Source: Ruminococcus sp. (GTDB taxonomy: Bacteria; Bacillota; Clostridia; Oscillospirales; Ruminococcaceae). Taken from it: a stretch of 64,000 nucleotides of DNA. Positions 1 to 64,000 of the stretch are shown here, piece by piece. The notes beneath the pieces are model-generated. The model ran no database searches. It was not told where the DNA came from and saw nothing but the letters and a program-made list of their open reading frames with translations. The number at the start of each line of letters is the position of its first letter. Within the stretch, counting starts at the first letter, position 1. The stretch lies in NCBI GenBank assembly GCA_016290875.1, contig JAEEVL010000019.1, forward strand, positions 252 through 64,251, in the 5' to 3' direction. Both the position numbers and the translations under genes were made by a program.

Positions 1-194
1 GCAGTGTGGACGGCATCAACGGCAATGTCGATCTCGACATCTGCTACAAGGATTTCCCGACCATCATCAAGGCGAAGGGGCTGAACGGCTACGGCAAGGA
101 ACTGAATCCGCCTGCGCCTGCTGCGGAGGACGGCATCACAGTCGAGGTCACAGTGGACGGTCAGAAGTACAGCGGAAAACTGAATAAGGCTTGA
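1..194 (+). CDS. 3' end of GH25 lysozyme-type endolysin (partial, runs off window start)
   Basis: Frame 3 reads SVDGINGNVDLDICYKDFPTIIKAKGLNGY, the typical C-terminal strand of GH25 muramidases of Firmicute phages; followed by a terminator. Confidence 0.7.
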   Translation, partial: SVDGINGNVDLDICYKDFPTIIKAKGLNGYGKELNPPAPAAEDGITVEVTVDGQKYSGKLNKA

Positions 195-199
195 AATAT

Positions 200-234
200 G
201 GGCTGTCGGAGATTATTTCCGGCAGCCCTTTTTT
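200..234 (+). terminator. Rho-independent terminator after endolysin
   Basis: GGGCTGTCGGA-N7-TCCGGCAGCCC then TTTTTT. Confidence 0.85.
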
Positions 235-336
235 GCGTATAGTGATTGAAAAACTGGTCGGGTTGTGGTATAATTGGGAATGGAAGCAATGTGTGAGATT
301 GCTCGTGTGAATTAAGGCTGATGAGGTGAAAAATAT

Positions 337-708
337 ATGTATAATTCGTGTTTTGGAGAAATGGAGTACGATTACGGCTGGATCACCAAAAGGGATATTC
401 AATTATTCGGTAAAACCTTTGAGGTTGAGGTCAGAATAGTCTCAAACGATAGTGAAGATGGTATTACAGAGGATTCTGAACAATCTTGCATTAGCTATAA
501 AGACAAAGAAACAGAGTATTTACAGTGCATAGAAAAGCTGATGTTGGAATTCAGTGATGATGCAGAAACGAGATTTACTCCCTGTACCCTTTACATTAAA
601 GCTAGCGGAAGTTGTGCTTTACTATGCAGTGATGTAGAAGATGAAGATGGAATAGCGGTATGTATTATTCCTGAGAAATGTGTAAAATATCAATGTGAGT
701 TTCTCTAA
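337..708 (+). CDS. AT-rich acidic hypothetical protein (DUF6985/DUF2004-like), moron-type gene
   Basis: 123-aa ORF, RBS GAGGTG, own promoter TTGAAA-N17-TATAAT (~247-275); N-terminus FGEMEYDYGW resembles DUF6985-like proteins. Confidence 0.6.
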   Translation: MYNSCFGEMEYDYGWITKRDIQLFGKTFEVEVRIVSNDSEDGITEDSEQSCISYKDKETEYLQCIEKLMLEFSDDAETRFTPCTLYIKASGSCALLCSDVEDEDGIAVCIIPEKCVKYQCEFL

Positions 709-753
709 TTATTGAAAAAAGCACAGCGGAAAACTGAATAAGGCATAACACCA

Positions 754-794
754 ACGCCCGTCGGGATTTTTTTCTCGGCGGGCGCATTTTTTTT
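754..794 (+). terminator. Rho-independent terminator
   Basis: CGCCCGTCGGGA...CTCGGCGGGCG followed by T8. Confidence 0.8.
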
Positions 795-870
795 CGTCCA
801 AACGCACTTCGATTCTGTAGTGGGATATGAAGGGGTTGACTTTCCCGGCTATCATTAGGAGGTGAGATTC

Positions 871-1137
871 ATGATAAAGCACAAAATTACCGATAAGGAA
901 AAAGCAATGATGAATGGAGGGATCACTGTGGAAGAGACCAAAGAGCCTGTCGTCCCGGTCGGCGATAAGTATATGCTGACGATCAAAGAGGCATCAAACT
1001 ATTTCAGTATCGGCGAAAAGAAGCTGCGTCGGCTGGCAGAAGAACACACAGGCGATTTCGCTGTTATCAACGGAAACCGCTATTTGATTATTAGAACAAA
1101 ATTCGAGCAGTTTCTCCTCGAAACTTCTACCATCTGA
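871..1137 (+). CDS. xis: Excisionase 1 (Tn916 Xis-like winged helix)
   Basis: KYMLTIKEASNYFSIGEKKLRRL...NGNRYLIIRTKFEQFL matches the Tn916-Xis pattern; AGGAGG RBS before ATG 871. Confidence 0.85.
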   Translation: MIKHKITDKEKAMMNGGITVEETKEPVVPVGDKYMLTIKEASNYFSIGEKKLRRLAEEHTGDFAVINGNRYLIIRTKFEQFLLETSTI

Positions 1138-1237
1138 TTTGACGTTAAAGTGCCGTAAGTAGTTGCTTTTTCGCCGAAATAGAGTAATATATGATACTAA
1201 GCCCGGAGAGGCAAATATATTACTGGAGGCGATCAGC

Positions 1238-1468
1238 ATGGACGAACTGAAAATCCCGGAGAAGTTTATTCTCTCGATCAGGGAGGCTGCTTTATACTTC
1301 GGCATGGGAGAGAAGAAAATCCGCAGAATGGCAGAAGACAATGAAGGCGGCTTTGCACTGTACAACGGTAACCGCTACCTTGTAATCCGCCCGCTGATGG
1401 AGCAGTACTTCACAGCGCTTGCAAAGAAAGGAGGCACACAGGATGCAGAGAGCAACACCGGAGAATAA
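1238..1468 (+). CDS. xis: Excisionase 2 (Tn916 Xis-like)
   Basis: KFILSIREAALYFGMGEKKIRRM...NGNRYLV; GGAGG RBS before ATG 1238 (later than the ORF-track start). Confidence 0.8.
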   Translation: MDELKIPEKFILSIREAALYFGMGEKKIRRMAEDNEGGFALYNGNRYLVIRPLMEQYFTALAKKGGTQDAESNTGE

Positions 1469-1652
1469 GGATTTCCTGACGCCCGAAGAGACGATCGTTC
1501 TTTTCGTCCTGAGCAGACGGAAGTTCGGCGAGTGGCTGCGCAAACAGAACACCCGCCCGATGATCGTGATGGTCGGAAAGCGTAAAATGATCAACCGCAC
1601 AGCCTTTCAGGAGTATCTGTGCGAACACCCTGAATTAAGGAGGAAAATTTAA
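1443..1652 (+). CDS. Excisionase-like HTH protein 3
   Basis: KDFLTPEETIVLFVLSRRKF...GKRKMINRTAFQEYL; AAGGAGG RBS; stop overlaps integrase start. Confidence 0.7.
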   Translation: MQRATPENKDFLTPEETIVLFVLSRRKFGEWLRKQNTRPMIVMVGKRKMINRTAFQEYLCEHPELRRKI

Positions 1653-2899
1653 TGGGTATCAGAGGAAACATCCGCCGCGATCCCAAGCGCCGTATTCTTC
1701 GCGCCGGGGAATCCATCAGGGCGGACGGCAAGTATCAGTTCAAGTATTATGTGGACGGAAAGCCGCACTTCGTTTATAGCTGGAAGCTGGAACCGACAGA
1801 CACACTTCCGCAGGGAAAGAAACCGTGCCTTTCCCTGCGTGAGATGGAGAAGCAGATCGGCTATGACCTTGATGCGATGCTCGATCCGCAGAAGAAAAAC
1901 ATGACGGTGATGGAGCTTGTGGAGCGCTACCTGAGAACCAGAACTGCCGTAAAGCCGCAGACGAAAACGAATTATAACTTCGTGGTGAACCTTCTGAAAA
2001 AGGAGGAGTTCAGCGGCAGAAAGATCGGAACCATCAAGACTTCGGATGCAAAGCTGTTCCTGATCAAGATGCAGAGCGACGGCAGGGGCTACAGTTCCGT
2101 CAAGACCGTGCGCGGCGTTCTGCGTCCGGCATTTCAGATGGCAGTCGATGATGACATTCTCGTCAAGAACCCCTTCGGCTTCCAGCTTGCCGGTGTGGTC
2201 GTCAACGACAGCAAGACCAGAGAGGCTATTACGAAAGAGCAGATGCGCAAGTTCCTGAAATTCGTACATGACGATAACACCTACTGCAGATACTACGAAG
2301 CGGTATTCATTCTGTTCCATACCGGGATGCGCATTTCAGAATTTTGCGGTCTGACGCTGAAAGACATTGACCTGCAGAACCGTATCGTCAATATCGACCA
2401 TCAGCTTCAGCGCACTTCCGACATGGAGTATGTGATTCAGACCACCAAGACGAATGCCGGTAAGCGGCAGATTCCGATTACCGAGGAGGTTGCCCGGTGC
2501 TTTCAGGCGATCATCGAGGACAGAGAGAAGCCGCGACGGGAACCGTTCGTGGACGGATACTGCGGCTTCCTGTACTTCGACGAGAACGGTATGCCGCTGG
2601 TCGCGCTGCACTGGGAACACCGCTTCAACCGCATGGTCAGCAAGTATAATGAGATTTACCGGGTGCAGATGCCGAACATCACGCCTCACATCTGCCGCCA
2701 TACCTATTGCAGCAATCAGGCGAAGGCAGGTATGAACCCGAAAACGCTGCAATACCTGATGGGACACAGCGAAATCGGCGTCACGCTTGACGTTTATACG
2801 CATCTGGGACTGGAGGATGCTGCTGCGGAGCTTCACCGCATGGAGGAAGTCCAGAACGCCCGTCAGGAGATGAACAGAACAAAGGATGAAGCAGTATGA
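1652..2899 (+). CDS. int: Tn916-family tyrosine integrase
   Basis: N-terminal RRDPKRRILRAGESIRADGKYQFKY (Tn916 Int arm-binding domain pattern); catalytic R (TGMRISE), HxxR (HICRH), LMGH, Y (VYTH). Confidence 0.93.
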   Translation: MGIRGNIRRDPKRRILRAGESIRADGKYQFKYYVDGKPHFVYSWKLEPTDTLPQGKKPCLSLREMEKQIGYDLDAMLDPQKKNMTVMELVERYLRTRTAVKPQTKTNYNFVVNLLKKEEFSGRKIGTIKTSDAKLFLIKMQSDGRGYSSVKTVRGVLRPAFQMAVDDDILVKNPFGFQLAGVVVNDSKTREAITKEQMRKFLKFVHDDNTYCRYYEAVFILFHTGMRISEFCGLTLKDIDLQNRIVNIDHQLQRTSDMEYVIQTTKTNAGKRQIPITEEVARCFQAIIEDREKPRREPFVDGYCGFLYFDENGMPLVALHWEHRFNRMVSKYNEIYRVQMPNITPHICRHTYCSNQAKAGMNPKTLQYLMGHSEIGVTLDVYTHLGLEDAAAELHRMEEVQNARQEMNRTKDEAV

Positions 2900-2913
2900 T
2901 CTGCTTCCGGCTG

Positions 2914-2952
2914 CGGCTCACTTCGGTGAGCCGTTATTTTTTGCCTTTTTTG
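2914..2952 (+). terminator. Terminator after integrase
   Basis: CGGCTCAC-TTCG-GTGAGCCG + T-rich tail; near-identical hairpin at 8224-8247. Confidence 0.85.
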
Positions 2953-2954
2953 AC

Positions 2955-2983
2955 TTGATGAATTGGAAGGATTATGGTATAAT
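2955..2983 (+). promoter_or_regulatory. Sigma-A promoter at right end of unit 1
   Basis: TTGATG-N17-TATAAT with extended -10 TG; equivalents at 5675-5703 and 8264-8292. Confidence 0.75.
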
Positions 2984-3052
2984 GGAGTGGTAGGAAATCA
3001 GATAGAAGTGATATGATAGTTTCATTATTTTCAGCATGGAGAGAGTTGAGTT

Positions 3053-3565
3053 ATGTATACAGAAGTAAAAATCGAAAGTTCACTTGTGCTGCCATACAAA
3101 TTGATCGACTTTCAACAAGGTGACGAACAGTTTGTTTTTGCATTCAAATGCTTCGATGAAAAACAGACCGATTATTCAATACAACACGGTGGAGTAACAG
3201 GATCATTTGCGATTGAATACAGATGCTGTGGAATTGATAGCCATTTTGAACTTGATGTTACTGTAGGCAATGTGTATGAGTTTTATGAATCGCTGAAGAA
3301 CGCCTACAATACACAGCTTTGCAAAGACTGTAATGCAGCATTGCGAAATTATGGTTCATTAGACAGAACCTATATTTTAATGAGTTTTGATAAAATAGGA
3401 CATTGTCTGATGAAAGGCTTATTTCTGAATGGAGATCATCAATATAAAAGCGGTATTTCTTTTGAGATTGAAATTGATCAGACATTTATTCCTGAAATAC
3501 TATCATCACTAAAATGCTTTTTTGAAGAATTGAAAAGAATACAAGGTCATGACACCTTTTATTAA
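3053..3565 (+). CDS. AT-rich hypothetical protein, WapI-like immunity protein candidate
   Basis: 170 aa; C-terminal FDKIGH...ISFEIEIDQTFIPEIL pattern recalls the WapI family; no search run. Confidence 0.45.
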   Translation: MYTEVKIESSLVLPYKLIDFQQGDEQFVFAFKCFDEKQTDYSIQHGGVTGSFAIEYRCCGIDSHFELDVTVGNVYEFYESLKNAYNTQLCKDCNAALRNYGSLDRTYILMSFDKIGHCLMKGLFLNGDHQYKSGISFEIEIDQTFIPEILSSLKCFFEELKRIQGHDTFY

Positions 3566-3579
3566 TTTCAAAGCCCAAA

Positions 3580-4066
3580 TTCCTTAGTAGTAAAACACCC
3601 CGTGTTTACTACCATTTTTACTACTAACGATGTCCTTAGAATGCTAAGATTTGCCGCAATTTGCCGAGTTAGCCTCGAATTTTGACAGAATCAATACACC
3701 TGTTCGTCAAAGTATACAAAGGCAAATCGCGGCAAAACACGGCAAAATACGGAGGTTTATACCTATGATAAAGGTTATGTTTGTCTGCCACGGCACGCTA
3801 GATTAACATATTTCATATCATAAGCAAAACGCAGTAAAACAAGGAAAATCGTTGCAATGTATGTAGTCGTTTACTACCATTTTACTACTAACGATTTACA
3901 GTATTCGTAAAATCTACTCCAATCGAGCCCCTAACAGCACCGCAAATCGTGGCATATTGCAGCAAATGTCGGCATTTCATTCTGCACATACAGCATAGTA
4001 TGTGCAGAATTATGTTCACTTTAGTTTTGGCATCTTAACATACCGCTATGGATAGTGACAAAAATC
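3580..4066 (+). repeat. att junction A (attP-like: right arm of unit 1 + core + left arm of cassette 2)
   Basis: TTCCTTAGTAGTAA..TTACTACC..TTACTACTAACGA (3580-3630), CGGCA repeats, GGAGG RBS, ATG 3765 MIKVMFVCHG, core ATGTTTGTCTGCCACGGCA ends 3795, then TTACTACCATTTTACTACTAACGA (3871-3894) and conserved block 4012-4066. Confidence 0.88.
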
Positions 4067-4113
4067 AGCACCATTTTTCAAGCGAAATATACAATATATT
4101 CTGTTTTGAAAAC

Positions 4114-4160
4114 AAAAAAATCCCCCTTAACTTCACGGTGTCATCCGCTGTCAAGGGGGA
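4114..4160 (-). terminator. Probable terminator of the Panacea-GNAT operon
   Basis: TCCCCCTT...AAGGGGGA stem with A7 on its left (U-run on minus strand); loop is long. Confidence 0.5.
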
Positions 4161-4168
4161 AATTGCAA

Positions 4169-5074
4169 TTATACATCGTCTTCTGTTGGTTCGCTTAGAT
4201 ATAGTTGTTTAAACTGTTCTGCCTTCTGAACCAAAGTTTTTATTTCTTGGCATAAAAAGACACATCGCCAATCATAATATGGCTTTACTGCACATAGATC
4301 AGGATCCCTTTCAAAATACAGAGCATGCTTATAGTATTGTATAAGATTTCTTTTTTCATCGGTTTTTTCTTCTGATACATCCGCAGCAAATATTGCAACA
4401 TATACGCACCCGATTAATTCACTAACACTTTTGATTATTGGCATTATTTTATACCAAAAAAGAGTTGCACCTAATGCAGGCTTAAAACCTATTTCACACC
4501 ACTTTTTTTCAGCATTGTGGTTCTTACAGAAATTCACAAGTTCTATGCTCGGAATAATACGATCTACGTATATATTGTTTTGCATATCTAGTTGTTTACA
4601 TGATATTATTTTGGCTATCATGTCAATTAATGACATAGTTTCCTCGTCGCTTAAGCTGTCGTATTTTTCTAATCCAGGAAACATCTGCATTTCAGCTTTA
4701 AAAATATCGATATCCGGACGATCTTTATAACCGGTTACATCCGATTCTTTTGCATAATGATACGCACATTTTAGCTGACTAAGGTCTTCTGGAGAAGCTT
4801 TCTGTAATGAAACAACAAGACTTGCTTGCAATGAAAAGAACAAAAAGACATCAGAATCATCATGCACAACATAAAACAAATCATGTGGTTTGGGAGTCTT
4901 TGTATCTGATTGTAAGTATTCTTTAAGCCTATCAAGCATATCTGATGATACACTATAATAACGATTGTCCGGGTCTCCACAATTAAATTTTTCTAATAAG
5001 CTTAGAATACTATTATCGCCAGGGATAACTCGTGTACAATGCAAACCATTTACATACTCTTCTAAACTCAGCAA
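4169..5074 (-). CDS. GNAT-like acetyltransferase, putative toxin
   Basis: IPSIELVNFCKN...LGATLFW..IMPII..VSELIGCVYVAIFAAD...LIQYY..LYF follows the AtaT/TacT-type GNAT pattern; TTG start directly after antitoxin stop. Confidence 0.55.
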   Translation of the reverse strand: MLSLEEYVNGLHCTRVIPGDNSILSLLEKFNCGDPDNRYYSVSSDMLDRLKEYLQSDTKTPKPHDLFYVVHDDSDVFLFFSLQASLVVSLQKASPEDLSQLKCAYHYAKESDVTGYKDRPDIDIFKAEMQMFPGLEKYDSLSDEETMSLIDMIAKIISCKQLDMQNNIYVDRIIPSIELVNFCKNHNAEKKWCEIGFKPALGATLFWYKIMPIIKSVSELIGCVYVAIFAADVSEEKTDEKRNLIQYYKHALYFERDPDLCAVKPYYDWRCVFLCQEIKTLVQKAEQFKQLYLSEPTEDDV

Positions 5075-5075
5075 C

Positions 5076-5516
5076 TTAATTACCTCTTGCTGCTTTTACT
5101 CTTTCAGCATCTAAATAGATATCCTTAGTTGAAATTCGATTGTCACCATTTACACCTTCTGGAATACCAGCACGAGCACGTTTCCATGATTCTTCTCCAT
5201 GAGAAATCATACTTAAACTCCAAGATAAAATGTGTGAATATTCAGCAAAAACCTTATCCATTATGGACGCTAAGCTGTCATTTCGATAATTTTTGTTAAA
5301 ATCATCATTTTTATAGTGGACTCTTATTTCACGTAAAACAGGTCCATACTTCCACGCCTCAAACTCTTCAGCAAATAATGGATTCCCGGTTTGAATGATT
5401 GATTCACGTTGTGCGAAGTATAATAATTTGTGTAACTTCATTTCATCTATACGCTTATTATTCTCAGCCATATATCTGTTGCAGATATAAGAAGCAATAT
5501 CATAAACTTTATACAT
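5076..5516 (-). CDS. Panacea domain (DUF4065/SocA/GepA) antitoxin
   Basis: VYDIASYI...MKLHKLLYFAQ...PLFAEEFEAWKYGPV...LSMISHGEESW; AAAGGAG RBS before ATG 5516. Confidence 0.88.
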   Translation of the reverse strand: MYKVYDIASYICNRYMAENNKRIDEMKLHKLLYFAQRESIIQTGNPLFAEEFEAWKYGPVLREIRVHYKNDDFNKNYRNDSLASIMDKVFAEYSHILSWSLSMISHGEESWKRARAGIPEGVNGDNRISTKDIYLDAERVKAARGN

Positions 5517-5674
5517 CACACTCACTCCTTTCGTATAATACGCCTTCATACTCTATTACTACCCCATCTTAAGATTATTATACTCAATAATTCTCAAAAA
5601 GTCAATAGGGAATTGCTGCTTTGAGTATTTTATATGAAACGTAACCATCTTATGATATCATAGGTATTTCCATC

Positions 5675-5703
5675 TTGAAGAAAAAAGGATAATATGGTAT
5701 AAT
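5675..5703 (+). promoter_or_regulatory. Sigma-A promoter at right end of cassette 2
   Basis: TTGAAG-N17-TATAAT, extended -10. Confidence 0.75.
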
Positions 5704-5732
5704 AGAATAGCAAAATCCCCTAAAAGTAGTAT

Positions 5733-6398
5733 TAGTAGTAACCTCTTTACTACTACAGAAAAATATCTGGAAGCAAAATCAAGGATTTCACATTGTAGGT
5801 CATACTTTAAAAACCTCATAGAATCGAGAAAAAGATCGTCTGCAAGTAAACGCATTAATGCTCAAAAACAAAAGTGTAACTTACTACTAAAGAACATTCA
5901 GCGTATGTCGTAATTTCCTTAGTAGTAATTTTCCCCGATTTTACTACCATTTCTACTACTAACGATGTCCTTAGAATGCTAAGATTTGCCGCAATTTGCC
6001 GAGTTCACCGTGATTTTTGACAGAATCAATACACCCGTTCGTCAAAGTATACAAAGGCAAATCGCGGCAAAACACGGCAAATCACGGAGGTTTAAGCCCA
6101 TGATAAGAGTTATGTTTGTCTGCCACGGCACTCTGGCGAATATTTTTCCGATCCTATGATTTTAGCGGCATATTGCGGCAAATCGTTGCTTTGTAAAGAA
6201 TACATTACTACTGTTTTACTACTAACGAATCACATTATTATTTTTGCCAATAAAAAGCGGCTCTTTTTAACGGCGCAAATTACGGCATATTGCGGCATAT
6301 GCTTGTTTTTCATTCGGCGCATTAAACCTGCACTGTGAAAAATAATGTTCACTTTAGTTTTGGCATCTTAACACCTACTATGGATAGTGACAAAAATC
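5733..6398 (+). repeat. att junction B (right arm of cassette 2 + core + left arm of cassette 3)
   Basis: Arm motifs at 5733-5755, 5881-5890, 5915-5965; RBS + ATG 6100 MIRVMFVCHG; core ends 6130; arm pair 6205-6228; conserved block 6345-6398. Confidence 0.9.
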
Positions 6399-6491
6399 GA
6401 CATTGTTTTTTGAGCAAAGCAAACAATAATCGCTGTGATGCTTTTATGAAAGTATTAGTATACCGATACTACTGAAAAACGTAAAAAGGTA

Positions 6492-6520
6492 TTGAAAACA
6501 GGATGGAAGTATGGTATAAT
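6492..6520 (+). promoter_or_regulatory. darTG promoter
   Basis: TTGAAA-N17-TATAAT with extended -10. Confidence 0.7.
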
Positions 6521-6555
6521 ATAAAAAGCGGATTATTGCTTTGTGAGGTGACAAT

Positions 6556-7158
6556 ATGAACATTAGAGATGGAAAGTTGATTTACCACTTAGTTCCACTT
6601 GATTCATTGGAATCAATAATTGAGCACGGGCTTATGTCAAGGGATGACTTAGCCGAAAATGGTCTTAGTTTTATTGATACTGCAGATCAAGAGATATTAC
6701 AGAAAAGAGAAAGGCTCGGATTATCTCAATATATACCATTTCATTTTCATATTCATACAGCTTATGATACCGCAGTAAAAAATACAAATCATGATAAAAT
6801 ATTTGTATACATATGTTTACATCGTGATTATGCCAAAAGAAGAGGATTTAAAATTCTGCCCATTCATCCAGCTTCTAATGAACAGCCCCAATTGTTTGAT
6901 TATGAAGAAGGCTTTGCCGCTATTGATTGGGATACAATGGAACTAACGAAAAGTGAAGTGGAAGAACGAGATGAGGATTTAAGGTATCATCAGCAGGTTC
7001 GAATGGCTGAGTGCTTATCACCATTTCCTATTCCTGTTGAGTGCTTTCTATCCATCAATGTTCCAAACGAACAAGTAAAGAGAACTGTTATCGAATTATT
7101 AGATACACATAATATCGTAGACAGACCTCATGTGAATATTATGAACTGGTTTGTTTAA
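6556..7158 (+). CDS. darT: DarT DNA ADP-ribosyltransferase toxin (DUF4433)
   Basis: IYHLVPLDSLESIIEHGLMSR...YIPFHF...RMAECL (putative catalytic Glu); upstream of a macrodomain gene. Confidence 0.88.
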   Translation: MNIRDGKLIYHLVPLDSLESIIEHGLMSRDDLAENGLSFIDTADQEILQKRERLGLSQYIPFHFHIHTAYDTAVKNTNHDKIFVYICLHRDYAKRRGFKILPIHPASNEQPQLFDYEEGFAAIDWDTMELTKSEVEERDEDLRYHQQVRMAECLSPFPIPVECFLSINVPNEQVKRTVIELLDTHNIVDRPHVNIMNWFV

Positions 7159-7180
7159 TCTTAAAGAAAGGAGGAAAATC

Positions 7181-8218
7181 ATGATTAACTTTGTAGTTGG
7201 TAATCTATTGGAATCTAATGCTTTCGCACTTGTTAATACTGTCAACTGCGAAGGATACATGGGGAAGGGCATCGCATACCAGTTTAAAATGCGCTTTCCA
7301 GAAATGAACGCTGAATATGTAAAACAGTGTATGTCGCATAAACTAAGACCGGGAAAACTTCACACCTATGCAGAAGGTTCAAAGTTAATCGTGAATTTCC
7401 CGACTAAAGACAAATGGCGAGAAAAATCCAAAATGGAATACATTACTTCTGGATTAGATGAACTGGTTAAATTAATCAAAGAGAAACAGATTCCGTCAAT
7501 TGCTATTCCGCCACTTGGGAGTGGTAACGGCGGACTCATCTGGAGTGAAGTAAAGCAGATCATTATTCAAAAACTTGGTTGCCTTGATGACACTGTTGAC
7601 ATATATATTTATGAACCTTCCAGAAATTACCAAGCACTGCCAGCGGTTGAACCAAAACTGTCTTTATCTGCACTAATTCTAATGCAACTAAAATTCCATC
7701 TTTTATATGATGATGTGCATTTTGGGGCTATTGGATTACAGAAGACTGCTTATTTTATGAATGTATTATCTCATACAGATTATTTTCGATTTAAAAAAGG
7801 TAAATATGGTCCGTTTGATCATGATATTGATGTGATAGCCAAGAAGATTGGTGAGTTTCAGAAATTTCATAAGGCAACTACCAATGAAGCATATGAAATA
7901 CTACTGCAAAAATTGATCAGTGAAAAAACTCTTCAACAACTGGAATTCTATGCTCCTTTTATAAATAAAGCGGCTGAGTTTACAAATCATTTTTCGGATA
8001 GTGCCTCTATCGAAGGTGCTGGTACTGCTCTATTCATCATTCAGCAGGCTCACTGTGCTACAACGGAAGAAGTAATCGCTGGATTCAAACAGTGGTCTGA
8101 AGATAAGGCAAAACGTTTTTCAGAAGATGCAATAAAATCTGCTATAAACGAATTAGAGCAAGCAGGCTTTATTCAAGAAACGTTTTGTGGATTCCAAATT
8201 GCAAATGGACAATCATAA
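7181..8218 (+). CDS. darG: DarG macrodomain antitoxin
   Basis: GNLLES..ALVNTVNCEGYMGKGIAYQFK..FP...IVNFPTK..WR...AIPPLGSGNGGL; AAGGAGG RBS; DarG-type C-terminal domain. Confidence 0.92.
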   Translation: MINFVVGNLLESNAFALVNTVNCEGYMGKGIAYQFKMRFPEMNAEYVKQCMSHKLRPGKLHTYAEGSKLIVNFPTKDKWREKSKMEYITSGLDELVKLIKEKQIPSIAIPPLGSGNGGLIWSEVKQIIIQKLGCLDDTVDIYIYEPSRNYQALPAVEPKLSLSALILMQLKFHLLYDDVHFGAIGLQKTAYFMNVLSHTDYFRFKKGKYGPFDHDIDVIAKKIGEFQKFHKATTNEAYEILLQKLISEKTLQQLEFYAPFINKAAEFTNHFSDSASIEGAGTALFIIQQAHCATTEEVIAGFKQWSEDKAKRFSEDAIKSAINELEQAGFIQETFCGFQIANGQS

Positions 8219-8223
8219 TATAG

Positions 8224-8260
8224 AGTGGTTCACTTCGGTGAGCCACTTTTCGCTTTTTTC
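8224..8260 (+). terminator. Terminator after darG
   Basis: AGTGGTTCAC-TTCG-GTGAGCCACT + T-rich tail. Confidence 0.85.
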
Positions 8261-8263
8261 ATC

Positions 8264-8733
8264 TTGAAGAAACGGCAACAATATGGTATAATATTAGAGT
8301 ATCTACGCTCGGACACATAAACGATTAATAATTGCTTGGTAGTAACCACTTTACTACTAAAGAAATACGACAGGAAGAAAAATCAAGGATTCAACACCGT
8401 AATTCACACTCAAAGAATCCCCATAGAATCGATGAAAACAGTACTTGTTATATCAAGAATAAACGACCGAAAATAAAAGTGTAACTTACTACTAAAGAAC
8501 ATTCAGCATACAGCCAGTTTCCTTAGTAGTAAAAAGCCCCGATTTTACTACTATTTTACTACTAACGACTGCCATAATATGCAAATTTATGCCGCAATTT
8601 GCCGATTTCGCCCCATTCTGTCAAAATGGGTGTAAAACAAACCAACCTTGCAAAAGTCCGCATAGCACGGCAAAATACGGCATTTCAGGAGGAAAAAATA
8701 GCATGATTCGTGTGATGTTTGTTTGCCACGGCA
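8264..8733 (+). repeat. attR: right arm of cassette 3 supplying promoter, RBS and first codons of the PTP gene
   Basis: TTGAAG-N17-TATAAT (8264-8292); arm motifs 8338-8360, 8486-8495, 8519-8568; AGGAGG; ATG 8703; core ATGTTTGTTTGCCACGGCA continues into intact gene. Confidence 0.9.
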
Positions 8734-9164
8734 ATATCTGCCGTTCACCTATGGCAGAATTCATTATGAAAAAACTTATTGCTGATGCCGGACTCAGTAA
8801 CGAAATATACATAGCTTCAAGCGCAACGAGCACCGAGGAGCTTGGAAATTCCGTTTATCCGCCGGCACGCTCAGAACTTTCAAAACACGGACTTGGCTGT
8901 TCCGGAAAAACAGCTGTTCAGCTAAGAAAGTCAGACTATGACAAGTACGACTTATTCATTGGAATGGACACAGCCAACATACGTAATATGTCACGCATCT
9001 TTGGAAGTGACAAAGATGAAAAGGTCTACAAACTCCTTACGTTTGCCGGGCGCGGAGATGATGTTTCCGATCCATGGTACAGCCGCGATTTCGGAAAGGC
9101 ATACAGCGATATAGAGGAAGGCTGCACTGCATTGCTTTCCTATCTCAAGGAGAATTATTTATGA
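8703..9164 (+). CDS. Low-molecular-weight protein tyrosine phosphatase (integration target gene)
   Basis: P-loop VCHGNICRS, DPWY motif; true start ATG 8703 with AGGAGG. Confidence 0.93.
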   Translation: MIRVMFVCHGNICRSPMAEFIMKKLIADAGLSNEIYIASSATSTEELGNSVYPPARSELSKHGLGCSGKTAVQLRKSDYDKYDLFIGMDTANIRNMSRIFGSDKDEKVYKLLTFAGRGDDVSDPWYSRDFGKAYSDIEEGCTALLSYLKENYL

Positions 9165-9349
9165 GATACACGATACTTGAAATATATGAAGAAGACTACG
9201 GCTGAGAGGAAATCCCGGACGGCGAAGAACCTATGTGCAGTGTCCGTGTCCGCGATGACAAAGGCAACGAAAAACTACTCAGAATAGCGGACTGCTATCT
9301 GATTGAAAACAAACTCGACCGAGGTTCAATACTGAACTGGGAAGAATGA
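9161..9349 (+). pseudogene. 62-codon small ORF interrupted by in-frame TGA at codon 15 (nonsense, sequencing error or recoded)
   Basis: AAGGAG RBS, ATGA overlap with PTP stop; MRYTILEIYEEDYG*EEIPDGEEPMCSVRVRDDKGNEKLLRIADCYLIENKLDRGSILNWEE*. Confidence 0.6.
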
Positions 9350-9369
9350 TATAAATACGGAGGATAAAT

Positions 9370-10923
9370 ATGAGTATACTTAACGTTGAACACGTAACGC
9401 ACGGATTCGGTGCAAGGCAGATACTGAACGACGCTTCATTCAGGCTTCTGAAAGGTGAACACGTCGGACTCGTCGGTGCAAATGGCGAAGGCAAATCCAC
9501 ATTTCTGAACATAATAATGGGCAAACTCCAGCCTGACGAAGGCAAAGTCGAATGGTGCCGTCATATAACCACAGGCTATCTCGATCAGTACAGCACTCTT
9601 GAAAAGGGCAAGTCTATCCGTGATGTACTGCGTGAAGCTTTCAATCACCTCTCTGACCTTGAAGCAGAAATGCTCCAGCTTTACGAAAAGATGTCCGACT
9701 GCTCAGAAGATGAAATGAACGATCTTATGGAAGAAGTCGGCGAGATACAGAGCATTCTCGATTACAGCGGTTATTACACTATTGACGCAAAGATCTCTGA
9801 ATATGCTAACGGTCTCGGACTCAACGAGATAGGTCTTGAAAGAGACGTAGCAGAGCTTTCCGGCGGTCAGCGAGCTAAGGTTCTCCTTGCAAAGGTACTG
9901 CTTGAAAACCCGATGATACTCATTCTTGACGAGCCTACAAACTTCCTTGACGAAAACCACATCAGATGGCTGACCAATTTTCTGCAGAACTACGAAAATG
10001 CTTTCATACTCGTTTCACATGATGTACCGTTTATGAACAGCGTTATCAATGTTGTTTACCATGTTGAAAACGCCGTTATGACACGCTATACAGGCGACTA
10101 TGATAACTTTGAACGTATGTATGAACTCAAAAAGCGTCAGATAGAACAGGCATATGAAAAACAACAGAAAGAGATCGCTGACCTCGAGGACTTCATTGCC
10201 CGCAACAAGGCAAGAGTTGCAACTACCAATATGGCTAAGTCACGTCAGAAGAAGCTCGACAAAATGGACAAGATAACTCTTATGCGTGAGAAGCCTAAGC
10301 CGACTTTTTCTTTCAGGAAGGCGCGAACTCCCGGTCGAGTTGTTATCGACTGCAAGAATGTTGTTCTCGGATATGACGAACCGCTCACCAAGCCTATTTC
10401 TGTCAAAGTCGAAAACGGGCAAAGAATTGCTATCCGCGGAGTTAACGGTATAGGGAAGTCCACCTTGCTGAAAACTCTCCTCAAAATCATTCCTCCCATT
10501 TCCGGATATGTTGAACACGATCAGTTCGTTGAATACGGCTACTTTGAACAGGAAGAAGAAAGCACTTCAAAAACTGCTCTTGACGTTATATGGGAAGAAT
10601 ATCCCTCTATGACAAACGCGGAAGTTCGTGCAGCTCTTGCACAGTGCGGACTCACCACAGACCACATCACTTCACAGATGAGAGTTCTCTCCGGCGGTGA
10701 GAATGCCAAGGTAAGAATTTGCAGGATAATGCTGAGAGAAATAAATCTTCTTGTCCTTGACGAGCCTACAAACCATCTCGATGTTGATGCTAAGGAGTCT
10801 CTGAAAAAAGCAATCAAGGACTACAAAGGCACCGTCCTCATAGTAAGCCATGAACCTGAATTCTACATGGATATTGCTGACAACATATGGAACATCGAAG
10901 AATGGTCCACCAAGATAATCTGA
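9370..10923 (+). CDS. ABC-F family ATPase (YfmM-like)
   Basis: Two ABC domains (GANGEGKS, LSGGQ; GVNGIGKS, LSGGE), no TM segments. Confidence 0.9.
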   Translation: MSILNVEHVTHGFGARQILNDASFRLLKGEHVGLVGANGEGKSTFLNIIMGKLQPDEGKVEWCRHITTGYLDQYSTLEKGKSIRDVLREAFNHLSDLEAEMLQLYEKMSDCSEDEMNDLMEEVGEIQSILDYSGYYTIDAKISEYANGLGLNEIGLERDVAELSGGQRAKVLLAKVLLENPMILILDEPTNFLDENHIRWLTNFLQNYENAFILVSHDVPFMNSVINVVYHVENAVMTRYTGDYDNFERMYELKKRQIEQAYEKQQKEIADLEDFIARNKARVATTNMAKSRQKKLDKMDKITLMREKPKPTFSFRKARTPGRVVIDCKNVVLGYDEPLTKPISVKVENGQRIAIRGVNGIGKSTLLKTLLKIIPPISGYVEHDQFVEYGYFEQEEESTSKTALDVIWEEYPSMTNAEVRAALAQCGLTTDHITSQMRVLSGGENAKVRICRIMLREINLLVLDEPTNHLDVDAKESLKKAIKDYKGTVLIVSHEPEFYMDIADNIWNIEEWSTKII

Positions 10924-11522
10924 TGCCCTGCTATATGTTCAATAAGCCGCGCGACTGTGTTACGGCACGTTCTGATGCGATACACAGAACAGTAATGGAC
11001 TATTTTCCGAAAGAACTCGCCGCAAAGCTTCATCCTGTCGGCAGGCTTGACAAGGATACAGAGGGACTGCTCATACTGACAGATAACGGCGACCTTGATA
11101 TGAAGATAATGCAGCCGGACAAGCATATAAGCAAAACTTACTTTTTCTATGCGCTCGGCGAAATGAATGAGCAGAAAAAGCTTATGCTCGAGAACGGTAT
11201 AGCTATGGCAGGCTTCACCGCCGGAAAAGCTATACTCTCAGATGTTCAGCATTATCGTATAGGAGAACTTGAAAAGTTTATGCCCGCAGACCGACGCGAA
11301 CGCTATATGAAGAATCCAAACGGTCCGGCCTTTTCGGCTTCTCTTACAATATACGAAGGCAAAAAGCATCAGGTCAAACTCATGCTCGAAGCAGTTTTCT
11401 GCCGTATCTTCTACCTCAGACGTGATATGATCGGAAGTCTTGCTCTCGATAATTCGCTGAAACCCGGAGAATACTGTGAATTGTCCCCTAACGAGATTGA
11501 ACTTTTGATGAAAAGCCAATAA
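10923..11522 (+). CDS. RsuA-family pseudouridine synthase (no S4 domain)
   Basis: FNKP, GRLDKDTEGLL, EGKKHQVK motifs; ATG overlaps upstream TGA. Confidence 0.88.
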   Translation: MPCYMFNKPRDCVTARSDAIHRTVMDYFPKELAAKLHPVGRLDKDTEGLLILTDNGDLDMKIMQPDKHISKTYFFYALGEMNEQKKLMLENGIAMAGFTAGKAILSDVQHYRIGELEKFMPADRRERYMKNPNGPAFSASLTIYEGKKHQVKLMLEAVFCRIFYLRRDMIGSLALDNSLKPGEYCELSPNEIELLMKSQ

Positions 11523-11661
11523 AAACTTCAATATAATTTAAAACGCCCCGAATCAGAAACATCATCTGATCCGGGGCTGATTTTACATATGAAAATGTGT
11601 AGGTTTATGCTGTTAGCACATGATATGCTTCAAGGGAACTCCCCCCTTCCACCATCAGAAT

Positions 11662-12408
11662 TTATGTAAGTCCTGTCGCTGAGTAATACTGATCGCGGTA
11701 CTGCTTAGGAGTAGTTCCTATCTCCTTTTTAAAAACGCTGATAAAGGCGCTCTGTGAAGAAAAGCCCAGCGCAAACGCTATTTCAGAACAGGGGTGGTCC
11801 GAATATTTCAACAGATTCTCTGCGGTATTGATGCGTGCTTTAGTTATAAAATGCTTCATAGTAGTTCCGGTCTCCTTAGCAAACAGCTTCGAGAGATAAG
11901 AGCTTTCGAGACCGACAACCGCCGCGAGCTTCTTAATTGAAAGATCTTCGTGGAGATTCTCATAGATGTAATCTATGCTCTTGCGGATATGGAGCGAAAT
12001 AACGTTATTCTTGCGCATATCGTGCATACGCTGTGCGTAGTCGACTCTCATCTGTGCAAATATGTCAAGCAATTCCTCGCAATCGTTGCAGGCATCTGCT
12101 TTCCTTATATATATATCGCTCAGAGTATAAGCCTCATCGTGACTCATTCCGCCTTCAACGCATACACGCGATATTACTGCTACCGACACTATAAGATGAT
12201 ACCTTATGTTCCTGACCGGATCATCTGAAAGCTGTCCCTTGCCCTCGCTGAAATTCTCTCTGACCTTTGCAAATCTGTCTCTGACTGATTCGACGTTGCC
12301 CTGCTGTATGTCGATATAACGCGACATCTCACTGCTGAATGGCATACGTGTAAATCCGTTCATCTTCTGAACATAGAGCCTGTAATTCAGTTCTTTTCCG
12401 GTATCCAT
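11662..12408 (-). CDS. AraC-family transcriptional regulator
   Basis: C-terminal dual HTH (LESSYLSKLF...EIAFALGFSSQSAFISVFKK..GTTPKQYR); divergent from MATE gene. Confidence 0.9.
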   Translation of the reverse strand: MDTGKELNYRLYVQKMNGFTRMPFSSEMSRYIDIQQGNVESVRDRFAKVRENFSEGKGQLSDDPVRNIRYHLIVSVAVISRVCVEGGMSHDEAYTLSDIYIRKADACNDCEELLDIFAQMRVDYAQRMHDMRKNNVISLHIRKSIDYIYENLHEDLSIKKLAAVVGLESSYLSKLFAKETGTTMKHFITKARINTAENLLKYSDHPCSEIAFALGFSSQSAFISVFKKEIGTTPKQYRDQYYSATGLT

Positions 12409-12552
12409 AAGTATCTCTCCCCACATATGTGCGATAAAAGACGATATTTTTTGATTACACTTTGATTATACCACATTTTTCATAAAAAAACAATGTTTTT
12501 GATATAATTGAGAACGCAATTATAGTATAATCACATCAGAAGAGGTGATAAA

Positions 12553-13923
12553 ATGGCAAGAACAAATGATATGACAAACGGTAAAGTTTCAAATGTGATC
12601 TTCAGCTTTTTCCTGCCCATGTTAATGACCAACCTCCTCCAGCAGATATATAACTTCTCAGATACAGCAATAGTCGGAAAAGGACTCGGCGACTCAGCAC
12701 TTGCAGCAGTCGGCAATATGTCCTCGCTTACATTCCTGATAATCGGATTCTCAATGGGTATGGCTAACGGTTTCGCAGTCATAATTGCACAGAATTACGG
12801 TGCAAGAAACATAAAAGCCCTTAAACGTTCTTTTGCTGCTTCGATCAAGCTTGCTGCAATGATAACGGTAGTCCTGACAGTGGTCAGTCTGCTGTTTCTG
12901 CGTAAGATAATGATCATTATGCAAACTTCCGACGAGATACTCGAGGACAGTCTCAGATACGGCTATATAATATTTGGCGGACTTGCCGCCACTATCGCTT
13001 ATAATATGAGTGCAGGAATTCTCCGTGCTCTCGGCGACAGCAAGACTCCTTTCGTTGCTATCATTATTTCATCCATAGTCAATATAATCCTTGACTGTGT
13101 ATGTATTTTCGGTCTTCATACCGGAGTCGAAGGTGCAGCAGCAGCTACGATTGCAGCAACATTCCTTTCTGCAGGCGTTTGTATCAGACGCATCTCCAGA
13201 ATAGAAGAACTCTCACTCAGCCGCAGCGACCTTTCAACAGACGGAGCACTCTACGCAAAGCTCCTTAAAAACGGTCTGCCAATGGCTCTTATGAACTCCA
13301 TTACAGCAGTAGGTTGCGTAGTTGTACAGTACTTCGTAAACGGTTTCGGAGTTGCTTATACTTCAGCGTATTCAGCCTGCAGCAAGTATCTCAATATGTT
13401 TATGCTTCCGGGTGTAACAGCCGGATATACGATGTCTGCCTTTGCCGGACAGAATTACGGTGCCGGTAAGATAGACCGCATTAAAGAAGGCATGAGTGTC
13501 TGTGTAAAAATAGCTCTCATAGCTTATGCGGTACTTGGCTCCCTTATGATATTCTTCCCGCGTTTTCTGGCATCTATCATGCTCAACGGTGAAGAAACAA
13601 TTTCACTCGCAGCAGAATTTCTCCCCATATGCGGAGCTATGCTGTTCGCAGTTGATCTCCTGTTCGTATTCAGGAGCTGTGTTCAGGGAATGGGCGCACC
13701 TATGATGCCCATGATCTCCGGAATACTCGAAATGGTCCTCAGGATCGCTGTTATCTTCCTGTTCATCGACGGACTTGGCTTCAAAGCAACAGCTTTTGCC
13801 GAAGCAAGCGCGTGGACCGGAGCTCTTATAGTAAACATGACTGCATACTTTATGTTTATGCGTCGTTCAGCTGCTAAAAAAACTGCTGAAAACTGTATGT
13901 GCAACCACGCATACGCACATTAA
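12553..13923 (+). CDS. MATE efflux transporter
   Basis: PMLMTNLLQQIYNFSDTAIVG, LRALGDSKTP, many hydrophobic segments. Confidence 0.92.
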   Translation: MARTNDMTNGKVSNVIFSFFLPMLMTNLLQQIYNFSDTAIVGKGLGDSALAAVGNMSSLTFLIIGFSMGMANGFAVIIAQNYGARNIKALKRSFAASIKLAAMITVVLTVVSLLFLRKIMIIMQTSDEILEDSLRYGYIIFGGLAATIAYNMSAGILRALGDSKTPFVAIIISSIVNIILDCVCIFGLHTGVEGAAAATIAATFLSAGVCIRRISRIEELSLSRSDLSTDGALYAKLLKNGLPMALMNSITAVGCVVVQYFVNGFGVAYTSAYSACSKYLNMFMLPGVTAGYTMSAFAGQNYGAGKIDRIKEGMSVCVKIALIAYAVLGSLMIFFPRFLASIMLNGEETISLAAEFLPICGAMLFAVDLLFVFRSCVQGMGAPMMPMISGILEMVLRIAVIFLFIDGLGFKATAFAEASAWTGALIVNMTAYFMFMRRSAAKKTAENCMCNHAYAH

Positions 13924-13974
13924 CTATCGCTATCCCCACACACCCATAGTGGTATCTCTCTATTTCCTTACCAT

Positions 13975-14016
13975 GAGCGTGATCTGTCATAGAGGTCACG
14001 CTCGATTTCTTTTTTC
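13975..14016 (+). terminator. Terminator after MATE
   Basis: GAGCGTGA...TCACGCTC + T-run. Confidence 0.7.
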
Positions 14017-14141
14017 AGTATTTATCCTGAAATATACATAACTGTCTGAAGCTGTCCTCGTGGGCAGCTTTTTCTGTTGACACATCACTCAGAATATGCT
14101 AATATTATACTGTTATAATGTAATTACAAGGAGAGAGCTCT

Positions 14142-15935
14142 GTGATATTACTTACCGCTCAGAACATTTCTAAAACATATATGGAACGCAAGGTGCTCGA
14201 CGATGTTTCTTTCTTCCTCAATGAGGGAGACAAGGTCGGAATCATCGGCATTAACGGCACCGGTAAATCCACTCTGCTGAAAATACTCGCCGGCGCGGAA
14301 GAGTCCGACAGAGGTGAAATAATCCGCACAAAAGGCACACGTATCTCCTACCTTCCACAGATACCGGAATTTGGCGACAGCGGCAGTGTACTTGAACAAG
14401 TACTGCTTCACCTGCCAAAAGATCTCCGCGAAGCCAAGGAATACGAAGCACGCTCCATACTCGACAAACTCGGTATTACTGACAAAGAACGCGATATAAG
14501 TTCGCTCTCGGGCGGAGAAAAGCGCCGTGCAGGTATTGCTGCCGCCCTTATACAGCCAAGTGATGTTCTGCTCCTTGACGAGCCGACAAACCACATTGAC
14601 AATGAAACAGCACAGCTTCTCGAAGATCTGCTTATGAAGTACCGCGGTGCTATCGTTATGGTAACTCACGACAGATACTTTCTCAACAAGGTTTGCAGCA
14701 AGATAGTCGAGATAGATAAGGGAAAGCTCTACGTCTGCGACGGAAAATACAGCGATTATCTGATGCAGAAAGCTCAGCGTGAAGCCGATGCCGAAGCTGC
14801 CGAACGCAAGAACCGTACTCTCTATCGCCGTGAGCTTGAATGGATAAGCCGCGGTGCAAGAGCAAGAGGCACCAAGTCCAAGGAGAGGATAGAGCGTTTT
14901 GAGGAGCTCAAGAACCGCGAAATACCGGTTGCTGCCGAAAAAGTGCAGCTCCAGTCAGTCTCATCACGTCTTGGCAGAAAAACTATCGAAATTGAGAATA
15001 TCTCCAAAACAATCGATGGCAAACCGCTTATCACGGATTTTTCCTATATCATTTCCCGTGACGCACGAATAGGTATAGTCGGCAGGAACGGCGAGGGCAA
15101 AAGCACTTTTCTCAGAATGCTCATTGGTCAGACTGCTCCTGACTCTGGAAGCATAACTCTCGGTGATACTGTGAATATCGGCTATTTCTCACAGGAATGC
15201 GAATCTATGGATCCTACAATGAGAGTCATTGAGTACATCCGCGAGACTGCTGATATTGTCCGCACTCCCGAAGGCACTGTTACAGCTGCTCAGATGCTTG
15301 AGCGCTTCCTGTTCAATTCCGAGCTCCAATGGAACCGCATAGAAAAACTCTCCGGCGGTGAACGAAAGAGGCTGTTCCTTCTGAAAATACTGATGACAGC
15401 TCCTAATATACTGCTCCTTGACGAGCCGACAAATGATCTCGACATTACGACTCTGACAATTCTTGAGGACTACCTCGAAAACTTCTCAGGCGCTGTAATA
15501 GCTGTATCACACGACCGCTACTTCCTTGATAAAATGGCAAACGAGATATTTGAGTTCAGAAACGGCATTTGCACGAGATTCAACGGAAATTACTCTGATT
15601 ACGCCGCAAAAGCTGCTGAGTTGTATTCTGATGAAGCCTCTAAGCCCAAGAAAAAAGCCGAGAAGAAAGAGCGCAGCTTTGTTGGCAAAACCCGTCTGAA
15701 ATTCTCATTTAAGGAACAACGTGAGTTTGAAACCATCGACGATGATATTGCTTCACTTGAACAGCAGATCGCTGATACAGAAAAGGAGATAACTCTTAAT
15801 TCTTCCGATTACGTCAGGCTCCAGGAGCTCTCCGACCTCAAAGATAAGCTCGAAACGGAGCTTTCTGAGAAAATGGACCGCTGGGTATACCTCAACGACC
15901 TCTCCGAAAGGATCGAACGCGGAGAAACTGTCTGA
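14142..15935 (+). CDS. ABC-F family ATPase (Uup/YfmR-like)
   Basis: Two ABC domains plus C-terminal KLSFKEQREF-type coiled coil; GTG start. Confidence 0.9.
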   Translation: MILLTAQNISKTYMERKVLDDVSFFLNEGDKVGIIGINGTGKSTLLKILAGAEESDRGEIIRTKGTRISYLPQIPEFGDSGSVLEQVLLHLPKDLREAKEYEARSILDKLGITDKERDISSLSGGEKRRAGIAAALIQPSDVLLLDEPTNHIDNETAQLLEDLLMKYRGAIVMVTHDRYFLNKVCSKIVEIDKGKLYVCDGKYSDYLMQKAQREADAEAAERKNRTLYRRELEWISRGARARGTKSKERIERFEELKNREIPVAAEKVQLQSVSSRLGRKTIEIENISKTIDGKPLITDFSYIISRDARIGIVGRNGEGKSTFLRMLIGQTAPDSGSITLGDTVNIGYFSQECESMDPTMRVIEYIRETADIVRTPEGTVTAAQMLERFLFNSELQWNRIEKLSGGERKRLFLLKILMTAPNILLLDEPTNDLDITTLTILEDYLENFSGAVIAVSHDRYFLDKMANEIFEFRNGICTRFNGNYSDYAAKAAELYSDEASKPKKKAEKKERSFVGKTRLKFSFKEQREFETIDDDIASLEQQIADTEKEITLNSSDYVRLQELSDLKDKLETELSEKMDRWVYLNDLSERIERGETV

Positions 15936-15944
15936 ATAACACGC

Positions 15945-15977
15945 AAAAGCTCTCAGGCTTATCACCTGAGAGCTTTT
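15945..15977. terminator. Bidirectional terminator
   Basis: AAAAGCTCTCAGG-N7-CCTGAGAGCTTTT between convergent genes. Confidence 0.85.
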
Positions 15978-15993
15978 CCATTTTTAGGTATTC

Positions 15994-17166
15994 TTATTCA
16001 GCGGATTTAATTCCCTGCTCCTTTTCCCATGCTTCTGCTGCGTTGTTCTTATCTGCATAGTGAGTAAATTCAAGATCCTTCCAGTTGTAGCTGTCTACAA
16101 TTTTAGTATAGTCAGCATAAGCATCTAATGTGCGTTCCTGAATCAGTTCACCATTCTGATATAAACCGGCATAGCTGAATTCATTTAAAGCCTTAAATGT
16201 ATTATCATCACCGAATTCAAAAATCTGTGTAAATTCATATCCTTCCTTGGAGAAGGTATATATCTTCTTTTCCTCAGGACAATATCTAATAACAGCAGCG
16301 CTTATATAACTGCCGTTTGTTGTTCCATCCCAGCTATGGTATTCACCTTTAGCCTGCTCATAATTCTCGCCATCGAATACATACATTAAAGTATTCGTAG
16401 TAGCAATATTATCTGACTTTATAAACAACTCAGGAACATCATCACCATTCACATCCTGAAAAGCATACATAATATTCCAGTATTCTCCATTGATCTTCTC
16501 GACCTTAATTCCTTCTTCATCATTATATTCTACATATGAACCTTCGTTCATAAAGCTTTCAAGTGCTCTGTCGCGTGCTTCTTCATAATTGATCTCGGTA
16601 ACAGTTGTCTCCGTTTCAGTCTGAGCAACATTTGTCGCTGCTGTTGCAACACTCTCAGAAACAGTAGTTTGAAGTGAATTTGTCGCTTCAGCCTCAGCTG
16701 TTGTAACTACGCTGTCAAATACAGTAGTCTCTACCTCAGCAGTTGTATTAAGAACAGTTGTTACTTCGGTTGCAGCAGTTGTAACTTCAGCAAGTTTGTC
16801 ATTCTTATCCGGCGACTTGAAGCTATGATTCTTAATCATAAACACGCTTCCTGCAACAAGTGCAACTGCTGCAGCTGAACACATTCCGATATAGATCATA
16901 TGTGAAAGCTTGCGTCCCTCATATCTTTCAACACCAGATACAGTTTCTCCGTTTTCCTCTATAGCATTAACCTTTTTATTTGTATTTTCTTTCATATCAA
17001 TCAGCTCCCTTTTTTCCTTTTCGTACTTATTCATCGTATATCTGAGCATTCTTGCTCTTGCGTTCTTATCAATGTCCATATTATCGGTACCTATTCTTTC
17101 AATGGTATCCATATCGGAGTTTTCGAGTACATCAAAACCGATATCTTTGTTTTTGTTTTCACTCAT
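15994..17166 (-). CDS. Putative anti-sigma factor: single TM, Thr-rich linker, extracellular domain
   Basis: Overlaps the ECF sigma stop; TM AAAVALVAGSVFMI; TTAATEVTT repeats. Confidence 0.65.
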   Translation of the reverse strand: MSENKNKDIGFDVLENSDMDTIERIGTDNMDIDKNARARMLRYTMNKYEKEKRELIDMKENTNKKVNAIEENGETVSGVERYEGRKLSHMIYIGMCSAAAVALVAGSVFMIKNHSFKSPDKNDKLAEVTTAATEVTTVLNTTAEVETTVFDSVVTTAEAEATNSLQTTVSESVATAATNVAQTETETTVTEINYEEARDRALESFMNEGSYVEYNDEEGIKVEKINGEYWNIMYAFQDVNGDDVPELFIKSDNIATTNTLMYVFDGENYEQAKGEYHSWDGTTNGSYISAAVIRYCPEEKKIYTFSKEGYEFTQIFEFGDDNTFKALNEFSYAGLYQNGELIQERTLDAYADYTKIVDSYNWKDLEFTHYADKNNAAEAWEKEQGIKSAE

Positions 17167-17738
17167 AATGTCCCCTCCTTCATATCGTAACCCTCAGCAG
17201 AAAGCAGTTCTTTCAGCTTTTTGAGAGCTCTGCTGCATCGCATTCTCACCGTAGCCGGTGCCATTGAATGTTTATCAGCTATTTCGTTAGAGTTCATATT
17301 GTAATAGAATTTCTGAAGTATGATGTCTGAATCAGGTTCTCCGAGGCTGTTTATCAGCCGCAGTAGAGTAGTCCGCATTGCATTGCGTTCAGTTTTCTCC
17401 TCTACTCTCTCAGCATCGGCTATCTCATTGGCTTCATCTTCGATAGAAACAGTTTCTTTACCACGGATAAGCTTGCGGTAAGTCTGTATAGCTTTACGGT
17501 TAGCAATAACTCCTATATAGCCTTTCAGATCTCCGTCAAATCTGCCGTTACGGTCATAGCTTATGAAGACTGCCGAGAAAACATCTCCGACGCATTCCTC
17601 TATGTCCTCGCGTGTACCGCTGCTCCTCAGTTTATTGTAGACTATTGCGTATACATAATTGAGATATTCATCAAACAGAGCCGTCTGAGCAGAAGCAGGA
17701 TCTTTTTCATACATATTTCTGTATTCATTATCAGTCAT
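17163..17738 (-). CDS. ECF sigma factor
   Basis: EYLNYVYAIV...DIEECVGDVF...IILQKFYYNMNSNEIA...TVRMRCSRALKKL. Confidence 0.9.
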   Translation of the reverse strand: MTDNEYRNMYEKDPASAQTALFDEYLNYVYAIVYNKLRSSGTREDIEECVGDVFSAVFISYDRNGRFDGDLKGYIGVIANRKAIQTYRKLIRGKETVSIEDEANEIADAERVEEKTERNAMRTTLLRLINSLGEPDSDIILQKFYYNMNSNEIADKHSMAPATVRMRCSRALKKLKELLSAEGYDMKEGTL

Positions 17739-18017
17739 ATAACCACTCTCCTTGTTTCTAATATTAAAGCCAGTAGCGCTCAAGTGCTTTCATAACATAT
17801 ACTTGCAAATAACTATCAAAGTGTAACAGGAATTGCCCAAGTTTTTTTCTGATTCGATAGTTGAACTTCGTATTTCCATTATTATAATATAGTAAATTAT
17901 AATCAAGCCAAGCAAAAAAGTCAAGGATATGCAAGTGGATACCGCAACTGAAGTATTGACAAATCCATAATAAAATGATAAAATATACAGCGTATTAATA
18001 TTTAACAGGAGGACTTT

Positions 18018-18728
18018 ATGGAAATTTTAGCATTCCCCTATGCATTTGGTTCAGCAAATATATACTCAGATCTTAAAAACAGTCTCGGCAAAAAATGTGA
18101 CTTCTACGCTTTTGATTACCCCGGACACGGTTCACGCATCGAAGAAACACCGCTCAACTCTATTGATACTATAGCAGACGACGCTATACAGCAAATAAGC
18201 AGCTATATCAGCAAGCCCTACTGTCTTCTCGGCTATAGTATGGGAGGAAATGTCGTTTTTGAGATATATCAGCACCTCAAAAAAGCCGGTAAGCCGCTCC
18301 CTAAGTACATATTCATCCTTGCTTCCGGTGAGCCTAATTACGAACACGATCAATTTGAATTTGAAAAATACAACCTTGAGCAAGTTAAAGGCGTTCTGAG
18401 AGATAAAAACGGAACAAGCGAAGAAATACTCAGCGAAGATGAACTGATAGACCTTCTCTCACCTTCTATAATCGCAGACTCTGTGGCGCTTCGCGATTAT
18501 GATCCTTGTTCAGAGGATAAACAGCCTGTCGAATGCGGAGTTACAATAGTAAGAGGCAAACAGGAAGAGTCGCTCGAACACTGCAAGGAAAACTGGGAGA
18601 ACTACCTCAAGAGAAAAGCTGAGTATATTCTTGTTGACGGCAAACATTTCTTCCTGTTCCAGGGCACCGATGATGTCAAAAAGAAAGTCACCAACATCAT
18701 CTCCGAACGTCTTGATATATTACAATGA
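18018..18728 (+). CDS. Type II thioesterase
   Basis: FPYAFGS, YPGHGSR, GYSMGG nucleophile elbow, GKHFF. Confidence 0.85.
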   Translation: MEILAFPYAFGSANIYSDLKNSLGKKCDFYAFDYPGHGSRIEETPLNSIDTIADDAIQQISSYISKPYCLLGYSMGGNVVFEIYQHLKKAGKPLPKYIFILASGEPNYEHDQFEFEKYNLEQVKGVLRDKNGTSEEILSEDELIDLLSPSIIADSVALRDYDPCSEDKQPVECGVTIVRGKQEESLEHCKENWENYLKRKAEYILVDGKHFFLFQGTDDVKKKVTNIISERLDILQ

Positions 18729-19384
18729 TAAACTCCTGCAATCACTTATATATCCTTAATACTGCACAGCTTGATAACAATGGGCTTTTCAGCTTGTGGT
18801 ACGATAAAATGCCTGAATACCGCAAAAAGAAAATAGATGCTTTCCGCTTTATGAAGGATAAGAAGCTTTCTCTCGGCGCAGGTGTACTGCTTTACAAGTG
18901 CTTTGAACAGATTGGCATATCCGAACCTGAAATCGTATACAACAAATATGACAAGCCAGCTTTAGCCGGAAATTCATCACTTCATTTCAATCTGTCTCAT
19001 TCCGGACAGATAGCTGTCTGTGCTGTTTCAGATCAGCCTGTCGGAGCAGATGTAGAAGTAAAACAGCATTTTGAAGAGCATTTAGTCGAGCAGATATACT
19101 CTCAGGATGAGATTCAATATGTCACTTCGCATTTTTCTGATCCTGATGACGGATACACTCTTATATGGACAGTTAAAGAGAGTATCATGAAATACCTTGG
19201 CACAGGTTTGTCCCTTGTACCAGAAAAAATCAAAGTTGATCTCGAACAGCCGATAAAGGCAGTTTGTAGCGAACATCATATTGATGACTTATATTTCTCA
19301 AACTATCGTTTAGACGGATATTCTGTAACTGTATGCTCAGAATATGAAAACTTTACAGATTCCCCCGAATGGATACAACTGTAA
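18725..19384 (+). CDS. Sfp-type 4'-phosphopantetheinyl transferase
   Basis: KPAL...HFNLSHSG...VGADVE...WTVKESIMKYLGTG. Confidence 0.9.
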   Translation: MINSCNHLYILNTAQLDNNGLFSLWYDKMPEYRKKKIDAFRFMKDKKLSLGAGVLLYKCFEQIGISEPEIVYNKYDKPALAGNSSLHFNLSHSGQIAVCAVSDQPVGADVEVKQHFEEHLVEQIYSQDEIQYVTSHFSDPDDGYTLIWTVKESIMKYLGTGLSLVPEKIKVDLEQPIKAVCSEHHIDDLYFSNYRLDGYSVTVCSEYENFTDSPEWIQL

Positions 19385-19399
19385 TCTATAAATGAAATA

Positions 19400-19448
19400 C
19401 CCGGTCACGGTGTTGTCCTATACTGGAACACCTGACCGGGTTGTTTTT
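19400..19448. terminator. Terminator between convergent genes
   Basis: CCCGGTCA...TGACCGGG + TTGTTTTT. Confidence 0.7.
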
Positions 19449-21531
19449 ATGTTAAATCGCTGCAAAATATAATATCCTCTCCGTTGAGTGTGAGGATGAA
19501 CTGTCCGTTAGTCGAAACGACGTTGCCGCGATCGATATGATCATCGACATTCATTGGAGTATAGAGGATTATATGTGTATCAGCTGTATCCTGACGTATT
19601 GAGGAAGTTCCTGCAAATCCACCTGCACCAAGAGCCTGATTGCCTGAGGAAGTTATCCTTATTGAAGCTCGGGCAACCGAAAGATCTGTATGTCCTTCAA
19701 GTGCAGCGACAGCAGAACAGCGTTCACCTTTCATAGAGATAATACAGCTGGCTTCCTGTATATCAACTTCTGCATACTCGCCGTTAAGGGTACCTATACC
19801 GACAAGCTCAATACCGGACATAAAGATTTTCATCGAAGTTTTGAAAATCTTGATACTGCTTCGTCTGCCAACAGAACCAACAGCCGTTCCTCTCGCGGAA
19901 GTCATTTCCATACCTATGTCACAATCATGGATAACAAGCTCACTTTCAGAATATACAGAACCTATGCCAAGGCAAACATCTCCCTGCAAATTAAGACGAT
20001 ACTGTCCTGAGTTGATATGTATAGGACCGCCGCTTCCAGAACCTATCGCAACACCGGTCTCGCCGTTTGCGTTTATAGTTATCCTGCCGGATTGTTCAAA
20101 GACAAGTTCGCCGTGCAGAAGACCTATTCCGTTGCCAATTCCGTAGTATTCGGGAGAATGAAGGTTTATCTCAAGTCTTCCTTCACCCGATACAGTAAGC
20201 TTAGAGGATTCCGGAACACGTATCCCACCTGCGTCCAGCCTGTTATCGCCGATAAGGATAAGCTCTACTTCATTATCCTCACCAATGTCTATGCAAGGCT
20301 TGCTTTTAATACTTGTGAGCCATGAATTTACAAGAATTAGCTTTCCTTTAAAGCCTTTACGTGTTTCTATACGTATTTGTGTATCAGTATTTGTATCGCC
20401 CTCAAGAGTTACGTCCCCGCTGCCATTCTCCCCTATTTTAATACATTTCATATCCGACTTAGTGAGCCGTTCGAGAAGAATTCGTTCAGAGCAGTCTGCG
20501 ATATATACCTGCTGACCGATACCGTTCTCACGCTCCTGATGATATTTCTTTATCATGTTTTTTATATCATCGGGAATCGAACTGATAATCTCAGGGGCAG
20601 GTTTAGCCGTAAAATATCCTTGGACAAGGTCGGCTCCAAGAAGTATGACAGCATGAAGTTCCTCTGCTGTTTCGACACCTTCTGCAAGTGCAAGAATGTC
20701 ATTTTCGTGACAGAACTGTATTATTTCACGGACAAAATGCCGTTTCTTAGGACTTTCCTGGATATTACTCAGCAGGGAACGGTCTATCTTTACGAAATTA
20801 GGCATATAGCGCAGCAGGTTCCCCGCATTTGAATAGCCTGAGCCGTAGTCGTCGATAGCCATTCTGATACCCATATTTCTGTATCTTTCTTTGAGAGCTT
20901 CAAGATCTTCATCGTTTATCTCAGACTGTTCTGTCATTTCAACGACTGCAGTATCTGCGTGCTTCAGAAGCATTCCTGTAACACGCCTGTAATCCTCAAC
21001 ATTCAGTTTAGCCTCGGGAATACTGTTTATAAATACAAATTTGCCAGCAAAATCGCTTTTCCTCGAATCTATTATTTCCAGTACGTTAAGAAAAGTTCCG
21101 CGCTCTATATCGGGAAGTCTGTTCACAAGTGCAGCATATTTTAGTATATGCAGAGGTGAGAGCTTCATGGAACTCTTAGGACGCATCAGAGCTTCATATG
21201 AATATATCTCGCCGTCAGATGTATTCACGATAGGCTGAAAGTAGTAATCAAAAAGGTTTTCGTCGATTATACGATCAGTCTCTTTTAGCTCCGCACGCTC
21301 GTTCTCAGTAAGAGAGGCAAGTTTATGGTCAGCTATACCATTGAAATTCTTCAAGCTCAAAAGCATTTCTGAGAGAATGTCCACATCATTGATTATGAGT
21401 TTCTCCTCATCGCCGGTATACATGCTCCGGAATTTGTCCAATAGCTCATAGCGCTCATTTTCTGATGAAAGTGCTATCACATTACCAAGCAAGCTATGTA
21501 TCCAGCTGTAATCGCAGCTGTTCTTTTCCAT
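19447..21531 (-). CDS. EAL-domain c-di-GMP phosphodiesterase with C-terminal beta-helix-like domain
   Basis: FQPIV..YEALMRP, FINS, IDDYGSGYS, VKIDRS, EGVET, QGY motifs; Gly/Ile-rich repetitive C-terminus. Confidence 0.85.
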   Translation of the reverse strand: MEKNSCDYSWIHSLLGNVIALSSENERYELLDKFRSMYTGDEEKLIINDVDILSEMLLSLKNFNGIADHKLASLTENERAELKETDRIIDENLFDYYFQPIVNTSDGEIYSYEALMRPKSSMKLSPLHILKYAALVNRLPDIERGTFLNVLEIIDSRKSDFAGKFVFINSIPEAKLNVEDYRRVTGMLLKHADTAVVEMTEQSEINDEDLEALKERYRNMGIRMAIDDYGSGYSNAGNLLRYMPNFVKIDRSLLSNIQESPKKRHFVREIIQFCHENDILALAEGVETAEELHAVILLGADLVQGYFTAKPAPEIISSIPDDIKNMIKKYHQERENGIGQQVYIADCSERILLERLTKSDMKCIKIGENGSGDVTLEGDTNTDTQIRIETRKGFKGKLILVNSWLTSIKSKPCIDIGEDNEVELILIGDNRLDAGGIRVPESSKLTVSGEGRLEINLHSPEYYGIGNGIGLLHGELVFEQSGRITINANGETGVAIGSGSGGPIHINSGQYRLNLQGDVCLGIGSVYSESELVIHDCDIGMEMTSARGTAVGSVGRRSSIKIFKTSMKIFMSGIELVGIGTLNGEYAEVDIQEASCIISMKGERCSAVAALEGHTDLSVARASIRITSSGNQALGAGGFAGTSSIRQDTADTHIILYTPMNVDDHIDRGNVVSTNGQFILTLNGEDIIFCSDLT

Positions 21532-21698
21532 GATCTCTCCTCCTCTCTTTAGTAAAATCAATATTTTATTAATTATACCATAGTTATCTTAACTTTTCAA
21601 GAATTTTACTCAAAATTGTATAATTGCACAAAAGTTGCCGTCCATGATTACTCACAGGCGGCAGCTGCTAACTATGCTATTATATCTAAATTTATACT

Positions 21699-24539
21699 CT
21701 AAAATTTTAATAGTCCAATGAGATCAAATACTTTATCTCTGAGTTCTTCAATAGAGTTTGGTGCATCATCAAATACATCATATAGAGTTGTTGCTGTATC
21801 ATATGCTTCAAGAACTATATCGAGCATTTCACCGACAATTCCCATTCCAGCACCGCCAACAGTGCTACACATTGCACCGAAAGCTGCAACTGTATCAGCT
21901 ATATTTTGGTAAGTAAAGGCTTCGAAATCTTCCATCATTGCGTCGCCTTCTTCAACATATTTGAAGATATAATCTAATGAATCGAACGACATCTCATAAG
22001 CTGAAGCTAAAGCCTCAGCACTGCTTATTACATTTACAACACCTAGTGATAAAGTGGCATTGTCGTTTGTGAATTCACCTTTATAAACTCTGGCTGTTCC
22101 TACTGCCATTCCAACCAATGCCATTCCAGCATTGACAACTGAAAGCATAAGATTAATATTAAGTAGTTGTTCAAATGTATGAGATGCACCACCTGCTGTA
22201 CCACCTGAGATCATATAAGATGCAGAACCAGTCTTCATATCATAAGCGATATACGCAGTACCTGTCCAGTCTCCTATTGTAAGAGTCTCAGGAAGCGCTT
22301 CAACCGACATTCCCTTATTGATAAAGTTTCTTATCTCCTGCTTTACAGAAGCTGATATATTACACTTGGCAAGTTCTTCTTCCACGTTGCTTCTTGTCAT
22401 ATAGAGTGAGTCTATGCCCTTTGCATGAGCTGCATTTAATACAGCTACTGTTGATATGCCACTCTTATTACTGTCAACGAGCTTCTCCCACACAGAGCCT
22501 TCGCAGTATGACTCAACATTGCCGACTGTCATATTAAATTTCTTCTCGGTATCCTTGTTTCCGTCACGGCTAATGACGTTCATGTTGTTATATGCAACGT
22601 CTATATGGAAAGAACCGTATTCAAGTGAATCAACTATGCCAAGTGAATAATGACTGCCGAATTCATAGCTTGTTATAGCCAGACCAAGCTGTCTTGATCT
22701 CTCGATGTTCATTATTGATGTGTAGATAGCTTCCTGACTGTCACAAAGTCCGAAGTAATACTTTCCTGAATAATCAAGAAATGCACCCATTATTTCAGGA
22801 GAATATGAGTTTTGTGAAGCTGCATCCTGCTGAACCTTCTTTATTCTCTCTTCGGCCTTTTCAGCATCAACGCTGTCGATATTCTGCAGATCAAGATTGA
22901 TAGCATACATAGAACCTGCATAAACGCTGTCATCAAGGATAGTTGTACCGGTGCCGTCCTTTATGCTTGTAAGCATTTTCTGTGCAGAACCGAGAGATAC
23001 TGACTTCTTACCGACATACTTGCTGTCACCACAGGTAACTACCGGAACAACATCAACAAGATATGCAGGAACATCAGTAAGGTTCTCATAGCGGTCCATA
23101 ACTGCCTTGTCAGAGCTGCCTGCTGGCTCATATGATACCACAAGCGGTTTCTTGTAAATGTCTGAAACATACTCACTGAAGAGCTTTTCGCCTGCTACTG
23201 TAATGCTTACAGCAGCCTTGTCTTCGTCCTTGATGAATGAATATCTCTGATCTGCTTCAAGAACTGTATACGGAAGTGATGACGGAATATACTCATCCTT
23301 GGATTCAACGATTATCCTGGAATAAAGATCAACCTTTTCAGCGTTGGTCTCTATATCGTCAAACATCTTTGGATAATCCTTTTTTGCATCATCAACGATC
23401 TTGAGAAGTTCCTTATCTTTTTCACTATATGATGTTTCAACAGACTCTGTCTTTATCTCGACCTTCTTGAATGAAGGATCAAGCTGTACCCATACGCTTT
23501 CACCGCTGGCATTTCCTGCTCCGCGGTAGTCTGTATACGGAACATATGCTTCTACCCATGTATGGTACATCCTATAACCGACGAGTTCGCCATTATGTGT
23601 GAGCTTTGCTGTATTTCTGTATCTTGAAGAGAGAATACGTCCTGCACTTGAAGCGTCCTTTGCTCCAGTTATCTCAACAGCTTGTTCAGGTGTTATCCTT
23701 ACAGTACCGCTCATAAATCTTGCAGGTATTCCCTTTGCTCTGAGAAGTGACACAAGCAGTCCTGCCTGATCTATGTCATTTCCACCGAGCTGTTCAAGAG
23801 TTATCGAAGCATCTTTCTTTGAACCGGCGTATGCTTCGTATGCTATACCGTTCTTTACAAATAAGTATATATCCTTTGCACTTCCGAGTGTATCTGCAAG
23901 TGCTTTAATAGCTATCGGATCAGATACGCCTTTGTCATATACAAGATCATCAGCTGTTGCTGCCGGTGATACTATCTCAGCATTTTTGGCAGATTCACTT
24001 GCAGCAACCGTCTGTTCAACAGGCTGAACTGCAATATTAGGAGTTGCATCAGATCTGTGGTATTCTTCATCTTCTGCCATATCTGCACTTATAACAGCAA
24101 GATTAGCTTCTGTGTTTATACCAGCTCTCAGTTCTGTCAGAGCTTTAACTGTCTCGGAATACTTAACATTCATCTGACTCTTATAGCTCTGCTGACGAGC
24201 TATTATCTCATCATCTGCCCATGAGCTTATATCCGCTGCGACTGCTTCTATTTCAGCCTTTGACGCATCAAGCTCAACTATCATACTGTCGCAGAGCTGT
24301 GCTATCTTGTCAGTATCATTATTCTCGCAGGCATTGCTTAGTCTTTCAACTGCTGAAAGGGGTTCTTCAACTATTACCGCTTCCGCAGGAGCTTTAATAT
24401 TGGTCTGTGATACATATCCGGCTACCTTCGCAGGCTCTGCCTTAATTCCTGATTCACCTGCATAGCTTGCTGTGAGGTTCACAGTAAAGGCTGCGGCTGT
24501 GACGAAGGCTACCGCTTTAAATATATTATTAGTTTTCAT
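21699..24539 (-). CDS. Secreted transglutaminase-like domain protein with hydrophobic C-terminal tip
   Basis: Signal peptide; GGNDIDQAGLLVSLLRAKGIPARF..G, HTWVEAY, WVQLDPS; YMISGGTAGG precedes tip. Confidence 0.8.
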   Translation of the reverse strand: MKTNNIFKAVAFVTAAAFTVNLTASYAGESGIKAEPAKVAGYVSQTNIKAPAEAVIVEEPLSAVERLSNACENNDTDKIAQLCDSMIVELDASKAEIEAVAADISSWADDEIIARQQSYKSQMNVKYSETVKALTELRAGINTEANLAVISADMAEDEEYHRSDATPNIAVQPVEQTVAASESAKNAEIVSPAATADDLVYDKGVSDPIAIKALADTLGSAKDIYLFVKNGIAYEAYAGSKKDASITLEQLGGNDIDQAGLLVSLLRAKGIPARFMSGTVRITPEQAVEITGAKDASSAGRILSSRYRNTAKLTHNGELVGYRMYHTWVEAYVPYTDYRGAGNASGESVWVQLDPSFKKVEIKTESVETSYSEKDKELLKIVDDAKKDYPKMFDDIETNAEKVDLYSRIIVESKDEYIPSSLPYTVLEADQRYSFIKDEDKAAVSITVAGEKLFSEYVSDIYKKPLVVSYEPAGSSDKAVMDRYENLTDVPAYLVDVVPVVTCGDSKYVGKKSVSLGSAQKMLTSIKDGTGTTILDDSVYAGSMYAINLDLQNIDSVDAEKAEERIKKVQQDAASQNSYSPEIMGAFLDYSGKYYFGLCDSQEAIYTSIMNIERSRQLGLAITSYEFGSHYSLGIVDSLEYGSFHIDVAYNNMNVISRDGNKDTEKKFNMTVGNVESYCEGSVWEKLVDSNKSGISTVAVLNAAHAKGIDSLYMTRSNVEEELAKCNISASVKQEIRNFINKGMSVEALPETLTIGDWTGTAYIAYDMKTGSASYMISGGTAGGASHTFEQLLNINLMLSVVNAGMALVGMAVGTARVYKGEFTNDNATLSLGVVNVISSAEALASAYEMSFDSLDYIFKYVEEGDAMMEDFEAFTYQNIADTVAAFGAMCSTVGGAGMGIVGEMLDIVLEAYDTATTLYDVFDDAPNSIEELRDKVFDLIGLLKF

Positions 24540-27500
24540 TATTGCTGCCTCCTGTCATTTTTAATACAACAAGTCCTGCAAGACTGAATATCGATATCAG
24601 CCACATATACGCAGGTATCCGTTTATCACCTGTTTTAGGTGAGTCTTCTACAGCTGCTGTTGTGGTTTCAGTAATTGTCTCCGTAGTTTCAACTGCTGGA
24701 GGTGCCAGTTCAAATCCGTCATAGTCAAGATCAGAGGTCTCACCGTTGTATACTGCCTTGAGAACTCCGGAATAGCGTCCGTCTGACGGCTCGGGGAGAT
24801 CAAAAGTTTCTCTTATACTGATAGTCTCGCCAGCCATGATATCAACAGTCTTCTTAAAGGTGTATACAGCATTGTCAGAACCTTCCTTGTATGCTATGAT
24901 CGAGATCTCAACATTTTCAAGGTCTGTACTTCCTGAATTCTTGACGGTTGCTTCAACAGTTCCCTTTCCATCACTTCCGTTAAGATCAAGTGTTCCTGAT
25001 ATTGATGCTACATTAGCTGTAACTTCAAACTCTGCTTCATCCTCTGATAAAACTGTCTCGTCCTGAAGAACAACTGCTTTAGCTACATGCTTTCCGCTTG
25101 TGAGCTTCTCAGGTTCAAGTGCATCGTGATAGCTTATATCGTCAGAAGGCTCTACCATACCGATATTGTGCTCATATGAAGCAACCTCAGTATTATCATC
25201 AGTTCTGTATACAGTTACAAGAAGTCTAACTTCGTTCTCTGTCATAGCTGCGCTTTCATTGAAAACTCTGCTGTCGAGGTTCACAGGTTCACCTTCAAGA
25301 TAAGTCTGTTTATCGCTGACAATAGTATTGACAACGCTCTTTTCATTGGCTATCCTGAATACTGTTTCGTCTTCTGCGATCACTTCATCGCCATTCATCC
25401 AGCTGATAACTGCCTTATAGCGTCCAACTGTCTCCGTGGGAATTATCCATTCAGTCTCATTCTCGACCTTTTCACCTGCTGCAAGTGTCTTATCCTTTTC
25501 ACTTACAAGCTCAGCTGCTGTCATTCCTGCTTCATCTGTGATAACTATCTTCACATCAGCAGTTCTGCCGAATAGCTCAGCCAGCGTATCAGCATCGATA
25601 GTTACCTTATCGCCGTAAGAGTATACCTTTTTGTCCGTAATTATCTTTGTCTTAACATCATCCTCAGCAAAAGGCATGATATACTCCTCACTGACATTTC
25701 CAGCCTTATCTATTGCAAATATGTGGATAAACTGAGGTTGGATGAAATCAGTCGGCTCAGCTGAAAGAGATGCTGTTCCAGTTCCGTCAGCCGGAACTAT
25801 GTCAAGTATCTGATCTCGCTTTTCGTTGTATTCAAGAAGATCAGGATCCGGATCAGAGCTTCCGCTTACTTTGATGACAAATCCTGCAAGTCCGCTTAAT
25901 ACTGTGTGTGAACGAACATTTGAAAGTACACTGTCAGAATCAGGTGACTCAGGTGTGGCTGTAATGTAATAGTCATATGTTGTTGCGTGGTCGGTTGACT
26001 TAACTTTAACATTAGCCTTGCCGTTTTTGTACTCAGATGAGATGAATGACGGCTTGTCCGGAGCATCAACATCATAGAATGAAGCGTCCTTTGCAGTGGT
26101 CTGCTGTGATATCTGATAGAGGTAGAAGAGTGTATTCGCAAGTACCTTTCTCTCATCATCAGTTGCCTGACCTGTACTGTCACCTGTCTGTATCATACCG
26201 AGATTGTTCTTTGTTGCAAGGTAGAAACCATCGGTGTAACCTGTATCAGGATCAGTACGCTTGGTATTGTTAAGAGTTATCCACTCGATAGCGTCCTTGA
26301 TGTACTGTCCGGAGGTGTGTGTGTTAGGAACAGTAAGGTCACCTCTTATTACCCAAGGGTAGTTAGTAAGAGTTCCGACTTTAACTACGGATACTGATGT
26401 AGTTCTGTAAACATTGTTAGGACCTACCCACAGACCTGCCTGATCTGCGAATGTGTTGAAGTTCCTCTGCCATATCGTATCATGTCCGAATAGAACGCCT
26501 CTTCCGCTGTCGATAAACTTCTGTAGCTCAGGCATAGCTTTTGTACTAAGGTCAATATTTCCGTTACAGTCAGCAGAACCAAAGAAAATAACATCACACT
26601 TCCAGCTTCCGTCATCATTGTAAAGGTACTTCTCAGGATCGTTGTTAAATGTTGAGATATGTACAGGTTCTATATTGAAAATTCCCTTACCAGCAGGAGT
26701 TTCGGTATCGCTTATAGTAGTATTCATCCACTCAACGAGATAAGGATCTCTCGGATATACATTGAGGACTTTTATGTGCTCTTCCTCATTCCATATAGAA
26801 CGAGGCTCCCATTTCCCACCGTTTGTCCTTCTGTTAAGCTGATAGCTGTAGCTCTCGGCATCGTTACTGATGTCGTTCCATGAAATATTTACCATATTGT
26901 CCTGGTCAGCTGCAACAGAGCTGTTCATTACAAGGCTCTGTACAGGCTTATCAACTACTGTTACCTTGCGCTTGTTCTCTTTCAGGAGATTGCCTGCACT
27001 GTCGTAGAGTTTGCCGGTAACTGTATATTCTCCGGCTTTCTTGACAGTAAATGCCAGCTGATCTTCGTTCTTATACACAGGGAATTCAGCCTTGCCTTCA
27101 TAATATGTAGGCACACCCTTTTCAAGTTCAACATCAAAGCTTGTCTCTGTGATGAGTTCATCGCCGCTGTATACGCCAAGCTCAACTTTACCGTTGAATT
27201 TACCGTTGGAATAGTAGTTAATCTCAGCACCTGCAGAGATCTCCTTCTCATTTCCGGCATACACATAGTAATTGCTGAGTATAGGTCCGAACCATGTTAC
27301 TTCAAACTGTGATGCTACTCCGTCCTCGGGAGTTCCCTCAATAACGGGAGCTTTTATTACATTGAACTCGCTCTCGCCCTGGAGTATCTCCTTGCCGTTG
27401 TAGATACAGACTGATTTAATAGTGTACTTGCTGGGCTTAGAAGTATCTGCCTTGAACTTGAGAGGTTCAGGTGATACTGAATTCTTCTCAGGCAGAAGAA

Positions 27501-28908
27501 CTACTGCATCAGTTCTTGAAGCTTCTTCCTTGCCGTCCTTAATGATCTTTGTTACAATTGTTGCATCGCGCTTTATGTTTGTTGTATATAAAAGCTCGGG
27601 AGTTGCGCTAACTTCTGCATTTGTGCCTGTAAAAGCAACATACTTGTCAGTATCAACGCCGAGCTTGGTGAGCTCTGTTGAATAGACCGCATCATCCTTG
27701 GTAACTTCGAGATTTAAGCGCTGTGACTTGACGATAATGTCACCCTTGAGCAGCTCGGCAACGGCGTAAACTTCCTTGCCTGGCTCATTTATTCTGAATT
27801 CTCCTGCTTCGAGCTCCTTTGTTGTCTCGGATGTCGGGAGAGCAACCTTTGTCACATTCTCATAAATAGGATTGTCATCACTGTATACTGTAAATCTGAG
27901 GTTAAATTCTGCATCATAACTGCTCTTATATGCAATAGTTGTAGTTGCCTTGATAGGGGCCGCATTTCCTGCTTTAGTACTATCAGTACTGAGCTTTGTA
28001 CGGAATGATGATACATTTACAGAATTTTTCAGGTCAAAGTCGCTTATAAGCTCGATAGCAAGTGATGTTGTACGAACTCGTCCTGCAAAGCTACCGTCAG
28101 TTTTTTCAGCATCACCAAGTTCGCTTACTATCGAACCGGGATCAAATTCAGTTCCGGTTGCCTGATAAGCAAGGTACTTGTATAAAGTCGTATCAATTGC
28201 TGAATCAGTATAGCTGTCGTTGACAGTTCCGCTAAGATAACTCAAAGGAGCATCCAGCTGTGACATATCACCGTCAGTCATGCTGAGATATTTTCCGACA
28301 TTGTATACAACTATACCTGTAAGCTCAGGATCACTGACATTGCTGTCAGCATATGAGTAACCACCGTCAGGATTTGCAGATCTCATAAGGTATGAACAAA
28401 CATCCTCTGCAGAAACATCCGTGCCGCTATAGCCAGTTTCATTTATTGCTTCGAGCACCAGAACTGTATCGAACACATCACTCTCATAGTCCGGATAAAG
28501 TCCGAAGCCGCCGTCAGGATTCTGCTTTACTTCCAGCTTGCCGAGATATTCCTGATCTCCGGAAGCTGATGCAAGTCTGGATGTCATATCGGTATTGCTG
28601 AACGACACATTATCAGCAAGCCATTTCAGACTGTCGTTATGTCCCCCCTTTTCCGCTTTTCTGTATGCTTTCAGTGCATAGGCTGTGTCATTGATCGTGC
28701 TGCTGTCGCCGATGCTTTTGTCAGACGCGATCTTAGAATCAAGGTATGCATAAGCTCTGTCAACAATGTCGTTGCGGAGCTCTTCAGAATCAGGCGAGCC
28801 TGAACCATAAGTGCTGACCTTTATCATTGCGCAGGTATTTACTGCCAGTACTGCGCTAAGAAATACAGAAAGATTCTTCTTATTTCTTATTTTGTCTTTA
28901 ATATTCAT
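24529..28908 (-). CDS. 1459-aa sortase-anchored surface protein (prenyltransferase/squalene-cyclase-like repeats, Ig-like domains, DUF5057-like domain)
   Basis: Signal peptide; QNPDGGFG, NPDGGYSY, DGSFAG repeats; C-terminal SPKTG + TM + K. Confidence 0.75.
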   Translation of the reverse strand: MNIKDKIRNKKNLSVFLSAVLAVNTCAMIKVSTYGSGSPDSEELRNDIVDRAYAYLDSKIASDKSIGDSSTINDTAYALKAYRKAEKGGHNDSLKWLADNVSFSNTDMTSRLASASGDQEYLGKLEVKQNPDGGFGLYPDYESDVFDTVLVLEAINETGYSGTDVSAEDVCSYLMRSANPDGGYSYADSNVSDPELTGIVVYNVGKYLSMTDGDMSQLDAPLSYLSGTVNDSYTDSAIDTTLYKYLAYQATGTEFDPGSIVSELGDAEKTDGSFAGRVRTTSLAIELISDFDLKNSVNVSSFRTKLSTDSTKAGNAAPIKATTTIAYKSSYDAEFNLRFTVYSDDNPIYENVTKVALPTSETTKELEAGEFRINEPGKEVYAVAELLKGDIIVKSQRLNLEVTKDDAVYSTELTKLGVDTDKYVAFTGTNAEVSATPELLYTTNIKRDATIVTKIIKDGKEEASRTDAVVLLPEKNSVSPEPLKFKADTSKPSKYTIKSVCIYNGKEILQGESEFNVIKAPVIEGTPEDGVASQFEVTWFGPILSNYYVYAGNEKEISAGAEINYYSNGKFNGKVELGVYSGDELITETSFDVELEKGVPTYYEGKAEFPVYKNEDQLAFTVKKAGEYTVTGKLYDSAGNLLKENKRKVTVVDKPVQSLVMNSSVAADQDNMVNISWNDISNDAESYSYQLNRRTNGGKWEPRSIWNEEEHIKVLNVYPRDPYLVEWMNTTISDTETPAGKGIFNIEPVHISTFNNDPEKYLYNDDGSWKCDVIFFGSADCNGNIDLSTKAMPELQKFIDSGRGVLFGHDTIWQRNFNTFADQAGLWVGPNNVYRTTSVSVVKVGTLTNYPWVIRGDLTVPNTHTSGQYIKDAIEWITLNNTKRTDPDTGYTDGFYLATKNNLGMIQTGDSTGQATDDERKVLANTLFYLYQISQQTTAKDASFYDVDAPDKPSFISSEYKNGKANVKVKSTDHATTYDYYITATPESPDSDSVLSNVRSHTVLSGLAGFVIKVSGSSDPDPDLLEYNEKRDQILDIVPADGTGTASLSAEPTDFIQPQFIHIFAIDKAGNVSEEYIMPFAEDDVKTKIITDKKVYSYGDKVTIDADTLAELFGRTADVKIVITDEAGMTAAELVSEKDKTLAAGEKVENETEWIIPTETVGRYKAVISWMNGDEVIAEDETVFRIANEKSVVNTIVSDKQTYLEGEPVNLDSRVFNESAAMTENEVRLLVTVYRTDDNTEVASYEHNIGMVEPSDDISYHDALEPEKLTSGKHVAKAVVLQDETVLSEDEAEFEVTANVASISGTLDLNGSDGKGTVEATVKNSGSTDLENVEISIIAYKEGSDNAVYTFKKTVDIMAGETISIRETFDLPEPSDGRYSGVLKAVYNGETSDLDYDGFELAPPAVETTETITETTTAAVEDSPKTGDKRIPAYMWLISIFSLAGLVVLKMTGGSNNEN

Positions 28909-29183
28909 TGAACACTATCCTCCTTAATTAATTATTTTATTATTGCATACTTACCAATTATAGCATAATTCAAGGGCATTGTCTATCCATTTCTTGTTAT
29001 TTCCCTTAAATAATACTAATGGTATATAGATTTGTACAAATGGCAGTAATTTGCTCAATATTTTAGTTTTAAAAAAGGTGATATAGCACCAATATCATTT
29101 ACTAAAAATAAATGAGCTGTACAAAAGTCATTTCCACATATAACAAAACCGCCCTTATCAGAGCGGTTTTACTATATAATATA

Positions 29184-30419
29184 TCACAACTTATTCATTC
29201 TGACAATGAAAGAAACTCCGTCAGCTGTTCTTTCAGCCGAGATATGCCAGCCATGCAGTTCTATTATCTCTTTCGCAAGCGACAGACCGATACCGGTATT
29301 GCCGTCTCTGCCTGTGTAGAACCTGTCAAATATGTGTTTCAGAGAGTCATCCGGGAGCGGTTCACAGTCGTTGGATATACAGATCATATTACTGCTGCAC
29401 GAAACAGAAATGTAGTTTTTTGCGTATTTCACTGCGTTTATAAGCAAATTTGAAACAGCGTGTTCAAGCTTATCCACATCTCCGGTCAGCTTTACCGGAG
29501 CAAGTTCCAACCGCACATTAAGACCTTTGCTGCGTACAGTCCCTTCAAACGGCATAAGACAATTCTGTATCAGTTCATCAAGAGCGATATCCTCAGTTTC
29601 AAGCCGTACTGCACCGCTCTCTATCCTTGCAATACAGAGTATCTCCTCTATCATACGGCTCATTTTAGAAGTCTGTGCTGTTATAACCCGAGCTGTATGC
29701 GGCAGATCTGTTATCACACCCTTTTCGAGCCCTTCTGCGTAGCCCTGTATAGCTGTCAAAGGTGTTTTCAACTCATGAGAAGTGTTTTCAAAGAACTGCT
29801 TCTGTGCAAGCTGATTCTGTTCAAGTCGCCGCCCTACAAAAAATCCGGCGACTGCACTTAGTGTTCCTATCAGAAGAGCTGTAAGTATGAAGAAAAGATC
29901 CATGCGCTTTATCATCTTCAATTCACCGGTAACATCTACGTAAGCAATCATACTTTCAACTGAATCATCAAAAGTCACACTGAAAACAGAGTATTCATCT
30001 GTACTGCTGATACTAGTATCGTCTGTCAAAGCTGTTCCATAAACATATATATTATCCCGAGCGATTTCTCCGCTATCTATGTACAGGATATAATATGTAT
30101 TGCCGTCAATTGTGGTTTTGGCTATATCTTCAATTTCGTTGTCATTATACCAGTCAATTATCGACTTCTCTTTGAGCGTGAGTATAGGTGAATTTCCGCT
30201 TCCATCATCGCTTTCTTTTGGTATCATTATCGTTTCCGGAGTGTACATCGAATCAGAGTCTGTCATCTCGGAATTTTTTTTCATGTGATTCAGAGCGCTC
30301 CGTGCATCACGTTCGGTCTTGCGGTTTATGGTAATATTGAATATTATCATAACCGTTAATATTGTTACTATTACTGAGCTTCCAACGAGCAGAGCTATAC
30401 GGTATCTGATCTTATTCAT
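29184..30419 (-). CDS. Sensor histidine kinase
   Basis: SHELKTPL H-box, NAVKY N-box, FDRFY, GIGL; two TMs. Confidence 0.93.
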   Translation of the reverse strand: MNKIRYRIALLVGSSVIVTILTVMIIFNITINRKTERDARSALNHMKKNSEMTDSDSMYTPETIMIPKESDDGSGNSPILTLKEKSIIDWYNDNEIEDIAKTTIDGNTYYILYIDSGEIARDNIYVYGTALTDDTSISSTDEYSVFSVTFDDSVESMIAYVDVTGELKMIKRMDLFFILTALLIGTLSAVAGFFVGRRLEQNQLAQKQFFENTSHELKTPLTAIQGYAEGLEKGVITDLPHTARVITAQTSKMSRMIEEILCIARIESGAVRLETEDIALDELIQNCLMPFEGTVRSKGLNVRLELAPVKLTGDVDKLEHAVSNLLINAVKYAKNYISVSCSSNMICISNDCEPLPDDSLKHIFDRFYTGRDGNTGIGLSLAKEIIELHGWHISAERTADGVSFIVRMNKL

Positions 30420-31101
30420 CGCCAGCCTCCAGCTTATAACCGTATCCCCATACAGCGGTAATTTTCACACGGCTTCCGGCATCTCGTATCTTTCTCCTTA
30501 TACGGCGAACAGTTTCGTCAGTCACCCTCGTCTCTATATCATTATTATTTATACCCCAGACATTATCAAGCAGATCGTCACGTGAAACAGCTGAACCTGC
30601 GTTTCTCATTAGGCAGCAAAGAAGCGAGAATTCCGTCATTGTTAGTCCCATACTCCTTCCGCTGCAAAGTGCATCGTGATCTGCTTCTGAATAAACTATA
30701 TCGCCGAATTTCATTGATGTATGTGCCGGACTGCTCATTTCAACTCTCCTCAGAAGTGCCTGTATCCTGACTACCAGCAGTGAAGGTGAAAAAGGCTTGA
30801 TAAGATAATCGTCGCCTCCAAGCATAAATCCGCGCATATGATCCGTTTCGCTTTCCTTGGCTGTAAGTATGACTATGGGAACATCAGATATCTTGCGAAG
30901 TTCCTTACAAATAGTAAGACCGTCTCTCCCCGGCATCATTATGTCGAGTACAGCAAGATCACACGGCTTTTCAAGGAAAGCTTCATACAAAGCATCACCT
31001 GTACTGAATGTACGCACATCAAAATCAGCATTTTCAAGGAAACCCTTTATAACTTCAATTATATCTTCTTCATCATCCGCTGCATAGATCAGTTTTTTCA
31101 T
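30412..31101 (-). CDS. OmpR-family response regulator
   Basis: ADDE, LDIMMPG, DDYLIKPF, winged-helix VWGYGYK. Confidence 0.93.
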   Translation of the reverse strand: MKKLIYAADDEEDIIEVIKGFLENADFDVRTFSTGDALYEAFLEKPCDLAVLDIMMPGRDGLTICKELRKISDVPIVILTAKESETDHMRGFMLGGDDYLIKPFSPSLLVVRIQALLRRVEMSSPAHTSMKFGDIVYSEADHDALCSGRSMGLTMTEFSLLCCLMRNAGSAVSRDDLLDNVWGINNNDIETRVTDETVRRIRRKIRDAGSRVKITAVWGYGYKLEAGDE

Positions 31102-31171
31102 AGTTTTCTCCAAACACCGAATACCTGTCTGCGATCAGGCAGACAGGTCCGGTCCGTATTATTGTTTTATA

Positions 31172-31630
31172 TCATTCAAAGCTGTAAGACAACTCTCCGT
31201 TTTCGTCTTCTTCTACGACACAGGTGCCGGAAACAGTGATACCATCATCAACGCCGTCATCGATAGTATATTCCGAGCTGACATATACTTCACTTTCATC
31301 ATCTGTGTTGCAGTATTCGCTTACAATGAAAACCTGATCATCGATCCTGAACTCTCCATTGCCGTTTTCGTCAAGCTGGAATGTATAAGTTTTTTCATTG
31401 CCGTCTTCGTCGATAGTATTTATCGTGCAGAGATTGTTATCGTCTATTGAAAACTCACAGGTGGATTCATAGGTTATTGAATTCTCTGCATCGTCCTCAA
31501 CGTAGTCAGTTGTTGTCACAGCAGTAACATCCTCAATATCTGTTGAGGAAGCAGCCGAAGCTACTGAATGTACAGGTACTACTGCTGCAAGAGCTGCCAT
31601 AAACATTGATTTGATAAAAATAGGTTTCAT
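31172..31630 (-). CDS. Secreted acidic hypothetical protein
   Basis: Signal peptide MKPIFIKSMFMAALAAVV; D/E-rich; AAGGAGG RBS. Confidence 0.65.
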   Translation of the reverse strand: MKPIFIKSMFMAALAAVVPVHSVASAASSTDIEDVTAVTTTDYVEDDAENSITYESTCEFSIDDNNLCTINTIDEDGNEKTYTFQLDENGNGEFRIDDQVFIVSEYCNTDDESEVYVSSEYTIDDGVDDGITVSGTCVVEEDENGELSYSFE

Positions 31631-31743
31631 AAGAAAGCCCTCCTTTGAAGAATTATTATTGCGACCGTTGTGGTCTGTATACATAATAACATTTCTTAAA
31701 AGGAAAATCTCCGCGTTTCTGTAAGCAAAGTGTCACAAAACTG

Positions 31744-32271
31744 TCAAAGTGCAATATGAGTGACTTTTTCAAGCATTTCTGCAAGGTGCTCATGCAGATT
31801 TTCAATAGTGCTGTGGCTCCCGTGAACTAATTTGATTGGACTAAAAAGCTCGGTGCAGTCATGATAATTATCAGGAAGTATGGTATCCTCGGTGCTGCAA
31901 ATTACGTATGCAAGCAAATTCATATCAGCTGACGACATTTTTTCGTACTGCTCAACAAAATCAGCAGGTATTCCTGACGATGTAATGAGTTCGAGTTTGT
32001 GAGGATAATTACACGGATTTGTCAGTATACAAGGACGTCTGAATTTTCTGCTGAGCTTATCCGCGTACCAGCCGCCAAGACTCTGTCCTACAAAAATTAA
32101 ATCATCAGAACAAACCATATCCGTAAGCTGTTTAAGAAGTTCCTCGGGAGAAGTGTCCATATATTTCAGCTGAGGAGAAATTATATTCTCAGGCGCTATC
32201 ATGGAGCAAAGCGCCTTGTAATTCTTGTTGTCTGCTTCTCCCATAAAGCCATGCAAATTCAGTATCTTCAT
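31744..32271 (-). CDS. YqiA/UPF0227-family esterase
   Basis: LHGF, GQSLGG, LTNP motifs. Confidence 0.8.
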   Translation of the reverse strand: MKILNLHGFMGEADNKNYKALCSMIAPENIISPQLKYMDTSPEELLKQLTDMVCSDDLIFVGQSLGGWYADKLSRKFRRPCILTNPCNYPHKLELITSSGIPADFVEQYEKMSSADMNLLAYVICSTEDTILPDNYHDCTELFSPIKLVHGSHSTIENLHEHLAEMLEKVTHIAL

Positions 32272-32303
32272 TCGTTATCTCCTATCATTCAGTATATTCT
32301 CTG

Positions 32304-32678
32304 TCAGAAAGCTTTTCCAACCAGGTATTCTGCTACAAATAACGCAGCAATTCCAAGTGTTACGCTCAGCACAACATATGCAGCAGCAATAGCATATGAG
32401 CCTTTCTCAAGCAATCCGCCTGTTTCGAGAGCAAATGACGAAAATGTTGTAAAACCGCCGCATATACCTACTTTCAAAAACAGAACGAGTTTAGGTGAAT
32501 CAGAGAGCTGCTTCAAAGCCAAAGCAGCAACAAGTCCTATCATAAAGCAGCCAAGAATATTCACAATAAAAGTTTTCAGAGGAAATCCACTGTTAATGCC
32601 AGGCACGAGTTTTCCCATCAGTAACCTGCCAACTGCACCTATCGCACCTCCGCCAGCTACTATCAAACAATCAGTCAT
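32304..32678 (-). CDS. crcB: Fluoride channel CrcB/Fluc
   Basis: GGAIGAVGR, VNILGCF, GICGGFTTFSSF. Confidence 0.93.
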   Translation of the reverse strand: MTDCLIVAGGGAIGAVGRLLMGKLVPGINSGFPLKTFIVNILGCFMIGLVAALALKQLSDSPKLVLFLKVGICGGFTTFSSFALETGGLLEKGSYAIAAAYVVLSVTLGIAALFVAEYLVGKAF

Positions 32679-32838
32679 AATCTTGCTCCATTCAATTTAT
32701 TACACTCATTATATCACATCTTAAAAGCATTTACAATACCGCAAATTTCCGGGATAATACTTAGCCAGATAGTTGAAAACACAAACAAGTCTCCGGAATA
32801 GACCGTCCAGTCCATATCCGAAGACCTGTTAAAAATCA

Positions 32839-35136
32839 TTATTTAGTCAGTTCACTGCCGCCCCATTCTACAACTGTAAAGCCTTTTCTTTCAAAGGTAT
32901 CAAGCTGCTGAGGTTCGATATCCACTTCGTTTTCAAGCGGGATATATGTCATAAACACTCGAAGGAGACTATCCGGTGCAGGAGTAATATCGAGCTTTGC
33001 AGACTCGGTATATGCATCGCCCTGGAAAGAAATGAGGTTATATGCATTGTGCTCCATTCTCGGCAGCCAGTATACGATAAATTCATTCATTTCTTCTTCG
33101 GTGAGTCCCATATATGTGAGTTTTTCTTTCAGGAAGCTCTCTGTATCAGCGCCTGCAACGCAGAACCCCTTTGAAAAGTCATACTTCATACGGCAGTTCA
33201 CAGCATCCCAGAAGAGGTACTTATGATGAGTTCCGTCAGCCTTATTGAGAAGAGTACCATCCGGATAAGCAGTCACATCCCAGCCGTTATTGTACTTAGG
33301 ATATGTTGTGGAAAGATCAGCTTTCTTCAGATCAAGCTCAACGTGAACATCTGTCTCCTGTTCAGGGTAGAGATAGATTACAGGCTTATCTGCGAGTTCG
33401 CCCCAATAAACATTATAATTATTATCATCATCACGTATCCTTATCCAGCCATAAGTACCCTCAAACTCTGTGAATACCCAGTCAGGTATATCTTTCATAT
33501 AGCCAAGCTCCTTGATCCTGCATTCCGGTATCCTTGCAACAACAGCCGAGCTTGTATCAGGGCCATAGTACATCTCAAGATCACTCTTGACAACAAACAA
33601 TGTTGAGGGATTTGTTGTCCAAACTTGCGGCTCAACATAAGCTTTTGTCTTATTGAAAAGTTCTCGTTTCATCTTAATGAGGTCGAATACATTGAGCTTA
33701 CCGTCATGACAGAAATCAACTGCGTTACGATCAGCAAGCTTTATCTTCTTTACTCCCTTAAGCCACTGCTGAAGAGTTACAACATCCGCAACATTGAAAT
33801 CACTGTCACCGTTGGCATCGCCGCTCGGTGTGTATTTCAGCTTGAAAACAACATCAGCAGAGCTGTTATCAAACCTACGGACTATCAGACCATCCTCAGG
33901 AAGGATTGTCCCATTAAAATATCCCATACTATCGGCATTGTCCGGGAAAGAATAGCCGGCAGGCAAAGCATACTTATCCAGGTCAAACGAAAAACTGTCT
34001 GCACCGAAGAAACCGGCGATATTGTCATGCACCGAAGGGTTTTGGTCCAAAGGCAGGATAGGTCCGGTTGACATCGGGCCTTCCGGTTCATAGAAAGTGA
34101 TGTTAGTCGATATGCTCGGCCTTATATCACCGCCATAAGAGATTATTTCGCCTGTATCGTAGTCTTCAAGTGTCACACGCATCTGTCCCGGCAGCAAGAT
34201 TGCCTGTGCATCATTGAAAACAGCACATTTAGCAGATTTGTGTTTTTCTGACTCGCCGTCAGAATATAGCGGTTTAAGATCGTATGAAACTGTTGTATAT
34301 CCATCATTAACAGCCTTGTATAAGTGTAGCTTATTTACAACGCCGCCGTCACGGGGAATGAGCTCAAACTGGCTGCAATCGCGGACTTCTTCAAGCTCAA
34401 GACATTTGTCGCCGGTTACGGTCTCAGTCCATGCATATGGAGTGCCGGCAGCCTCCGGAAGCATGAAGGCCAGGTAGTTATCATGAGCCATTGCATCTTC
34501 CTGCTGACACGCACGAAATTCTGTTGCACAATCGGGAAGCCAGCTGTATATATCAGTCTCATTAGTTTGACCAAACTTATTTTCAAAGGTGAAAGTTTCT
34601 GTTGTCTTGTAACTGTCACCCTCCTTTTCACACCAATTTACTGTCAGGTCGAATCCCTGTAGTACGCGGTAGAGCTGAACCTCGAACACATATGGTGTTT
34701 TACACTCTGCATATGATTCAAAGAAACTGTAATTATCAGGATCAGCCCCTACTTTCCAGCAGATCTCTTCGTATTCACCGACTGCTTCTAAATCGTCAGG
34801 ATCTGGTTTAGCAGGTATCTTGAATTCATATACCTCAGGCTCAATACCGGCAGGCGTATTGATATATGTCATACTGCCGGATAAGGAAATAAGATAATCG
34901 TCTTTCTTGTCCCTAAGAATAGGTCTTACAAGGCAGATGACGTTATCTGAAACATAGCTTTTTCCGTGACTGTTGTAAAATGCCATTGCATCAGGAAAAC
35001 TCTGCGGTACCCAATCAGGTATCGTTCCAATGATTGGATCAGTCAAAGTCTTGTCTGCTGCCTGAACCGGTGGCAGCGATGCCGCAGTTGAAAGCATCAA
35101 TGATGCAGTCAGAATTGCGATCAGTTTGTTCTTCAT
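32839..35136 (-). CDS. Dockerin-containing secreted protein with SH3-like and C-terminal KPVIYLYP domain
   Basis: Signal peptide; GDANGDSDFNVADVV...DFCHDGKLNVFDL dockerin (~33670-33825); KPVIYLYP...YPKYNNGW...EWGG. Confidence 0.8.
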   Translation of the reverse strand: MKNKLIAILTASLMLSTAASLPPVQAADKTLTDPIIGTIPDWVPQSFPDAMAFYNSHGKSYVSDNVICLVRPILRDKKDDYLISLSGSMTYINTPAGIEPEVYEFKIPAKPDPDDLEAVGEYEEICWKVGADPDNYSFFESYAECKTPYVFEVQLYRVLQGFDLTVNWCEKEGDSYKTTETFTFENKFGQTNETDIYSWLPDCATEFRACQQEDAMAHDNYLAFMLPEAAGTPYAWTETVTGDKCLELEEVRDCSQFELIPRDGGVVNKLHLYKAVNDGYTTVSYDLKPLYSDGESEKHKSAKCAVFNDAQAILLPGQMRVTLEDYDTGEIISYGGDIRPSISTNITFYEPEGPMSTGPILPLDQNPSVHDNIAGFFGADSFSFDLDKYALPAGYSFPDNADSMGYFNGTILPEDGLIVRRFDNSSADVVFKLKYTPSGDANGDSDFNVADVVTLQQWLKGVKKIKLADRNAVDFCHDGKLNVFDLIKMKRELFNKTKAYVEPQVWTTNPSTLFVVKSDLEMYYGPDTSSAVVARIPECRIKELGYMKDIPDWVFTEFEGTYGWIRIRDDDNNYNVYWGELADKPVIYLYPEQETDVHVELDLKKADLSTTYPKYNNGWDVTAYPDGTLLNKADGTHHKYLFWDAVNCRMKYDFSKGFCVAGADTESFLKEKLTYMGLTEEEMNEFIVYWLPRMEHNAYNLISFQGDAYTESAKLDITPAPDSLLRVFMTYIPLENEVDIEPQQLDTFERKGFTVVEWGGSELTK

Positions 35137-35327
35137 AGTGATTCCTCCGTTTCTGTCATTATATAATTTACTCCCCTCTCAAAGGGATTTATGACTATAT
35201 TATACATATCACGCTAACAAAAGTCAATAGATATACTTAAACTTATACCGTTATCGACTTAACGATACATTTATTTATTCAATCTTAATTATAATATTAT
35301 GCCAAAGTTAATGTCAACACAAAAACG

Positions 35328-35382
35328 GTAAGTTGCATTTTTAGGGCAGTAAGTTGCATTTCTCAAAGAGTAAGCTGTAAAA
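35328..35382 (+). repeat. Three direct repeats GTAAG(T/C)TG at 21-bp period
   Basis: GTAAGTTGCATTT at 35328 and 35349, GTAAGCTGTAAAA at 35370; upstream of TTTACA-N17-TATAAT (35407-35435). Confidence 0.7.
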
Positions 35383-35493
35383 AAACAACATTTTGAAGAC
35401 TTATCATTTACAATCCGGCTATGAAATGTTATAATTTATATACGGAATCTGGAACTTACGATAAATACACATCAAATAGAAAGGCACATAATT

Positions 35494-36222
35494 ATGAAAC
35501 TACTGATAATCAGGCACGGTGATCCTGACTATACTATTGACTCACTGACAGAAAAGGGGCACAGAGAAGCCGAACTTCTTTCCAAGCGTATAGCTCCTAT
35601 GAATATTAAGGCTTATTATGTCTCTCCTCTTGGACGGGCTCAAGCAACAGCAGAATATACACTAAAGAAGTGCGGGCGCTCAGCAGAAACGCTTGACTGG
35701 CTTCACGAATTCGACAGGAACCTTATCATCGGACCTGACGGTGAACGACGTATAGCGTGGGATATGCTTCCACAGAACTGGACATCTGTTCCCGAATACT
35801 ATGACAAAGACAAGTGGGCAGATGTTCCTGTAATGGCTGAAGCCAATATGAAAAGCGGTCTCGCATATGTTCAGAACGGACTCGACTCGCTGCTTGAGAA
35901 GCACGGATATAAACGTAATGGGAACTATTACAGTGCTATCTGTCCTAATGAAGATACTATCGCACTTTTCTGCCACTTCGGAGTCGAATGTGTTATGCTC
36001 GGTCATCTTCTCGGTATTTCACCAATGGTACTGTGGCATGGCTTTATGGCAGCTCCTACTTCGGTAACAACAGTTTGCACCGAGGAGCGCCGCAAGGGCA
36101 TAGCCTGCTTCCGTGTAACAGCTTTCGGTGATATATCCCACCTCAATAATCACGGTGAACCTCCGGCATTTGCAGGCCGCTTCTGTGAAATGTACAGCAA
36201 AACAGAGCAGCGTCACGACTGA
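35494..36222 (+). CDS. Histidine phosphatase (phosphoglycerate mutase-like) family protein
   Basis: IRHG, SPLGRAQATA, CHFG motifs. Confidence 0.88.
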   Translation: MKLLIIRHGDPDYTIDSLTEKGHREAELLSKRIAPMNIKAYYVSPLGRAQATAEYTLKKCGRSAETLDWLHEFDRNLIIGPDGERRIAWDMLPQNWTSVPEYYDKDKWADVPVMAEANMKSGLAYVQNGLDSLLEKHGYKRNGNYYSAICPNEDTIALFCHFGVECVMLGHLLGISPMVLWHGFMAAPTSVTTVCTEERRKGIACFRVTAFGDISHLNNHGEPPAFAGRFCEMYSKTEQRHD

Positions 36223-36270
36223 TAAGAATTAAAGGCACTATGCTGAGCATAGTGCCTTTTAAGTTTTATT

Positions 36271-37557
36271 TTAGTCTGTACAGTCGGTATAATGATACTT
36301 TTTCAGTTTTCTGCCGGATACTAAGCAAAGGGTAGTGCCTGCAGCGCCAAGAATGAACATCATAAGCGCCGCTCCGGAACCTTTTCCTGTACCGAACAGC
36401 ATAGCCAGAACTTCATTGGACTGGTGTGAAGCCATAAACGGTTCGCAGACGTTATCGACCATAAATCCGCCCCATGCCAGACCTATCGGTATCGTAAAGA
36501 ACTGTAATGTGTTCCTGCAAGCATATACCCTGCCCTGTAAAGATACAGGCACAGTATTACGCATTATCACATTCTGATTTGTGCTCATCACCGGAACAAG
36601 TATCCAGCCTATCACCTGTGCTGCACACCATATGGCAGGACTTTCAGTAAGTGCTATAAGAAAATTTTCAGTTCCAAGCGAAAAGAGCATTGTCAGATAT
36701 ATGACACGTACTCTATCCTTAGGCATAGGCATTACAGAAGCGATGATACTTCCGATAACCATAGCAATTCCCGAGCAAGCAGTTACTATGCCGAATACAC
36801 TGTTTCCGCGTCTTGGGATTATCAGCGCAGGGAGTACAGCATCAAAAGCAGAAGCGATAAGATTCACTCCGGACATAAACAGTATCACATACAGTATCAG
36901 TGGCGTCTTTTTCAGGTAAACAAGACCTTCCTTTGCAAGCTGTATAACGTTTGTGTCGTTCTTCGTTTCATCAAGGACTGCCGGCAGCTTAATAAAGCAC
37001 AGTAATGCTGTAAATGCAACAGCAAAGGTTATCATATCGATCGCTATCACCGCATCAAGACCTGCAAGTCCGTACATTGCTGACGCTATCAGCGGATTTC
37101 CGATAGATATAACAGAACGCGACAGCGACTGTAATCCGCTCGTTTTCTGATAGTATTCTTTCGGAACAGTCAGAGCATACGCTACTTCAGAAGCAGGCTG
37201 CTGTACGGTATTCATAAGACCGGAAAAAGCGTTTATCACGTACAGATGCCATACAGACAATGAGCCTGCTTTATACAGCGCAAATACAAGAACTGTCGTA
37301 AGTGCGGCCATGACATCACAGATAAGTATGGTTTTCTTTTTGTCAAAACGGTCTGTTATGGCACCGGCAAATATGCTCATAAGCACATAAGGCGCGTAAG
37401 TACATATCCTGAGAGCAGCTGTGTTCAGCGCCGAACCTGTCTCTTCGTAAAGCCACAGCGTCAGCGCAAAACCGGTTATTGCACTTCCAAGCTGTGACAG
37501 GCTCTGCGTGCTCCAAAGAATGTAGAAATTTCTTAGTTTATTTATTCTGTTTTTCAT
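36271..37557 (-). CDS. MFS transporter (Mef/macrolide-efflux-like)
   Basis: FYILWSTQSLSQLGS, AGAITDRFDKKK, QGRVYA; ~12 TMs. Confidence 0.85.
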   Translation of the reverse strand: MKNRINKLRNFYILWSTQSLSQLGSAITGFALTLWLYEETGSALNTAALRICTYAPYVLMSIFAGAITDRFDKKKTILICDVMAALTTVLVFALYKAGSLSVWHLYVINAFSGLMNTVQQPASEVAYALTVPKEYYQKTSGLQSLSRSVISIGNPLIASAMYGLAGLDAVIAIDMITFAVAFTALLCFIKLPAVLDETKNDTNVIQLAKEGLVYLKKTPLILYVILFMSGVNLIASAFDAVLPALIIPRRGNSVFGIVTACSGIAMVIGSIIASVMPMPKDRVRVIYLTMLFSLGTENFLIALTESPAIWCAAQVIGWILVPVMSTNQNVIMRNTVPVSLQGRVYACRNTLQFFTIPIGLAWGGFMVDNVCEPFMASHQSNEVLAMLFGTGKGSGAALMMFILGAAGTTLCLVSGRKLKKYHYTDCTD

Positions 37558-37631
37558 TATCTTTACTCCTTATCATTTTATACGATGAAAGAGCAAAGCC
37601 TGAGGAAATTTTTTCCTCCATACAGATTACC

Positions 37632-37670
37632 TCAGACTCTGCATGGAGATGATACAATTGTCAGCTTCAT
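37632..37670 (-). CDS. Putative 12-aa leader peptide MKLTIVSSPCRV
   Basis: AAGGAG RBS; between promoter TTGATT-N17-TATAAT (37718-37746, minus) and MFS start; overlaps hairpin. Confidence 0.5.
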   Translation of the reverse strand: MKLTIVSSPCRV

Positions 37671-37949
37671 TTCTGTCTCAACTCCTTATGAAAATTCTAA
37701 ATTTTTAATATACGTATATTATATCACTTTCCGACTAATGAATCAATAATCAACTATATTTTCATTACATTATTTGAAGATCTGAATTATCCGGTTCAAA
37801 AAGGAACACCTCAAGCTTTCACAGAGCTTTTAGGAACAATTATTTAATTTGTTCTAAAAAAATCGCAATTTGTGAGTAGACATATACTATATGAATATGG
37901 TAACATAAATATTGGTAGGGTTATAAATATATATAGGGAGGTAATTACT

Positions 37950-39560
37950 ATGAAAAAACTTTTATCCATTATTGCTGCAGCAACTCTTTCACTTTCTGTT
38001 ACTGCATCACTGCCCGTTACAGCAGCTGAATCAGATTATATGCTGCACAGTACCTTTGAGGACGGGAAAGAGCAGTGGGCAGGCCGTGGCTCTGCATCAG
38101 TAAGAGTCGTAACCGGAGTATCACGTTCCGGAGAGAGTTCACTGATGACGACCGGAAGAGAATCTGACTGGAACGGTGCAACTATGCCGCTTGGTTCTGA
38201 CTTTAAGGCGGGTCAGTCCTACGCATTCAGCGCATACGTTATGACAGACGACACATCTTCTCCGGTAACATTCTATCTGACTCTCCAGTACAAGTCAGGC
38301 AGTTCTACTGAGTACCCGAAAATAGCAGAGGTTACTGCTGAAAAGGGACAGTGGGCACATCTCGAAAACAAGGAGTTTACCATTCCAAGTGATGCAACCG
38401 ATATGCAGCTCTATGTTGAAACCAGCAAAACAACATGCAATTTCTACGTTGATGAAGTCGTTGGTGCAAAGGTCGGTACAGAGATCAGTGAGCCTGCGGC
38501 AGCTGTCAAAATGAGAAAAGGCGATATCAACTATGACGGCGTTATCAATGTATTCGACGTTATGCTTGCCCGCAAGGGACTCATTAACGGTATCACCGAC
38601 AAGAAAATCCTGAAAGCTGCTGACGCTGACAGCAATGGTGTGTTTGAGATAGCCGATATGGTTCTCATCACTGATTTCGTTATGGGAAGAATTAAAGAAT
38701 TCCCAGTTGTTGAACCTGAGCCCGGACAGGTCAAGTACACTATGAAAGAACTAACTGAAAAGGTTCAGAGTGAGCTTGTTAACAATGAACCCAGCGACTC
38801 ACACATGGAGAAAGCCGGTGTCAAGTACGGCACTATCGTGAAGAAGACCTACTTCTCCAAGAAGGCTAACAAGAATAAGCCGTACAACATCCTGCTTCCT
38901 GCTGATTATGATGAAAGCAAACAGTACCCTGTTCTCTATGTACTCCACGGTTTCTTTGAGAACGAGGATCGTATGATAACAAAGGGCAACGGTACGATGT
39001 ACACACGTCAGATAGTCGGAAACACTATCGCTTCCGGTGAAGCAAAGGATATGATCGTTGTTTGTCCTCTCATCTTCACAAGTGCTACAAAGGAAAGTGC
39101 TACCGACTTTGGTGATCCTGCATCTGTTGAAGGCTACAACAACTTTGTTGACGATATAGTTGACAGCCTTATGCCTCACATTGAAGCTAACTACAGCGTC
39201 AAGACAGGAAGAGACTATACAGCTGTTACCGGATTCTCCATGGGCGGTATGGAATCACTCCAGATCGGTATGAAGTACGGCGACAAGTTCGGATATGTCG
39301 GAGCTATCTGTCCGGCTCCCGGCGGACAGGGTGCATGGAAGTGGAACAAAGAAGAGGAAACTCCTCACTTGGTATTCATAACCGGAGGTACCTCAGATGA
39401 TGTTGTCAGACTCACAACTCCGGAGGGATACCACAACAACTTCACAAAGAACGGCGTTCCCCATGTATGGCACGTTGTTCAGGGCGGTCATCACGGTGAC
39501 GACTCTATCCACTCAAGTCTCTATTGCTTCGTAAGAGCAGTATTCCAGGCAGTTGACTGA
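37950..39560 (+). CDS. Cellulosomal CBM22-dockerin-CE1 (feruloyl/acetyl xylan esterase)
   Basis: Signal peptide; CBM4/9/22-like module; KGDINYDGVINVFDV...ADADSNGVFEIADM dockerin; GFSMGG esterase. Confidence 0.88.
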   Translation: MKKLLSIIAAATLSLSVTASLPVTAAESDYMLHSTFEDGKEQWAGRGSASVRVVTGVSRSGESSLMTTGRESDWNGATMPLGSDFKAGQSYAFSAYVMTDDTSSPVTFYLTLQYKSGSSTEYPKIAEVTAEKGQWAHLENKEFTIPSDATDMQLYVETSKTTCNFYVDEVVGAKVGTEISEPAAAVKMRKGDINYDGVINVFDVMLARKGLINGITDKKILKAADADSNGVFEIADMVLITDFVMGRIKEFPVVEPEPGQVKYTMKELTEKVQSELVNNEPSDSHMEKAGVKYGTIVKKTYFSKKANKNKPYNILLPADYDESKQYPVLYVLHGFFENEDRMITKGNGTMYTRQIVGNTIASGEAKDMIVVCPLIFTSATKESATDFGDPASVEGYNNFVDDIVDSLMPHIEANYSVKTGRDYTAVTGFSMGGMESLQIGMKYGDKFGYVGAICPAPGGQGAWKWNKEEETPHLVFITGGTSDDVVRLTTPEGYHNNFTKNGVPHVWHVVQGGHHGDDSIHSSLYCFVRAVFQAVD

Positions 39561-39609
39561 TAAGGCACAGTTTATTAACCCGTTTGCTTATAAAATATCC
39601 TAATGTAAT

Positions 39610-39645
39610 AATTCCTCATAGTTTCGGCTATGAGGAATTTTTTCT
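39610..39645. terminator. Terminator hairpin
   Basis: AATTCCTCATAG-TTTCGG-CTATGAGGAATT + T-run. Confidence 0.8.
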
Positions 39646-39754
39646 TAATACTTGCCGTGTGCAAAAAAATGCGGAACACAAAACGCTCCGCATAAATAAA
39701 ATCATATGTCAGTCATTATTCAACTCTATGGCTTAGCTGAAATAAAACCTATAA

Positions 39755-41440
39755 TCACTTTACATAGTTGACATGAAGAAGCTCGTGGATACTGTCCTTC
39801 ATAACAAAATCATAAAGATCGCCGAGTATACGATTATCCTGTGAACACTTAACAGAATTTTCTCTGTCAGAACGGTAGAGTCCTTCTCCGCGCTTTTCAC
39901 GGTGTCTGTGAGATATATATGGCTGACCTGCACCGCTAATGCAGCCACCTCGGCAAGCCATAACTTCAATAAGGTCGTAGTTAAGTTCACCCTTCTTAAC
40001 ACCTTCAATGAGTTTGCTTGCATTCGCAAGACCACTTACTACTGCTATATGAAGTTCACGATCACCGTAAGGAATAACAGCTTCCTTAACGTCATCCATA
40101 CCTCTTACACCAACATACTCGATCTGTGCAAGAGTCTTTCTTGAATTGTCATTTACAACCTTTCTGAGAACAGCTTCTGTTACGCCGCCTGTAACTCCGA
40201 ATATAACGCCTGCACCTGATGCTGTACCGAAAGGCATATCAACTGATTCAGGTTCGATCTCATTGAACATTATACCTGATTCCTTGATTATCTTGATAAG
40301 CTCCTGTGTTGTGATAACATCATCTGTAACTGATCCGAATTCATCGCGTTTAGCCTCGAACTTCTTAGCTGTACATGGCATGAGAGCAAAATGATAGTGC
40401 TTTGTCTTGCTCTCAGGAAGCTTATCTTTATAGTATTTCTTCACTACTGCCGAGAACATACTCATAGGTGAACGGCAGGTCGAGATATTAGGAAGCATTT
40501 CCGGATATTTCTTCTCGACATAGCTTACCCACGCAGGACAGCAAGATGTAAGGAGCGGAAGTTTTTCGCCCTTTTCTATCCTCTCAACAAACTCACCAGC
40601 CTCTTCGATAACTGTAAGGTCAGCGCCTGTAGCAGTATCGAATACCTTATCAACACCAACACGGTGAAGAACTGCCGTTATCTTACCCATAGTATTGTCG
40701 CCAAGTTCAAGTCCGAGCTCCTGTCCAATGCCTACACGGACAGCAGGTGCGATCTCGCAGGTAACAAATACCTCAGGATCATCTATCATATCAAGCACCT
40801 TTGATGTATCATCACGCACGATGATTGCACCGGTAGGACAATGTGCCGCACACTGACCGCAGTTTACGCAAAGAGACTCAGCGATAGGCTTATTAAAGGC
40901 TGTGCTGATAACTGCATTTGAACCTCTGTGTGCGAAGTCGATAGCGCCGACATTCTGTATCTCGTTACATTCACGAACACAGTCACCGCAGAGGATGCAC
41001 TTGCTGGAATCGCGGATAATGCTCGGTGAAGAATCGTCAATGACCTTATCTGTCTTGTCGTTATTAAAACGTACATCGGTTATACCAAACTGTACAGCAA
41101 GCTCCTGGAGTGTACATTTACCGCTGTTTTCGCAGGTAGTGCAATCACGGCAGTGACTTGCGAGAAGGAGTTCGAGAATACTCTTACGGTATCTGCGAAG
41201 TCTTGCTGTGTTGGTCTTTATTACCATACCGCTGCGCGGAACAGTTGAACAGGCAGCCATCATTCTGCCTTTCTCGTCCTCTACCATACACATACGACAG
41301 GCACCATAAATGGAAAGATCAGAGTGATAGCAGAACACAGGGAGCTTTATGCCGCTCTTGCTGATGACTTCAAGGAGGTTTCTCTCCCCTTCTATTTTGA
41401 CGAGCTTTCCGTCTATCTCAATAAAATTGTCTAACTGCAT
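39755..41440 (-). CDS. hydA: [FeFe]-hydrogenase catalytic subunit (group A, heterotrimeric)
   Basis: H-cluster motifs TSCCPAW, MPCTAKKFE, EVMACRGGC; N-terminal 2Fe-2S, His-ligated 4Fe-4S and 2x4Fe-4S. Confidence 0.93.
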   Translation of the reverse strand: MQLDNFIEIDGKLVKIEGERNLLEVISKSGIKLPVFCYHSDLSIYGACRMCMVEDEKGRMMAACSTVPRSGMVIKTNTARLRRYRKSILELLLASHCRDCTTCENSGKCTLQELAVQFGITDVRFNNDKTDKVIDDSSPSIIRDSSKCILCGDCVRECNEIQNVGAIDFAHRGSNAVISTAFNKPIAESLCVNCGQCAAHCPTGAIIVRDDTSKVLDMIDDPEVFVTCEIAPAVRVGIGQELGLELGDNTMGKITAVLHRVGVDKVFDTATGADLTVIEEAGEFVERIEKGEKLPLLTSCCPAWVSYVEKKYPEMLPNISTCRSPMSMFSAVVKKYYKDKLPESKTKHYHFALMPCTAKKFEAKRDEFGSVTDDVITTQELIKIIKESGIMFNEIEPESVDMPFGTASGAGVIFGVTGGVTEAVLRKVVNDNSRKTLAQIEYVGVRGMDDVKEAVIPYGDRELHIAVVSGLANASKLIEGVKKGELNYDLIEVMACRGGCISGAGQPYISHRHREKRGEGLYRSDRENSVKCSQDNRILGDLYDFVMKDSIHELLHVNYVK

Positions 41441-41441
41441 A

Positions 41442-43325
41442 TTATGCCTCCTCCTTGACTGCGCCGAATGAACAGTTGCTCAGACAAGCGCCGCACTTGA
41501 TACACTTATCCTGATCTATTACATATGGTGATTTGATCTTTCCGTCAATAGCACTTACAGGACAGTTTCTTGCACACTTTGAACAGCCCTTGCACTTCTC
41601 TGCATCTATCACATAGCGCTTCAGCTTGCTGCAGGCACCGGCGGGACAGCGCTTCTGATAGATATGAGCCTCATATTCGTCACGGAAGTTCTTGATAGTC
41701 GAGATAACAGGTGAAGGAGCAGTCTTGCCCAGTCCGCACAGAGCTGTATTTGAAATAGTATCTGCGAGTTCTTCAAGAAGCTCGATATCTCCGTCCTGTC
41801 CGTTGCCTGCTGTGATACGCTCAAGTATCTCAAGCATACGCTTTGTGCCCTCACGGCACGGAACGCACTTACCGCAGGACTCGTTCTGTGTGAAGTTCAT
41901 AAAGAAACGTGCAATCTCGACCATACAAGTCTTGTCATCCATAACAACAAGTCCGCCTGAACCTATCATTGCACCAACGCTCTTTAGGGAATCGAAATCT
42001 AGCGGAACGTCAAGGTCCTTCTCGGTAAGACATCCGCCTGAAGGTCCACCTATCTGAACTGCCTTGAACTTAGTATCGCCCTTCATGCCGCCTCCGATAT
42101 CAAAGATGACCTCACGGAGAGTTGTACCCATTGGAACTTCGATAAGGCCTGTATTCCTGATAGTACCTGTAAGAGCAAATGCCTTTGTTCCGGGACTGTT
42201 CTCAGGTCCAATAGCCTTGTACCATGCTGCGCCCTTGTTTATAATCATAGGCACGTTTGCATATGTCTCGACGTTGTTGAGGTTTGTAGGCTTGTCGAAA
42301 AGTCCGTGCTCAACTGTACGAGGCGGCTTAACACGCGGCATACCTCTTTTGCCCTCGATAGACGCTGTAAGAGCTGAACCCTCACCGCATACGAATGCTC
42401 CTGCACCGCGGTTTATATGTACGTGGAAGCTCTTTCCCGAACCCAGGATATTATCTCCGAGTATACCAAGCTCTTCAGCCTGTGCGATAGCAGTTCTCAG
42501 ACGGTCAACAGCAAGAGGATACTCTGCACGAACGTAAATATAGCCCTCTGATGAACCTATAGCTATACCTGCTATCATCATACCCTCGAGGAGTCTGTGA
42601 GGATCTCCCTCCATAATGGAACGATCCATAAATGCACCCGGATCGCCTTCATCACCGTTGCAGACGATGTACTTAGGCTCTTCCTTCTGCTTTGCACATG
42701 AAGCCCATTTTCTTCCGGCAGCAAATCCGCCGCCGCCGCGTCCTCTGAGGTTGGATTCGGATACCTCATTGATGATATCATCAGGAGTTACATCAAACAG
42801 GCACTTTTCAAGTGCTGTATAACCGCCGAGGGCGATGTATTCACGGATAGATGAAGCGTTGATATGTCCGCATGATTCAAGTACAACTCTTGTCTGCTTC
42901 TTATAGAAAGGAATCTCTTCCTGCTTAGGATATATCTCACCGTTCTGCTTGTAAACCAGACGCTCTATCATTTCTCCGCCGAGAATAGTCTTTTCAACTA
43001 TCTCCTCGCAATCCTCAACCTTTACCTTTGTGTAAAGCCATCCCTGAGGTTCGATACGAACGAGAGGTCCCATTTCGCAGAAACCGTGACATCCGCTTTT
43101 CTTCATACCTACGGCATCACCGTGTGGCTCGTCTGCAAGTTCAACGTCAACATTTACTCCCTTTTCCTCAAGGAGTCCTTTCAGTTTATCGAATATATTA
43201 AGTGAACCGCCTGCAACACAACCTGTACCGCCACAGACGAGAATCTTCTTCTTTTCGCCGTCGAAAGCGGCCTTACAGACTTTTCTGAGGGCAGTAAGTT
43301 CTTCTCTTGAATTAAGCTTATTCAT
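41442..43325 (-). CDS. hydB: NuoF-like diaphorase subunit of [FeFe]-hydrogenase
   Basis: RGRGGGGF, CNGDEGDPGAFMDR, GGPSGG, CGKCVPCREG, C-terminal 2x4Fe-4S. Confidence 0.93.
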   Translation of the reverse strand: MNKLNSREELTALRKVCKAAFDGEKKKILVCGGTGCVAGGSLNIFDKLKGLLEEKGVNVDVELADEPHGDAVGMKKSGCHGFCEMGPLVRIEPQGWLYTKVKVEDCEEIVEKTILGGEMIERLVYKQNGEIYPKQEEIPFYKKQTRVVLESCGHINASSIREYIALGGYTALEKCLFDVTPDDIINEVSESNLRGRGGGGFAAGRKWASCAKQKEEPKYIVCNGDEGDPGAFMDRSIMEGDPHRLLEGMMIAGIAIGSSEGYIYVRAEYPLAVDRLRTAIAQAEELGILGDNILGSGKSFHVHINRGAGAFVCGEGSALTASIEGKRGMPRVKPPRTVEHGLFDKPTNLNNVETYANVPMIINKGAAWYKAIGPENSPGTKAFALTGTIRNTGLIEVPMGTTLREVIFDIGGGMKGDTKFKAVQIGGPSGGCLTEKDLDVPLDFDSLKSVGAMIGSGGLVVMDDKTCMVEIARFFMNFTQNESCGKCVPCREGTKRMLEILERITAGNGQDGDIELLEELADTISNTALCGLGKTAPSPVISTIKNFRDEYEAHIYQKRCPAGACSKLKRYVIDAEKCKGCSKCARNCPVSAIDGKIKSPYVIDQDKCIKCGACLSNCSFGAVKEEA

Positions 43326-43809
43326 TTGCAGCAGCCTCCTTTGCTCTGAGTTCATTAAGCAGCTCAACAGCCTTTTCAGGTGTCATAGCAGGGTAAGTTT
43401 CACCGTTTACTGTAAGAACAGGTGCAAGTCCGCAAGCACCGAGACATGACACAGTTTCCACTGTGAACATAAGGTCATCGGTCGTTTTCTTTTCCTCGCT
43501 TAGTCCGAGTTCTTCACGGAGCTTATTAAGGATAGGAAGTGAACCTCTTACGTGACAGGCAGTACCGTCACAGCAGCGGATCACGTACTTGCCTTTTGGA
43601 TCAAGAGAAAAGTTCTCATAGAATGTCGCAACACCGTAAAGACGAGCTTCGCCTACATTGATGGCTTTTGCAATATGAGGGAATACCTCCTCAGGGAGAT
43701 AATGATAGTATTCCTGAACATCCTGTAAGATTGCGATAGTTGAAAGCTCTTCAGCAGGATATTTTGCGAGAATATTATCTACTACTGTAAAATCGAAATC
43801 CTTTTTCAT
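43318..43809 (-). CDS. hydC: NuoE-like 2Fe-2S subunit
   Basis: CDGTACHVRG...CLGAC. Confidence 0.92.
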   Translation of the reverse strand: MKKDFDFTVVDNILAKYPAEELSTIAILQDVQEYYHYLPEEVFPHIAKAINVGEARLYGVATFYENFSLDPKGKYVIRCCDGTACHVRGSLPILNKLREELGLSEEKKTTDDLMFTVETVSCLGACGLAPVLTVNGETYPAMTPEKAVELLNELRAKEAAANE

Positions 43810-45227
43810 ACTTTCTCCTTACTCATAATATATTCGTCGATAGCTTTAGCGGCAGTTTTTCCGGCACCCATAGCGGATATAACGGTAGCAGCACCAGTTA
43901 CTGCGTCACCGCCTGCGTAAACGCCCTGCCTTGATGTTAGACCGTCTTCGGAAATAATGATACCGCCGCGGCTGTTAACTTCAAGACCGTCAGTTGTATT
44001 CTTGATAAGCGGATTAGGTGATGTACCGATAGAAATGATGACTGTATCAACATCAAGTACAAATTCGCTTTCCTCAACCGGAACCAGACGGCGCCTGCCG
44101 CGTTCATCAGGTTCACCGAGTTCCATTTTTATACATTTCATACCTGTAACAAAACCATTTTTCGGATCACGGGGATCATCAGGATTATTATATCCAAGAA
44201 TTTCAACGGGATTATTGAGAAGGCGGAAATCTATTCCTTCTTCCTGAGCGTGCTCAACCTCTTCCTTACGTGCAGGAAGCTCCTCCATTGAACGGCGGTA
44301 AACTATATATACATGCTCAGCACCGAGTCTGAGAGCAGTTCTTGCAGCATCCATAGCAACGTTTCCGCCTCCGACAACAGCAACATTTCCGCCCTTCATT
44401 ATAGGAGTCTCAGGTTCATCAAGGTAAGCTTTCATAAGGTTGCTTCTTGTGAGGAACTCATTTGCTGAGTATACGCCCTTGTAGCTTTCTCCCGGAATTC
44501 CCATAAAGTTCGGAAGGCCAGCACCGGAGCCGATAAAAACTGCCTCAAATCCCATATCGAACAGCTCATCGACTGTCAGAGTCTTACCGATGATGACGTT
44601 TGTTTCGATCTCTACACCAAGCGCCTTCAGAGTTTCAACTTCTTTTGCAACGATAGCCTTAGGAAGTCTGAATTCAGGGATACCATATACAAGTACACCG
44701 CCTGCTGTGTGCAGAGCTTCATATACTGTTACCTTATATCCCTTCTTTGCCAGGTCGCCTGCGCAGGTAAGTCCTGAAGGACCTGAACCAACAACTGCGA
44801 CTTTGTGCTCGTTGCATACTATATCGGAAGTCATCTTTCCGGTATGAGCGTTATGCCAGTCAGCGACAAAACGCTCAAGTCTGCCGATACCAACAGGCTC
44901 GCCTTTGATACCTCGTACACATTTGCATTCGCATTGTGTTTCCTGTGGACAGACTCTTCCGCATACAGCAGGAAGACTTGACGTCTGATTGATTATCTTG
45001 TAAGCTTCCTCAAATTCGCCTTCCTTAACCTTAGAGATGAATTCGGGAATATGTATATTAACGGGACATCCGGTAACACACGGCATATTATTGCAGTTAA
45101 GGCAGCGTTCAGCTTCGTTTATCGCAGTCTCCTCAGTATATCCAAGAGCTACTTCACTGAAATTATGTGCTCTGACTTTTGGCTCCTGTGCAGGCATGGG
45201 ATTTTTATTAAGTGACATATTAGGCAT
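43806..45227 (-). CDS. nfnB: NfnB/SudA (GltD-like) large subunit of NADH-dependent ferredoxin:NADP+ oxidoreductase
   Basis: ERCLNC..PCVTGCP, CGRVCPQETQCE, GSGPSG, GGGNVAMD; follows NfnA-like gene. Confidence 0.85.
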   Translation of the reverse strand: MPNMSLNKNPMPAQEPKVRAHNFSEVALGYTEETAINEAERCLNCNNMPCVTGCPVNIHIPEFISKVKEGEFEEAYKIINQTSSLPAVCGRVCPQETQCECKCVRGIKGEPVGIGRLERFVADWHNAHTGKMTSDIVCNEHKVAVVGSGPSGLTCAGDLAKKGYKVTVYEALHTAGGVLVYGIPEFRLPKAIVAKEVETLKALGVEIETNVIIGKTLTVDELFDMGFEAVFIGSGAGLPNFMGIPGESYKGVYSANEFLTRSNLMKAYLDEPETPIMKGGNVAVVGGGNVAMDAARTALRLGAEHVYIVYRRSMEELPARKEEVEHAQEEGIDFRLLNNPVEILGYNNPDDPRDPKNGFVTGMKCIKMELGEPDERGRRRLVPVEESEFVLDVDTVIISIGTSPNPLIKNTTDGLEVNSRGGIIISEDGLTSRQGVYAGGDAVTGAATVISAMGAGKTAAKAIDEYIMSKEKV

Positions 45228-45228
45228 T

Positions 45229-46080
45229 TCAAATCCCCTCCTTTAAAAGATTGCACGCCTTATCATAAGCGTGGCGCTCATATTCAGCATACATTCTGCC
45301 TCTTGACATAGCTTCATCGAAATCCACTTCATATCCATTGAAGTCAGGCCCGTCAACGCAAGCAAACTTTGTTACTTTCTTTCCGTCTTTATTAAGAGTT
45401 AATCGGCATCCGCCGCACATACCTGTTCCATCGATCATTATAGGATTCATGGAAACTGTTACAGGAACATCAAAAGGCTTCGCAGCAGCAACCACGAACT
45501 TCATCATAATAAGAGGTCCGATAGTAATAATCATATCGAACTTCTCCCCTGCTTCAAGGTATTCCTTCAAGGGAATAGTTACATTACCCTGACGAGCATA
45601 AGAGCCGTCATCAGTCATAACTGTAAGTCTGTCAGAGCAAGCTTTGAACTCATCTTCAAGAATAAGAAGGTCTTTGTTTCTGAATCCGATTATGCTTGTT
45701 ACTTCAGCTCCGAGTCTGTGGAATTCCTGTGCCACCGGCATTGCTATAGCACAGCCTACTCCGCCGCCAACGATACAGACTTTTCTGATACCATCGGTAT
45801 GTGTGGCAACTCCGAGAGGTCCTGCGAAGTCCTGTATCGATTCTCCCTCGTTTTTACTGTCAAGCATCTTAGTAGTCTTGCCAACTATCTGAAAAATTAT
45901 CTTTACTGTACCGTTTTCAGCATCGATACCTGCAACTGTAAGTGGGATACGCTCACCATTCTCATCAACACGAAGGATAATGAACTGCCCCGGCTTAGCC
46001 TTTGCAGCCACCAGCGGAGCATATATCTCCATCTGTGTAACTGTCAGATTAAGGCGTTTTTTAGAAACTATTCTATACAT
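45229..46080 (-). CDS. nfnA: NfnA/SudB small subunit
   Basis: KPGQFIILR..ERIPLT, GGGVG, MIDGTGMCGGCR, CVDGPDF. Confidence 0.88.
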   Translation of the reverse strand: MYRIVSKKRLNLTVTQMEIYAPLVAAKAKPGQFIILRVDENGERIPLTVAGIDAENGTVKIIFQIVGKTTKMLDSKNEGESIQDFAGPLGVATHTDGIRKVCIVGGGVGCAIAMPVAQEFHRLGAEVTSIIGFRNKDLLILEDEFKACSDRLTVMTDDGSYARQGNVTIPLKEYLEAGEKFDMIITIGPLIMMKFVVAAAKPFDVPVTVSMNPIMIDGTGMCGGCRLTLNKDGKKVTKFACVDGPDFNGYEVDFDEAMSRGRMYAEYERHAYDKACNLLKEGI

Positions 46081-46313
46081 TTTTCACTCCGTTAAATTCC
46101 TGTTTTCAACCCGGCGTGTATGGTGCCGGCGGGCTGAGATAATGAAGGTTTTTATACCAATGCAGATGTGATATCTACATCTGTATCTTATCAGCATTGA
46201 GAAGCTTTTCGTTCTCTCAACGAAAAGCTGTCTCGGATTTGAACTGGCAGGCATCAGCTATAATAACAACTGGAGCCAACCTATTTTATTTTAGCACAAT
46301 TAAACAAAGCCGT

Positions 46314-46346
46314 GAATAATCAAAATAGTATATAGGTTATATCATT
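46314..46346 (-). promoter_or_regulatory. Putative LysR operator abutting -35 of nfnA promoter
   Basis: 27/33 identity to 52387-52419, both 20 nt from an extended -10 on the minus strand. Confidence 0.6.
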
Positions 46347-46360
46347 TGAGCTAATAATAC

Positions 46361-47305
46361 TTAAATACTGATGCTGCCGATAACCTTTCTTACACAGTCA
46401 GCACTATTATGGAGCTGCTTTATCTCGTCATCTGTAAGAGGCAGCATTACCTTGCCCTGTACGCCCTTGTTGCCAATGATATTGAGGATACTCAGGCAGA
46501 TATCATCAAGTCCATACTCGCCGTGAAGCATAGTTGAAACTGTCATTGTTGTATCTATACCAGTGAGCAGACACTTACATATATAGCACACAGAAGTAGA
46601 TACTGCATAAAAAGTAGCTCCCTTGCGCTCGATAACGCTCGCTCCCGACTTGCGGACATATTCTTCAACAGCATTGTGATTGAAAACAGGCATTACAGCA
46701 TCAATGCCGTTTACCGATTCGTGGAACTTCTCTATCGGAATATTGGAGATATTTGCAGCTGACCACGGGATAAATGAAGAGTCTCCGTGTTCACCGAGAA
46801 CATATGCGTGTACGTTCTTCTGATTGATCTTGTAGTACTCGGAAAGTCTTGTACGAAGTCTTGAAGTATCAAGAATGGTTCCCGAACCGATAATATTATG
46901 ATCCGGTATTCCCGAGCATTTGCAGAAAACGTACGTCATAACGTCAACAGGATTGCTTACGATAAGATAATTTGTCTCCCCTGCATATCTTGTTATCTCA
47001 GGGATAATGCTCTTGAGAACATTTACGTTAGTCTGAGCAAGCTCAAGCCTGGACTGTCCCGGTTTTCTTGCAATACCCGAAGTAATGATAACTATGTCTG
47101 AGCCTGCCGCATCTGCATATGAACCGGCGTACACAGTAAATGGATTGCAGAACGGCGAACCCTGTCTGATATCAAGAGCTTCGCCGAGCGCTTTCTCATT
47201 GTTTATATCGATCATGACTATCTCTGAAGCTACTCCGAGAAGCGAAAGAGCATAGGCTATCGTCGAACCAACGCTGCCGGTTCCTATAATTGTAATTTTG
47301 TTCAT
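46361..47305 (-). CDS. ldh: L-lactate dehydrogenase
   Basis: GTGSVG, ARKPGQSRLEL (Gln specificity residue), SNPVD, GEHGDS. Confidence 0.88.
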   Translation of the reverse strand: MNKITIIGTGSVGSTIAYALSLLGVASEIVMIDINNEKALGEALDIRQGSPFCNPFTVYAGSYADAAGSDIVIITSGIARKPGQSRLELAQTNVNVLKSIIPEITRYAGETNYLIVSNPVDVMTYVFCKCSGIPDHNIIGSGTILDTSRLRTRLSEYYKINQKNVHAYVLGEHGDSSFIPWSAANISNIPIEKFHESVNGIDAVMPVFNHNAVEEYVRKSGASVIERKGATFYAVSTSVCYICKCLLTGIDTTMTVSTMLHGEYGLDDICLSILNIIGNKGVQGKVMLPLTDDEIKQLHNSADCVRKVIGSISI

Positions 47306-48240
47306 AAAAGCACCTCTTGTTTATATTTTCTTTTGGATATCATAAGTTCATCAAGAAAAGCATTGTCAGTCTTGGTAAGTGCATAATTCTCGCTGCGGAT
47401 AAAAAAATCAATACTTTCTCTGCACATTCCTTCAACGTCTTTCTGGATGAGTTTATACTTTTTCAGTGTCTCCGGTGAAAGCGGAGGTATTATCATATAT
47501 GTGCCGCTGTTGCGCGAAACGAGCTCTGCCTGCGCCATACTGTCGCTGACGTAGATTATTTTTCCCGGAAGTTCATCGCTGACACTCCTAAGCTGTGACT
47601 CACTCACATAAGGTACGAAATTCTTTGACTGACGCACTTCAAAGAATGATCTCAGGTCGTCTTTAGTCAGTTTCTCACATTCCGCAAGGAAAGAATCTTC
47701 TGCAAACCCAGCCACACATTCAGCCTCACAGAGCGTCTCGGCAGTTAATGAGTGAAGATCGAAGAATCTGCGGAAATTATTATCATACTTCTTATCACAG
47801 CGGATAATTCCTATATGGCATTCGCTGTAAACTATCTTATTGATGATATCTTCGGTATCTGTTTCGATGTAATTGAATTCAATGTTCTTTTTGTCATTGT
47901 ACTTCTCGAGAAACTGTGTAAAAGCTTCCGATATATAATCAGCCCATGTTACAGCCAATGACATACGAAGCGAATGGCTCGTCACCTTTTCGCAGTAGCT
48001 CTCTATAAAATCGGTCTGACGCTTTATCTCTTCAGCATAACGGAATATCAGCTTTCCGTCGTGAGTCGCTATCATTCCTTTGGGTGTTCTGTTAAAGAGC
48101 TGGACATTCATTTCATCCTCAAGAGCAATTATCATCTTGCTCAGATTCGGTTGGCTGATGTACAGTTTCTCAGCAGCTTTCACGACTGAGCCATCTCTGC
48201 ACACTTCAAGAGCATAAAGAAGACCTTTATGATTTATCAT
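47302..48240 (-). CDS. LysR-family regulator
   Basis: GSVVKAAEKLYISQPNLSKMI..LEDEM..QLFNRT. Confidence 0.9.
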   Translation of the reverse strand: MINHKGLLYALEVCRDGSVVKAAEKLYISQPNLSKMIIALEDEMNVQLFNRTPKGMIATHDGKLIFRYAEEIKRQTDFIESYCEKVTSHSLRMSLAVTWADYISEAFTQFLEKYNDKKNIEFNYIETDTEDIINKIVYSECHIGIIRCDKKYDNNFRRFFDLHSLTAETLCEAECVAGFAEDSFLAECEKLTKDDLRSFFEVRQSKNFVPYVSESQLRSVSDELPGKIIYVSDSMAQAELVSRNSGTYMIIPPLSPETLKKYKLIQKDVEGMCRESIDFFIRSENYALTKTDNAFLDELMISKRKYKQEVLL

Positions 48241-48252
48241 ATTTATATTCTC

Positions 48253-49425
48253 CTAAAAATAACATACTTTTATACGCTTGCCCATTATCTTCAGACTCTC
48301 CGACAATCTCTGTACAAGCTGCATCTTCACATTAAAATTGATCGGCAGTTCAGCCCCCTGATGTGCGGGATTTACCGCCCTCCCTACATAGAAGTTTATA
48401 TCCGTAGCCTCTTCAAAGAGCATACGGCATATCTGTGAAGCGCCGTTATTATAGTGTTCCCACTCTTCAAAGAGTTTATTGTCAGAAATATGGTTCTCTG
48501 CGTATTCTATGACCTTGCTGATAGTTATCACGCCCTCAGTTACAAGATCTACACCCTCTATCTCAGCCGTAGGAGGAATGTCCTTGCTGGTAAAATTAAG
48601 ATTGGTCTTAATGGGCTTTCCAAGCCATTTTGCTGCGATAGATGCTGTCGTACCGCCGCATATGATATGCTTTCCGCTCTTTGAAAAGAACAGACTCATC
48701 ATCCTGTCGCAGTCATCACGGTTTGAAGGCGGACCAAATAGAAGATTCATCGGAACCCTCTTTCGTATCTTCACCACACAGGCAGAAGTATCATCGCCGG
48801 GCTTTTCGCCGTAGAGCCGGTAACATTCCTCTACGAGCATGGTAGATAGCGTCTTTGCGGTGTATCCCACAGATACAAGGCCTTCCATATATTTAGCTAT
48901 ATCCTCTTGCTTCCAGCCAAAATTAAATGCAGAACCTATCCCTGCATGAGGACATCCGTCACTCATACAGACAAAAATATCGTTATCCCTTACTTGCAAG
49001 ACCGAATTATATATCTTTTTGCCGCCTATACTAAGTTCTGTTTCGGGATAGCTGACAGCATCACCGTTCCGGATAAGTATGATATGAGGGTTATCATACT
49101 GGATAAGCTCCACTATATTGTCCTTTTTCAGGTTGATAATTGTAAAAGTCGAGTAAGCAACACCTCTCAGTTTATCTACCGGAAGAGTATCAGCAATAGT
49201 CTCGACACATTCTTCTATCGGCAGTCCCTCAACAATCATAGTGGATATTATTTTTGATGTGAGTGTTGAGAGTATACTTGCCTTAACGCCGCTTCCGAGA
49301 CCGTCCGCAAGCACTATTACAGACCTTCCATCAGGCTTTTCTATGACTTCAACGTGGTCACCGCATAACTGCTCGCCGTGATGATTTATGCTTTTCCAGC
49401 CTATTTCAGCACAAAGTTCATTCAT
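48253..49425 (-). CDS. SpoIIE/PP2C-like Ser/Thr phosphatase (HfsC-like)
   Basis: CGD, LADGLGSG, SDG, PGDDTS motifs; adjacent to hydS. Confidence 0.85.
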   Translation of the reverse strand: MNELCAEIGWKSINHHGEQLCGDHVEVIEKPDGRSVIVLADGLGSGVKASILSTLTSKIISTMIVEGLPIEECVETIADTLPVDKLRGVAYSTFTIINLKKDNIVELIQYDNPHIILIRNGDAVSYPETELSIGGKKIYNSVLQVRDNDIFVCMSDGCPHAGIGSAFNFGWKQEDIAKYMEGLVSVGYTAKTLSTMLVEECYRLYGEKPGDDTSACVVKIRKRVPMNLLFGPPSNRDDCDRMMSLFFSKSGKHIICGGTTASIAAKWLGKPIKTNLNFTSKDIPPTAEIEGVDLVTEGVITISKVIEYAENHISDNKLFEEWEHYNNGASQICRMLFEEATDINFYVGRAVNPAHQGAELPINFNVKMQLVQRLSESLKIMGKRIKVCYF

Positions 49426-51094
49426 CGGAAATCGACTCCTTCAGTTTAGAAAGCGCTATCTTTGTTTCGGCAGCTGTTTCACCAAGCAGAGAAGCTATTT
49501 CCTGCACTATCCTCATCTGCTTTTCAACAACTTTATCTGCGACCTCGATGGTCTGACGGGTAATGTCTTCTTTTTTCTCACGCTGTTTCTCTTCATATGT
49601 CACATCATGCATAAGGCAAATGAGAAGATTGCTGCCCTTGTCGGGAACAATAGTCTGCTCAATATACCTGTTATACTCTGCAAGATATGTACGCGAATTG
49701 TATATGCCCTTTCCGGTATTCTGTACTTCAAGGAACGGCATAGGATCGAGTATCCTCTCAACCTGTTCACCGAGTATATCGGTCGCATAGCGTATATTTA
49801 CGATTTTCTGCGCAGCTTGGTTTATCTGCTGCACTTCAAGCATATCATTGAGAACTATTATGCCGTTAGGAGTATATCTTGAGATAAGATCCGAGAAATT
49901 CTCTGCTTTTTCCTTGAGGAACGGCAGACACATCGATACTTCCGCCTTTCCCTGATAAATAGCAATAGCTTTTTCACGGCAGCTGTTATAGCCGCAGCTT
50001 CCGCAGTTCAGTTCCTGTTCCGGATCTGTTTTTCCCATCTGCCGCAGTATATCCTCTATCTCCCTCTCATTCGGGGTATTATTTTTCTGTGTGATATATG
50101 CAAAGCTCTTATGCATCTGAGCTGTAGCCGGCTGACAGACTTCAAAATCCTCTTTACCTGCATATGCCGATACAGACTTGTACGACTGTATCGGTGTCTT
50201 ATGATGCTTTTCCATTACCGGACCGCCTATGCAGCTTCCAGTACAGGCAGACATTTCAATAAAACAGCTGTGTATATTTCCGTCCTCAATATCACGCAGC
50301 GCATTGATACAATTCTCTATCCCGTCAATAGCGTGATACGTGTAATACGGCTCATAACATGACATAGTCTTGAGTATTCCGCCTGTTGTCGGGAAAAATC
50401 TTGCCCGGCTCCTGTTGTCGGGAACTGTACCGTATTCGAGCTTTATATCTTCATCTTTCAGCCAGTTTGAAAGCTCCTCGAAAGTCAGCACAGCATCAAC
50501 AATATCTCCGTAAGCCTCGGCTTCGTCCTTTTTCGACACACAAGGTCCTATGAAAACTGTTTTAGCTTCAGGCATCCTGCGCTTTATATCGGCACAATGA
50601 GCCTGCATAGGCGACATAACATCCGCAAGGTAAGGCAGCAGATTCGGGAAATATTTCTGTATCAGCAGGTTTACCGAATGACAGCATGACGAAATCAGTA
50701 TATCTCTTTTTTCCTCATGAAGCAGACGTTCATACTCATTCTTCACAAGTGTCGCGCCTATTGCCGTTTCCTCAGCATCGAAGAATCCGAGTTTTTTCAA
50801 AGCTTTCCGTATATTTTCAATACCGCATCCGTCATAATTGGCAATAAATGAGGGAGCTATGCTTGCCAAAACCGGAGCGCCGCTCATGAGCAATACCTTG
50901 ACTTTTTCCGTACTGTCAGCGATTTCCTTCGCATTCTGTGGACAGACTACAAAGCACTGTCCGCAGAGTATACATTCTTCACTTATGATGTGCGCCTGAT
51001 TGCCCGAAAAACGTATCGATTTTACAGGACAATGACGAATACATTTGTAACAGTTCTTGCAGTTGGATTTTTTTAAAGTAAGTGAGTGTGCCAT
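49418..51094 (-). CDS. hydS: Group C PAS-domain sensory [FeFe]-hydrogenase (HydS/HfsB)
   Basis: N-terminal 2x4Fe-4S; SSCCHSV, GPCVSKKDE, EMSACTGSCIGG; NCGSCGY..C FeS domain; PAS-like C-terminus. Confidence 0.88.
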   Translation of the reverse strand: MAHSLTLKKSNCKNCYKCIRHCPVKSIRFSGNQAHIISEECILCGQCFVVCPQNAKEIADSTEKVKVLLMSGAPVLASIAPSFIANYDGCGIENIRKALKKLGFFDAEETAIGATLVKNEYERLLHEEKRDILISSCCHSVNLLIQKYFPNLLPYLADVMSPMQAHCADIKRRMPEAKTVFIGPCVSKKDEAEAYGDIVDAVLTFEELSNWLKDEDIKLEYGTVPDNRSRARFFPTTGGILKTMSCYEPYYTYHAIDGIENCINALRDIEDGNIHSCFIEMSACTGSCIGGPVMEKHHKTPIQSYKSVSAYAGKEDFEVCQPATAQMHKSFAYITQKNNTPNEREIEDILRQMGKTDPEQELNCGSCGYNSCREKAIAIYQGKAEVSMCLPFLKEKAENFSDLISRYTPNGIIVLNDMLEVQQINQAAQKIVNIRYATDILGEQVERILDPMPFLEVQNTGKGIYNSRTYLAEYNRYIEQTIVPDKGSNLLICLMHDVTYEEKQREKKEDITRQTIEVADKVVEKQMRIVQEIASLLGETAAETKIALSKLKESISDE

Positions 51095-51340
51095 TTACTT
51101 CACCACCCTTGTTCTTACCTCAGTATCAAAGAATCGACAGACAGTATCTGGAGAGACGGAGAAAAACTCCTTATCTATCGTAACACATACGCCCTGCTGA
51201 CATTTGCCCATACAAAAACTGCCGCAGAGTTCGATGTCATTTTCAAGATGCTCATCAGCAATTATCTGCTGAAGCTTTTCAACTACCATTCTCGAACCCT
51301 TGATGTGACAGGATGAGCCTATGCATATTGTTATTTTCAT
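51095..51340 (-). CDS. Thioredoxin-like 2Fe-2S protein (HfsA-like)
   Basis: CIGSSCHIKG...FCMGKC. Confidence 0.85.
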   Translation of the reverse strand: MKITICIGSSCHIKGSRMVVEKLQQIIADEHLENDIELCGSFCMGKCQQGVCVTIDKEFFSVSPDTVCRFFDTEVRTRVVK

Positions 51341-52104
51341 ATATTACCTCCATTTCTGCCGATCAGACTATGAACATGATCAAGCAGGAATTGTCTTGTG
51401 TTTCCGAAATATCCCATTGAAAGAGTAACTGATGCAAGGGGCATCCATTTTACTATTTCTTCCGAAGCAATCGAATATTTGTCGTATACCGTATCAAGGT
51501 AGTATCTTACAGCCTGATTGTTACCGTCAGCAAGAAGCGAAATACAGGTCGCTGCATGGCCGTAGCAAACATCGCCCTGAGACGCATATTCCCAATCTAT
51601 GATATAGGGCGTTCCGTCCCTTGTAATGACTATATTCTGCGGTATAAGTTCACCGTGAAGGAGCTCTTCCTTCTGTGGGAACGAATTCAGCAGGTCAGTC
51701 AGTTCATTCTGTTCTTGTTCACTCAAATCACTCTTGGCAAGGCTGTCTGAGATAAACTCCTTCAATAGTCTTATAGAAGCTTTCTTCTGTGATATCTTAT
51801 ACTGTGCATCTGCTAATATCTCCGAAAACTTCTCACATTCATCGGGATAGGAACTTATCATATCTGCAAGCGATCTGCCGGGTATATATTCAAACACAAT
51901 AGCTGTTTTACCGTTTATCTCGGTGACTTGCTCAACTTTTGGGACTTTGAGCCCGATAGACCGCATAAGAGTCTGTATATAAGCTTCACGGTATATCTCT
52001 GGCTGAGAGTATCCGTTTTCAAATACCTTGACAGAGCAGCTGCCATCACGGTAAATAGTCTTATTATTTCTCACAGCGATTATCCTGTCGAGATTCATTA
52101 TCAT
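51337..52104 (-). CDS. APH/choline-kinase-fold phosphotransferase
   Basis: LHGELIPQNI (HGD->HGE variant), IIDWE. Confidence 0.7.
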   Translation of the reverse strand: MIMNLDRIIAVRNNKTIYRDGSCSVKVFENGYSQPEIYREAYIQTLMRSIGLKVPKVEQVTEINGKTAIVFEYIPGRSLADMISSYPDECEKFSEILADAQYKISQKKASIRLLKEFISDSLAKSDLSEQEQNELTDLLNSFPQKEELLHGELIPQNIVITRDGTPYIIDWEYASQGDVCYGHAATCISLLADGNNQAVRYYLDTVYDKYSIASEEIVKWMPLASVTLSMGYFGNTRQFLLDHVHSLIGRNGGNI

Positions 52105-52211
52105 TCCTCACTTTCCCTGTTTCAGTTATGCAGTTATTCAAACTCCGGCTACATTATTTCTAACCTTATCCACAGAAATAATATGATGACAAAACCAACA
52201 GCAATCTATCA

Positions 52212-52229
52212 TTGTTAATTTTTTGTCAA
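52212..52229. promoter_or_regulatory. Rex-like operator
   Basis: TTGTTAA-TTTT-TTGTCAA vs Firmicute consensus TTGTTAANNNNTTAACAA (2 mismatches), upstream of the hydS-ldh operon. Confidence 0.55.
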
Positions 52230-52386
52230 TTATACCTATGAATTCTTTCTACAAACACCTTAAATCGCTGAAGTCAAATTTACTGCACCTGTTTTACAAG
52301 TTCAGGACAGCGAAGCTTGGCGAACCTTGTTTTATAATGACATCCATTCCTTCTGTTAACATTATATCAAGGAATTGTTAGCTTTG

Positions 52387-52419
52387 GAATAATCAAAAAA
52401 GTATATCTATGTTATCATT
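52387..52419 (-). promoter_or_regulatory. Putative LysR operator abutting -35 of kinase-hfsA-hydS promoter
   Basis: Matches 46314-46346; minus-strand TTCCAA-N17-TATAAT directly downstream. Confidence 0.6.
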
Positions 52420-52486
52420 ATTGATATGTATAGATTTGATTTACAACTGCACTAAAAAAAGCCGCAGATAAACTGCGGCTGAAGAC

Positions 52487-53401
52487 TTAAAGATATTTTC
52501 GTTTTGATTTACAGAGCTCTGTAATAAAGAGGTTATCAAGGTCTGACAAGTTGTAATCATTCCTGTAAATAAGAACATCCTTATATACTTTATCATTATC
52601 AGGACATTCCCTCTGAACGAGTCCGAAGCGTTCTATCGTCTTATCTGTTATTGGCGATACCCAAATAAAAGTTTCGGCATTTTCTGAAAGCAGTTCAAAC
52701 TGACTTCCTCTTTCAAAAACAAATATGCGTCGGGTTATGGTATCGGCAAGCTCTTCATGTATTACTTCCGACTGAGAAAGTGACGGAACATACGGATCAG
52801 CATGAGCTATTTCGATATAATTTGAGAGGTCACTGAAATGTATCTCATCAAGTTGCGCAAGCGGACATTCCTTTCCCATAATCAGCACATATTTAAACTC
52901 AGAAACCACCTCGTAATGAAGTCCTTTATCATCGAACAGCGTCTTGAAGTATTTATCGTAGTTTGCGGCGTAGCGAACTATTCCAAGCTTGTATTCCGAT
53001 GACAGTACATTTTTAATAGCAAGTGAAGAGTTTGTCTCTTTGTAAAATACTTCCGTCTCTTCCTTGCCTATGAGATTTGAGAATTTTACAAATGCATCTG
53101 AGATATATGTGGCTCTCGGTGTACAGACAGAGAATTTGTGCTTCTTACCCTCTCTGTATATTTTTTCAACATCGCTTATCTGAGCTAATATTCGCTTAGC
53201 ATAGCCTATAAATTCATCGCCCTCAGGAGTAAGTGTCATGCCTTTACGGGTACGCTCAAATATTGTAATGCCGAGATCAGCTTCAAGTTCCTTTATTGAA
53301 CGGCTAAGATTCGGCTGTGCAATGAGTAGTATTTCCGATGCCTTGTTTATCGAACCGGTATCTGCAACTTTTACAGCGTATTTCATATGAAGAACATTCA
53401 T
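52487..53401 (-). CDS. LysR-family regulator
   Basis: GSINKASEILLIAQPNLSRSIKELEADLGITIFERT; terminator at ~52454-52480. Confidence 0.92.
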   Translation of the reverse strand: MNVLHMKYAVKVADTGSINKASEILLIAQPNLSRSIKELEADLGITIFERTRKGMTLTPEGDEFIGYAKRILAQISDVEKIYREGKKHKFSVCTPRATYISDAFVKFSNLIGKEETEVFYKETNSSLAIKNVLSSEYKLGIVRYAANYDKYFKTLFDDKGLHYEVVSEFKYVLIMGKECPLAQLDEIHFSDLSNYIEIAHADPYVPSLSQSEVIHEELADTITRRIFVFERGSQFELLSENAETFIWVSPITDKTIERFGLVQRECPDNDKVYKDVLIYRNDYNLSDLDNLFITELCKSKRKYL

Positions 53402-53548
53402 ATAGTTCCCTCCGCTAAAAAGATTTTTACAGTATTATAACATATAATTCTTAAAATAGCAACTGACTGCACCTTTTTTATCTTTTATCAGCTGCTTTTG
53501 TAAAAAAATAGTCACAGGAGCATTTCTGTTCCTGTGACTATTATAATA

Positions 53549-53677
53549 TTAACTCCGATTCAAAAGTCGAGTCTTTGACTTGCTCTGTAAGGGTAAATAG
53601 TATCCCATTAAACCAATCAAACAATCGCCAAACTGGTCAGCGCAGATATAAAGCGGTTTATTATCATCTTTTTCATT
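53549..53677 (-). CDS. 42-aa small ORF, unannotated
   Basis: TTGACA-N17-TATCTT promoter (53732-53760), AGGAGG RBS, terminator 53502-53541. Confidence 0.6.
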   Translation of the reverse strand, partial: NEKDDNKPLYICADQFGDCLIGLMGYYLPLQSKSKTRLLNRS

Positions 53678-53928
53678 GTATCCTCCTAAAACGGAACTTT
53701 GATTTCTCAGATGCTATTTAGGTTCATCTTCAAGATAGCATAGAATAATCTAATTGTCAATTGTTATTTGTGTTAACATTGAAACAACGCAGCATTGCTA
53801 GTGTTATAATATTTATTTAACGTTCACTATCTGCATTTTTTGACTAAATTATATGTATCATTTCTTGGCAGTTTTGGTTAAGAAAAAAAAAAGCCGCCTC
53901 ATATGAGACGGCGAAATATCTATTACTA

Positions 53929-54600
53929 TTATAGTGGATGCTCTTTATTTAGCTTTTTAATATATTCTCTTGCTACTTCTAGTTCAGCACTTGTCATTTT
54001 ATCAATTGCAAGTGCAATTTCAACTCTCGACATTTTCGAAAGTTTTTCACAAAAATCATTTGAAACTGTACCATTTATCTTATCGAAGTTTTCTTTATAC
54101 CATTTCTGATATGCAGACTTTGTATTTAATCGCTCGGCCCTTTGCGCATTAGAATCATCAGGTGGCATTATCTCCGCGTTGATAATCATGTTACGTCTTT
54201 TTTTTCTATCTCCGAATACATTTTCCTTATCAAGAGTTTTCATTACCTTTTCCATAAGAGAAAGCCAGTACTCTATTTCGGTGTCATAATCCCCTTCAGA
54301 GACGTCATTCATTCTCTCACAAAAGACCTTGTCAATCTCATTAAAGTATTTCTCAAACCCATATCCACAATATGGAGAATCTGCATATGACCATTTGAGC
54401 TCCTCAACAGAATAGTTACCATCATTCTTATTCACTACTTCATTAAGAGCTTCTTTAGAAAATGCAGAAATAAACGGAGTTGCTCCTTCTGATAGGATTA
54501 AAGTGCAGTAATAAAACTCTTCGTTATGCTCATTAAACAATGCCTCAAATCCGTTTCTTGATGCTTCAAGCAGCAAATCGAAGTTTCCAACTTTACTCAT
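53929..54600 (-). CDS. DUF4303-like putative immunity protein
   Basis: ATGA overlap with toxin stop; EEFYYCTLI...ELKWSYADSPY pattern; acidic, AT-rich. Confidence 0.7.
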   Translation of the reverse strand: MSKVGNFDLLLEASRNGFEALFNEHNEEFYYCTLILSEGATPFISAFSKEALNEVVNKNDGNYSVEELKWSYADSPYCGYGFEKYFNEIDKVFCERMNDVSEGDYDTEIEYWLSLMEKVMKTLDKENVFGDRKKRRNMIINAEIMPPDDSNAQRAERLNTKSAYQKWYKENFDKINGTVSNDFCEKLSKMSRVEIALAIDKMTSAELEVAREYIKKLNKEHPL

Positions 54601-57600
54601 ACATTATAATTTCCTCCTACTACTTGTTTACCAATAGCTCTCAATGTACTTAACAAAGCATTTTTAATAGTATTATTGTCACTACCTTCCAAATCTTTCA
54701 CCACTTTTGAAAGCCTATTATAAACTCTTGTATGGAAATCTCTTGTGTGTGTTTTGCCATGGGGATTTGGATGACCTAAAGGTACACCATTTGCAGCATC
54801 ATCAACATCTATACCAAACAATTCTAATAACGCTCTTGATTTTGCTGCGTTTTCCCAATGTCCTTTTTCTCCACCAGATGCAACAATATGTGCAGCAGCC
54901 TGTCCTTGACCAACAGGTCGACCATCTTTTTCAAGATTCTCCCTTAGCTTTTGTGAATGTTCAGAACAAGTATTATGTATGAGAATACCGTTATCACCAA
55001 CAAAATAAGTATGCGAATCAGCAACTTCAAGATTATAAACTCTGATAGGCTTTCCAAACCTTTCAAACTCTGAACCTGTTACAATAGCAATATCGCCGCT
55101 TTCAAGATAAAGCTCATCGCCTTTGTTAAGGTCACCTGCTGCTACCCAACCCTTTCCTATAACATAGAACGGATGATTTGTTGTAGTGTCGATATCATCA
55201 GCAGTTGTGTACAGATGTAATATCTCGTCACACTCATGAACGAACACAGTAGTAACTTCTTTAAGCTCTGTCTTGCCTGTATTGATGTCAAATGACCATA
55301 CCTTTTCGCCAACCTCTATTTCTTCGATACGCTTCTGACCGTTTTCAGTAGCTACAAGAGTATCACCTGTAAAGCAGTTATCAGAAAGTGCAAGCAATGA
55401 AACAATAAGATGTACAGTACCTGTGATAACCGATATCCAGTCGCCATTCTTGGCAGCATTAACAATTGCTGTACACTCTGTAACATAGCCATTGGCAAGT
55501 ATTAGTCCTCTTAATATAGGACCTAAGTGTTTGATATCACACATTTTTTTCAAAAAGAAGCCTGAAATAATACCTGCTGCAATACCAAGTATAATATCCA
55601 CAGCATCTGCATCAGGATCTGTAAGCCATGAAACAACCTGTCTACCAATATCAATTATTGTTGCCAGCTTATCGATAAGCTCGATAGTTTCCTTCATTTC
55701 CTTATAGATCTTAACGATCTTGAGGTTCTGCGCTTTATCGAGGATACCGTTTATTGCGTCTGCGACACTGAACTCAGCAAGTGAGAAGTATCCAGTCGGG
55801 TCGCTGTTTGTAACAGGGTTTGCATTAGCGTAGAGGTACTTATGGAGCGATACAGGATCGAATATAGAGCCCTGATATGTATCCATAGTTGTGAATGTAC
55901 CTGTTGCAGGATCCATATATCTCGCTCTGAGGTAATAGAAGCCTGTTGCTGTGTCGTACTGTTCACCGCAGTAGAGGTAATTGTTTTCTGTAACACCATT
56001 TGAGGATATCATTACGCCCCATGCATCGAAGTCGTAAGTATCTGTTACAGCACCACTCTTATCTGTAAGCATTCTTACTGAGCCGTGACCGTCTGCGATG
56101 TAATATGAGATGTTGCTGCTGCGCTCCTGAGAGATAAGGTCTGCTCCGAGTGTGTAGTAGCACTCTTCGTTATTTGACTTATCTGTTTCAGCAAGAACAT
56201 TTGTAAGGTTTCCGCTGAGGTCATTCAGATAGTAGGTGTAGTCGTTCTCAGACTTCTTTACTGTTCTGTTGCCTGCGTAGTCATACTCATATTCCTCAAC
56301 TGCTACACTGTTGCCCTTCTGTGTTGTTGCACGGATGAGCTTATTAGCTGCGTTGTAAGCATATGTTGTTTCTGAATCAGACTCCTTCTTGGATATGAGG
56401 TTGCCTGCTTTATCATATGCGTATTCTGTGTCGTTTTCCTTCAGAAGCTGATTGAGGGCATTATAAGTGTAAGATGTCTTCTTGCCGTTTTCAACCTTTG
56501 AAGTGCGGTTGCTTACATTATCGTAAGTATAAGCTATCTGTGTTACTGAGTTGTCAGACTTTGTTATCTTCTCACTTGTAAGTCTGTAGAGCTCATCGTA
56601 GGTATACTCAACTGTGCGTGCGAGTTCAGTTACCTTGAGACGCTCACCTGCCTTACCAAGTGTGTATTCGTACTTTGAAACTGTATTTCCGTCCTTGTCA
56701 ACAGCTGTTTCGCTTGTAAGACGGTTGAGCTTATCGTACTTGTAGGAAACTGTTACTCCGTTTGCATAGTTAAGTGCAGTGCGGTTTCCGTTAGCATCGT
56801 AGCTGTATGTTGTTACGTTGCCGTTTCTGTCAGTTACCTTTACAAGACGGTCAAGTGCGTCGTATCCATAGGATGTTGTACCGTAAGCTGTTGTTACATC
56901 AGTCAGTCTGCCTGTCTCGTCATATGTGTACTCAACAGAAGTTCCGTTAGGATAGCTTACCTTGATAAGCTCATCCATATCGCTGTATGTGAAGCTTGTA
57001 GTACCGTAGCTGTCTCTTGCAGAGATTAGCTTACCGTCCTTTGAATATGTGTATGTGACAGTTCTGTCATCGTTCTTTTCAGAGATGAGTCTGCCGTCAG
57101 CATCGTATGTGTACTCTGTGAGCTTTCCTGCGAAATCTGTGGATGTTAGGACGTTGCCAAGTGCATCATATGTCATTTCAGCGGTCTGTCCAAGAGCGTT
57201 TTCAACTCTTGTTACTCTGCTGAAATCATCGTATGAATAGTTAGTAACATTGTCGTTTGCATCCTTAACAGCTATAAGGTTGCCGATCTCGTTGTATGTG
57301 TACTCTGTAACATTTCCGAGAGCATCTTCAACAGATGTGAGTCTGTCACCGTTGTCATAGCTGTATTTTGTAACATTGCCGTTCTGATCTGTCTGTGAAG
57401 CAAGTCTGCCTCTTTCGTCATATGACGAAGCTGTTTCTGAACCGTCGGGATATTCTGTCTTGATCTTGTTGCCGGCATTGTCGTATGAATACTTATAGAC
57501 ATTGCCCTTTGCATCTGTCATGGATGCAAGCTGTGACTTATCGCTGTAAGCAAATTCTGTTCTGTTGCCTAAAGCATCAATGATAGCAGTATTTCTGTTT

Positions 57601-60600
57601 ATCTTGTCATACTCGTATGTTGTGACTGCACCGCTCGGAGATGTCTGTGAAATGAGGTTGTAGTTCTTGTCATACTCGTATGTCTCGAAAGTTCCGTTAG
57701 GATATGTCTTCTTTACGAGATTGCCTGCCTTGTCGTAATCCATTGTAAAGGTTCTGCCAAGGCGGTCTGTTGCAGAAATATTGTTGCCTTCCTTATCGTA
57801 TGTGAAGGATTCGGAAGTTCCGTCGGCGTATACTATCTTCTGGAGATTTCCGAGATTGTCATAGCAGTATGATGTCTTTCTGCCGTTTGGATCAGTTGAA
57901 GAAGCTATCTTGTCGATCTCATTGTATTCATTTAATGTGATGTTTCCGTCGCTGTCTGTTACCTGAACAAGATTGCCGAATTCATCATACTGATAGAACT
58001 CTGTTACTTCTCTCTTCTTGCCGTCGATTGTGTAACTGAGCTTCTTTGAAGCAAGGTAACCGCTTTCGTCATAAGTGAATTCTGTAACGGTACCTGTGCC
58101 GTTTGTCATTGAAAGGACATTTCCGTCAGAGTCATAGGTGAAGTTCATGAACTTGCCTATGTTGTCTGTTACTGATGTTACGTTGTTGTCCTTGTCGTAG
58201 GTGTAGTTTTCAGTATTGCCAAGAGCATCTGTCATTGTTTCGATGTATCCGCGCTTGTTATAGCCGAATGACATGAGCTCTGTGCCCATAGCGTTTACTG
58301 ATACGAGCTGTCCGAAGGAGTCGTACTCGTTGCTTACGGTATGTCCCTCAGCATCAGTAACAGTACCTACGCTGCCGAACTGGTCGTAAGAGTAGTTTGT
58401 GGTATTGCCCTTTGCATCTGTCTTGGAAGCAAGTCTGCCGTTTTCGTCATAAGTGTTCTCAACAACATTGCCCATCGGATCAGTCTGTGAAAGAACATTT
58501 CCCTTGTTGTCGTAAACGTAGCGTGAAATGCCGCCGTTTCTGTCAGTAATGACCTCTTCACGTCCTTCAATGTCATGGCTGTATACCATTTCATTACCGT
58601 CAGCGTCGATAGTCTTTATGAGTCTTCCATCATCGTCGTATACGTTCTTTGTAATTGAAACGCCTCTTGCGTCGATGATATTTGTGATGTAGTGGTCAGT
58701 GTACTCGAACTTGGTTTCCTTTCCGTCTGAATCAACAGAAACAAGGTCGCCGAATACGTTGTAGCTGTATCCTACATTCTTACCTGTAAAGCTTGTGATG
58801 TCTGTGATCCTGTTTTTCTCATCGCGTGTGAACTTGATGGATCTGCCATCAGTATTTGTAATACCGCTGGCGTCGAAGGTTACTACCTTGCCGTTGGTAT
58901 ATGTTATGCTGCGGAGACCGTCCTTCTTGTCAAGGACGTAAACAGTACCGTTTGATCTTGTGTATCTGAATGTCTGAGGATCAAATACCTCAAGGTCAGG
59001 TGTAAGAAGGAGTCCGCTGTTATAGATAAGAGCGTCAGGTGACATATCCAGCGGTTCGAGCTTGGAGCCCTTGTTCTCCATCGAAGTATACTTGGCTGTG
59101 ATGCCGTATTCGATAGGATAGAACATCTGAGCAGCCGGATCAAGCGACATCATGAATGTCTCCGGCTTTCCGTCGCCGAGGTCAACTGTGATCCTGTGCT
59201 TCTTGTTTTCGCGGAGCGAATATGAAGTAATGAACTGTCTTGCGCTTGTCTCCTGTACCCAGTTCTCGCCCTGTGTTCCGCTTATGTTAAGCTTTGCATT
59301 GACAAGAGCAAGATCCCAGCCGTAGCCGAAGTCACTGTGAGAGTTTCTGCGCTTTGAGTCATAGCTTCTGAGGACAGATACGTCTGTGCCGTTCATACGA
59401 ACGTCCATATCATCGAAGTTAAGCGTGAAGTTGCCTATCTTCATGTTACCTGTGAACTGTACTGTAACGCTGTCGGAAGCCTTTACTCCGTCACCGAATA
59501 CAGAGAGTCTGAGGTCATAGTATCCGTTCTCGATAAGTGTTGTGTCAACATTTGCTGTAAGACTGCTGTCACTATTTGTGAGTGTGCCTGTTGCAGCAGT
59601 AAGGTAATTGCCTGTGCCAGCCTCAGCATATTCGAGGATGTACTTTGTGAAGTATCCGGATGTTATATCTGCCTTTACCTCAAACACGCCTGAATTCTCA
59701 GACATATCCTCAGGTGAAGTGATAGTACAGGAATACTTGTCAGGATCAGCAGCATAATTATGCTTGATAATTGTGTCTACTGAATTTTCAGCTTCAGTTC
59801 CGTCAGGAGCAATTACTGCAACTGTGATCTTATACTTTCCGTCTTCAGTCATCGAAACATCAGTCGATGAGCTGATAGTTCCGTCAGCGCCGACTGTGCC
59901 GCTTGCAATACGTACAGGATCATTGTCGCCGCCGGTCTTCTCCATATAGATCTCATACTTGCCGTTCTTGAGCGCATCGTCAGCCTGTACCTCTACCTTG
60001 AGGACAGAATCGATAACGCTTCCGCTCACAGGCTTGCTGAAGAAGATTGCGTCTCCGTCCAAAGGCTTATCTGTGCCGTTCTTAACGGCATACTTTGCAG
60101 TTGCCTTTGTAGAGTTTCCACCGTTGTCGGTTGCTGTGAGAATTATCTCATATACACCGTTGTCAAGGAGTGTTGTGTCCCATGTGCCGAGCTCTTCATT
60201 GTTCTTTGTAAGCTGAGCTGATGATATGAGTGTTGTGAGAGCTTCACCGTCTTTTTTGTATTCAAGGGTGTAGCCTCTGATTGATGTTTCGTCTGAAACA
60301 GAACCCGTTACCTTTACCTTGCCGGAAACAATTGCACCGTCCTCAGGTAAAGTGATAGCAGCCGAAGGTGCTGTGTGGTCTGCTGTATCGATAAATGAGA
60401 TATCGAGACTCTTTTCAGTCTTGCCGCCCTTACTGTCAACTGTACTTACCTTAATAGTAACAGTCTTGGGCTCTGTCTCTGTGAATCTTAGTTCACCGGG
60501 AGCCTCAGCGATCTTTGCATTGTCCTTGTATACAAATACGCTTGTAAGCCCGTCGATGTCCTTTGCGTCGATGTTTACAACAACGATATCGCCTATCTCC

Positions 60601-63600
60601 AGTGTTTCAGCTGATGCCTTGATGCTTATTTCAGCAGGTGTATCAGGCTTAGCTGTTGTTGTAGCAACTGTTGTAGTCTCAGATGTTGTAGTAGCTGATG
60701 TAGTTGTTGCAGCTGTTTCAGTTACAGTCTTCTCCTCTGTCTGAACAGTAAGGTAAACTGTCGCTGTTGCTGTATTCTTAGCCTTATCAGTTGCTTCGAT
60801 AACGATAGTATACTTGCCGTCCTTAACCTCCGGGATAGCGAAGGAAACGATCTCAGCACAGTTTACCTCAGTGCTCTTTTCGCAGACATCTGTGTATTCC
60901 TTATCGTCCTCAAAGGCATACTTGACCTTGTAGGAGTCGAATTCTCGGTCATCCTTGATAGTACCGTTGATAGTAACAGTGCCCTCAGAGAAGATAACAT
61001 CAGTCTTATCATTGATAGTGATAACAGGAGGTGTGACATCACGAGGAGGTCCTACCACAACTGTCTTTGAAACAGTTACTGTGTTTCCTGCTATATCAGC
61101 ACACTCAGCTGTAAACTCGACTGTGCCTTCTTCATTTGCATCGTAGAGAACGCTTCCGCCAAATTCAGAAATTGAAGTGCCGTTAGCCTTTATCTTTACA
61201 TATGCAACCTCTGTGTTGTCAGTTGCTGATGCTGTTACAAGAATAGTATCGCCCTTTGCAGGTGCTTCATCTGATACTGTAAGTGAGAGTACAGGATCCT
61301 CTTCGTCAATGAAGAGATCGGTGTTCTCCATCTTCTTAGCGTAGATGACCTCAACGTAAGGTTTGCTCCACTCGCCGAGTTCATCGCGGACGATGAATTT
61401 CTGGAGATATACCTCTTCAGGATCGATGAGCTTGGGAACTGTTCCCTCTATCCACTCGGGATCGTCAATGCGCTTCCAGCTGAGGACACTTTCTGTGATG
61501 CCCTTGTTATCAGCGCTCTTTCTGTCAATATCGAATGACTCAGTTGTTATCTCACAGATGAACTCGTTAGCATTCTTGGTCTTGCCTATCTTGGAGTTGA
61601 TGATTGCTGTAGGCTTTGCATGAACGTAGAGACCGTCTGTCCACTTTCTCTCGTTCGACCACTTGCTATATGAGTTGAGAGCGGAATTTCCGTTTGTCGG
61701 ATCATCCTTAACAACTGACTTTATCTTGTAAAGACCTGTTGCTTCAAGATTTGTAAGCGGTGTATCCTGAGTATAGCTTCCGCTGGGCTTTGAGCTGTTC
61801 TCATAGATTGTTGAATCAAGCTCGTAACTCCATTTCTGCTCGCCTACCGGATCGTTCTCCTTATCGACGAAACTGTTCTCGTAGCATAACTCGTCTGATG
61901 TTGTAACTGTGTTGTCCTTGATTTTGTAGTCGTTCTTGCTGAGTTCGCCAAGAATATACTTTTCAAGTGTATCAGGCTGCTTCAGCACATCATACCAATC
62001 GAAATAATTTCCGTCAGTAGACTTTAAAAGATTCTCATACTGATCCTTGGAATCAGCCGTACCAAGGCCGATGAAGTTTGCGTTCTTCTCAACAAGTGAC
62101 TTGATAGTAGAACCTGTCATCTCCTTGTCGGCAAGATCGTAGTTGCTTGTTTTGCCAAGGTTGATAACAAAATGCTCTGCTGAGTCTCTCCACTTGAATT
62201 CGTCAAGTATGTCGCTCAGCTCGCTTCCGCTGAGAGTAGACATCTTGATGTTGCTGAATGTGAAGTAGGACTGCTGTGAGCAGCCATGTGAATCATGGCA
62301 TATGATAGGTCCGAAGCCTGTACCGGTATTCTCGCTTTCAAGCACAAAGTTCTCAATAGCAGGCTTATCGTTTACATATACTGAAAGGAGTCTGCTGCTT
62401 GCAATGATCCTTACATTGTAATTATCGTAAACATTTGCAACCGGAACTGTCTGAAGAACCTTTCCGGCGCTCTGAGCTGAACCGTATGCACCATTTCTGA
62501 ACGATTCTACATCAAGGTCTGTGAACTTGATGAGCTTGAATCCGCCCTGTGTAAGGAGGATACAGTAGCCGTTCATTTTCTTTATGGGTGCGGGAGTCTC
62601 TGTGCTTCCTTCGGGTACCTCAGGAGTTATTTCCTCAATAGAGGTATTGAATAAGAAGCCGCCGCCCTCCATACTGTGCCAGTCTGTTGCGTCTCTTACC
62701 ATATCGAATGAGAGGACACGTTTTGCAGAGATGCCGTCGTTTACATACAGCCAGTCTCTGAGAGGAGCATAGCTGTAGCCGACCATCTTGATAGAATCAT
62801 CAGTAAATGTGATGTGCTTATCAAGAGTAGGAAGGTAACGGTCTGCATAATTATAATGGTCGTATTCCTCCCAGGCGAACTTGTCTTTCGCTGTAAGAGT
62901 TGTCGTGCTTACAGTTGAGAGATTTACGGAGAAGCCTCTTGCTTCGAGGTCTGCCTTTATCTTCTCAACGTTGCTGTTGAGAGTTTCAACATCGTCAACG
63001 TCTGCATTTCCGACTGTAACAACGATATCAACGTTCTTAGCTTTGCTCATTCCTGAAAGCGACTCAGGAGCTTCGTTGATTACCTCAGCTGTTTTACGGC
63101 TGATTTGCGGATCATCAAGGCTGTCGCCGATGCGGTAAGCATCTTCTGAAACAAGTGCTGGTATCGTATCCGTAAACTTTTCAGCTGCAACAACGCGGAA
63201 CTTGTACTTTCCGACAGAATCAGCAGTGTAAGTTACAGATGTCTCGTTTCCGACATTGAATACCTTCTCTTCTTCATCAGAGAAATCGCCGTCGTTATCG
63301 CTGTCGAAGAAAACTGACCAGATACGGCTGCCTATTTCGTCACCGTCAGGCGAGTAAGAAGTATCTTCAAGTTTGAAAACAGCCTTACCTTCATCATTTC
63401 TTACGGCGATATCGGAATCTATCCAGAAACCTGCCACAGGTGCCATATCCTCTGTGATATTGAGCTTGTAGTGGTATCTGAAATTATTGCCATTATCATC
63501 TGTTCCGGTAATATAGACATTGTATTTACCTGTTTTTTCAATGATAAGCTCTTTATGAAGTTTATCGGAAGCAGTATCATCAATAAGGATGTTCTTTGTA

Positions 63601-64000
63601 TATGCTTCGTTATCAGCTGTAAAGCTCCATTCGATCGAATCTCCATCGATTTTATTCAGACCGTAGCTGTCAGAAATATCAAGAGTTATCTTTCTGTTCT
63701 GACGATAGCTGCGCTTTAAGTCCTTGATCTTTATTTCAGGACTGAATGATGCGATCGGAGAATCGCTGTCTGTAACAGGGTTAAGTGTTAGATCTGTACC
63801 GTTGAGCTCAACGTCTTTAGCGATGATAGCGCCGTTTACTGTGAGATGCTTGGCGTTTATCTCGATTTTTCCGTTAGGGGCATAGATAATGCCGTTGATG
63901 GTGAGCTCAGTACCCTGAATAGTGATATTTCCCTTCTGAGAATAAAGGAAAAGCTCACAGTCTTCATCGTTCTGTACAGCGTCGTACTGAATGTCATTCT
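54597..64000 (-). CDS. rhs: Giant Rhs polymorphic toxin (>3130 aa, 5' end outside window): Ig-like/PKD stalk, YD repeats, Rhs core, Hint, AHH nuclease
   Basis: Frame stays open from 63446 to window end (read manually); core YLYCGEQYD..GFYYLRARYMDP..G.F...DPTG; Hint CFTGDT...HN at 54972-55376; tip AAHIV...AANGVPL..H..H. Confidence 0.9.
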   Translation of the reverse strand, partial: NDIQYDAVQNDEDCELFLYSQKGNITIQGTELTINGIIYAPNGKIEINAKHLTVNGAIIAKDVELNGTDLTLNPVTDSDSPIASFSPEIKIKDLKRSYRQNRKITLDISDSYGLNKIDGDSIEWSFTADNEAYTKNILIDDTASDKLHKELIIEKTGKYNVYITGTDDNGNNFRYHYKLNITEDMAPVAGFWIDSDIAVRNDEGKAVFKLEDTSYSPDGDEIGSRIWSVFFDSDNDGDFSDEEEKVFNVGNETSVTYTADSVGKYKFRVVAAEKFTDTIPALVSEDAYRIGDSLDDPQISRKTAEVINEAPESLSGMSKAKNVDIVVTVGNADVDDVETLNSNVEKIKADLEARGFSVNLSTVSTTTLTAKDKFAWEEYDHYNYADRYLPTLDKHITFTDDSIKMVGYSYAPLRDWLYVNDGISAKRVLSFDMVRDATDWHSMEGGGFLFNTSIEEITPEVPEGSTETPAPIKKMNGYCILLTQGGFKLIKFTDLDVESFRNGAYGSAQSAGKVLQTVPVANVYDNYNVRIIASSRLLSVYVNDKPAIENFVLESENTGTGFGPIICHDSHGCSQQSYFTFSNIKMSTLSGSELSDILDEFKWRDSAEHFVINLGKTSNYDLADKEMTGSTIKSLVEKNANFIGLGTADSKDQYENLLKSTDGNYFDWYDVLKQPDTLEKYILGELSKNDYKIKDNTVTTSDELCYENSFVDKENDPVGEQKWSYELDSTIYENSSKPSGSYTQDTPLTNLEATGLYKIKSVVKDDPTNGNSALNSYSKWSNERKWTDGLYVHAKPTAIINSKIGKTKNANEFICEITTESFDIDRKSADNKGITESVLSWKRIDDPEWIEGTVPKLIDPEEVYLQKFIVRDELGEWSKPYVEVIYAKKMENTDLFIDEEDPVLSLTVSDEAPAKGDTILVTASATDNTEVAYVKIKANGTSISEFGGSVLYDANEEGTVEFTAECADIAGNTVTVSKTVVVGPPRDVTPPVITINDKTDVIFSEGTVTINGTIKDDREFDSYKVKYAFEDDKEYTDVCEKSTEVNCAEIVSFAIPEVKDGKYTIVIEATDKAKNTATATVYLTVQTEEKTVTETAATTTSATTTSETTTVATTTAKPDTPAEISIKASAETLEIGDIVVVNIDAKDIDGLTSVFVYKDNAKIAEAPGELRFTETEPKTVTIKVSTVDSKGGKTEKSLDISFIDTADHTAPSAAITLPEDGAIVSGKVKVTGSVSDETSIRGYTLEYKKDGEALTTLISSAQLTKNNEELGTWDTTLLDNGVYEIILTATDNGGNSTKATAKYAVKNGTDKPLDGDAIFFSKPVSGSVIDSVLKVEVQADDALKNGKYEIYMEKTGGDNDPVRIASGTVGADGTISSSTDVSMTEDGKYKITVAVIAPDGTEAENSVDTIIKHNYAADPDKYSCTITSPEDMSENSGVFEVKADITSGYFTKYILEYAEAGTGNYLTAATGTLTNSDSSLTANVDTTLIENGYYDLRLSVFGDGVKASDSVTVQFTGNMKIGNFTLNFDDMDVRMNGTDVSVLRSYDSKRRNSHSDFGYGWDLALVNAKLNISGTQGENWVQETSARQFITSYSLRENKKHRITVDLGDGKPETFMMSLDPAAQMFYPIEYGITAKYTSMENKGSKLEPLDMSPDALIYNSGLLLTPDLEVFDPQTFRYTRSNGTVYVLDKKDGLRSITYTNGKVVTFDASGITNTDGRSIKFTRDEKNRITDITSFTGKNVGYSYNVFGDLVSVDSDGKETKFEYTDHYITNIIDARGVSITKNVYDDDGRLIKTIDADGNEMVYSHDIEGREEVITDRNGGISRYVYDNKGNVLSQTDPMGNVVENTYDENGRLASKTDAKGNTTNYSYDQFGSVGTVTDAEGHTVSNEYDSFGQLVSVNAMGTELMSFGYNKRGYIETMTDALGNTENYTYDKDNNVTSVTDNIGKFMNFTYDSDGNVLSMTNGTGTVTEFTYDESGYLASKKLSYTIDGKKREVTEFYQYDEFGNLVQVTDSDGNITLNEYNEIDKIASSTDPNGRKTSYCYDNLGNLQKIVYADGTSESFTYDKEGNNISATDRLGRTFTMDYDKAGNLVKKTYPNGTFETYEYDKNYNLISQTSPSGAVTTYEYDKINRNTAIIDALGNRTEFAYSDKSQLASMTDAKGNVYKYSYDNAGNKIKTEYPDGSETASSYDERGRLASQTDQNGNVTKYSYDNGDRLTSVEDALGNVTEYTYNEIGNLIAVKDANDNVTNYSYDDFSRVTRVENALGQTAEMTYDALGNVLTSTDFAGKLTEYTYDADGRLISEKNDDRTVTYTYSKDGKLISARDSYGTTSFTYSDMDELIKVSYPNGTSVEYTYDETGRLTDVTTAYGTTSYGYDALDRLVKVTDRNGNVTTYSYDANGNRTALNYANGVTVSYKYDKLNRLTSETAVDKDGNTVSKYEYTLGKAGERLKVTELARTVEYTYDELYRLTSEKITKSDNSVTQIAYTYDNVSNRTSKVENGKKTSYTYNALNQLLKENDTEYAYDKAGNLISKKESDSETTYAYNAANKLIRATTQKGNSVAVEEYEYDYAGNRTVKKSENDYTYYLNDLSGNLTNVLAETDKSNNEECYYTLGADLISQERSSNISYYIADGHGSVRMLTDKSGAVTDTYDFDAWGVMISSNGVTENNYLYCGEQYDTATGFYYLRARYMDPATGTFTTMDTYQGSIFDPVSLHKYLYANANPVTNSDPTGYFSLAEFSVADAINGILDKAQNLKIVKIYKEMKETIELIDKLATIIDIGRQVVSWLTDPDADAVDIILGIAAGIISGFFLKKMCDIKHLGPILRGLILANGYVTECTAIVNAAKNGDWISVITGTVHLIVSLLALSDNCFTGDTLVATENGQKRIEEIEVGEKVWSFDINTGKTELKEVTTVFVHECDEILHLYTTADDIDTTTNHPFYVIGKGWVAAGDLNKGDELYLESGDIAIVTGSEFERFGKPIRVYNLEVADSHTYFVGDNGILIHNTCSEHSQKLRENLEKDGRPVGQGQAAAHIVASGGEKGHWENAAKSRALLELFGIDVDDAANGVPLGHPNPHGKTHTRDFHTRVYNRLSKVVKDLEGSDNNTIKNALLSTLRAIGKQVVGGNYNV

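Follow-up and report, generated by a model that had tools for sequence, protein, structure and literature searches.

CIMEs and their tandem accretion at ICE/IME att sites have been described for ICESt1/ICESt3 in Streptococcus thermophilus (Pavlovic 2004; Bellanger 2011; reviewed in PMC5704250). Tandem integration at one att site, with degenerate remnants, has also been described for tycheposons in Prochlorococcus islands (bioRxiv 10.1101/2020.12.28.424599), as have tandem prophages in M. abscessus (PMC9934374), and defence islands moved by lateral transduction are found beside phage/PICI attachment sites (PMC12829572). Here, in a 64-kb window (the whole stretch of DNA analysed, 64,000 nucleotides), two integrase-less (int-less) TA/anti-phage units follow one another in the interval from a prophage end to a low-molecular-weight phosphotyrosine phosphatase (PTP) gene, and copies of the phage att site border each of them (Table 1). 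This region is probably a site-specific tandem accretion array of CIME-like int-less units at the 5' end of the PTP gene, and the closest known kind of element is the CIME formed via tandem accretion.

As in CIMEs, the units have att sites of an Int-bearing neighbour on both sides, are without integration or transfer genes and stand one behind the other at a shared target gene; attP-like hybrids form their internal junctions, a complete element shortened by deletion is their likely source, and the neighbour's Int/Xis would be expected to mobilise them. Unlike in CIMEs, the helper is a temperate prophage rather than an ICE, and integration takes place at the 5' end of a protein gene, which obliges each unit to restore promoter, RBS and N-terminus. 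The units also differ in being very small (2.3-2.6 kb, of which about one third is att and backbone DNA), in sharing a non-coding backbone absent from Int-bearing relatives, and in carrying single TA/defence operons, with stacks of at least two possible. Successive integrations that displace older elements inward and partial target-gene copies between units are shared with tycheposons and tandem prophages, although those are mostly Int-bearing or eroding remnants at tRNA genes, whereas the units here are compact and int-less, with intact arms.

The preliminary description had called the array an integron analogue. Single-operon int-less units stacked beside a tyrosine recombinase gene, varying in number, order and content and carrying TA/defence-rich cargo as in sedentary chromosomal integrons, do recall that system. 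However, every defining integron feature is missing from the window (IntI-type integrase, attI, attC hairpins, common Pc promoter), the promoters are the cassettes' own and the integrase is that of the phage; the integron comparison is an analogy only.

Table 1. Features of the prophage end, the two int-less units and the target gene (window coordinates)
Feature	Position	Strand	Evidence or remark
GH25-type phage endolysin, C-terminal end	3..194	+	gene runs off window start
Tn916-type excisionase Xis 1	862..1137	+	PF09035 E=3.6e-15; PHROG excisionase
Tn916-type excisionase Xis 2	1163..1468	+	PF09035 E=6.2e-10
Small HTH protein immediately 5' of int	1419..1652	+	weak HTH_17 match
Tyrosine integrase (prophage integrase) with Tn916-type N-terminal arm-binding domain	1652..2899	+	PF02920 (Integrase_DNA) E=1.2e-28; PF00589 (Phage_integrase) E=2.4e-30
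Terminator hairpin (2913-2934) and extended -10 promoter (2955-2983), 3' of int	2913..2983	+	
170-aa cargo gene between int and P arm of the phage	3053..3565	+	weak WapI-like immunity match
P arm copy 1 (prophage's own)	3577..3776	+	repeats, alignments
Core copy 1, ATGTTTGTCTGCCACGGCA	3777..3795	+	alignments
P' arm of cassette 1	3796..4100	+	arm-type site at +106; conserved inner block
301-aa GNAT-fold putative toxin	4169..5074	-	AF2 model, Foldseek
Panacea-domain (SocA-like) putative antitoxin	5076..5549	-	PF13274 E=3.3e-17
Panacea operon promoter	5605-5577	-	
Outward promoter (5675-5703) and cassette 1 right extension	5675..5911	+	two extra arm-type sites
P arm copy 2 and core copy 2 (6112-6130)	5912..6130	+	repeats, alignments
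P' arm of cassette 2	6131..6430	+	arm-type site at +105
DarT promoter	6492-6520		
DarT, ssDNA ADP-ribosyltransferase toxin	6556..7158	+	PF14487 E=1.6e-23; PADLOC DarT E=3.6e-34
DarG, macrodomain antitoxin	7151..8218	+	PADLOC DarG E=3.1e-95
Terminator (8222-8249), promoter (8264-8292) and cassette 2 right extension	8222..8513	+	
P arm copy 3 and core copy 3 (8715-8733): attR junction	8514..8733	+	
LMW phosphotyrosine phosphatase, integration target	8703..9164	+	PF01451 (LMWPc) E=1.8e-30

A repeat finder and alignments confirmed that an arm of ~215 bp is present in three co-oriented copies (the first at 3577-3795), with start-to-start distances of 2335 and 2603 bp; relative to copy 1, identity is 90% for copy 2 and, by block, 72-84% for copy 3. 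All three end in the 19-bp core ATGTTTGTYTGCCACGGCA, their shared end reading ATGTTTGT(C/T)TGCCACGGCA. Copies 1 and 2 are followed by a second arm (P', to ~4100 and ~6430), with one 29-mer and one 21-mer unchanged between the two, and copy 3 continues into the intact PTP ORF, which bears out the series of attP-like, attP-like and attR junctions and the insertion in the PTP gene that had been proposed. The 24-nt arm motif TTACTACYRTTT(N)TACTACTAACGA matches exactly these five arms (chance expectation 0), and all 12 of the TACTACTAA sites in the 64-kb window fall in 3584-8565, where 0.44 would be expected. Each junction is a ~500-bp attP-like site of lambda/Tn916 style with arm-type sites, and the internal junctions hold both P and P' arms. 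In P arm copy 1, TTAGTAGTA lies at -193 and TACTACTAA at -158, with phased CGGCAWAW pairs, and in all loci the geometry is fixed at -193/-158 (or -183/-149) and +105/106. The right ends of both cassettes have a further ~250 bp in common (5667-5911 and 8256-8513), and the terminator-promoter module 3' of int reappears after DarG (8222-8292). Both units are built in the same order: P' arm, cargo operon under a promoter of its own, (terminator)/promoter, right extension of ~210 bp holding additional arm-type sites, P arm and 19-bp core; it is to these two successive units (2.3 and 2.6 kb), not to PTP, that the prophage P arm and core are joined.

The core overlaps the PTP P-loop codons C-H-G, and Int would recombine within ...TGCCACGGCA, the codons for the catalytic Cys-His-Gly of the phosphatase. 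At the empty site the native PTP N-terminus is MTNILFVCHG (loose ends at 8724). A leader fed by a promoter, an RBS and a replacement N-terminus, MI[K/R]VMFVCHG, are present in every P arm, so that PTP regains a complete ORF next to any of the units: copy 3 gives PTP its RBS and MIRVMFVCHG, and copy 1 likewise supplies RBS, ATG and first codons.

The left part of the region belongs to a temperate prophage, whose right end comprises the endolysin, two Xis, an HTH protein, the Tn916-type Int, a terminator/promoter, a single cargo gene and the P arm; the attL/P' arm of this phage lineage lies outside view because the window begins inside the prophage. The earlier reading of the locus, largely right in other respects, needs correction here as for the integron label: Int/Xis are those of the prophage and not of a Tn916-type ICE. 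The ICE was rejected as owner because the window starts with an endolysin C-terminus and because Int relatives (56-91%) occupy terminal positions on IMG/VR viral contigs of 40-55 kb. The first ORF has 68% identity to the C-terminus of a 260-aa Glyco_hydro_25 protein in L053, a relative with a 91% identical Int, where a holin and then a GH25 endolysin lie directly upstream of Xis/Int (L codes denote related loci, X codes sequencing runs or metagenomes). Int and Xis look intact. In L011 and L039 (Int 98.8-99.3%), Int, conserved together with the small HTH protein, is followed by a P arm of 93-96% identity to copy 1 and then by PTP, with no cassette in between. The terminator-promoter module 3' of int matches in 23 loci and is multi-copy in L029, L003, L014 and L032, and the 170-aa cargo gene is missing in variants in X4 and X6, at joints 2992->3575 and 2985->3572.

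Gene calls agree with the earlier ones for both Xis, Int, the Panacea protein, DarT and DarG, and profile searches found no recombinase, relaxase or replication family in either cassette, in keeping with their description as integrase-less. Cassette 2, a 2603-bp unit, carries DarTG, which PF14487 and the PADLOC DarT and DarG models confirm and which, as in known DarTG systems, pairs DarT with a macrodomain DarG; contigs of RNA library X12 span 6549-8210. Cassette 1, a 2335-bp unit, encodes a putative Panacea antitoxin and a putative GNAT-fold toxin. As in PanA-type TA systems, the Panacea gene is immediately upstream of, and overlaps, the toxin-like gene, which is accompanied by a Panacea gene in every case; unlike in those systems, the Panacea partner is a 301-aa protein that matched no sequence family and has a predicted GNAT fold like that of tRNA-acetylating toxins. 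The GNAT-like assignment made earlier is now backed by an AF2 model (pLDDT 86) whose top Foldseek matches are AtaT/KacT/TacT/ItaT-type toxins, and on this model the cargo is a putative PanA-type TA pair.

When relatives were compared, as the preliminary description had proposed, cassette number, order and cargo were found to vary. The same core is used by 80 metagenomic Int relatives (70-91%), and P arms of 84-96% identity lie upstream of PTP genes only 50-83% identical. A P-core-P' junction is present in 12/40 genome loci, and ~9 metagenome loci are tandem, versus 26 with Int directly adjoining PTP; across all loci (n=87 cores), PTP follows the core in 53 and a P' arm in 34. Cassette 1 (~99% identity) occurs without cassette 2 in X4, X8, X9, X10, X16 and X21, being joined directly to another PTP allele in X8 and X10 and preceded by another type of P arm in X4, X9 and X21, where the change falls at 3764-3795. 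Cassette 2 (~99% identity) occurs without cassette 1 in X5, X7 and X12, where its left neighbours are of at least three kinds and the switch lies at 6100-6112. The exchange points between neighbouring units are located at the core. P arm copy 2 has 97.7% identity to the PTP-adjoining P arm in L032, and the P' arm of cassette 2 has 90.7% identity to that of the L013 cassette, in which a B-type P' arm and right extension accompany different cargo (XRE / ImmA-like / 189-aa); in L044 the order is Int, DarTG cassette, third unit. Among ~215 loci, the right extension and P' inner block are found in int-less units only. At other loci such units carry, for example, a type II R-M system, a STAND NTPase, PDC-M59A (a PADLOC candidate-defence protein), a JetD-like protein and a GTPase, and, as anticipated, the cargo of relatives' units consists mostly of defence or TA genes. 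These comparisons support independently assorting units. Presence or absence between samples could in principle also come from homologous recombination between 72-97% identical arms, or from different strains.

The units most likely arose, like CIMEs, via decay of Int-bearing elements, because the terminator-promoter module and P arms are homologous to the phage right end and because deletion derivatives exist in L029 (MATE, last 35 codons of int, cargo, P arm) and in an X21 contig (core, 14 nt, int 3' end). With the unit upstream of the L013 cassette, of which only promoter and P arm are left, these show that simple decay is frequent in this family of elements. The same observations would fit inert relics, that is, earlier prophages or elements at PTP that were trimmed by deletion and are no longer Int substrates, with strain histories and occasional arm recombination explaining the sample differences. 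Also consistent with relics are the DarTG homologues (84% identity) of L042/L043, which lie in another context and retain partial arms only, and the finding of no circle junction, or restored junction within one population, among assembled contigs, which drop rare variants. This explanation is nevertheless unlikely, since exact arm-site spacing in both units and diverged relatives, ~99% identical cassettes that adjoin differing PTP alleles and neighbours with the switch at the core, and one non-coding backbone with unrelated cargos would not result from independent decay. Moreover, arms and right extension are conserved beyond the synonymous-site level: against L044, identity is 76% for the right extension, 71% for the P arm and 87.5% for the terminator/promoter, and 8222-8513 is 76-87% conserved versus 59-70% at third codon positions, the conserved blocks coinciding with arm motifs.

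A second explanation, which we consider quite improbable, is that both units form an accessory (moron) end of the prophage, excising as phage cargo through a functional attR at core 8715-8733 with the internal cores vestigial. Relatives do hold defence genes between int and P arm (ThsB-TIR in L057, DUF4209 in L104), CIME-ICE tandems are known to co-excise with the helper element (PMC5704250), and all outward promoters point at PTP; however, PTP directly follows P arm copy 1 in the closest relatives (Int 98.8-99.3%), each unit occurs without the other and beside other elements, the left flanks in X5 and X12 are apparently without the phage P arm, and internal junctions retain the full arm geometry. 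That the tandem order, which rests in part on a metagenome assembly, was created by the assembler joining repeats of different strains is very improbable, for although X1 short-k contigs break within the arm at 3631-3717 and several related strains of differing arrangement share samples, X1 depth is uniform (~7-10x) over Int, both cassettes and flanking chromosome, the cassette 1 to cassette 2 junction is spanned independently by an X2 contig (5954-6414), the step from core 1 into the P' arm by X1 (3717-5899) and X10 (3765-4069) and the DarG to PTP stretch by L041 (99.9% over 2462 nt), and equivalent arrays are present in other assemblies (L013, L044, L057, L062, L114).

Under the accretion-array reading, both units would still be substrates of the phage Int/Xis, which would drive their excision, integration and shuffling in trans. 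They would leave as circles bearing an attP-like site and re-integrate at any PTP-linked core, or alternatively depart together with the prophage once the phage attL recombines with the outermost attR; a circle of 2.3-2.6 kb has no visible means of its own for cell-to-cell transfer. Their history would be one of internal deletion of Int-bearing elements, followed by spread and cargo swapping as int-less units.

As in phage/PICI-adjacent defence islands, defence systems lie here immediately next to the end of a prophage, and the phage could carry them along; unlike in those islands, the defence genes are bounded by complete copies of the phage att site, which provides a site-specific route besides any lateral transduction. 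Since the number of units, their order and their defence genes differ among related rumen and gut bacteria, the attachment site acts as an accumulation point for defence modules.

Three copies of an arm of about 215 bp (the P arm), each ending in a 19-bp core, are separated by start-to-start distances of 2335 and 2603 bp, as determined by repeat finder and alignments, and delimit two units: cassette 1 (2335 bp), with genes for a Panacea-domain protein and a 301-aa protein of predicted GNAT fold, and cassette 2 (2603 bp), with DarTG. In the alignment all three P-arm copies terminate in ATGTTTGT(C/T)TGCCACGGCA, and the core copies are identical save for one C/T position, in copy 3. Copies 1 and 2 lead into homologous second arms (P' arms), which have one identical 29-mer and one identical 21-mer in common, and copy 3 leads directly into the intact low-molecular-weight protein tyrosine phosphatase (LMW-PTP, here PTP) ORF with no P' arm between. 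The P arms of the cassettes are 90% and 72-84% identical, by block, to that of the neighbouring phage. When the 64 kb were scanned, the 24-nt motif TTACTACYRTTT(N)TACTACTAACGA matched these five arms exclusively (0 expected by chance), and all 12 occurrences of TACTACTAA in the 64-kb window fell within 3584-8565 (0.44 expected). The motif CGGCAWAW was seen 25 times in the window against 6.3 expected, with 15 of the 25 matches inside the arms, mostly in pairs at a spacing of exactly 10 nt, and these pairs are probably where Xis or some other accessory protein binds. About 250 bp more, upstream of the P arms (the right extension), are common to both cassettes, the terminator hairpin and extended -10 promoter that follow the int stop codon are repeated directly after the DarG stop codon, and the GC content of the cassettes is 34-36% against 42-46% in the surroundings. 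The preliminary description had read three arm copies, second arms and attachment-site-like junctions from this structure, a reading that proved right.

Positions, in window coordinates, of genes, arms and motifs in the region and of accessory genes elsewhere in the window
Feature	Position	Strand or arrangement	Evidence
ORF matching an endolysin C-terminus	3-194
123-aa ORF	337-708	between endolysin and Xis	weak DUF6985 match
Tn916-type Xis proteins (two)	862-1137, 1163-1468
Integrase, Tn916 N-terminal DNA-binding domain (PF02920) and tyrosine-recombinase catalytic domain	1652-2899
170-aa protein	3053-3565
Panacea-domain protein	5076-5549	minus
DarT	6556-7158		PADLOC 3.6e-34
DarG	7151-8218		PADLOC 3.1e-95
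LMW-PTP	8703-9164
P arm and core copies, ~215 bp each	3577-3795, 5912-6130, 8514-8733	one orientation	repeat finder, alignments
P' arms, homologous	3796-~4100, 6131-~6430	directly 3' of P-arm copies 1 and 2	alignment
Right extensions	5667-5911, 8256-8513	upstream of P arms
CGGCAWAW pairs	3649-3747, 5984-6082, 6166-6183, 6283-6300, 8587-8675	both sides of core	motif scan
Terminator/promoter module copies	2913-2983, 5675-5703, 6492-6520, 8222-8292; weaker 229-274
DUF4303 protein	53929-54600	minus
RHS-repeat polymorphic toxin, 2949 aa	54597-63446	minus

Each cassette holds only two genes, and their matches in Pfam, PADLOC and PHROG are exclusively to toxin-antitoxin (TA) or defence families; in the same searches no recombinase, relaxase or replication gene was found in either. 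Cassette 2 encodes a DarT ADP-ribosyltransferase followed by a macrodomain DarG, the arrangement that defines DarTG, and the two genes overlap at 7151-7158. Contigs of a sheep-gut metatranscriptome (run X12, an RNA library) cover DarT-DarG, which is consistent with expression of the pair; DNA carry-over may also account for this coverage. In cassette 1, the gene for the 301-aa protein overlaps the Panacea gene, and its product has neither a PDB sequence match nor an above-threshold match in Pfam, PADLOC or PHROG; it is a member of a small protein family that comprises 30 database clusters. With the window protein aligned to 28 relatives (29 sequences in all), an AF2 model reached a pLDDT of 86, and in structural comparison it came closest to the GNAT toxins AtaT, KacT, TacT and 7byy. 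The cargo had been described as Panacea plus GNAT-like, which is borne out at the level of the fold, by the Panacea domain match and by the modelled resemblance to GNAT toxins. The gene pair is kept together in an unrelated chromosomal context (locus L133), and domain, fold and conserved pairing suggest a putative PanA-type toxin-antitoxin.

Other accessory genes were seen in the window. The 170-aa protein encoded as phage cargo has no PDB sequence match and stayed below threshold for every family in Pfam, PADLOC and PHROG; it matches a WapI-like immunity family weakly. The 123-aa ORF has a diverged copy of the promoter module upstream and may be a further phage accessory gene. Far from the array, in a low-GC patch (35-38%), lies a polymorphic RHS toxin gene whose product has a PT-HINT domain and, at the C-terminus, an AHH nuclease domain, followed by the gene for the DUF4303 protein, its likely immunity partner.

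The integrase had been called Tn916-type, which holds for the protein family, as the PF02920 domain is present, and fails for the element, which is a temperate phage. Tn916-family ICEs carry a conjugation module and integrate at varied AT-rich targets with coupling sequences. Here, the ORF at the start of the window shares 68% identity with the C-terminal end of the 260-aa GH25 endolysin at locus L053, where a holin gene, the GH25 endolysin gene and Xis/Int follow one another (Int 91% identical). In the isolate Ruminococcus sp. XPD3002, a phage-type family-A DNA polymerase, identified by reading the sequence, is among the genes upstream of Xis. Relatives of Int (56-91%) occupy terminal positions on IMG/VR viral contigs of 40-55 kb, among them L136 (Int 91%) on a contig of 41,953 nt; an exact-match look-up of the window Int protein in the contig index gave no record. 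Phage lysis genes are contiguous with Int/Xis and att sites, as in a temperate prophage, of which the window has only the last 3.5 kb. A Tn916-like ICE was rejected on the grounds of these upstream lysis genes and viral-contig relatives, and of integration confined to the PTP core at over 80 loci. A human-gut branch with Int of about 71% identity contains complete elements of about 11 kb with both ends visible (L104, positions 2346-13375; also L120, L124 and L128). At L104 an HK97-type major capsid gene, two repressor-like HTH regulators, a DNA methylase, Xis, Int and a DUF7380/DUF4209 cargo gene were annotated, and no portal or terminase was seen in this annotation; these elements may be phage satellites or degraded prophages.

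The integration target is the 5' end of a protein-coding gene. The core codes for M-F-V-C-H-G, the start of the phosphatase P-loop, and each P arm ends in a ribosome-binding site, an ATG and codons for MI(K/R)VMFVCHG, so that the adjoining unit, whichever it is, gives PTP its promoter, leader and first codons. At the empty site in related-strain contigs, the native N-terminus reads AGGATGACAAACATACTATTCGTA|TGCCACGGCA (MTNILFVCHG), and because TGCCACGGCA is common to empty and occupied sites, it is likely the crossover region. An arm-motif scan of species-representative genomes returned 40 loci, in rumen Ruminococcus/Oscillospiraceae MAGs and the isolates XPD3002 and R. flavefaciens 007c. At most of these a P arm 84-96% identical to that of the window lies directly 5' of a PTP only 50-83% identical in protein sequence, which marks the P arm as mobile DNA inserted into diverse hosts. 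At L011 and L039, Xis-Xis-Int (98.8-99.3% identical to the window Int), the terminator/promoter, the P arm and PTP follow one another with no cassette between. Integrases of 56-91% identity (L053-L132, from rumen and human-gut metagenomes) integrate at the same PTP P-loop codons, ..TGC CAC GGC A.., and replace the PTP N-terminus (window counterpart 8715-8733) in hosts whose PTPs are only 42-84% identical to that of the window; by accepting such divergent PTPs, the site gives the integrase family a broad host range. Neither this phage family nor integration at PTP was found described in full-text literature searches. The site could serve as a natural integration system for genetics in Ruminococcus and relatives.

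Tandem units without an integrase gene are a general feature at this attachment site. A P-core-P' junction replaces P-core-PTP at 12 of the 40 genome loci, and among 80 metagenomic Int loci the core that follows Int leads directly to PTP in 26 and to a P' arm in about 9. Over all loci 87 cores were collected, with PTP next in 53 and a P' arm next in 34, and their arm-site geometry is strikingly constant, at -193(-)/-158(+) or, in a second branch, at -183/-149; many P' arms have an arm site at +105/+106, including the attL of the Int-bearing loci L110 and L124. Units bounded on both sides and free of any Int-family gene carry varied cargo: XRE-HTH, Peptidase_M78 (ImmA/IrrE-like) and a 189-aa protein in 2.6 kb (L013), DarTG in about 2.6 kb (L044), a STAND NTPase and a 256-aa protein in 5.1 kb (L057), a type II R-M system with a 380-aa protein in a first unit of 4.8 kb and a HATPase_c_3 protein in a second of about 2.5 kb (both L062), and the PADLOC candidate PDC-M59A with a transporter in 3.4 kb (L114). 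Further cargo next to P' arms includes a JetD-like DUF3323/DUF2399 protein, a GTPase and AAA_14/DUF4143 ATPases, and at some loci ordinary-looking transport or metabolic genes.

The two cassettes of the window also occur apart from each other in 17 metagenome and metatranscriptome runs, labelled mostly as bovine, sheep or unspecified gut metagenomes, in which the region was compared as contigs. Both cassettes are present in X1-X3; since contigs show the presence of a cassette better than its absence, the finding of cassette 1 at about 99% identity without cassette 2 (X4, X8, X9, X10, X16, X21), and of cassette 2 without cassette 1 (X5, X7, X12), is less certain for the missing partner. In X8 and X10 the cassette-1 P arm and core lead directly to PTP, whose first 30 nt differ from the window allele at about five positions, and in X4, X9 and X21 another P-arm type (...CAAATCAGAGAGGAAAAAACG) precedes the cassette-1 P' arm, with the switch between 3764 and 3795. 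To the left of cassette 2 stand at least three different neighbours, with the switch at 6100-6112 (X5, X7, X12). In the independent contig L044 (DarG 90%), the order is int 3' end, a 178-aa gene, P-core-P', DarTG and right extension, then P-core, a third type of P' arm and further genes, so that the DarTG unit comes first after the phage with another unit behind it. Near-identical cassettes beside divergent neighbours, with exchange points at the core, are exactly what site-specific recombination predicts; breakpoints would be scattered if homologous recombination took place within the 215-bp arms. These exchange points, found in several samples, lend indirect support to mobilisation by the Int/Xis of the neighbour.

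The units share a non-coding backbone. When the window is compared with L044, identity at third codon positions is 59% in DarT and 70% in DarG, against 76%, 71% and 87.5% in the non-coding right extension, P arm and terminator/promoter; the P' arm is otherwise diverged, with blocks kept at the arm motifs. Among about 215 loci, the right extension and the P' inner block occur exclusively in int-less units (window cassettes 1 and 2, L013 and L044), with L041 holding a second copy of window cassette 2 and L042/L043 partial copies. They were found neither in any Int-bearing locus of this set nor in viral contigs, in which neither the P' inner-block motif nor the first arm pattern tried had a match. 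Rfam gave no match in window positions 1-12000 on both strands at E<=1, so that they correspond to no known RNAs. Arms and cargo have been reshuffled, as L044 combines DarTG with the P' type of cassette 1 and L013 combines the P' type of cassette 2 (90.7%) with unrelated cargo, which points to a family of int-less units that would persist and exchange cargo.

The terminator/promoter behind DarG is the module normally found after int, and the P arms match the right end of the phage. At L029 only the last 35 codons of int are left, beside a MATE gene, and an X21 contig (window 6130 to 2801) joins the core to GCAGGGCTGAAACA, the 14-nt start of an L034-type P' arm, then to the last ~100 nt of int and the terminator/promoter, and thereby illustrates the kind of deletion by which an Int-bearing element becomes an int-less unit. 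The units were likely derived from complete elements by deletion, although their right extension and P' inner block were found in no Int-bearing locus. The module itself, of about 90 bp (GGCTCACTTCGGTGAGCC...TTGA..-17-TATGGTATAAT), is repeated in the window and in relatives (L029, L003, L014, L032), where cargo genes lined up between int and the P arm are separated by 2-4 copies of it; at L029 (1459-6108) four copies separate GNAT, EamA, methyltransferase, TetR, DJ-1 and hydrolase genes, in what looks like a second, smaller-scale route of cargo stacking inside the phage. At L042 (7125-9259) and L043, a DarTG operon 79% identical in DNA lies inside an unrelated element with resolvase, HTH and PIN_12 genes, where the backbone is reduced to the inner portion of the P' arm and the initial ~100 nt of the right extension; cargo and part of the backbone have moved to, or from, another kind of element. 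DarG homologues (76-84%) are found in unrelated contexts, a serine-recombinase element and the chromosome, which indicates that the DarTG operon moves among many elements and is uninformative on the cassette itself.

What is observed is a phage family that targets the PTP P-loop, complete attP-like junctions between stacked int-less units, and variation in unit number, order, neighbours and cargo; the preliminary description had looked to such variation in number, order and cargo for support, and it was found among relatives. In the mechanism proposed, Int with Xis would recombine any two cores and release a unit as a circle carrying P-core-P', which Int would re-insert at any PTP-linked core; alternatively, the phage would be excised together with the whole array. 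The outward promoter in the right end of each unit would keep PTP expressed, and TA/defence cargo would favour retention of the unit. We consider it reasonably likely that the units are still mobilisable by Int/Xis. That they are inert relics, left in place after deletion of int, appears rather unlikely; it is favoured by the fact that no back-joining junction of a cassette circle was seen in the contig-level data of the runs, and disfavoured by near-identical cassettes beside different neighbours. That they are mere cargo of the phage seems improbable. A pure assembly artefact as the source of the tandem order was considered and rejected, and is very improbable given its recurrence across loci. 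More tentatively, and with somewhat less than an even chance, the cassettes may form a dedicated lineage of minimal att-only elements that would parasitise the Int/Xis of widespread rumen and gut Firmicute temperate phages. Each would consist of a conserved non-coding backbone of about 0.8 kb (P' arm with inner block, terminator/promoter, right extension and P arm) and one swappable defence/TA operon, and would use the PTP core for excision, re-integration and reshuffling and also leave with the phage, as an integron-like, phage-driven defence array.

The likeness to integrons had been put forward as a Firmicute analogue and survives as an analogy only, since every defining feature fails. An integron has an IntI-type integrase with an adjacent attI and Pc promoter, its attC sites are imperfect palindromes recombined as folded single strands, and its cassettes are mostly promoterless. 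In contrast, the Int described here has the Tn916 arm-binding domain PF02920 and lies inside a prophage beside Xis genes, the boundaries are attP-like sites of about 500 bp with direct and inverted 9-mer arm sites, and each cassette has its own sigma-70-like promoter; a true integron was rejected for these reasons. Phage satellites of the PICI/PICMI kind carry their own integrase, regulator, and replication and/or packaging-redirection genes, and this identity was rejected for the cassettes, in which none of these hallmark genes was found. The closest known kind is the CIME (cis-mobilizable element) and tandem-accretion model of streptococcal ICEs (Pavlovic 2004; Bellanger 2011; PMC5704250). 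Like CIMEs, each unit has a P' arm on the left and a P arm with core on the right, related to the phage att, and lacks integrase, excisionase and transfer genes by Pfam, PADLOC and PHROG. Unlike in CIMEs, the helper is a prophage rather than an ICE, the target is a gene 5' end whose expression signals are rebuilt, and the units are very small, with a private backbone and defence cargo. The array is best filed as CIME-like accretion, putatively driven by a prophage integrase and built of minimal defence cassettes. In a large survey of ciMGEs with an automatic tool, no CIMEs were found at all (PMC10201445). Related ideas are tycheposons, with successive integrations at tRNA sites, tandem prophages (PMC9934374), and defence islands beside phage att sites that are spread by lateral transduction (PMC12829572).

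Even with inert relics, the locus is a clear case of tandem accretion at the 5' end of a protein gene with its expression signals rebuilt. If the units are active, they would be among the smallest integrative mobile elements known, consisting of att-site DNA and one defence operon and nothing else, and a prophage recombination module, besides the integrase of an ICE or integron, would be able to assemble and reshuffle defence arrays. Since phages of this family are widespread among Firmicutes of the rumen and human gut, always at the same phosphatase codons, this would be a predictable locus in which to search for new defence systems, as exemplified by the GNAT-fold partner of Panacea, which belongs to no described sequence family.

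What the first reader, a model, noticed from the sequence alone, without database searches (positions are those of the whole stretch)
3765..8733. Every unit carries a synonymously diverged replacement 5' end of the target gene, splitting the catalytic P-loop
Seen: GGAGG RBS + ATG ATA AAG GTT ATG TTT GTC TGC CAC GGC (3765), ATG ATA AGA GTT ... (6100) and ATG ATT CGT GTG ... (8703) all encode MI[K/R]VMFVCHG despite several nucleotide differences. The internal copies run into stops after 13 and 19 codons. Identity ends inside the CHG|NICR P-loop codons. Inference: purifying selection on all three copies means each unit has had to (or must be able to) occupy the attR position and rebuild the phosphatase, which argues for independent integration or shuffling rather than simple duplication. 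Targeting active-site codons ensures a conserved attB across hosts.
Basis: partly seen in the sequence, partly recalled or inferred. Interest (0 to 1): 0.62.

Follow-up and report, generated by a model that had tools for sequence, protein, structure and literature searches.

The report
Stacked mobile cassettes rebuilding phosphatase start
A prophage and two small integrase-less defence-gene cassettes are stacked in front of a Ruminococcus tyrosine-phosphatase gene, each carrying its own spare promoter, ribosome site and first ten codons so the gene stays intact; it is a clear new example of a known way mobile elements pile up at one site.

Summary
Three copies of RBS+ATG+MI[K/R]VMFVCHG lie at 3765, 6100 and 8703. 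The two inner copies stop after 13 and 19 codons. Similarity ends at TGCCACGGCA, inside the C-X5-R loop of an LMW phosphotyrosine phosphatase.

The region is a site-specific accretion array. A prophage-type element with three Xis-like genes and a Tn916/Tn1549-family integrase is followed by two integrase-less units of 2335 and 2603 bp. Their cargo is a Panacea toxin-antitoxin pair and DarTG. Both units keep both att arms.

The ten codons belong to the family's attP. Related prophages carry the same 30-mer followed by phage DNA or by the phosphatase gene.

In 26 inner junctions found by arm motifs alone, 23 keep the peptide, with pN/pS of 0.19, the same as working copies.

Displaced copies elsewhere do decay: a lost start codon in this genome, frameshifts, a G-to-D change and deletions. 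The selection signal is therefore inherited from times at the gene, not maintained in place.

I found no report of this target site or of these defence mini-cassettes.

The parts
862..1652 (+). Three tandem excisionase-like genes (862-1137, 1163-1468, 1419-1652)
   Evidence: Pfam Tn916-Xis E 3.6e-15 and 6.2e-10; the third has only a weak HTH_17 hit.
1652..2899 (+). Heterobivalent tyrosine integrase of the Tn916/Tn1549 family. It is the only integrase of this family in the genome.
   Evidence: Pfam Phage_integrase E 2.4e-30 plus Integrase_DNA (arm-binding N-domain) E 1.2e-28. PDB Tn1549 Int 6EMY E 8.8e-80; Tn916 N-domain 1B69/1BB8. Single copy in G000. 98.8% identical to the integrase of the 21-kb element in G035.
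2913..2983 (+). Terminator plus rightward promoter module ('T-P') at the right end of unit 1
   Evidence: Hairpin at 2913-2934 followed by TTGATG-17-TGgTATAAT at 2955-2983. The module recurs at 8222-8292, 5675-5703, 246-274 and on C74, and in many relatives.
3053..3565 (+). 170-aa cargo gene between the promoter and the P arm of unit 1. It is absent at this position in G035.
   Evidence: Weak WapI-like immunity hit, E 3.5e-4, below cut-off. Window 2984-3572 has no match in G035.
3577..3764 (+). P arm of unit 1, with TACTAC arm-type repeats (3587, 3607, 3619), phased CGGCAAA repeats and the RBS
   Evidence: 90% identical to 5912-6134 and 92.5% to the G035 right end. TACTAC occurs 18 times in the first 9.3 kb and 5 times in the other 54.7 kb.
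3765..3806 (+). Displaced replacement 5' end, copy 1 (MIKVMFVCHGTLD*). The crossover block TGCCACGGCA is at 3786-3795.
3796..4100 (.). Left end (P' arm) of unit 2, with TACTAC-N5-TACTACTAACGA at 3872-3893
   Evidence: 70% identical to 6177-6428. The same arm motif lies 76 nt after the core in G035 attL.
4169..5549 (-). Cargo of unit 2: a SocA/Panacea-domain antitoxin (5076-5549) and a 301-aa partner of unknown family (4169-5074)
   Evidence: Pfam SocA_Panacea E 3.3e-17; the partner has no Pfam or PADLOC hit.
5667..6099 (+). Right end of unit 2: promoter 5675-5703, a roughly 200-nt leader with further TACTAC/GTAGTA sites, and the P arm at 5912-6099
6100..6159 (+). Displaced replacement 5' end, copy 2 (MIRVMFVCHGTLANIFPIL*). 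The crossover block is at 6121-6130.
6131..6430 (.). Left end (P' arm) of unit 3, with TACTAC-N5-TACTACTAACGA at 6206-6227
   Evidence: 90.7% identical over 268 nt to the left end of a 2621-bp integrase-less unit in Ruminococcus sp. SIG542 (L086).
6556..8218 (+). Cargo of unit 3: DarT (6556-7158) and DarG (7181-8218)
   Evidence: Pfam DarT E 1.6e-23 and Macro E 2.2e-18. PADLOC DarT E 3.6e-34 and DarG E 2.8e-95.
8222..8702 (+). Right end of unit 3: terminator 8222-8249, promoter 8264-8292, leader, and the P arm at 8520-8702 with the RBS. This is the promoter now driving PTP.
   Evidence: The P arm is 85-88% identical to right ends at PTP in other Ruminococcus genomes (L070, L071).
8703..9164 (+). 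LMW phosphotyrosine phosphatase gene. Codons 1-10 (8703-8732) are supplied by unit 3. The crossover block is at 8724-8733, and host sequence starts at Asn11.
   Evidence: Pfam LMWPc E 1.8e-30. PDB 2GI4 E 3.8e-26 with the CxGNICRS motif aligned. Single copy in the genome.

Best explanation
This is an accretion array made by site-specific recombination at an attB that lies inside codons 8-11 (TGC CAC GGC A) of the LMW-PTP gene.

A family of temperate-phage-like elements encodes a Tn916/Tn1549-type integrase with an arm-binding N-domain. Their attP carries, on the integrase-proximal (P) side, a terminator and strong promoter, a leader studded with TACTAC arm-type sites and CGGCAAA repeats, an RBS, and the first ten PTP codons.

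Integration places this P side in front of the rest of PTP, giving an attR with a chimeric but intact gene. The former 5' end is pushed to attL, where it runs into a stop.

Repeated events stacked three units here. Unit 1 is the prophage end carrying Xis x3 and Int. Units 2 and 3 are integrase-less elements of 2.3 and 2.6 kb. Each consists only of a left arm, one defence or TA module, and a right arm.

Shown by sequence: the anatomy, the attP/attL/attR relationships across relatives, and the codon-level conservation.

Inferred: that Int and Xis of unit 1 can excise or integrate units 2 and 3 in trans or carry them along in cis, that TACTAC and CGGCAAA are Int and Xis sites, and that the T-P promoter drives PTP.

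The synonymous divergence reflects each element lineage's past service as the working 5' end. Once displaced, copies drift.
For: - Anatomy in the window.
- G035 (Ruminococcus sp. XPD3002) has a 20,982-bp element between two identical cores. It has the same Xis-Int (94% nt identity), the same P arm, and a P' arm with the same TACTAC-N5-TACTACTAACGA motif 76 nt after the core.
- That element carries tail, endolysin, DUF2815-like and PolA-like genes by their sequence. The integrase clade is common in 40-55 kb IMG/VR contigs: 107 relatives at 56-91% identity.
- One 30-mer is followed by phage DNA in L191 and L192 and by PTP in L193.
- The two cores bounding each unit differ at synonymous sites to the left but share TGCCACGGCA, then diverge completely (8 pairs).
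- An arm-only metagenome scan found 24 inner junctions, 21 with an intact decapeptide. pN/pS is 0.19 in these and 0.19 in working copies.
- Integrase-less units occur between a core and PTP in other contigs: L086 2621 bp (PDC-M69), L084 884 bp, L090 972 bp, L111 4257 bp, L104 about 5.1 kb.
- Units 2 and 3 have no integrase, and the genome holds one integrase of this family.
Against:
- The left end of unit 1 is off the contig, which starts 251 bp before the window. No TACTAC-type left end for unit 1 was found elsewhere in the assembly.
- The specific left end of units 2 and 3 was found in only one other genome. It was not found in 161 other genus genomes or in 400 family genomes.
- The arm-only pattern gave no hit in IMG/VR, so a contiguous attP of this exact subtype in a free phage genome was not shown.
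- The binding-site assignments rest on my recollection of the Tn916 DR2 arm site (AGTAGTAAA), which I could not check in a paper.
Confidence: 0.8

Rival explanations
1. Units 2 and 3 are dead scars. Successive prophages integrated at PTP and were later gutted by deletion, leaving only ends plus moron-like cargo. The units no longer move, and the inner 5' ends are intact only because the events are recent.
For: - Integrase 3'-end stubs with a T-P module and P arm are common next to PTP in relatives: G035, L086, L066, L071, L098, L114, L118.
- Displaced junctions decay.
- The unit-2/3 left end is rare.
Against: - Both units retain complete left and right arms with the arm motifs at the same spacing as the intact G035 element.
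- They contain no phage gene fragments, only one defence or TA module each.
- The same left end is joined to unrelated defence cargo in another species, which simple in-place decay does not predict.
- The cognate Int and three Xis genes are intact next door.
Confidence: 0.3
2. The inner copies are kept by selection where they sit. They would be needed either as micro-ORFs (13- and 19-aa peptides made from a strong promoter and RBS) or because every unit must stay ready to rebuild PTP after loss of its right neighbour.
For: - 23 of 26 inner junctions found without reference to the codons keep the ATG, the frame and the peptide, with pN/pS of 0.19.
- The RBS is conserved.
Against: - The peptide tails after Gly10 are unrelated (TLD*, TLANIFPIL*, and others).
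- Lesions occur only in displaced copies: 3 of 14 against 0 of 24 in the genus sample (Fisher p about 0.04, relatives not independent), plus truncations and a degenerate junction.
- An inner junction is sequence-identical to the element's attP, so history at attP or attR explains the pattern without selection in place.
Confidence: 0.15
3. The array arose by local duplication or gene conversion of the PTP 5' region, with cargo inserted afterwards.
For: Direct repeats of 223 nt at 90% identity and shared flanking blocks.
Against: - The ends of units 2 and 3 are only 70-79% alike, and each resembles a different element sub-lineage in other genomes.
- Five synonymous differences fall within 30 nt between copies 2 and 3.
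- The same junction architecture recurs with an integrase in dozens of unrelated contigs.
Confidence: 0.03

Closest known systems
CIMEs and site-specific tandem accretion with ICEs/IMEs (ICESt1/ICESt3 of Streptococcus thermophilus; reviewed in PMC5704250, citing Pavlovic 2004 and Bellanger 2011)
   Same: Integrase-less elements keep attL and attR. They sit in tandem with an element that encodes the cognate integrase. A new element integrates at the att site that includes the target gene end. Composite excision and cis-mobilisation have been shown for that system.
   Different: The helper here looks like a prophage, not a conjugative element. The target is the 5' end of a protein gene, so each unit must bring a promoter, an RBS and N-terminal codons. 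The units are very small (0.9-5 kb) and carry single defence or TA modules. Mobility is untested.
SCC composite islands: tandem recombinase-less defence cassettes beside SCCmec at rlmH (PMC11470126)
   Same: Stacks of cassettes are bounded by att sites at one gene end. Only one cassette needs to encode the recombinase. Cargo is enriched in anti-phage defence. Cassettes excise singly or together.
   Different: SCC uses large serine recombinases (Ccr), simple att sites and the 3' end of rlmH. This array uses a heterobivalent tyrosine integrase with Xis, long arm-bearing att sites and the 5' end of LMW-PTP.
Gene-end replacement by attP: prophage e14 and phage 21 in the 3' end of E. coli icd (from my own knowledge; not read here)
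   Same: The element carries a diverged, largely synonymous copy of the target gene end, so integration keeps the gene intact.
   Different: Here the 5' end is replaced, together with the expression signals. The crossover lies within catalytic-loop codons, and several elements are stacked.
Tn916/Tn1549 integrase-excisionase modules (PDB 6EMY, 1B69)
   Same: Same protein family for Int (both domains) and Xis. The arm repeats resemble, from memory, the Tn916 DR2 site.
   Different: Tn916 and Tn1549 insert into many AT-rich targets with heterologous coupling sequences. This clade uses one conserved 9-10-bp block in one gene.
Integrons
   Same: An integrase sits at one end of an array of small single-function cassettes.
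   Different: There is no IntI, no folded attC and no common Pc reading promoterless cassettes. Sites are duplex att sites with arms, and every unit has its own promoter.

Membership tests
CIME / site-specific accretion array | Unit bounded on both sides by att sites related to those of an autonomous element | tested here: met
   Cores at 3777, 6112 and 8715, with P and P' arms matching the ends of the G035 element.
CIME / site-specific accretion array | Unit lacks integration and transfer genes | tested here: met
   Only Panacea + 301-aa partner and DarT + DarG lie in units 2 and 3. tblastn finds one integrase of this family in the genome.
CIME / site-specific accretion array | Lies in tandem with an element encoding the cognate integrase | tested here: met
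   Int at 1652-2899 plus Xis genes directly to the left, sharing the P arm type.
CIME / site-specific accretion array | Excision or cis-mobilisation by the neighbour's integrase | not testable with these tools
Tn916/Tn1549-family integrase module | Catalytic domain plus Tn916-type arm-binding N-domain, with a Tn916-type Xis | tested here: met
   PF00589, PF02920 and PF09035; PDB 6EMY E 8.8e-80 and 1BB8 E 3.2e-16.
Tn916/Tn1549-family integrase module | Low target specificity (many AT-rich sites, heterologous coupling sequences) | tested here: not met
   All junctions sampled in the genus lie at the PTP core. The shared block TGCCACGGCA is at every junction.
Gene-end-replacing attP (e14 / phage 21 type) | attP carries a copy of the target gene end that keeps the gene intact after integration | tested here: met
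   The same 30-mer is followed by phage DNA or by PTP (L191, L192 vs L193). All 24 PTP-attached copies are intact.
Gene-end-replacing attP (e14 / phage 21 type) | Divergence of the carried copy is mainly synonymous | tested here: met
   pN/pS 0.19. Minor-allele fraction by codon position is 0.11 / 0.05 / 0.29.
Integron | IntI integrase, attI/attC hairpin sites, promoterless cassettes read from Pc | tested here: not met
   The integrase is Tn916-type. The sites are about 490-nt duplex att regions with arms. Each unit has its own promoter.
SCC-type tandem defence cassettes | Ccr serine recombinases acting at the 3' end of rlmH | tested here: not met
   A tyrosine integrase acts here, and the target is the 5' end of LMW-PTP.
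DarTG toxin-antitoxin / defence | DarT ADP-ribosyltransferase next to a macrodomain DarG | tested here: met
   PADLOC DarT E 3.6e-34 and DarG E 2.8e-95; Pfam DarT and Macro.

The most novel reading that the evidence does not exclude
The integrase-less units are not mere wreckage. They would be a dedicated class of miniature cassettes built on a phage attP: about 300 bp of left arm, one defence module, and about 460 bp of right arm carrying a promoter and the PTP start. The prophage's Int and three Xis proteins would capture, reorder and shed them at its own attachment site. The cassettes would leave with the phage when the outermost cores recombine. This would be an integron-like defence-gene exchange platform run by a temperate phage.
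Probability: 0.3. Interest if true: 0.65.

Novelty: new member of a known kind. Interest (0 to 1): 0.45.

Why it matters
It documents an apparently undescribed and widespread attachment site for a clade of clostridial temperate elements: the P-loop codons of LMW-PTP. My literature searches found no report of it.

It is a clean natural example of 5'-end gene replacement in which the element supplies the promoter, the RBS and the catalytic cysteine codon.

It shows that in gut and rumen Firmicutes single defence systems (DarTG, PDC-M69, a Panacea TA pair, an ATPase-Toprim pair, a DUF4062-like gene) travel as tiny integrase-less att-bounded units beside prophages. This parallels what was recently shown for SCC elements in staphylococci.

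Two layers of constraint are separable within 30 nt: the peptide in codons 1-7 and the DNA in the last 9-10 bp. This gives a direct prediction of where strand exchange occurs.

Tried and rejected
- **Rfam.** A scan of 1-9400 for an RNA in the 400-nt leaders found nothing at E <= 0.1.
- **Upstream frame.** The open frame 'MPQFAE...' runs in frame through each P arm into the ATG. I rejected it as coding. Its amino-acid sequence is not conserved between the unit-3 copy and the others, it starts inside the CGGCAAA repeat, and a GGAGG lies just before the ATG.
- **Unit 1 left end.** I looked for it in the assembly, but the contig starts 251 bp before the window and no TACTAC-type left end exists elsewhere. 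Linking C74 to C10 stays conjecture.
- **Empty attB.** I looked for one with the same flanks. Upstream synteny is not conserved among the species sampled, so G016, G004 and G023 are only candidate naive sites with unrelated upstream DNA.
- **Unit-3 left end.** Searches of 161 genus and 400 family genomes found nothing.
- **IMG/VR.** An arm-only pattern scan gave 0 hits.
- **Exact DarG look-up.** It returned only a near-identical assembly and one short metagenome contig with the same layout.
- **Regex-defined 'displaced' set.** Its pN/pS of 0.21 is partly circular, because the regex demands an MFVCHG-like core. I therefore relied on the arm-only set.
- **Literature.** Searches for LMW-PTP as an attB found nothing relevant; two further queries were malformed.

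Full report
**Observation**

The three sequences are exactly as described. Copy 1 is RBS + ATG ATA AAG GTT ATG TTT GTC TGC CAC GGC at 3765. Copy 2 has AGA as its third codon and lies at 6100. Copy 3 is ATG ATT CGT GTG ATG TTT GTT TGC CAC GGC at 8703.

The inner copies read MIKVMFVCHGTLD* and MIRVMFVCHGTLANIFPIL*. The third copy continues into a 153-aa protein. That protein is an LMW phosphotyrosine phosphatase (Pfam LMWPc E 1.8e-30; PDB 2GI4 E 3.8e-26 with the CxGNICRS loop aligned).

The 18-mer core occurs 3 times against 0.05 expected. Similarity among the three ends after CACGGCA. The break therefore falls between Gly10 and Asn11, inside the C-X5-R loop, and the replaced piece includes the Cys8 codon.

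**Anatomy of the window**

To the left lie two Tn916-type Xis genes and a third HTH gene. Next comes a 415-aa integrase with both the catalytic domain and the Tn916 arm-binding N-domain. It matches the Tn1549 Int structure at E 8.8e-80.

After the integrase come, in order:
- a hairpin terminator and a near-consensus extended -10 promoter (2913-2983);
- a 170-aa cargo gene;
- a 188-nt block rich in TACTAC and CGGCAAA repeats;
- copy 1.

Units 2 (3796-6130) and 3 (6131-8733) each consist of three parts:
- a conserved left end of about 300 bp;
- cargo, which is a Panacea antitoxin plus a 301-aa partner in unit 2 and DarT-DarG in unit 3;
- a conserved right end of about 460 bp that again holds the promoter, a leader with more TACTAC sites, the repeat block and the RBS plus ten codons.

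Neither unit has an integrase. The genome has only one integrase of this family and one PTP gene.

**What the big element is**

The window starts 251 bp from a contig end, so unit 1 is cut.

In a congener, G035 (Ruminococcus sp. XPD3002; title), the same Xis-Int block (94% nt, 98.8% aa) ends a 20,982-bp element. That element is bounded by two identical cores.
- Its right end has the same P arm directly before an intact PTP.
- Its left end, 76 nt after the core, has CTACTACCAAATTACTACTAACGAT. This is the motif found at the same distance in the left ends of units 2 and 3.

The G035 element carries tail, endolysin, DUF2815-like and PolA-like genes, judged from their sequences (no Pfam run on them). 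Relatives of the integrase at 56-91% identity are common in 40-55 kb IMG/VR contigs, usually at a contig end. The helper is therefore a temperate-phage-like element, not a conjugative transposon.

**The ten codons belong to attP**

In viral contigs L191 and L192 the 30-mer ATGATTAAAATATTATTCGTTTGTCACGGC is followed by phage DNA. In L193 the same 30-mer, downstream of the same integrase type, is followed by PTP.

In eight cases where one unit is bounded by two cores, the two copies differ at synonymous positions on the left. They share TGCCACGGCA (or most of it) and are unrelated immediately after it. Strand exchange is thus confined to about 10 bp, which form the inverted repeat TGCC-AC-GGCA.

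To avoid choosing copies by their codons, I scanned metagenome contigs with the two arm motifs only. This gave 24 inner junctions. Of these, 21 have an intact start, frame and peptide. The other three, all from one lineage, have CAC changed to ATAC, a frameshift.

Together with the window's two copies this gives 15 distinct 30-mers, with pS 0.53, pN 0.10 and a ratio of 0.19. PTP-attached copies also give 0.19. In both sets variation is concentrated at third positions.

In the arm-only set TGC CAC GGC never varies, even synonymously. This points to an extra DNA-level constraint at the crossover.

A genus-wide sample was taken by the P arm without its coding part; 33 of 162 genomes matched. It gave:
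- 24 PTP-attached copies, none damaged;
- 14 displaced copies, three of them damaged: ATG>ATA on contig C74 of this genome, a 1-nt deletion in L068, and Gly>Asp in L072;
- truncated arms with the codons deleted in L059, L075 and L078.

One inner junction in L111 has lost its RBS and arm repeats and carries several nonsynonymous changes.

My conclusion is that the peptide-level constraint is real but is a property of element lineages that repeatedly serve at attR. Once displaced, a copy is free to decay.

**Are units 2 and 3 a class or wreckage?**

In favour of a class:
- A Ruminococcus MAG (SIG542, L086) has a 2621-bp integrase-less unit directly before PTP. Its left end is 90.7% identical to that of unit 3, and its right end matches those of units 2 and 3 at 75-81%. 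Its cargo is the three-gene candidate defence system PDC-M69.
- Other contigs show integrase-less units of 884 bp, 972 bp, 4.3 kb (an ATPase plus Toprim-like pair and a DUF4062-like gene, both named from their sequences only) and 5.1 kb between a core and PTP. Several sit just downstream of an intact Xis-Int.

In favour of wreckage:
- Integrase stubs and decayed junctions are frequent.
- The particular left end of units 2 and 3 was not found in 161 other genus genomes or in 400 family genomes.

**Comparison with known systems**

The layout matches CIME accretion as defined by the Guedon group (PMC5704250). There an element retains attL and attR but no integrase, sits in tandem with a cognate element, and new arrivals enter at the att site that includes the gene end.

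It also matches the tandem recombinase-less defence cassettes beside SCCmec (PMC11470126).

The principle of an attP that carries a synonymously diverged gene end is classical (e14 and phage 21 in icd; from my own knowledge).

The differences here are:
- the 5' end is replaced, together with the expression signals;
- the target lies in catalytic-loop codons of LMW-PTP;
- the helper is phage-like, with a Tn916-family integrase that is site-specific;
- the units are very small.

It is not an integron (see the membership test). I found no paper naming LMW-PTP as an attB, but the searchable library is limited.

The scan's earlier notes on this window describe the same arms, promoter module and DarTG cargo. 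They were not followed up. Analogous arrays at other genes were reported elsewhere in the scan.

**Verdict**

The case is a new member of a known kind and of moderate interest.

Noticed in passing
G000 contig C74:63579-63642 (L009 1501-1565; L053 8580-8642): A fourth copy of the replacement 5' end lies in the same genome. Its start is mutated to ATA. It is preceded by a T-P module, a GNAT gene and a truncated P arm. It is followed by a different left end with TTTTCCAC-N3-TTTTCCAC repeats. This 'b-type' left end follows the same core in at least 8 other Ruminococcus genomes (L041, L043, L048, L061, L067, L068, L072). In G024 it bounds a 13.4-kb element with a truncated relaxase and a 54%-identical integrase fragment. 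A second element family therefore shares this attB.
   Followed up: partly
window 195-744, 2910-3565, 8222-8292; L078 (G123:C57) 2960-7100: A 75-nt terminator-plus-promoter module (GGCTCACTTCGGTGAGCC hairpin, then TTGAHG-17-TGgTATAAT) precedes many single small genes. In one congener five such modules stand in tandem, one before each gene. In the window the ORF123 unit is flanked by a 26-nt duplication of the endolysin 3' end (165-190 and 719-744). This looks like a separate moron-type single-gene cassette system.
   Followed up: partly
window 4012-4070 and 6345-6400; L086 (reverse strand) about 1690-1745: A block of about 55 nt (ATGTTCACTTTAGTTTTGGCATCTTAACA..CTATGGATAGTGACAAAAATC) is conserved at the inner edge of the left end of units 2 and 3 and of the SIG542 unit. 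Promoter-like hexamers occur on both strands. Its function is unknown.
   Followed up: no
L086 (SVNP01000022.1), PTP start: The PTP attached to the SIG542 array reads MIRIMFVCYGNICRS. It has Tyr (TAC) instead of His in the P-loop, so the core there is TGCTACGGC and shares only ACGGCA with the inner copy.
   Followed up: no
L084 (JAFQHD010000196.1) and L090 (JAZSNS010000019.1): Very small units of 884 and 972 bp lie between a displaced core and PTP. The L084 unit has a P' arm, one 115-aa membrane-protein ORF and no integrase nearby. These are the smallest members seen.
   Followed up: partly
window 3651-3806, 5986-6159, 8589-9164: Each P arm is open in frame with the PTP start for about 38 codons from a TTG ('MPQFAE...'). 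The amino-acid sequence is not conserved in the unit-3 copy, and the TTG lies in the CGGCAAA repeat, so this is probably not coding.
   Followed up: yes
window 9370-10923: An ABC-F ATPase gene lies between PTP and the pseudouridine synthase gene here. In G035 the synthase gene follows PTP almost directly.
   Followed up: no
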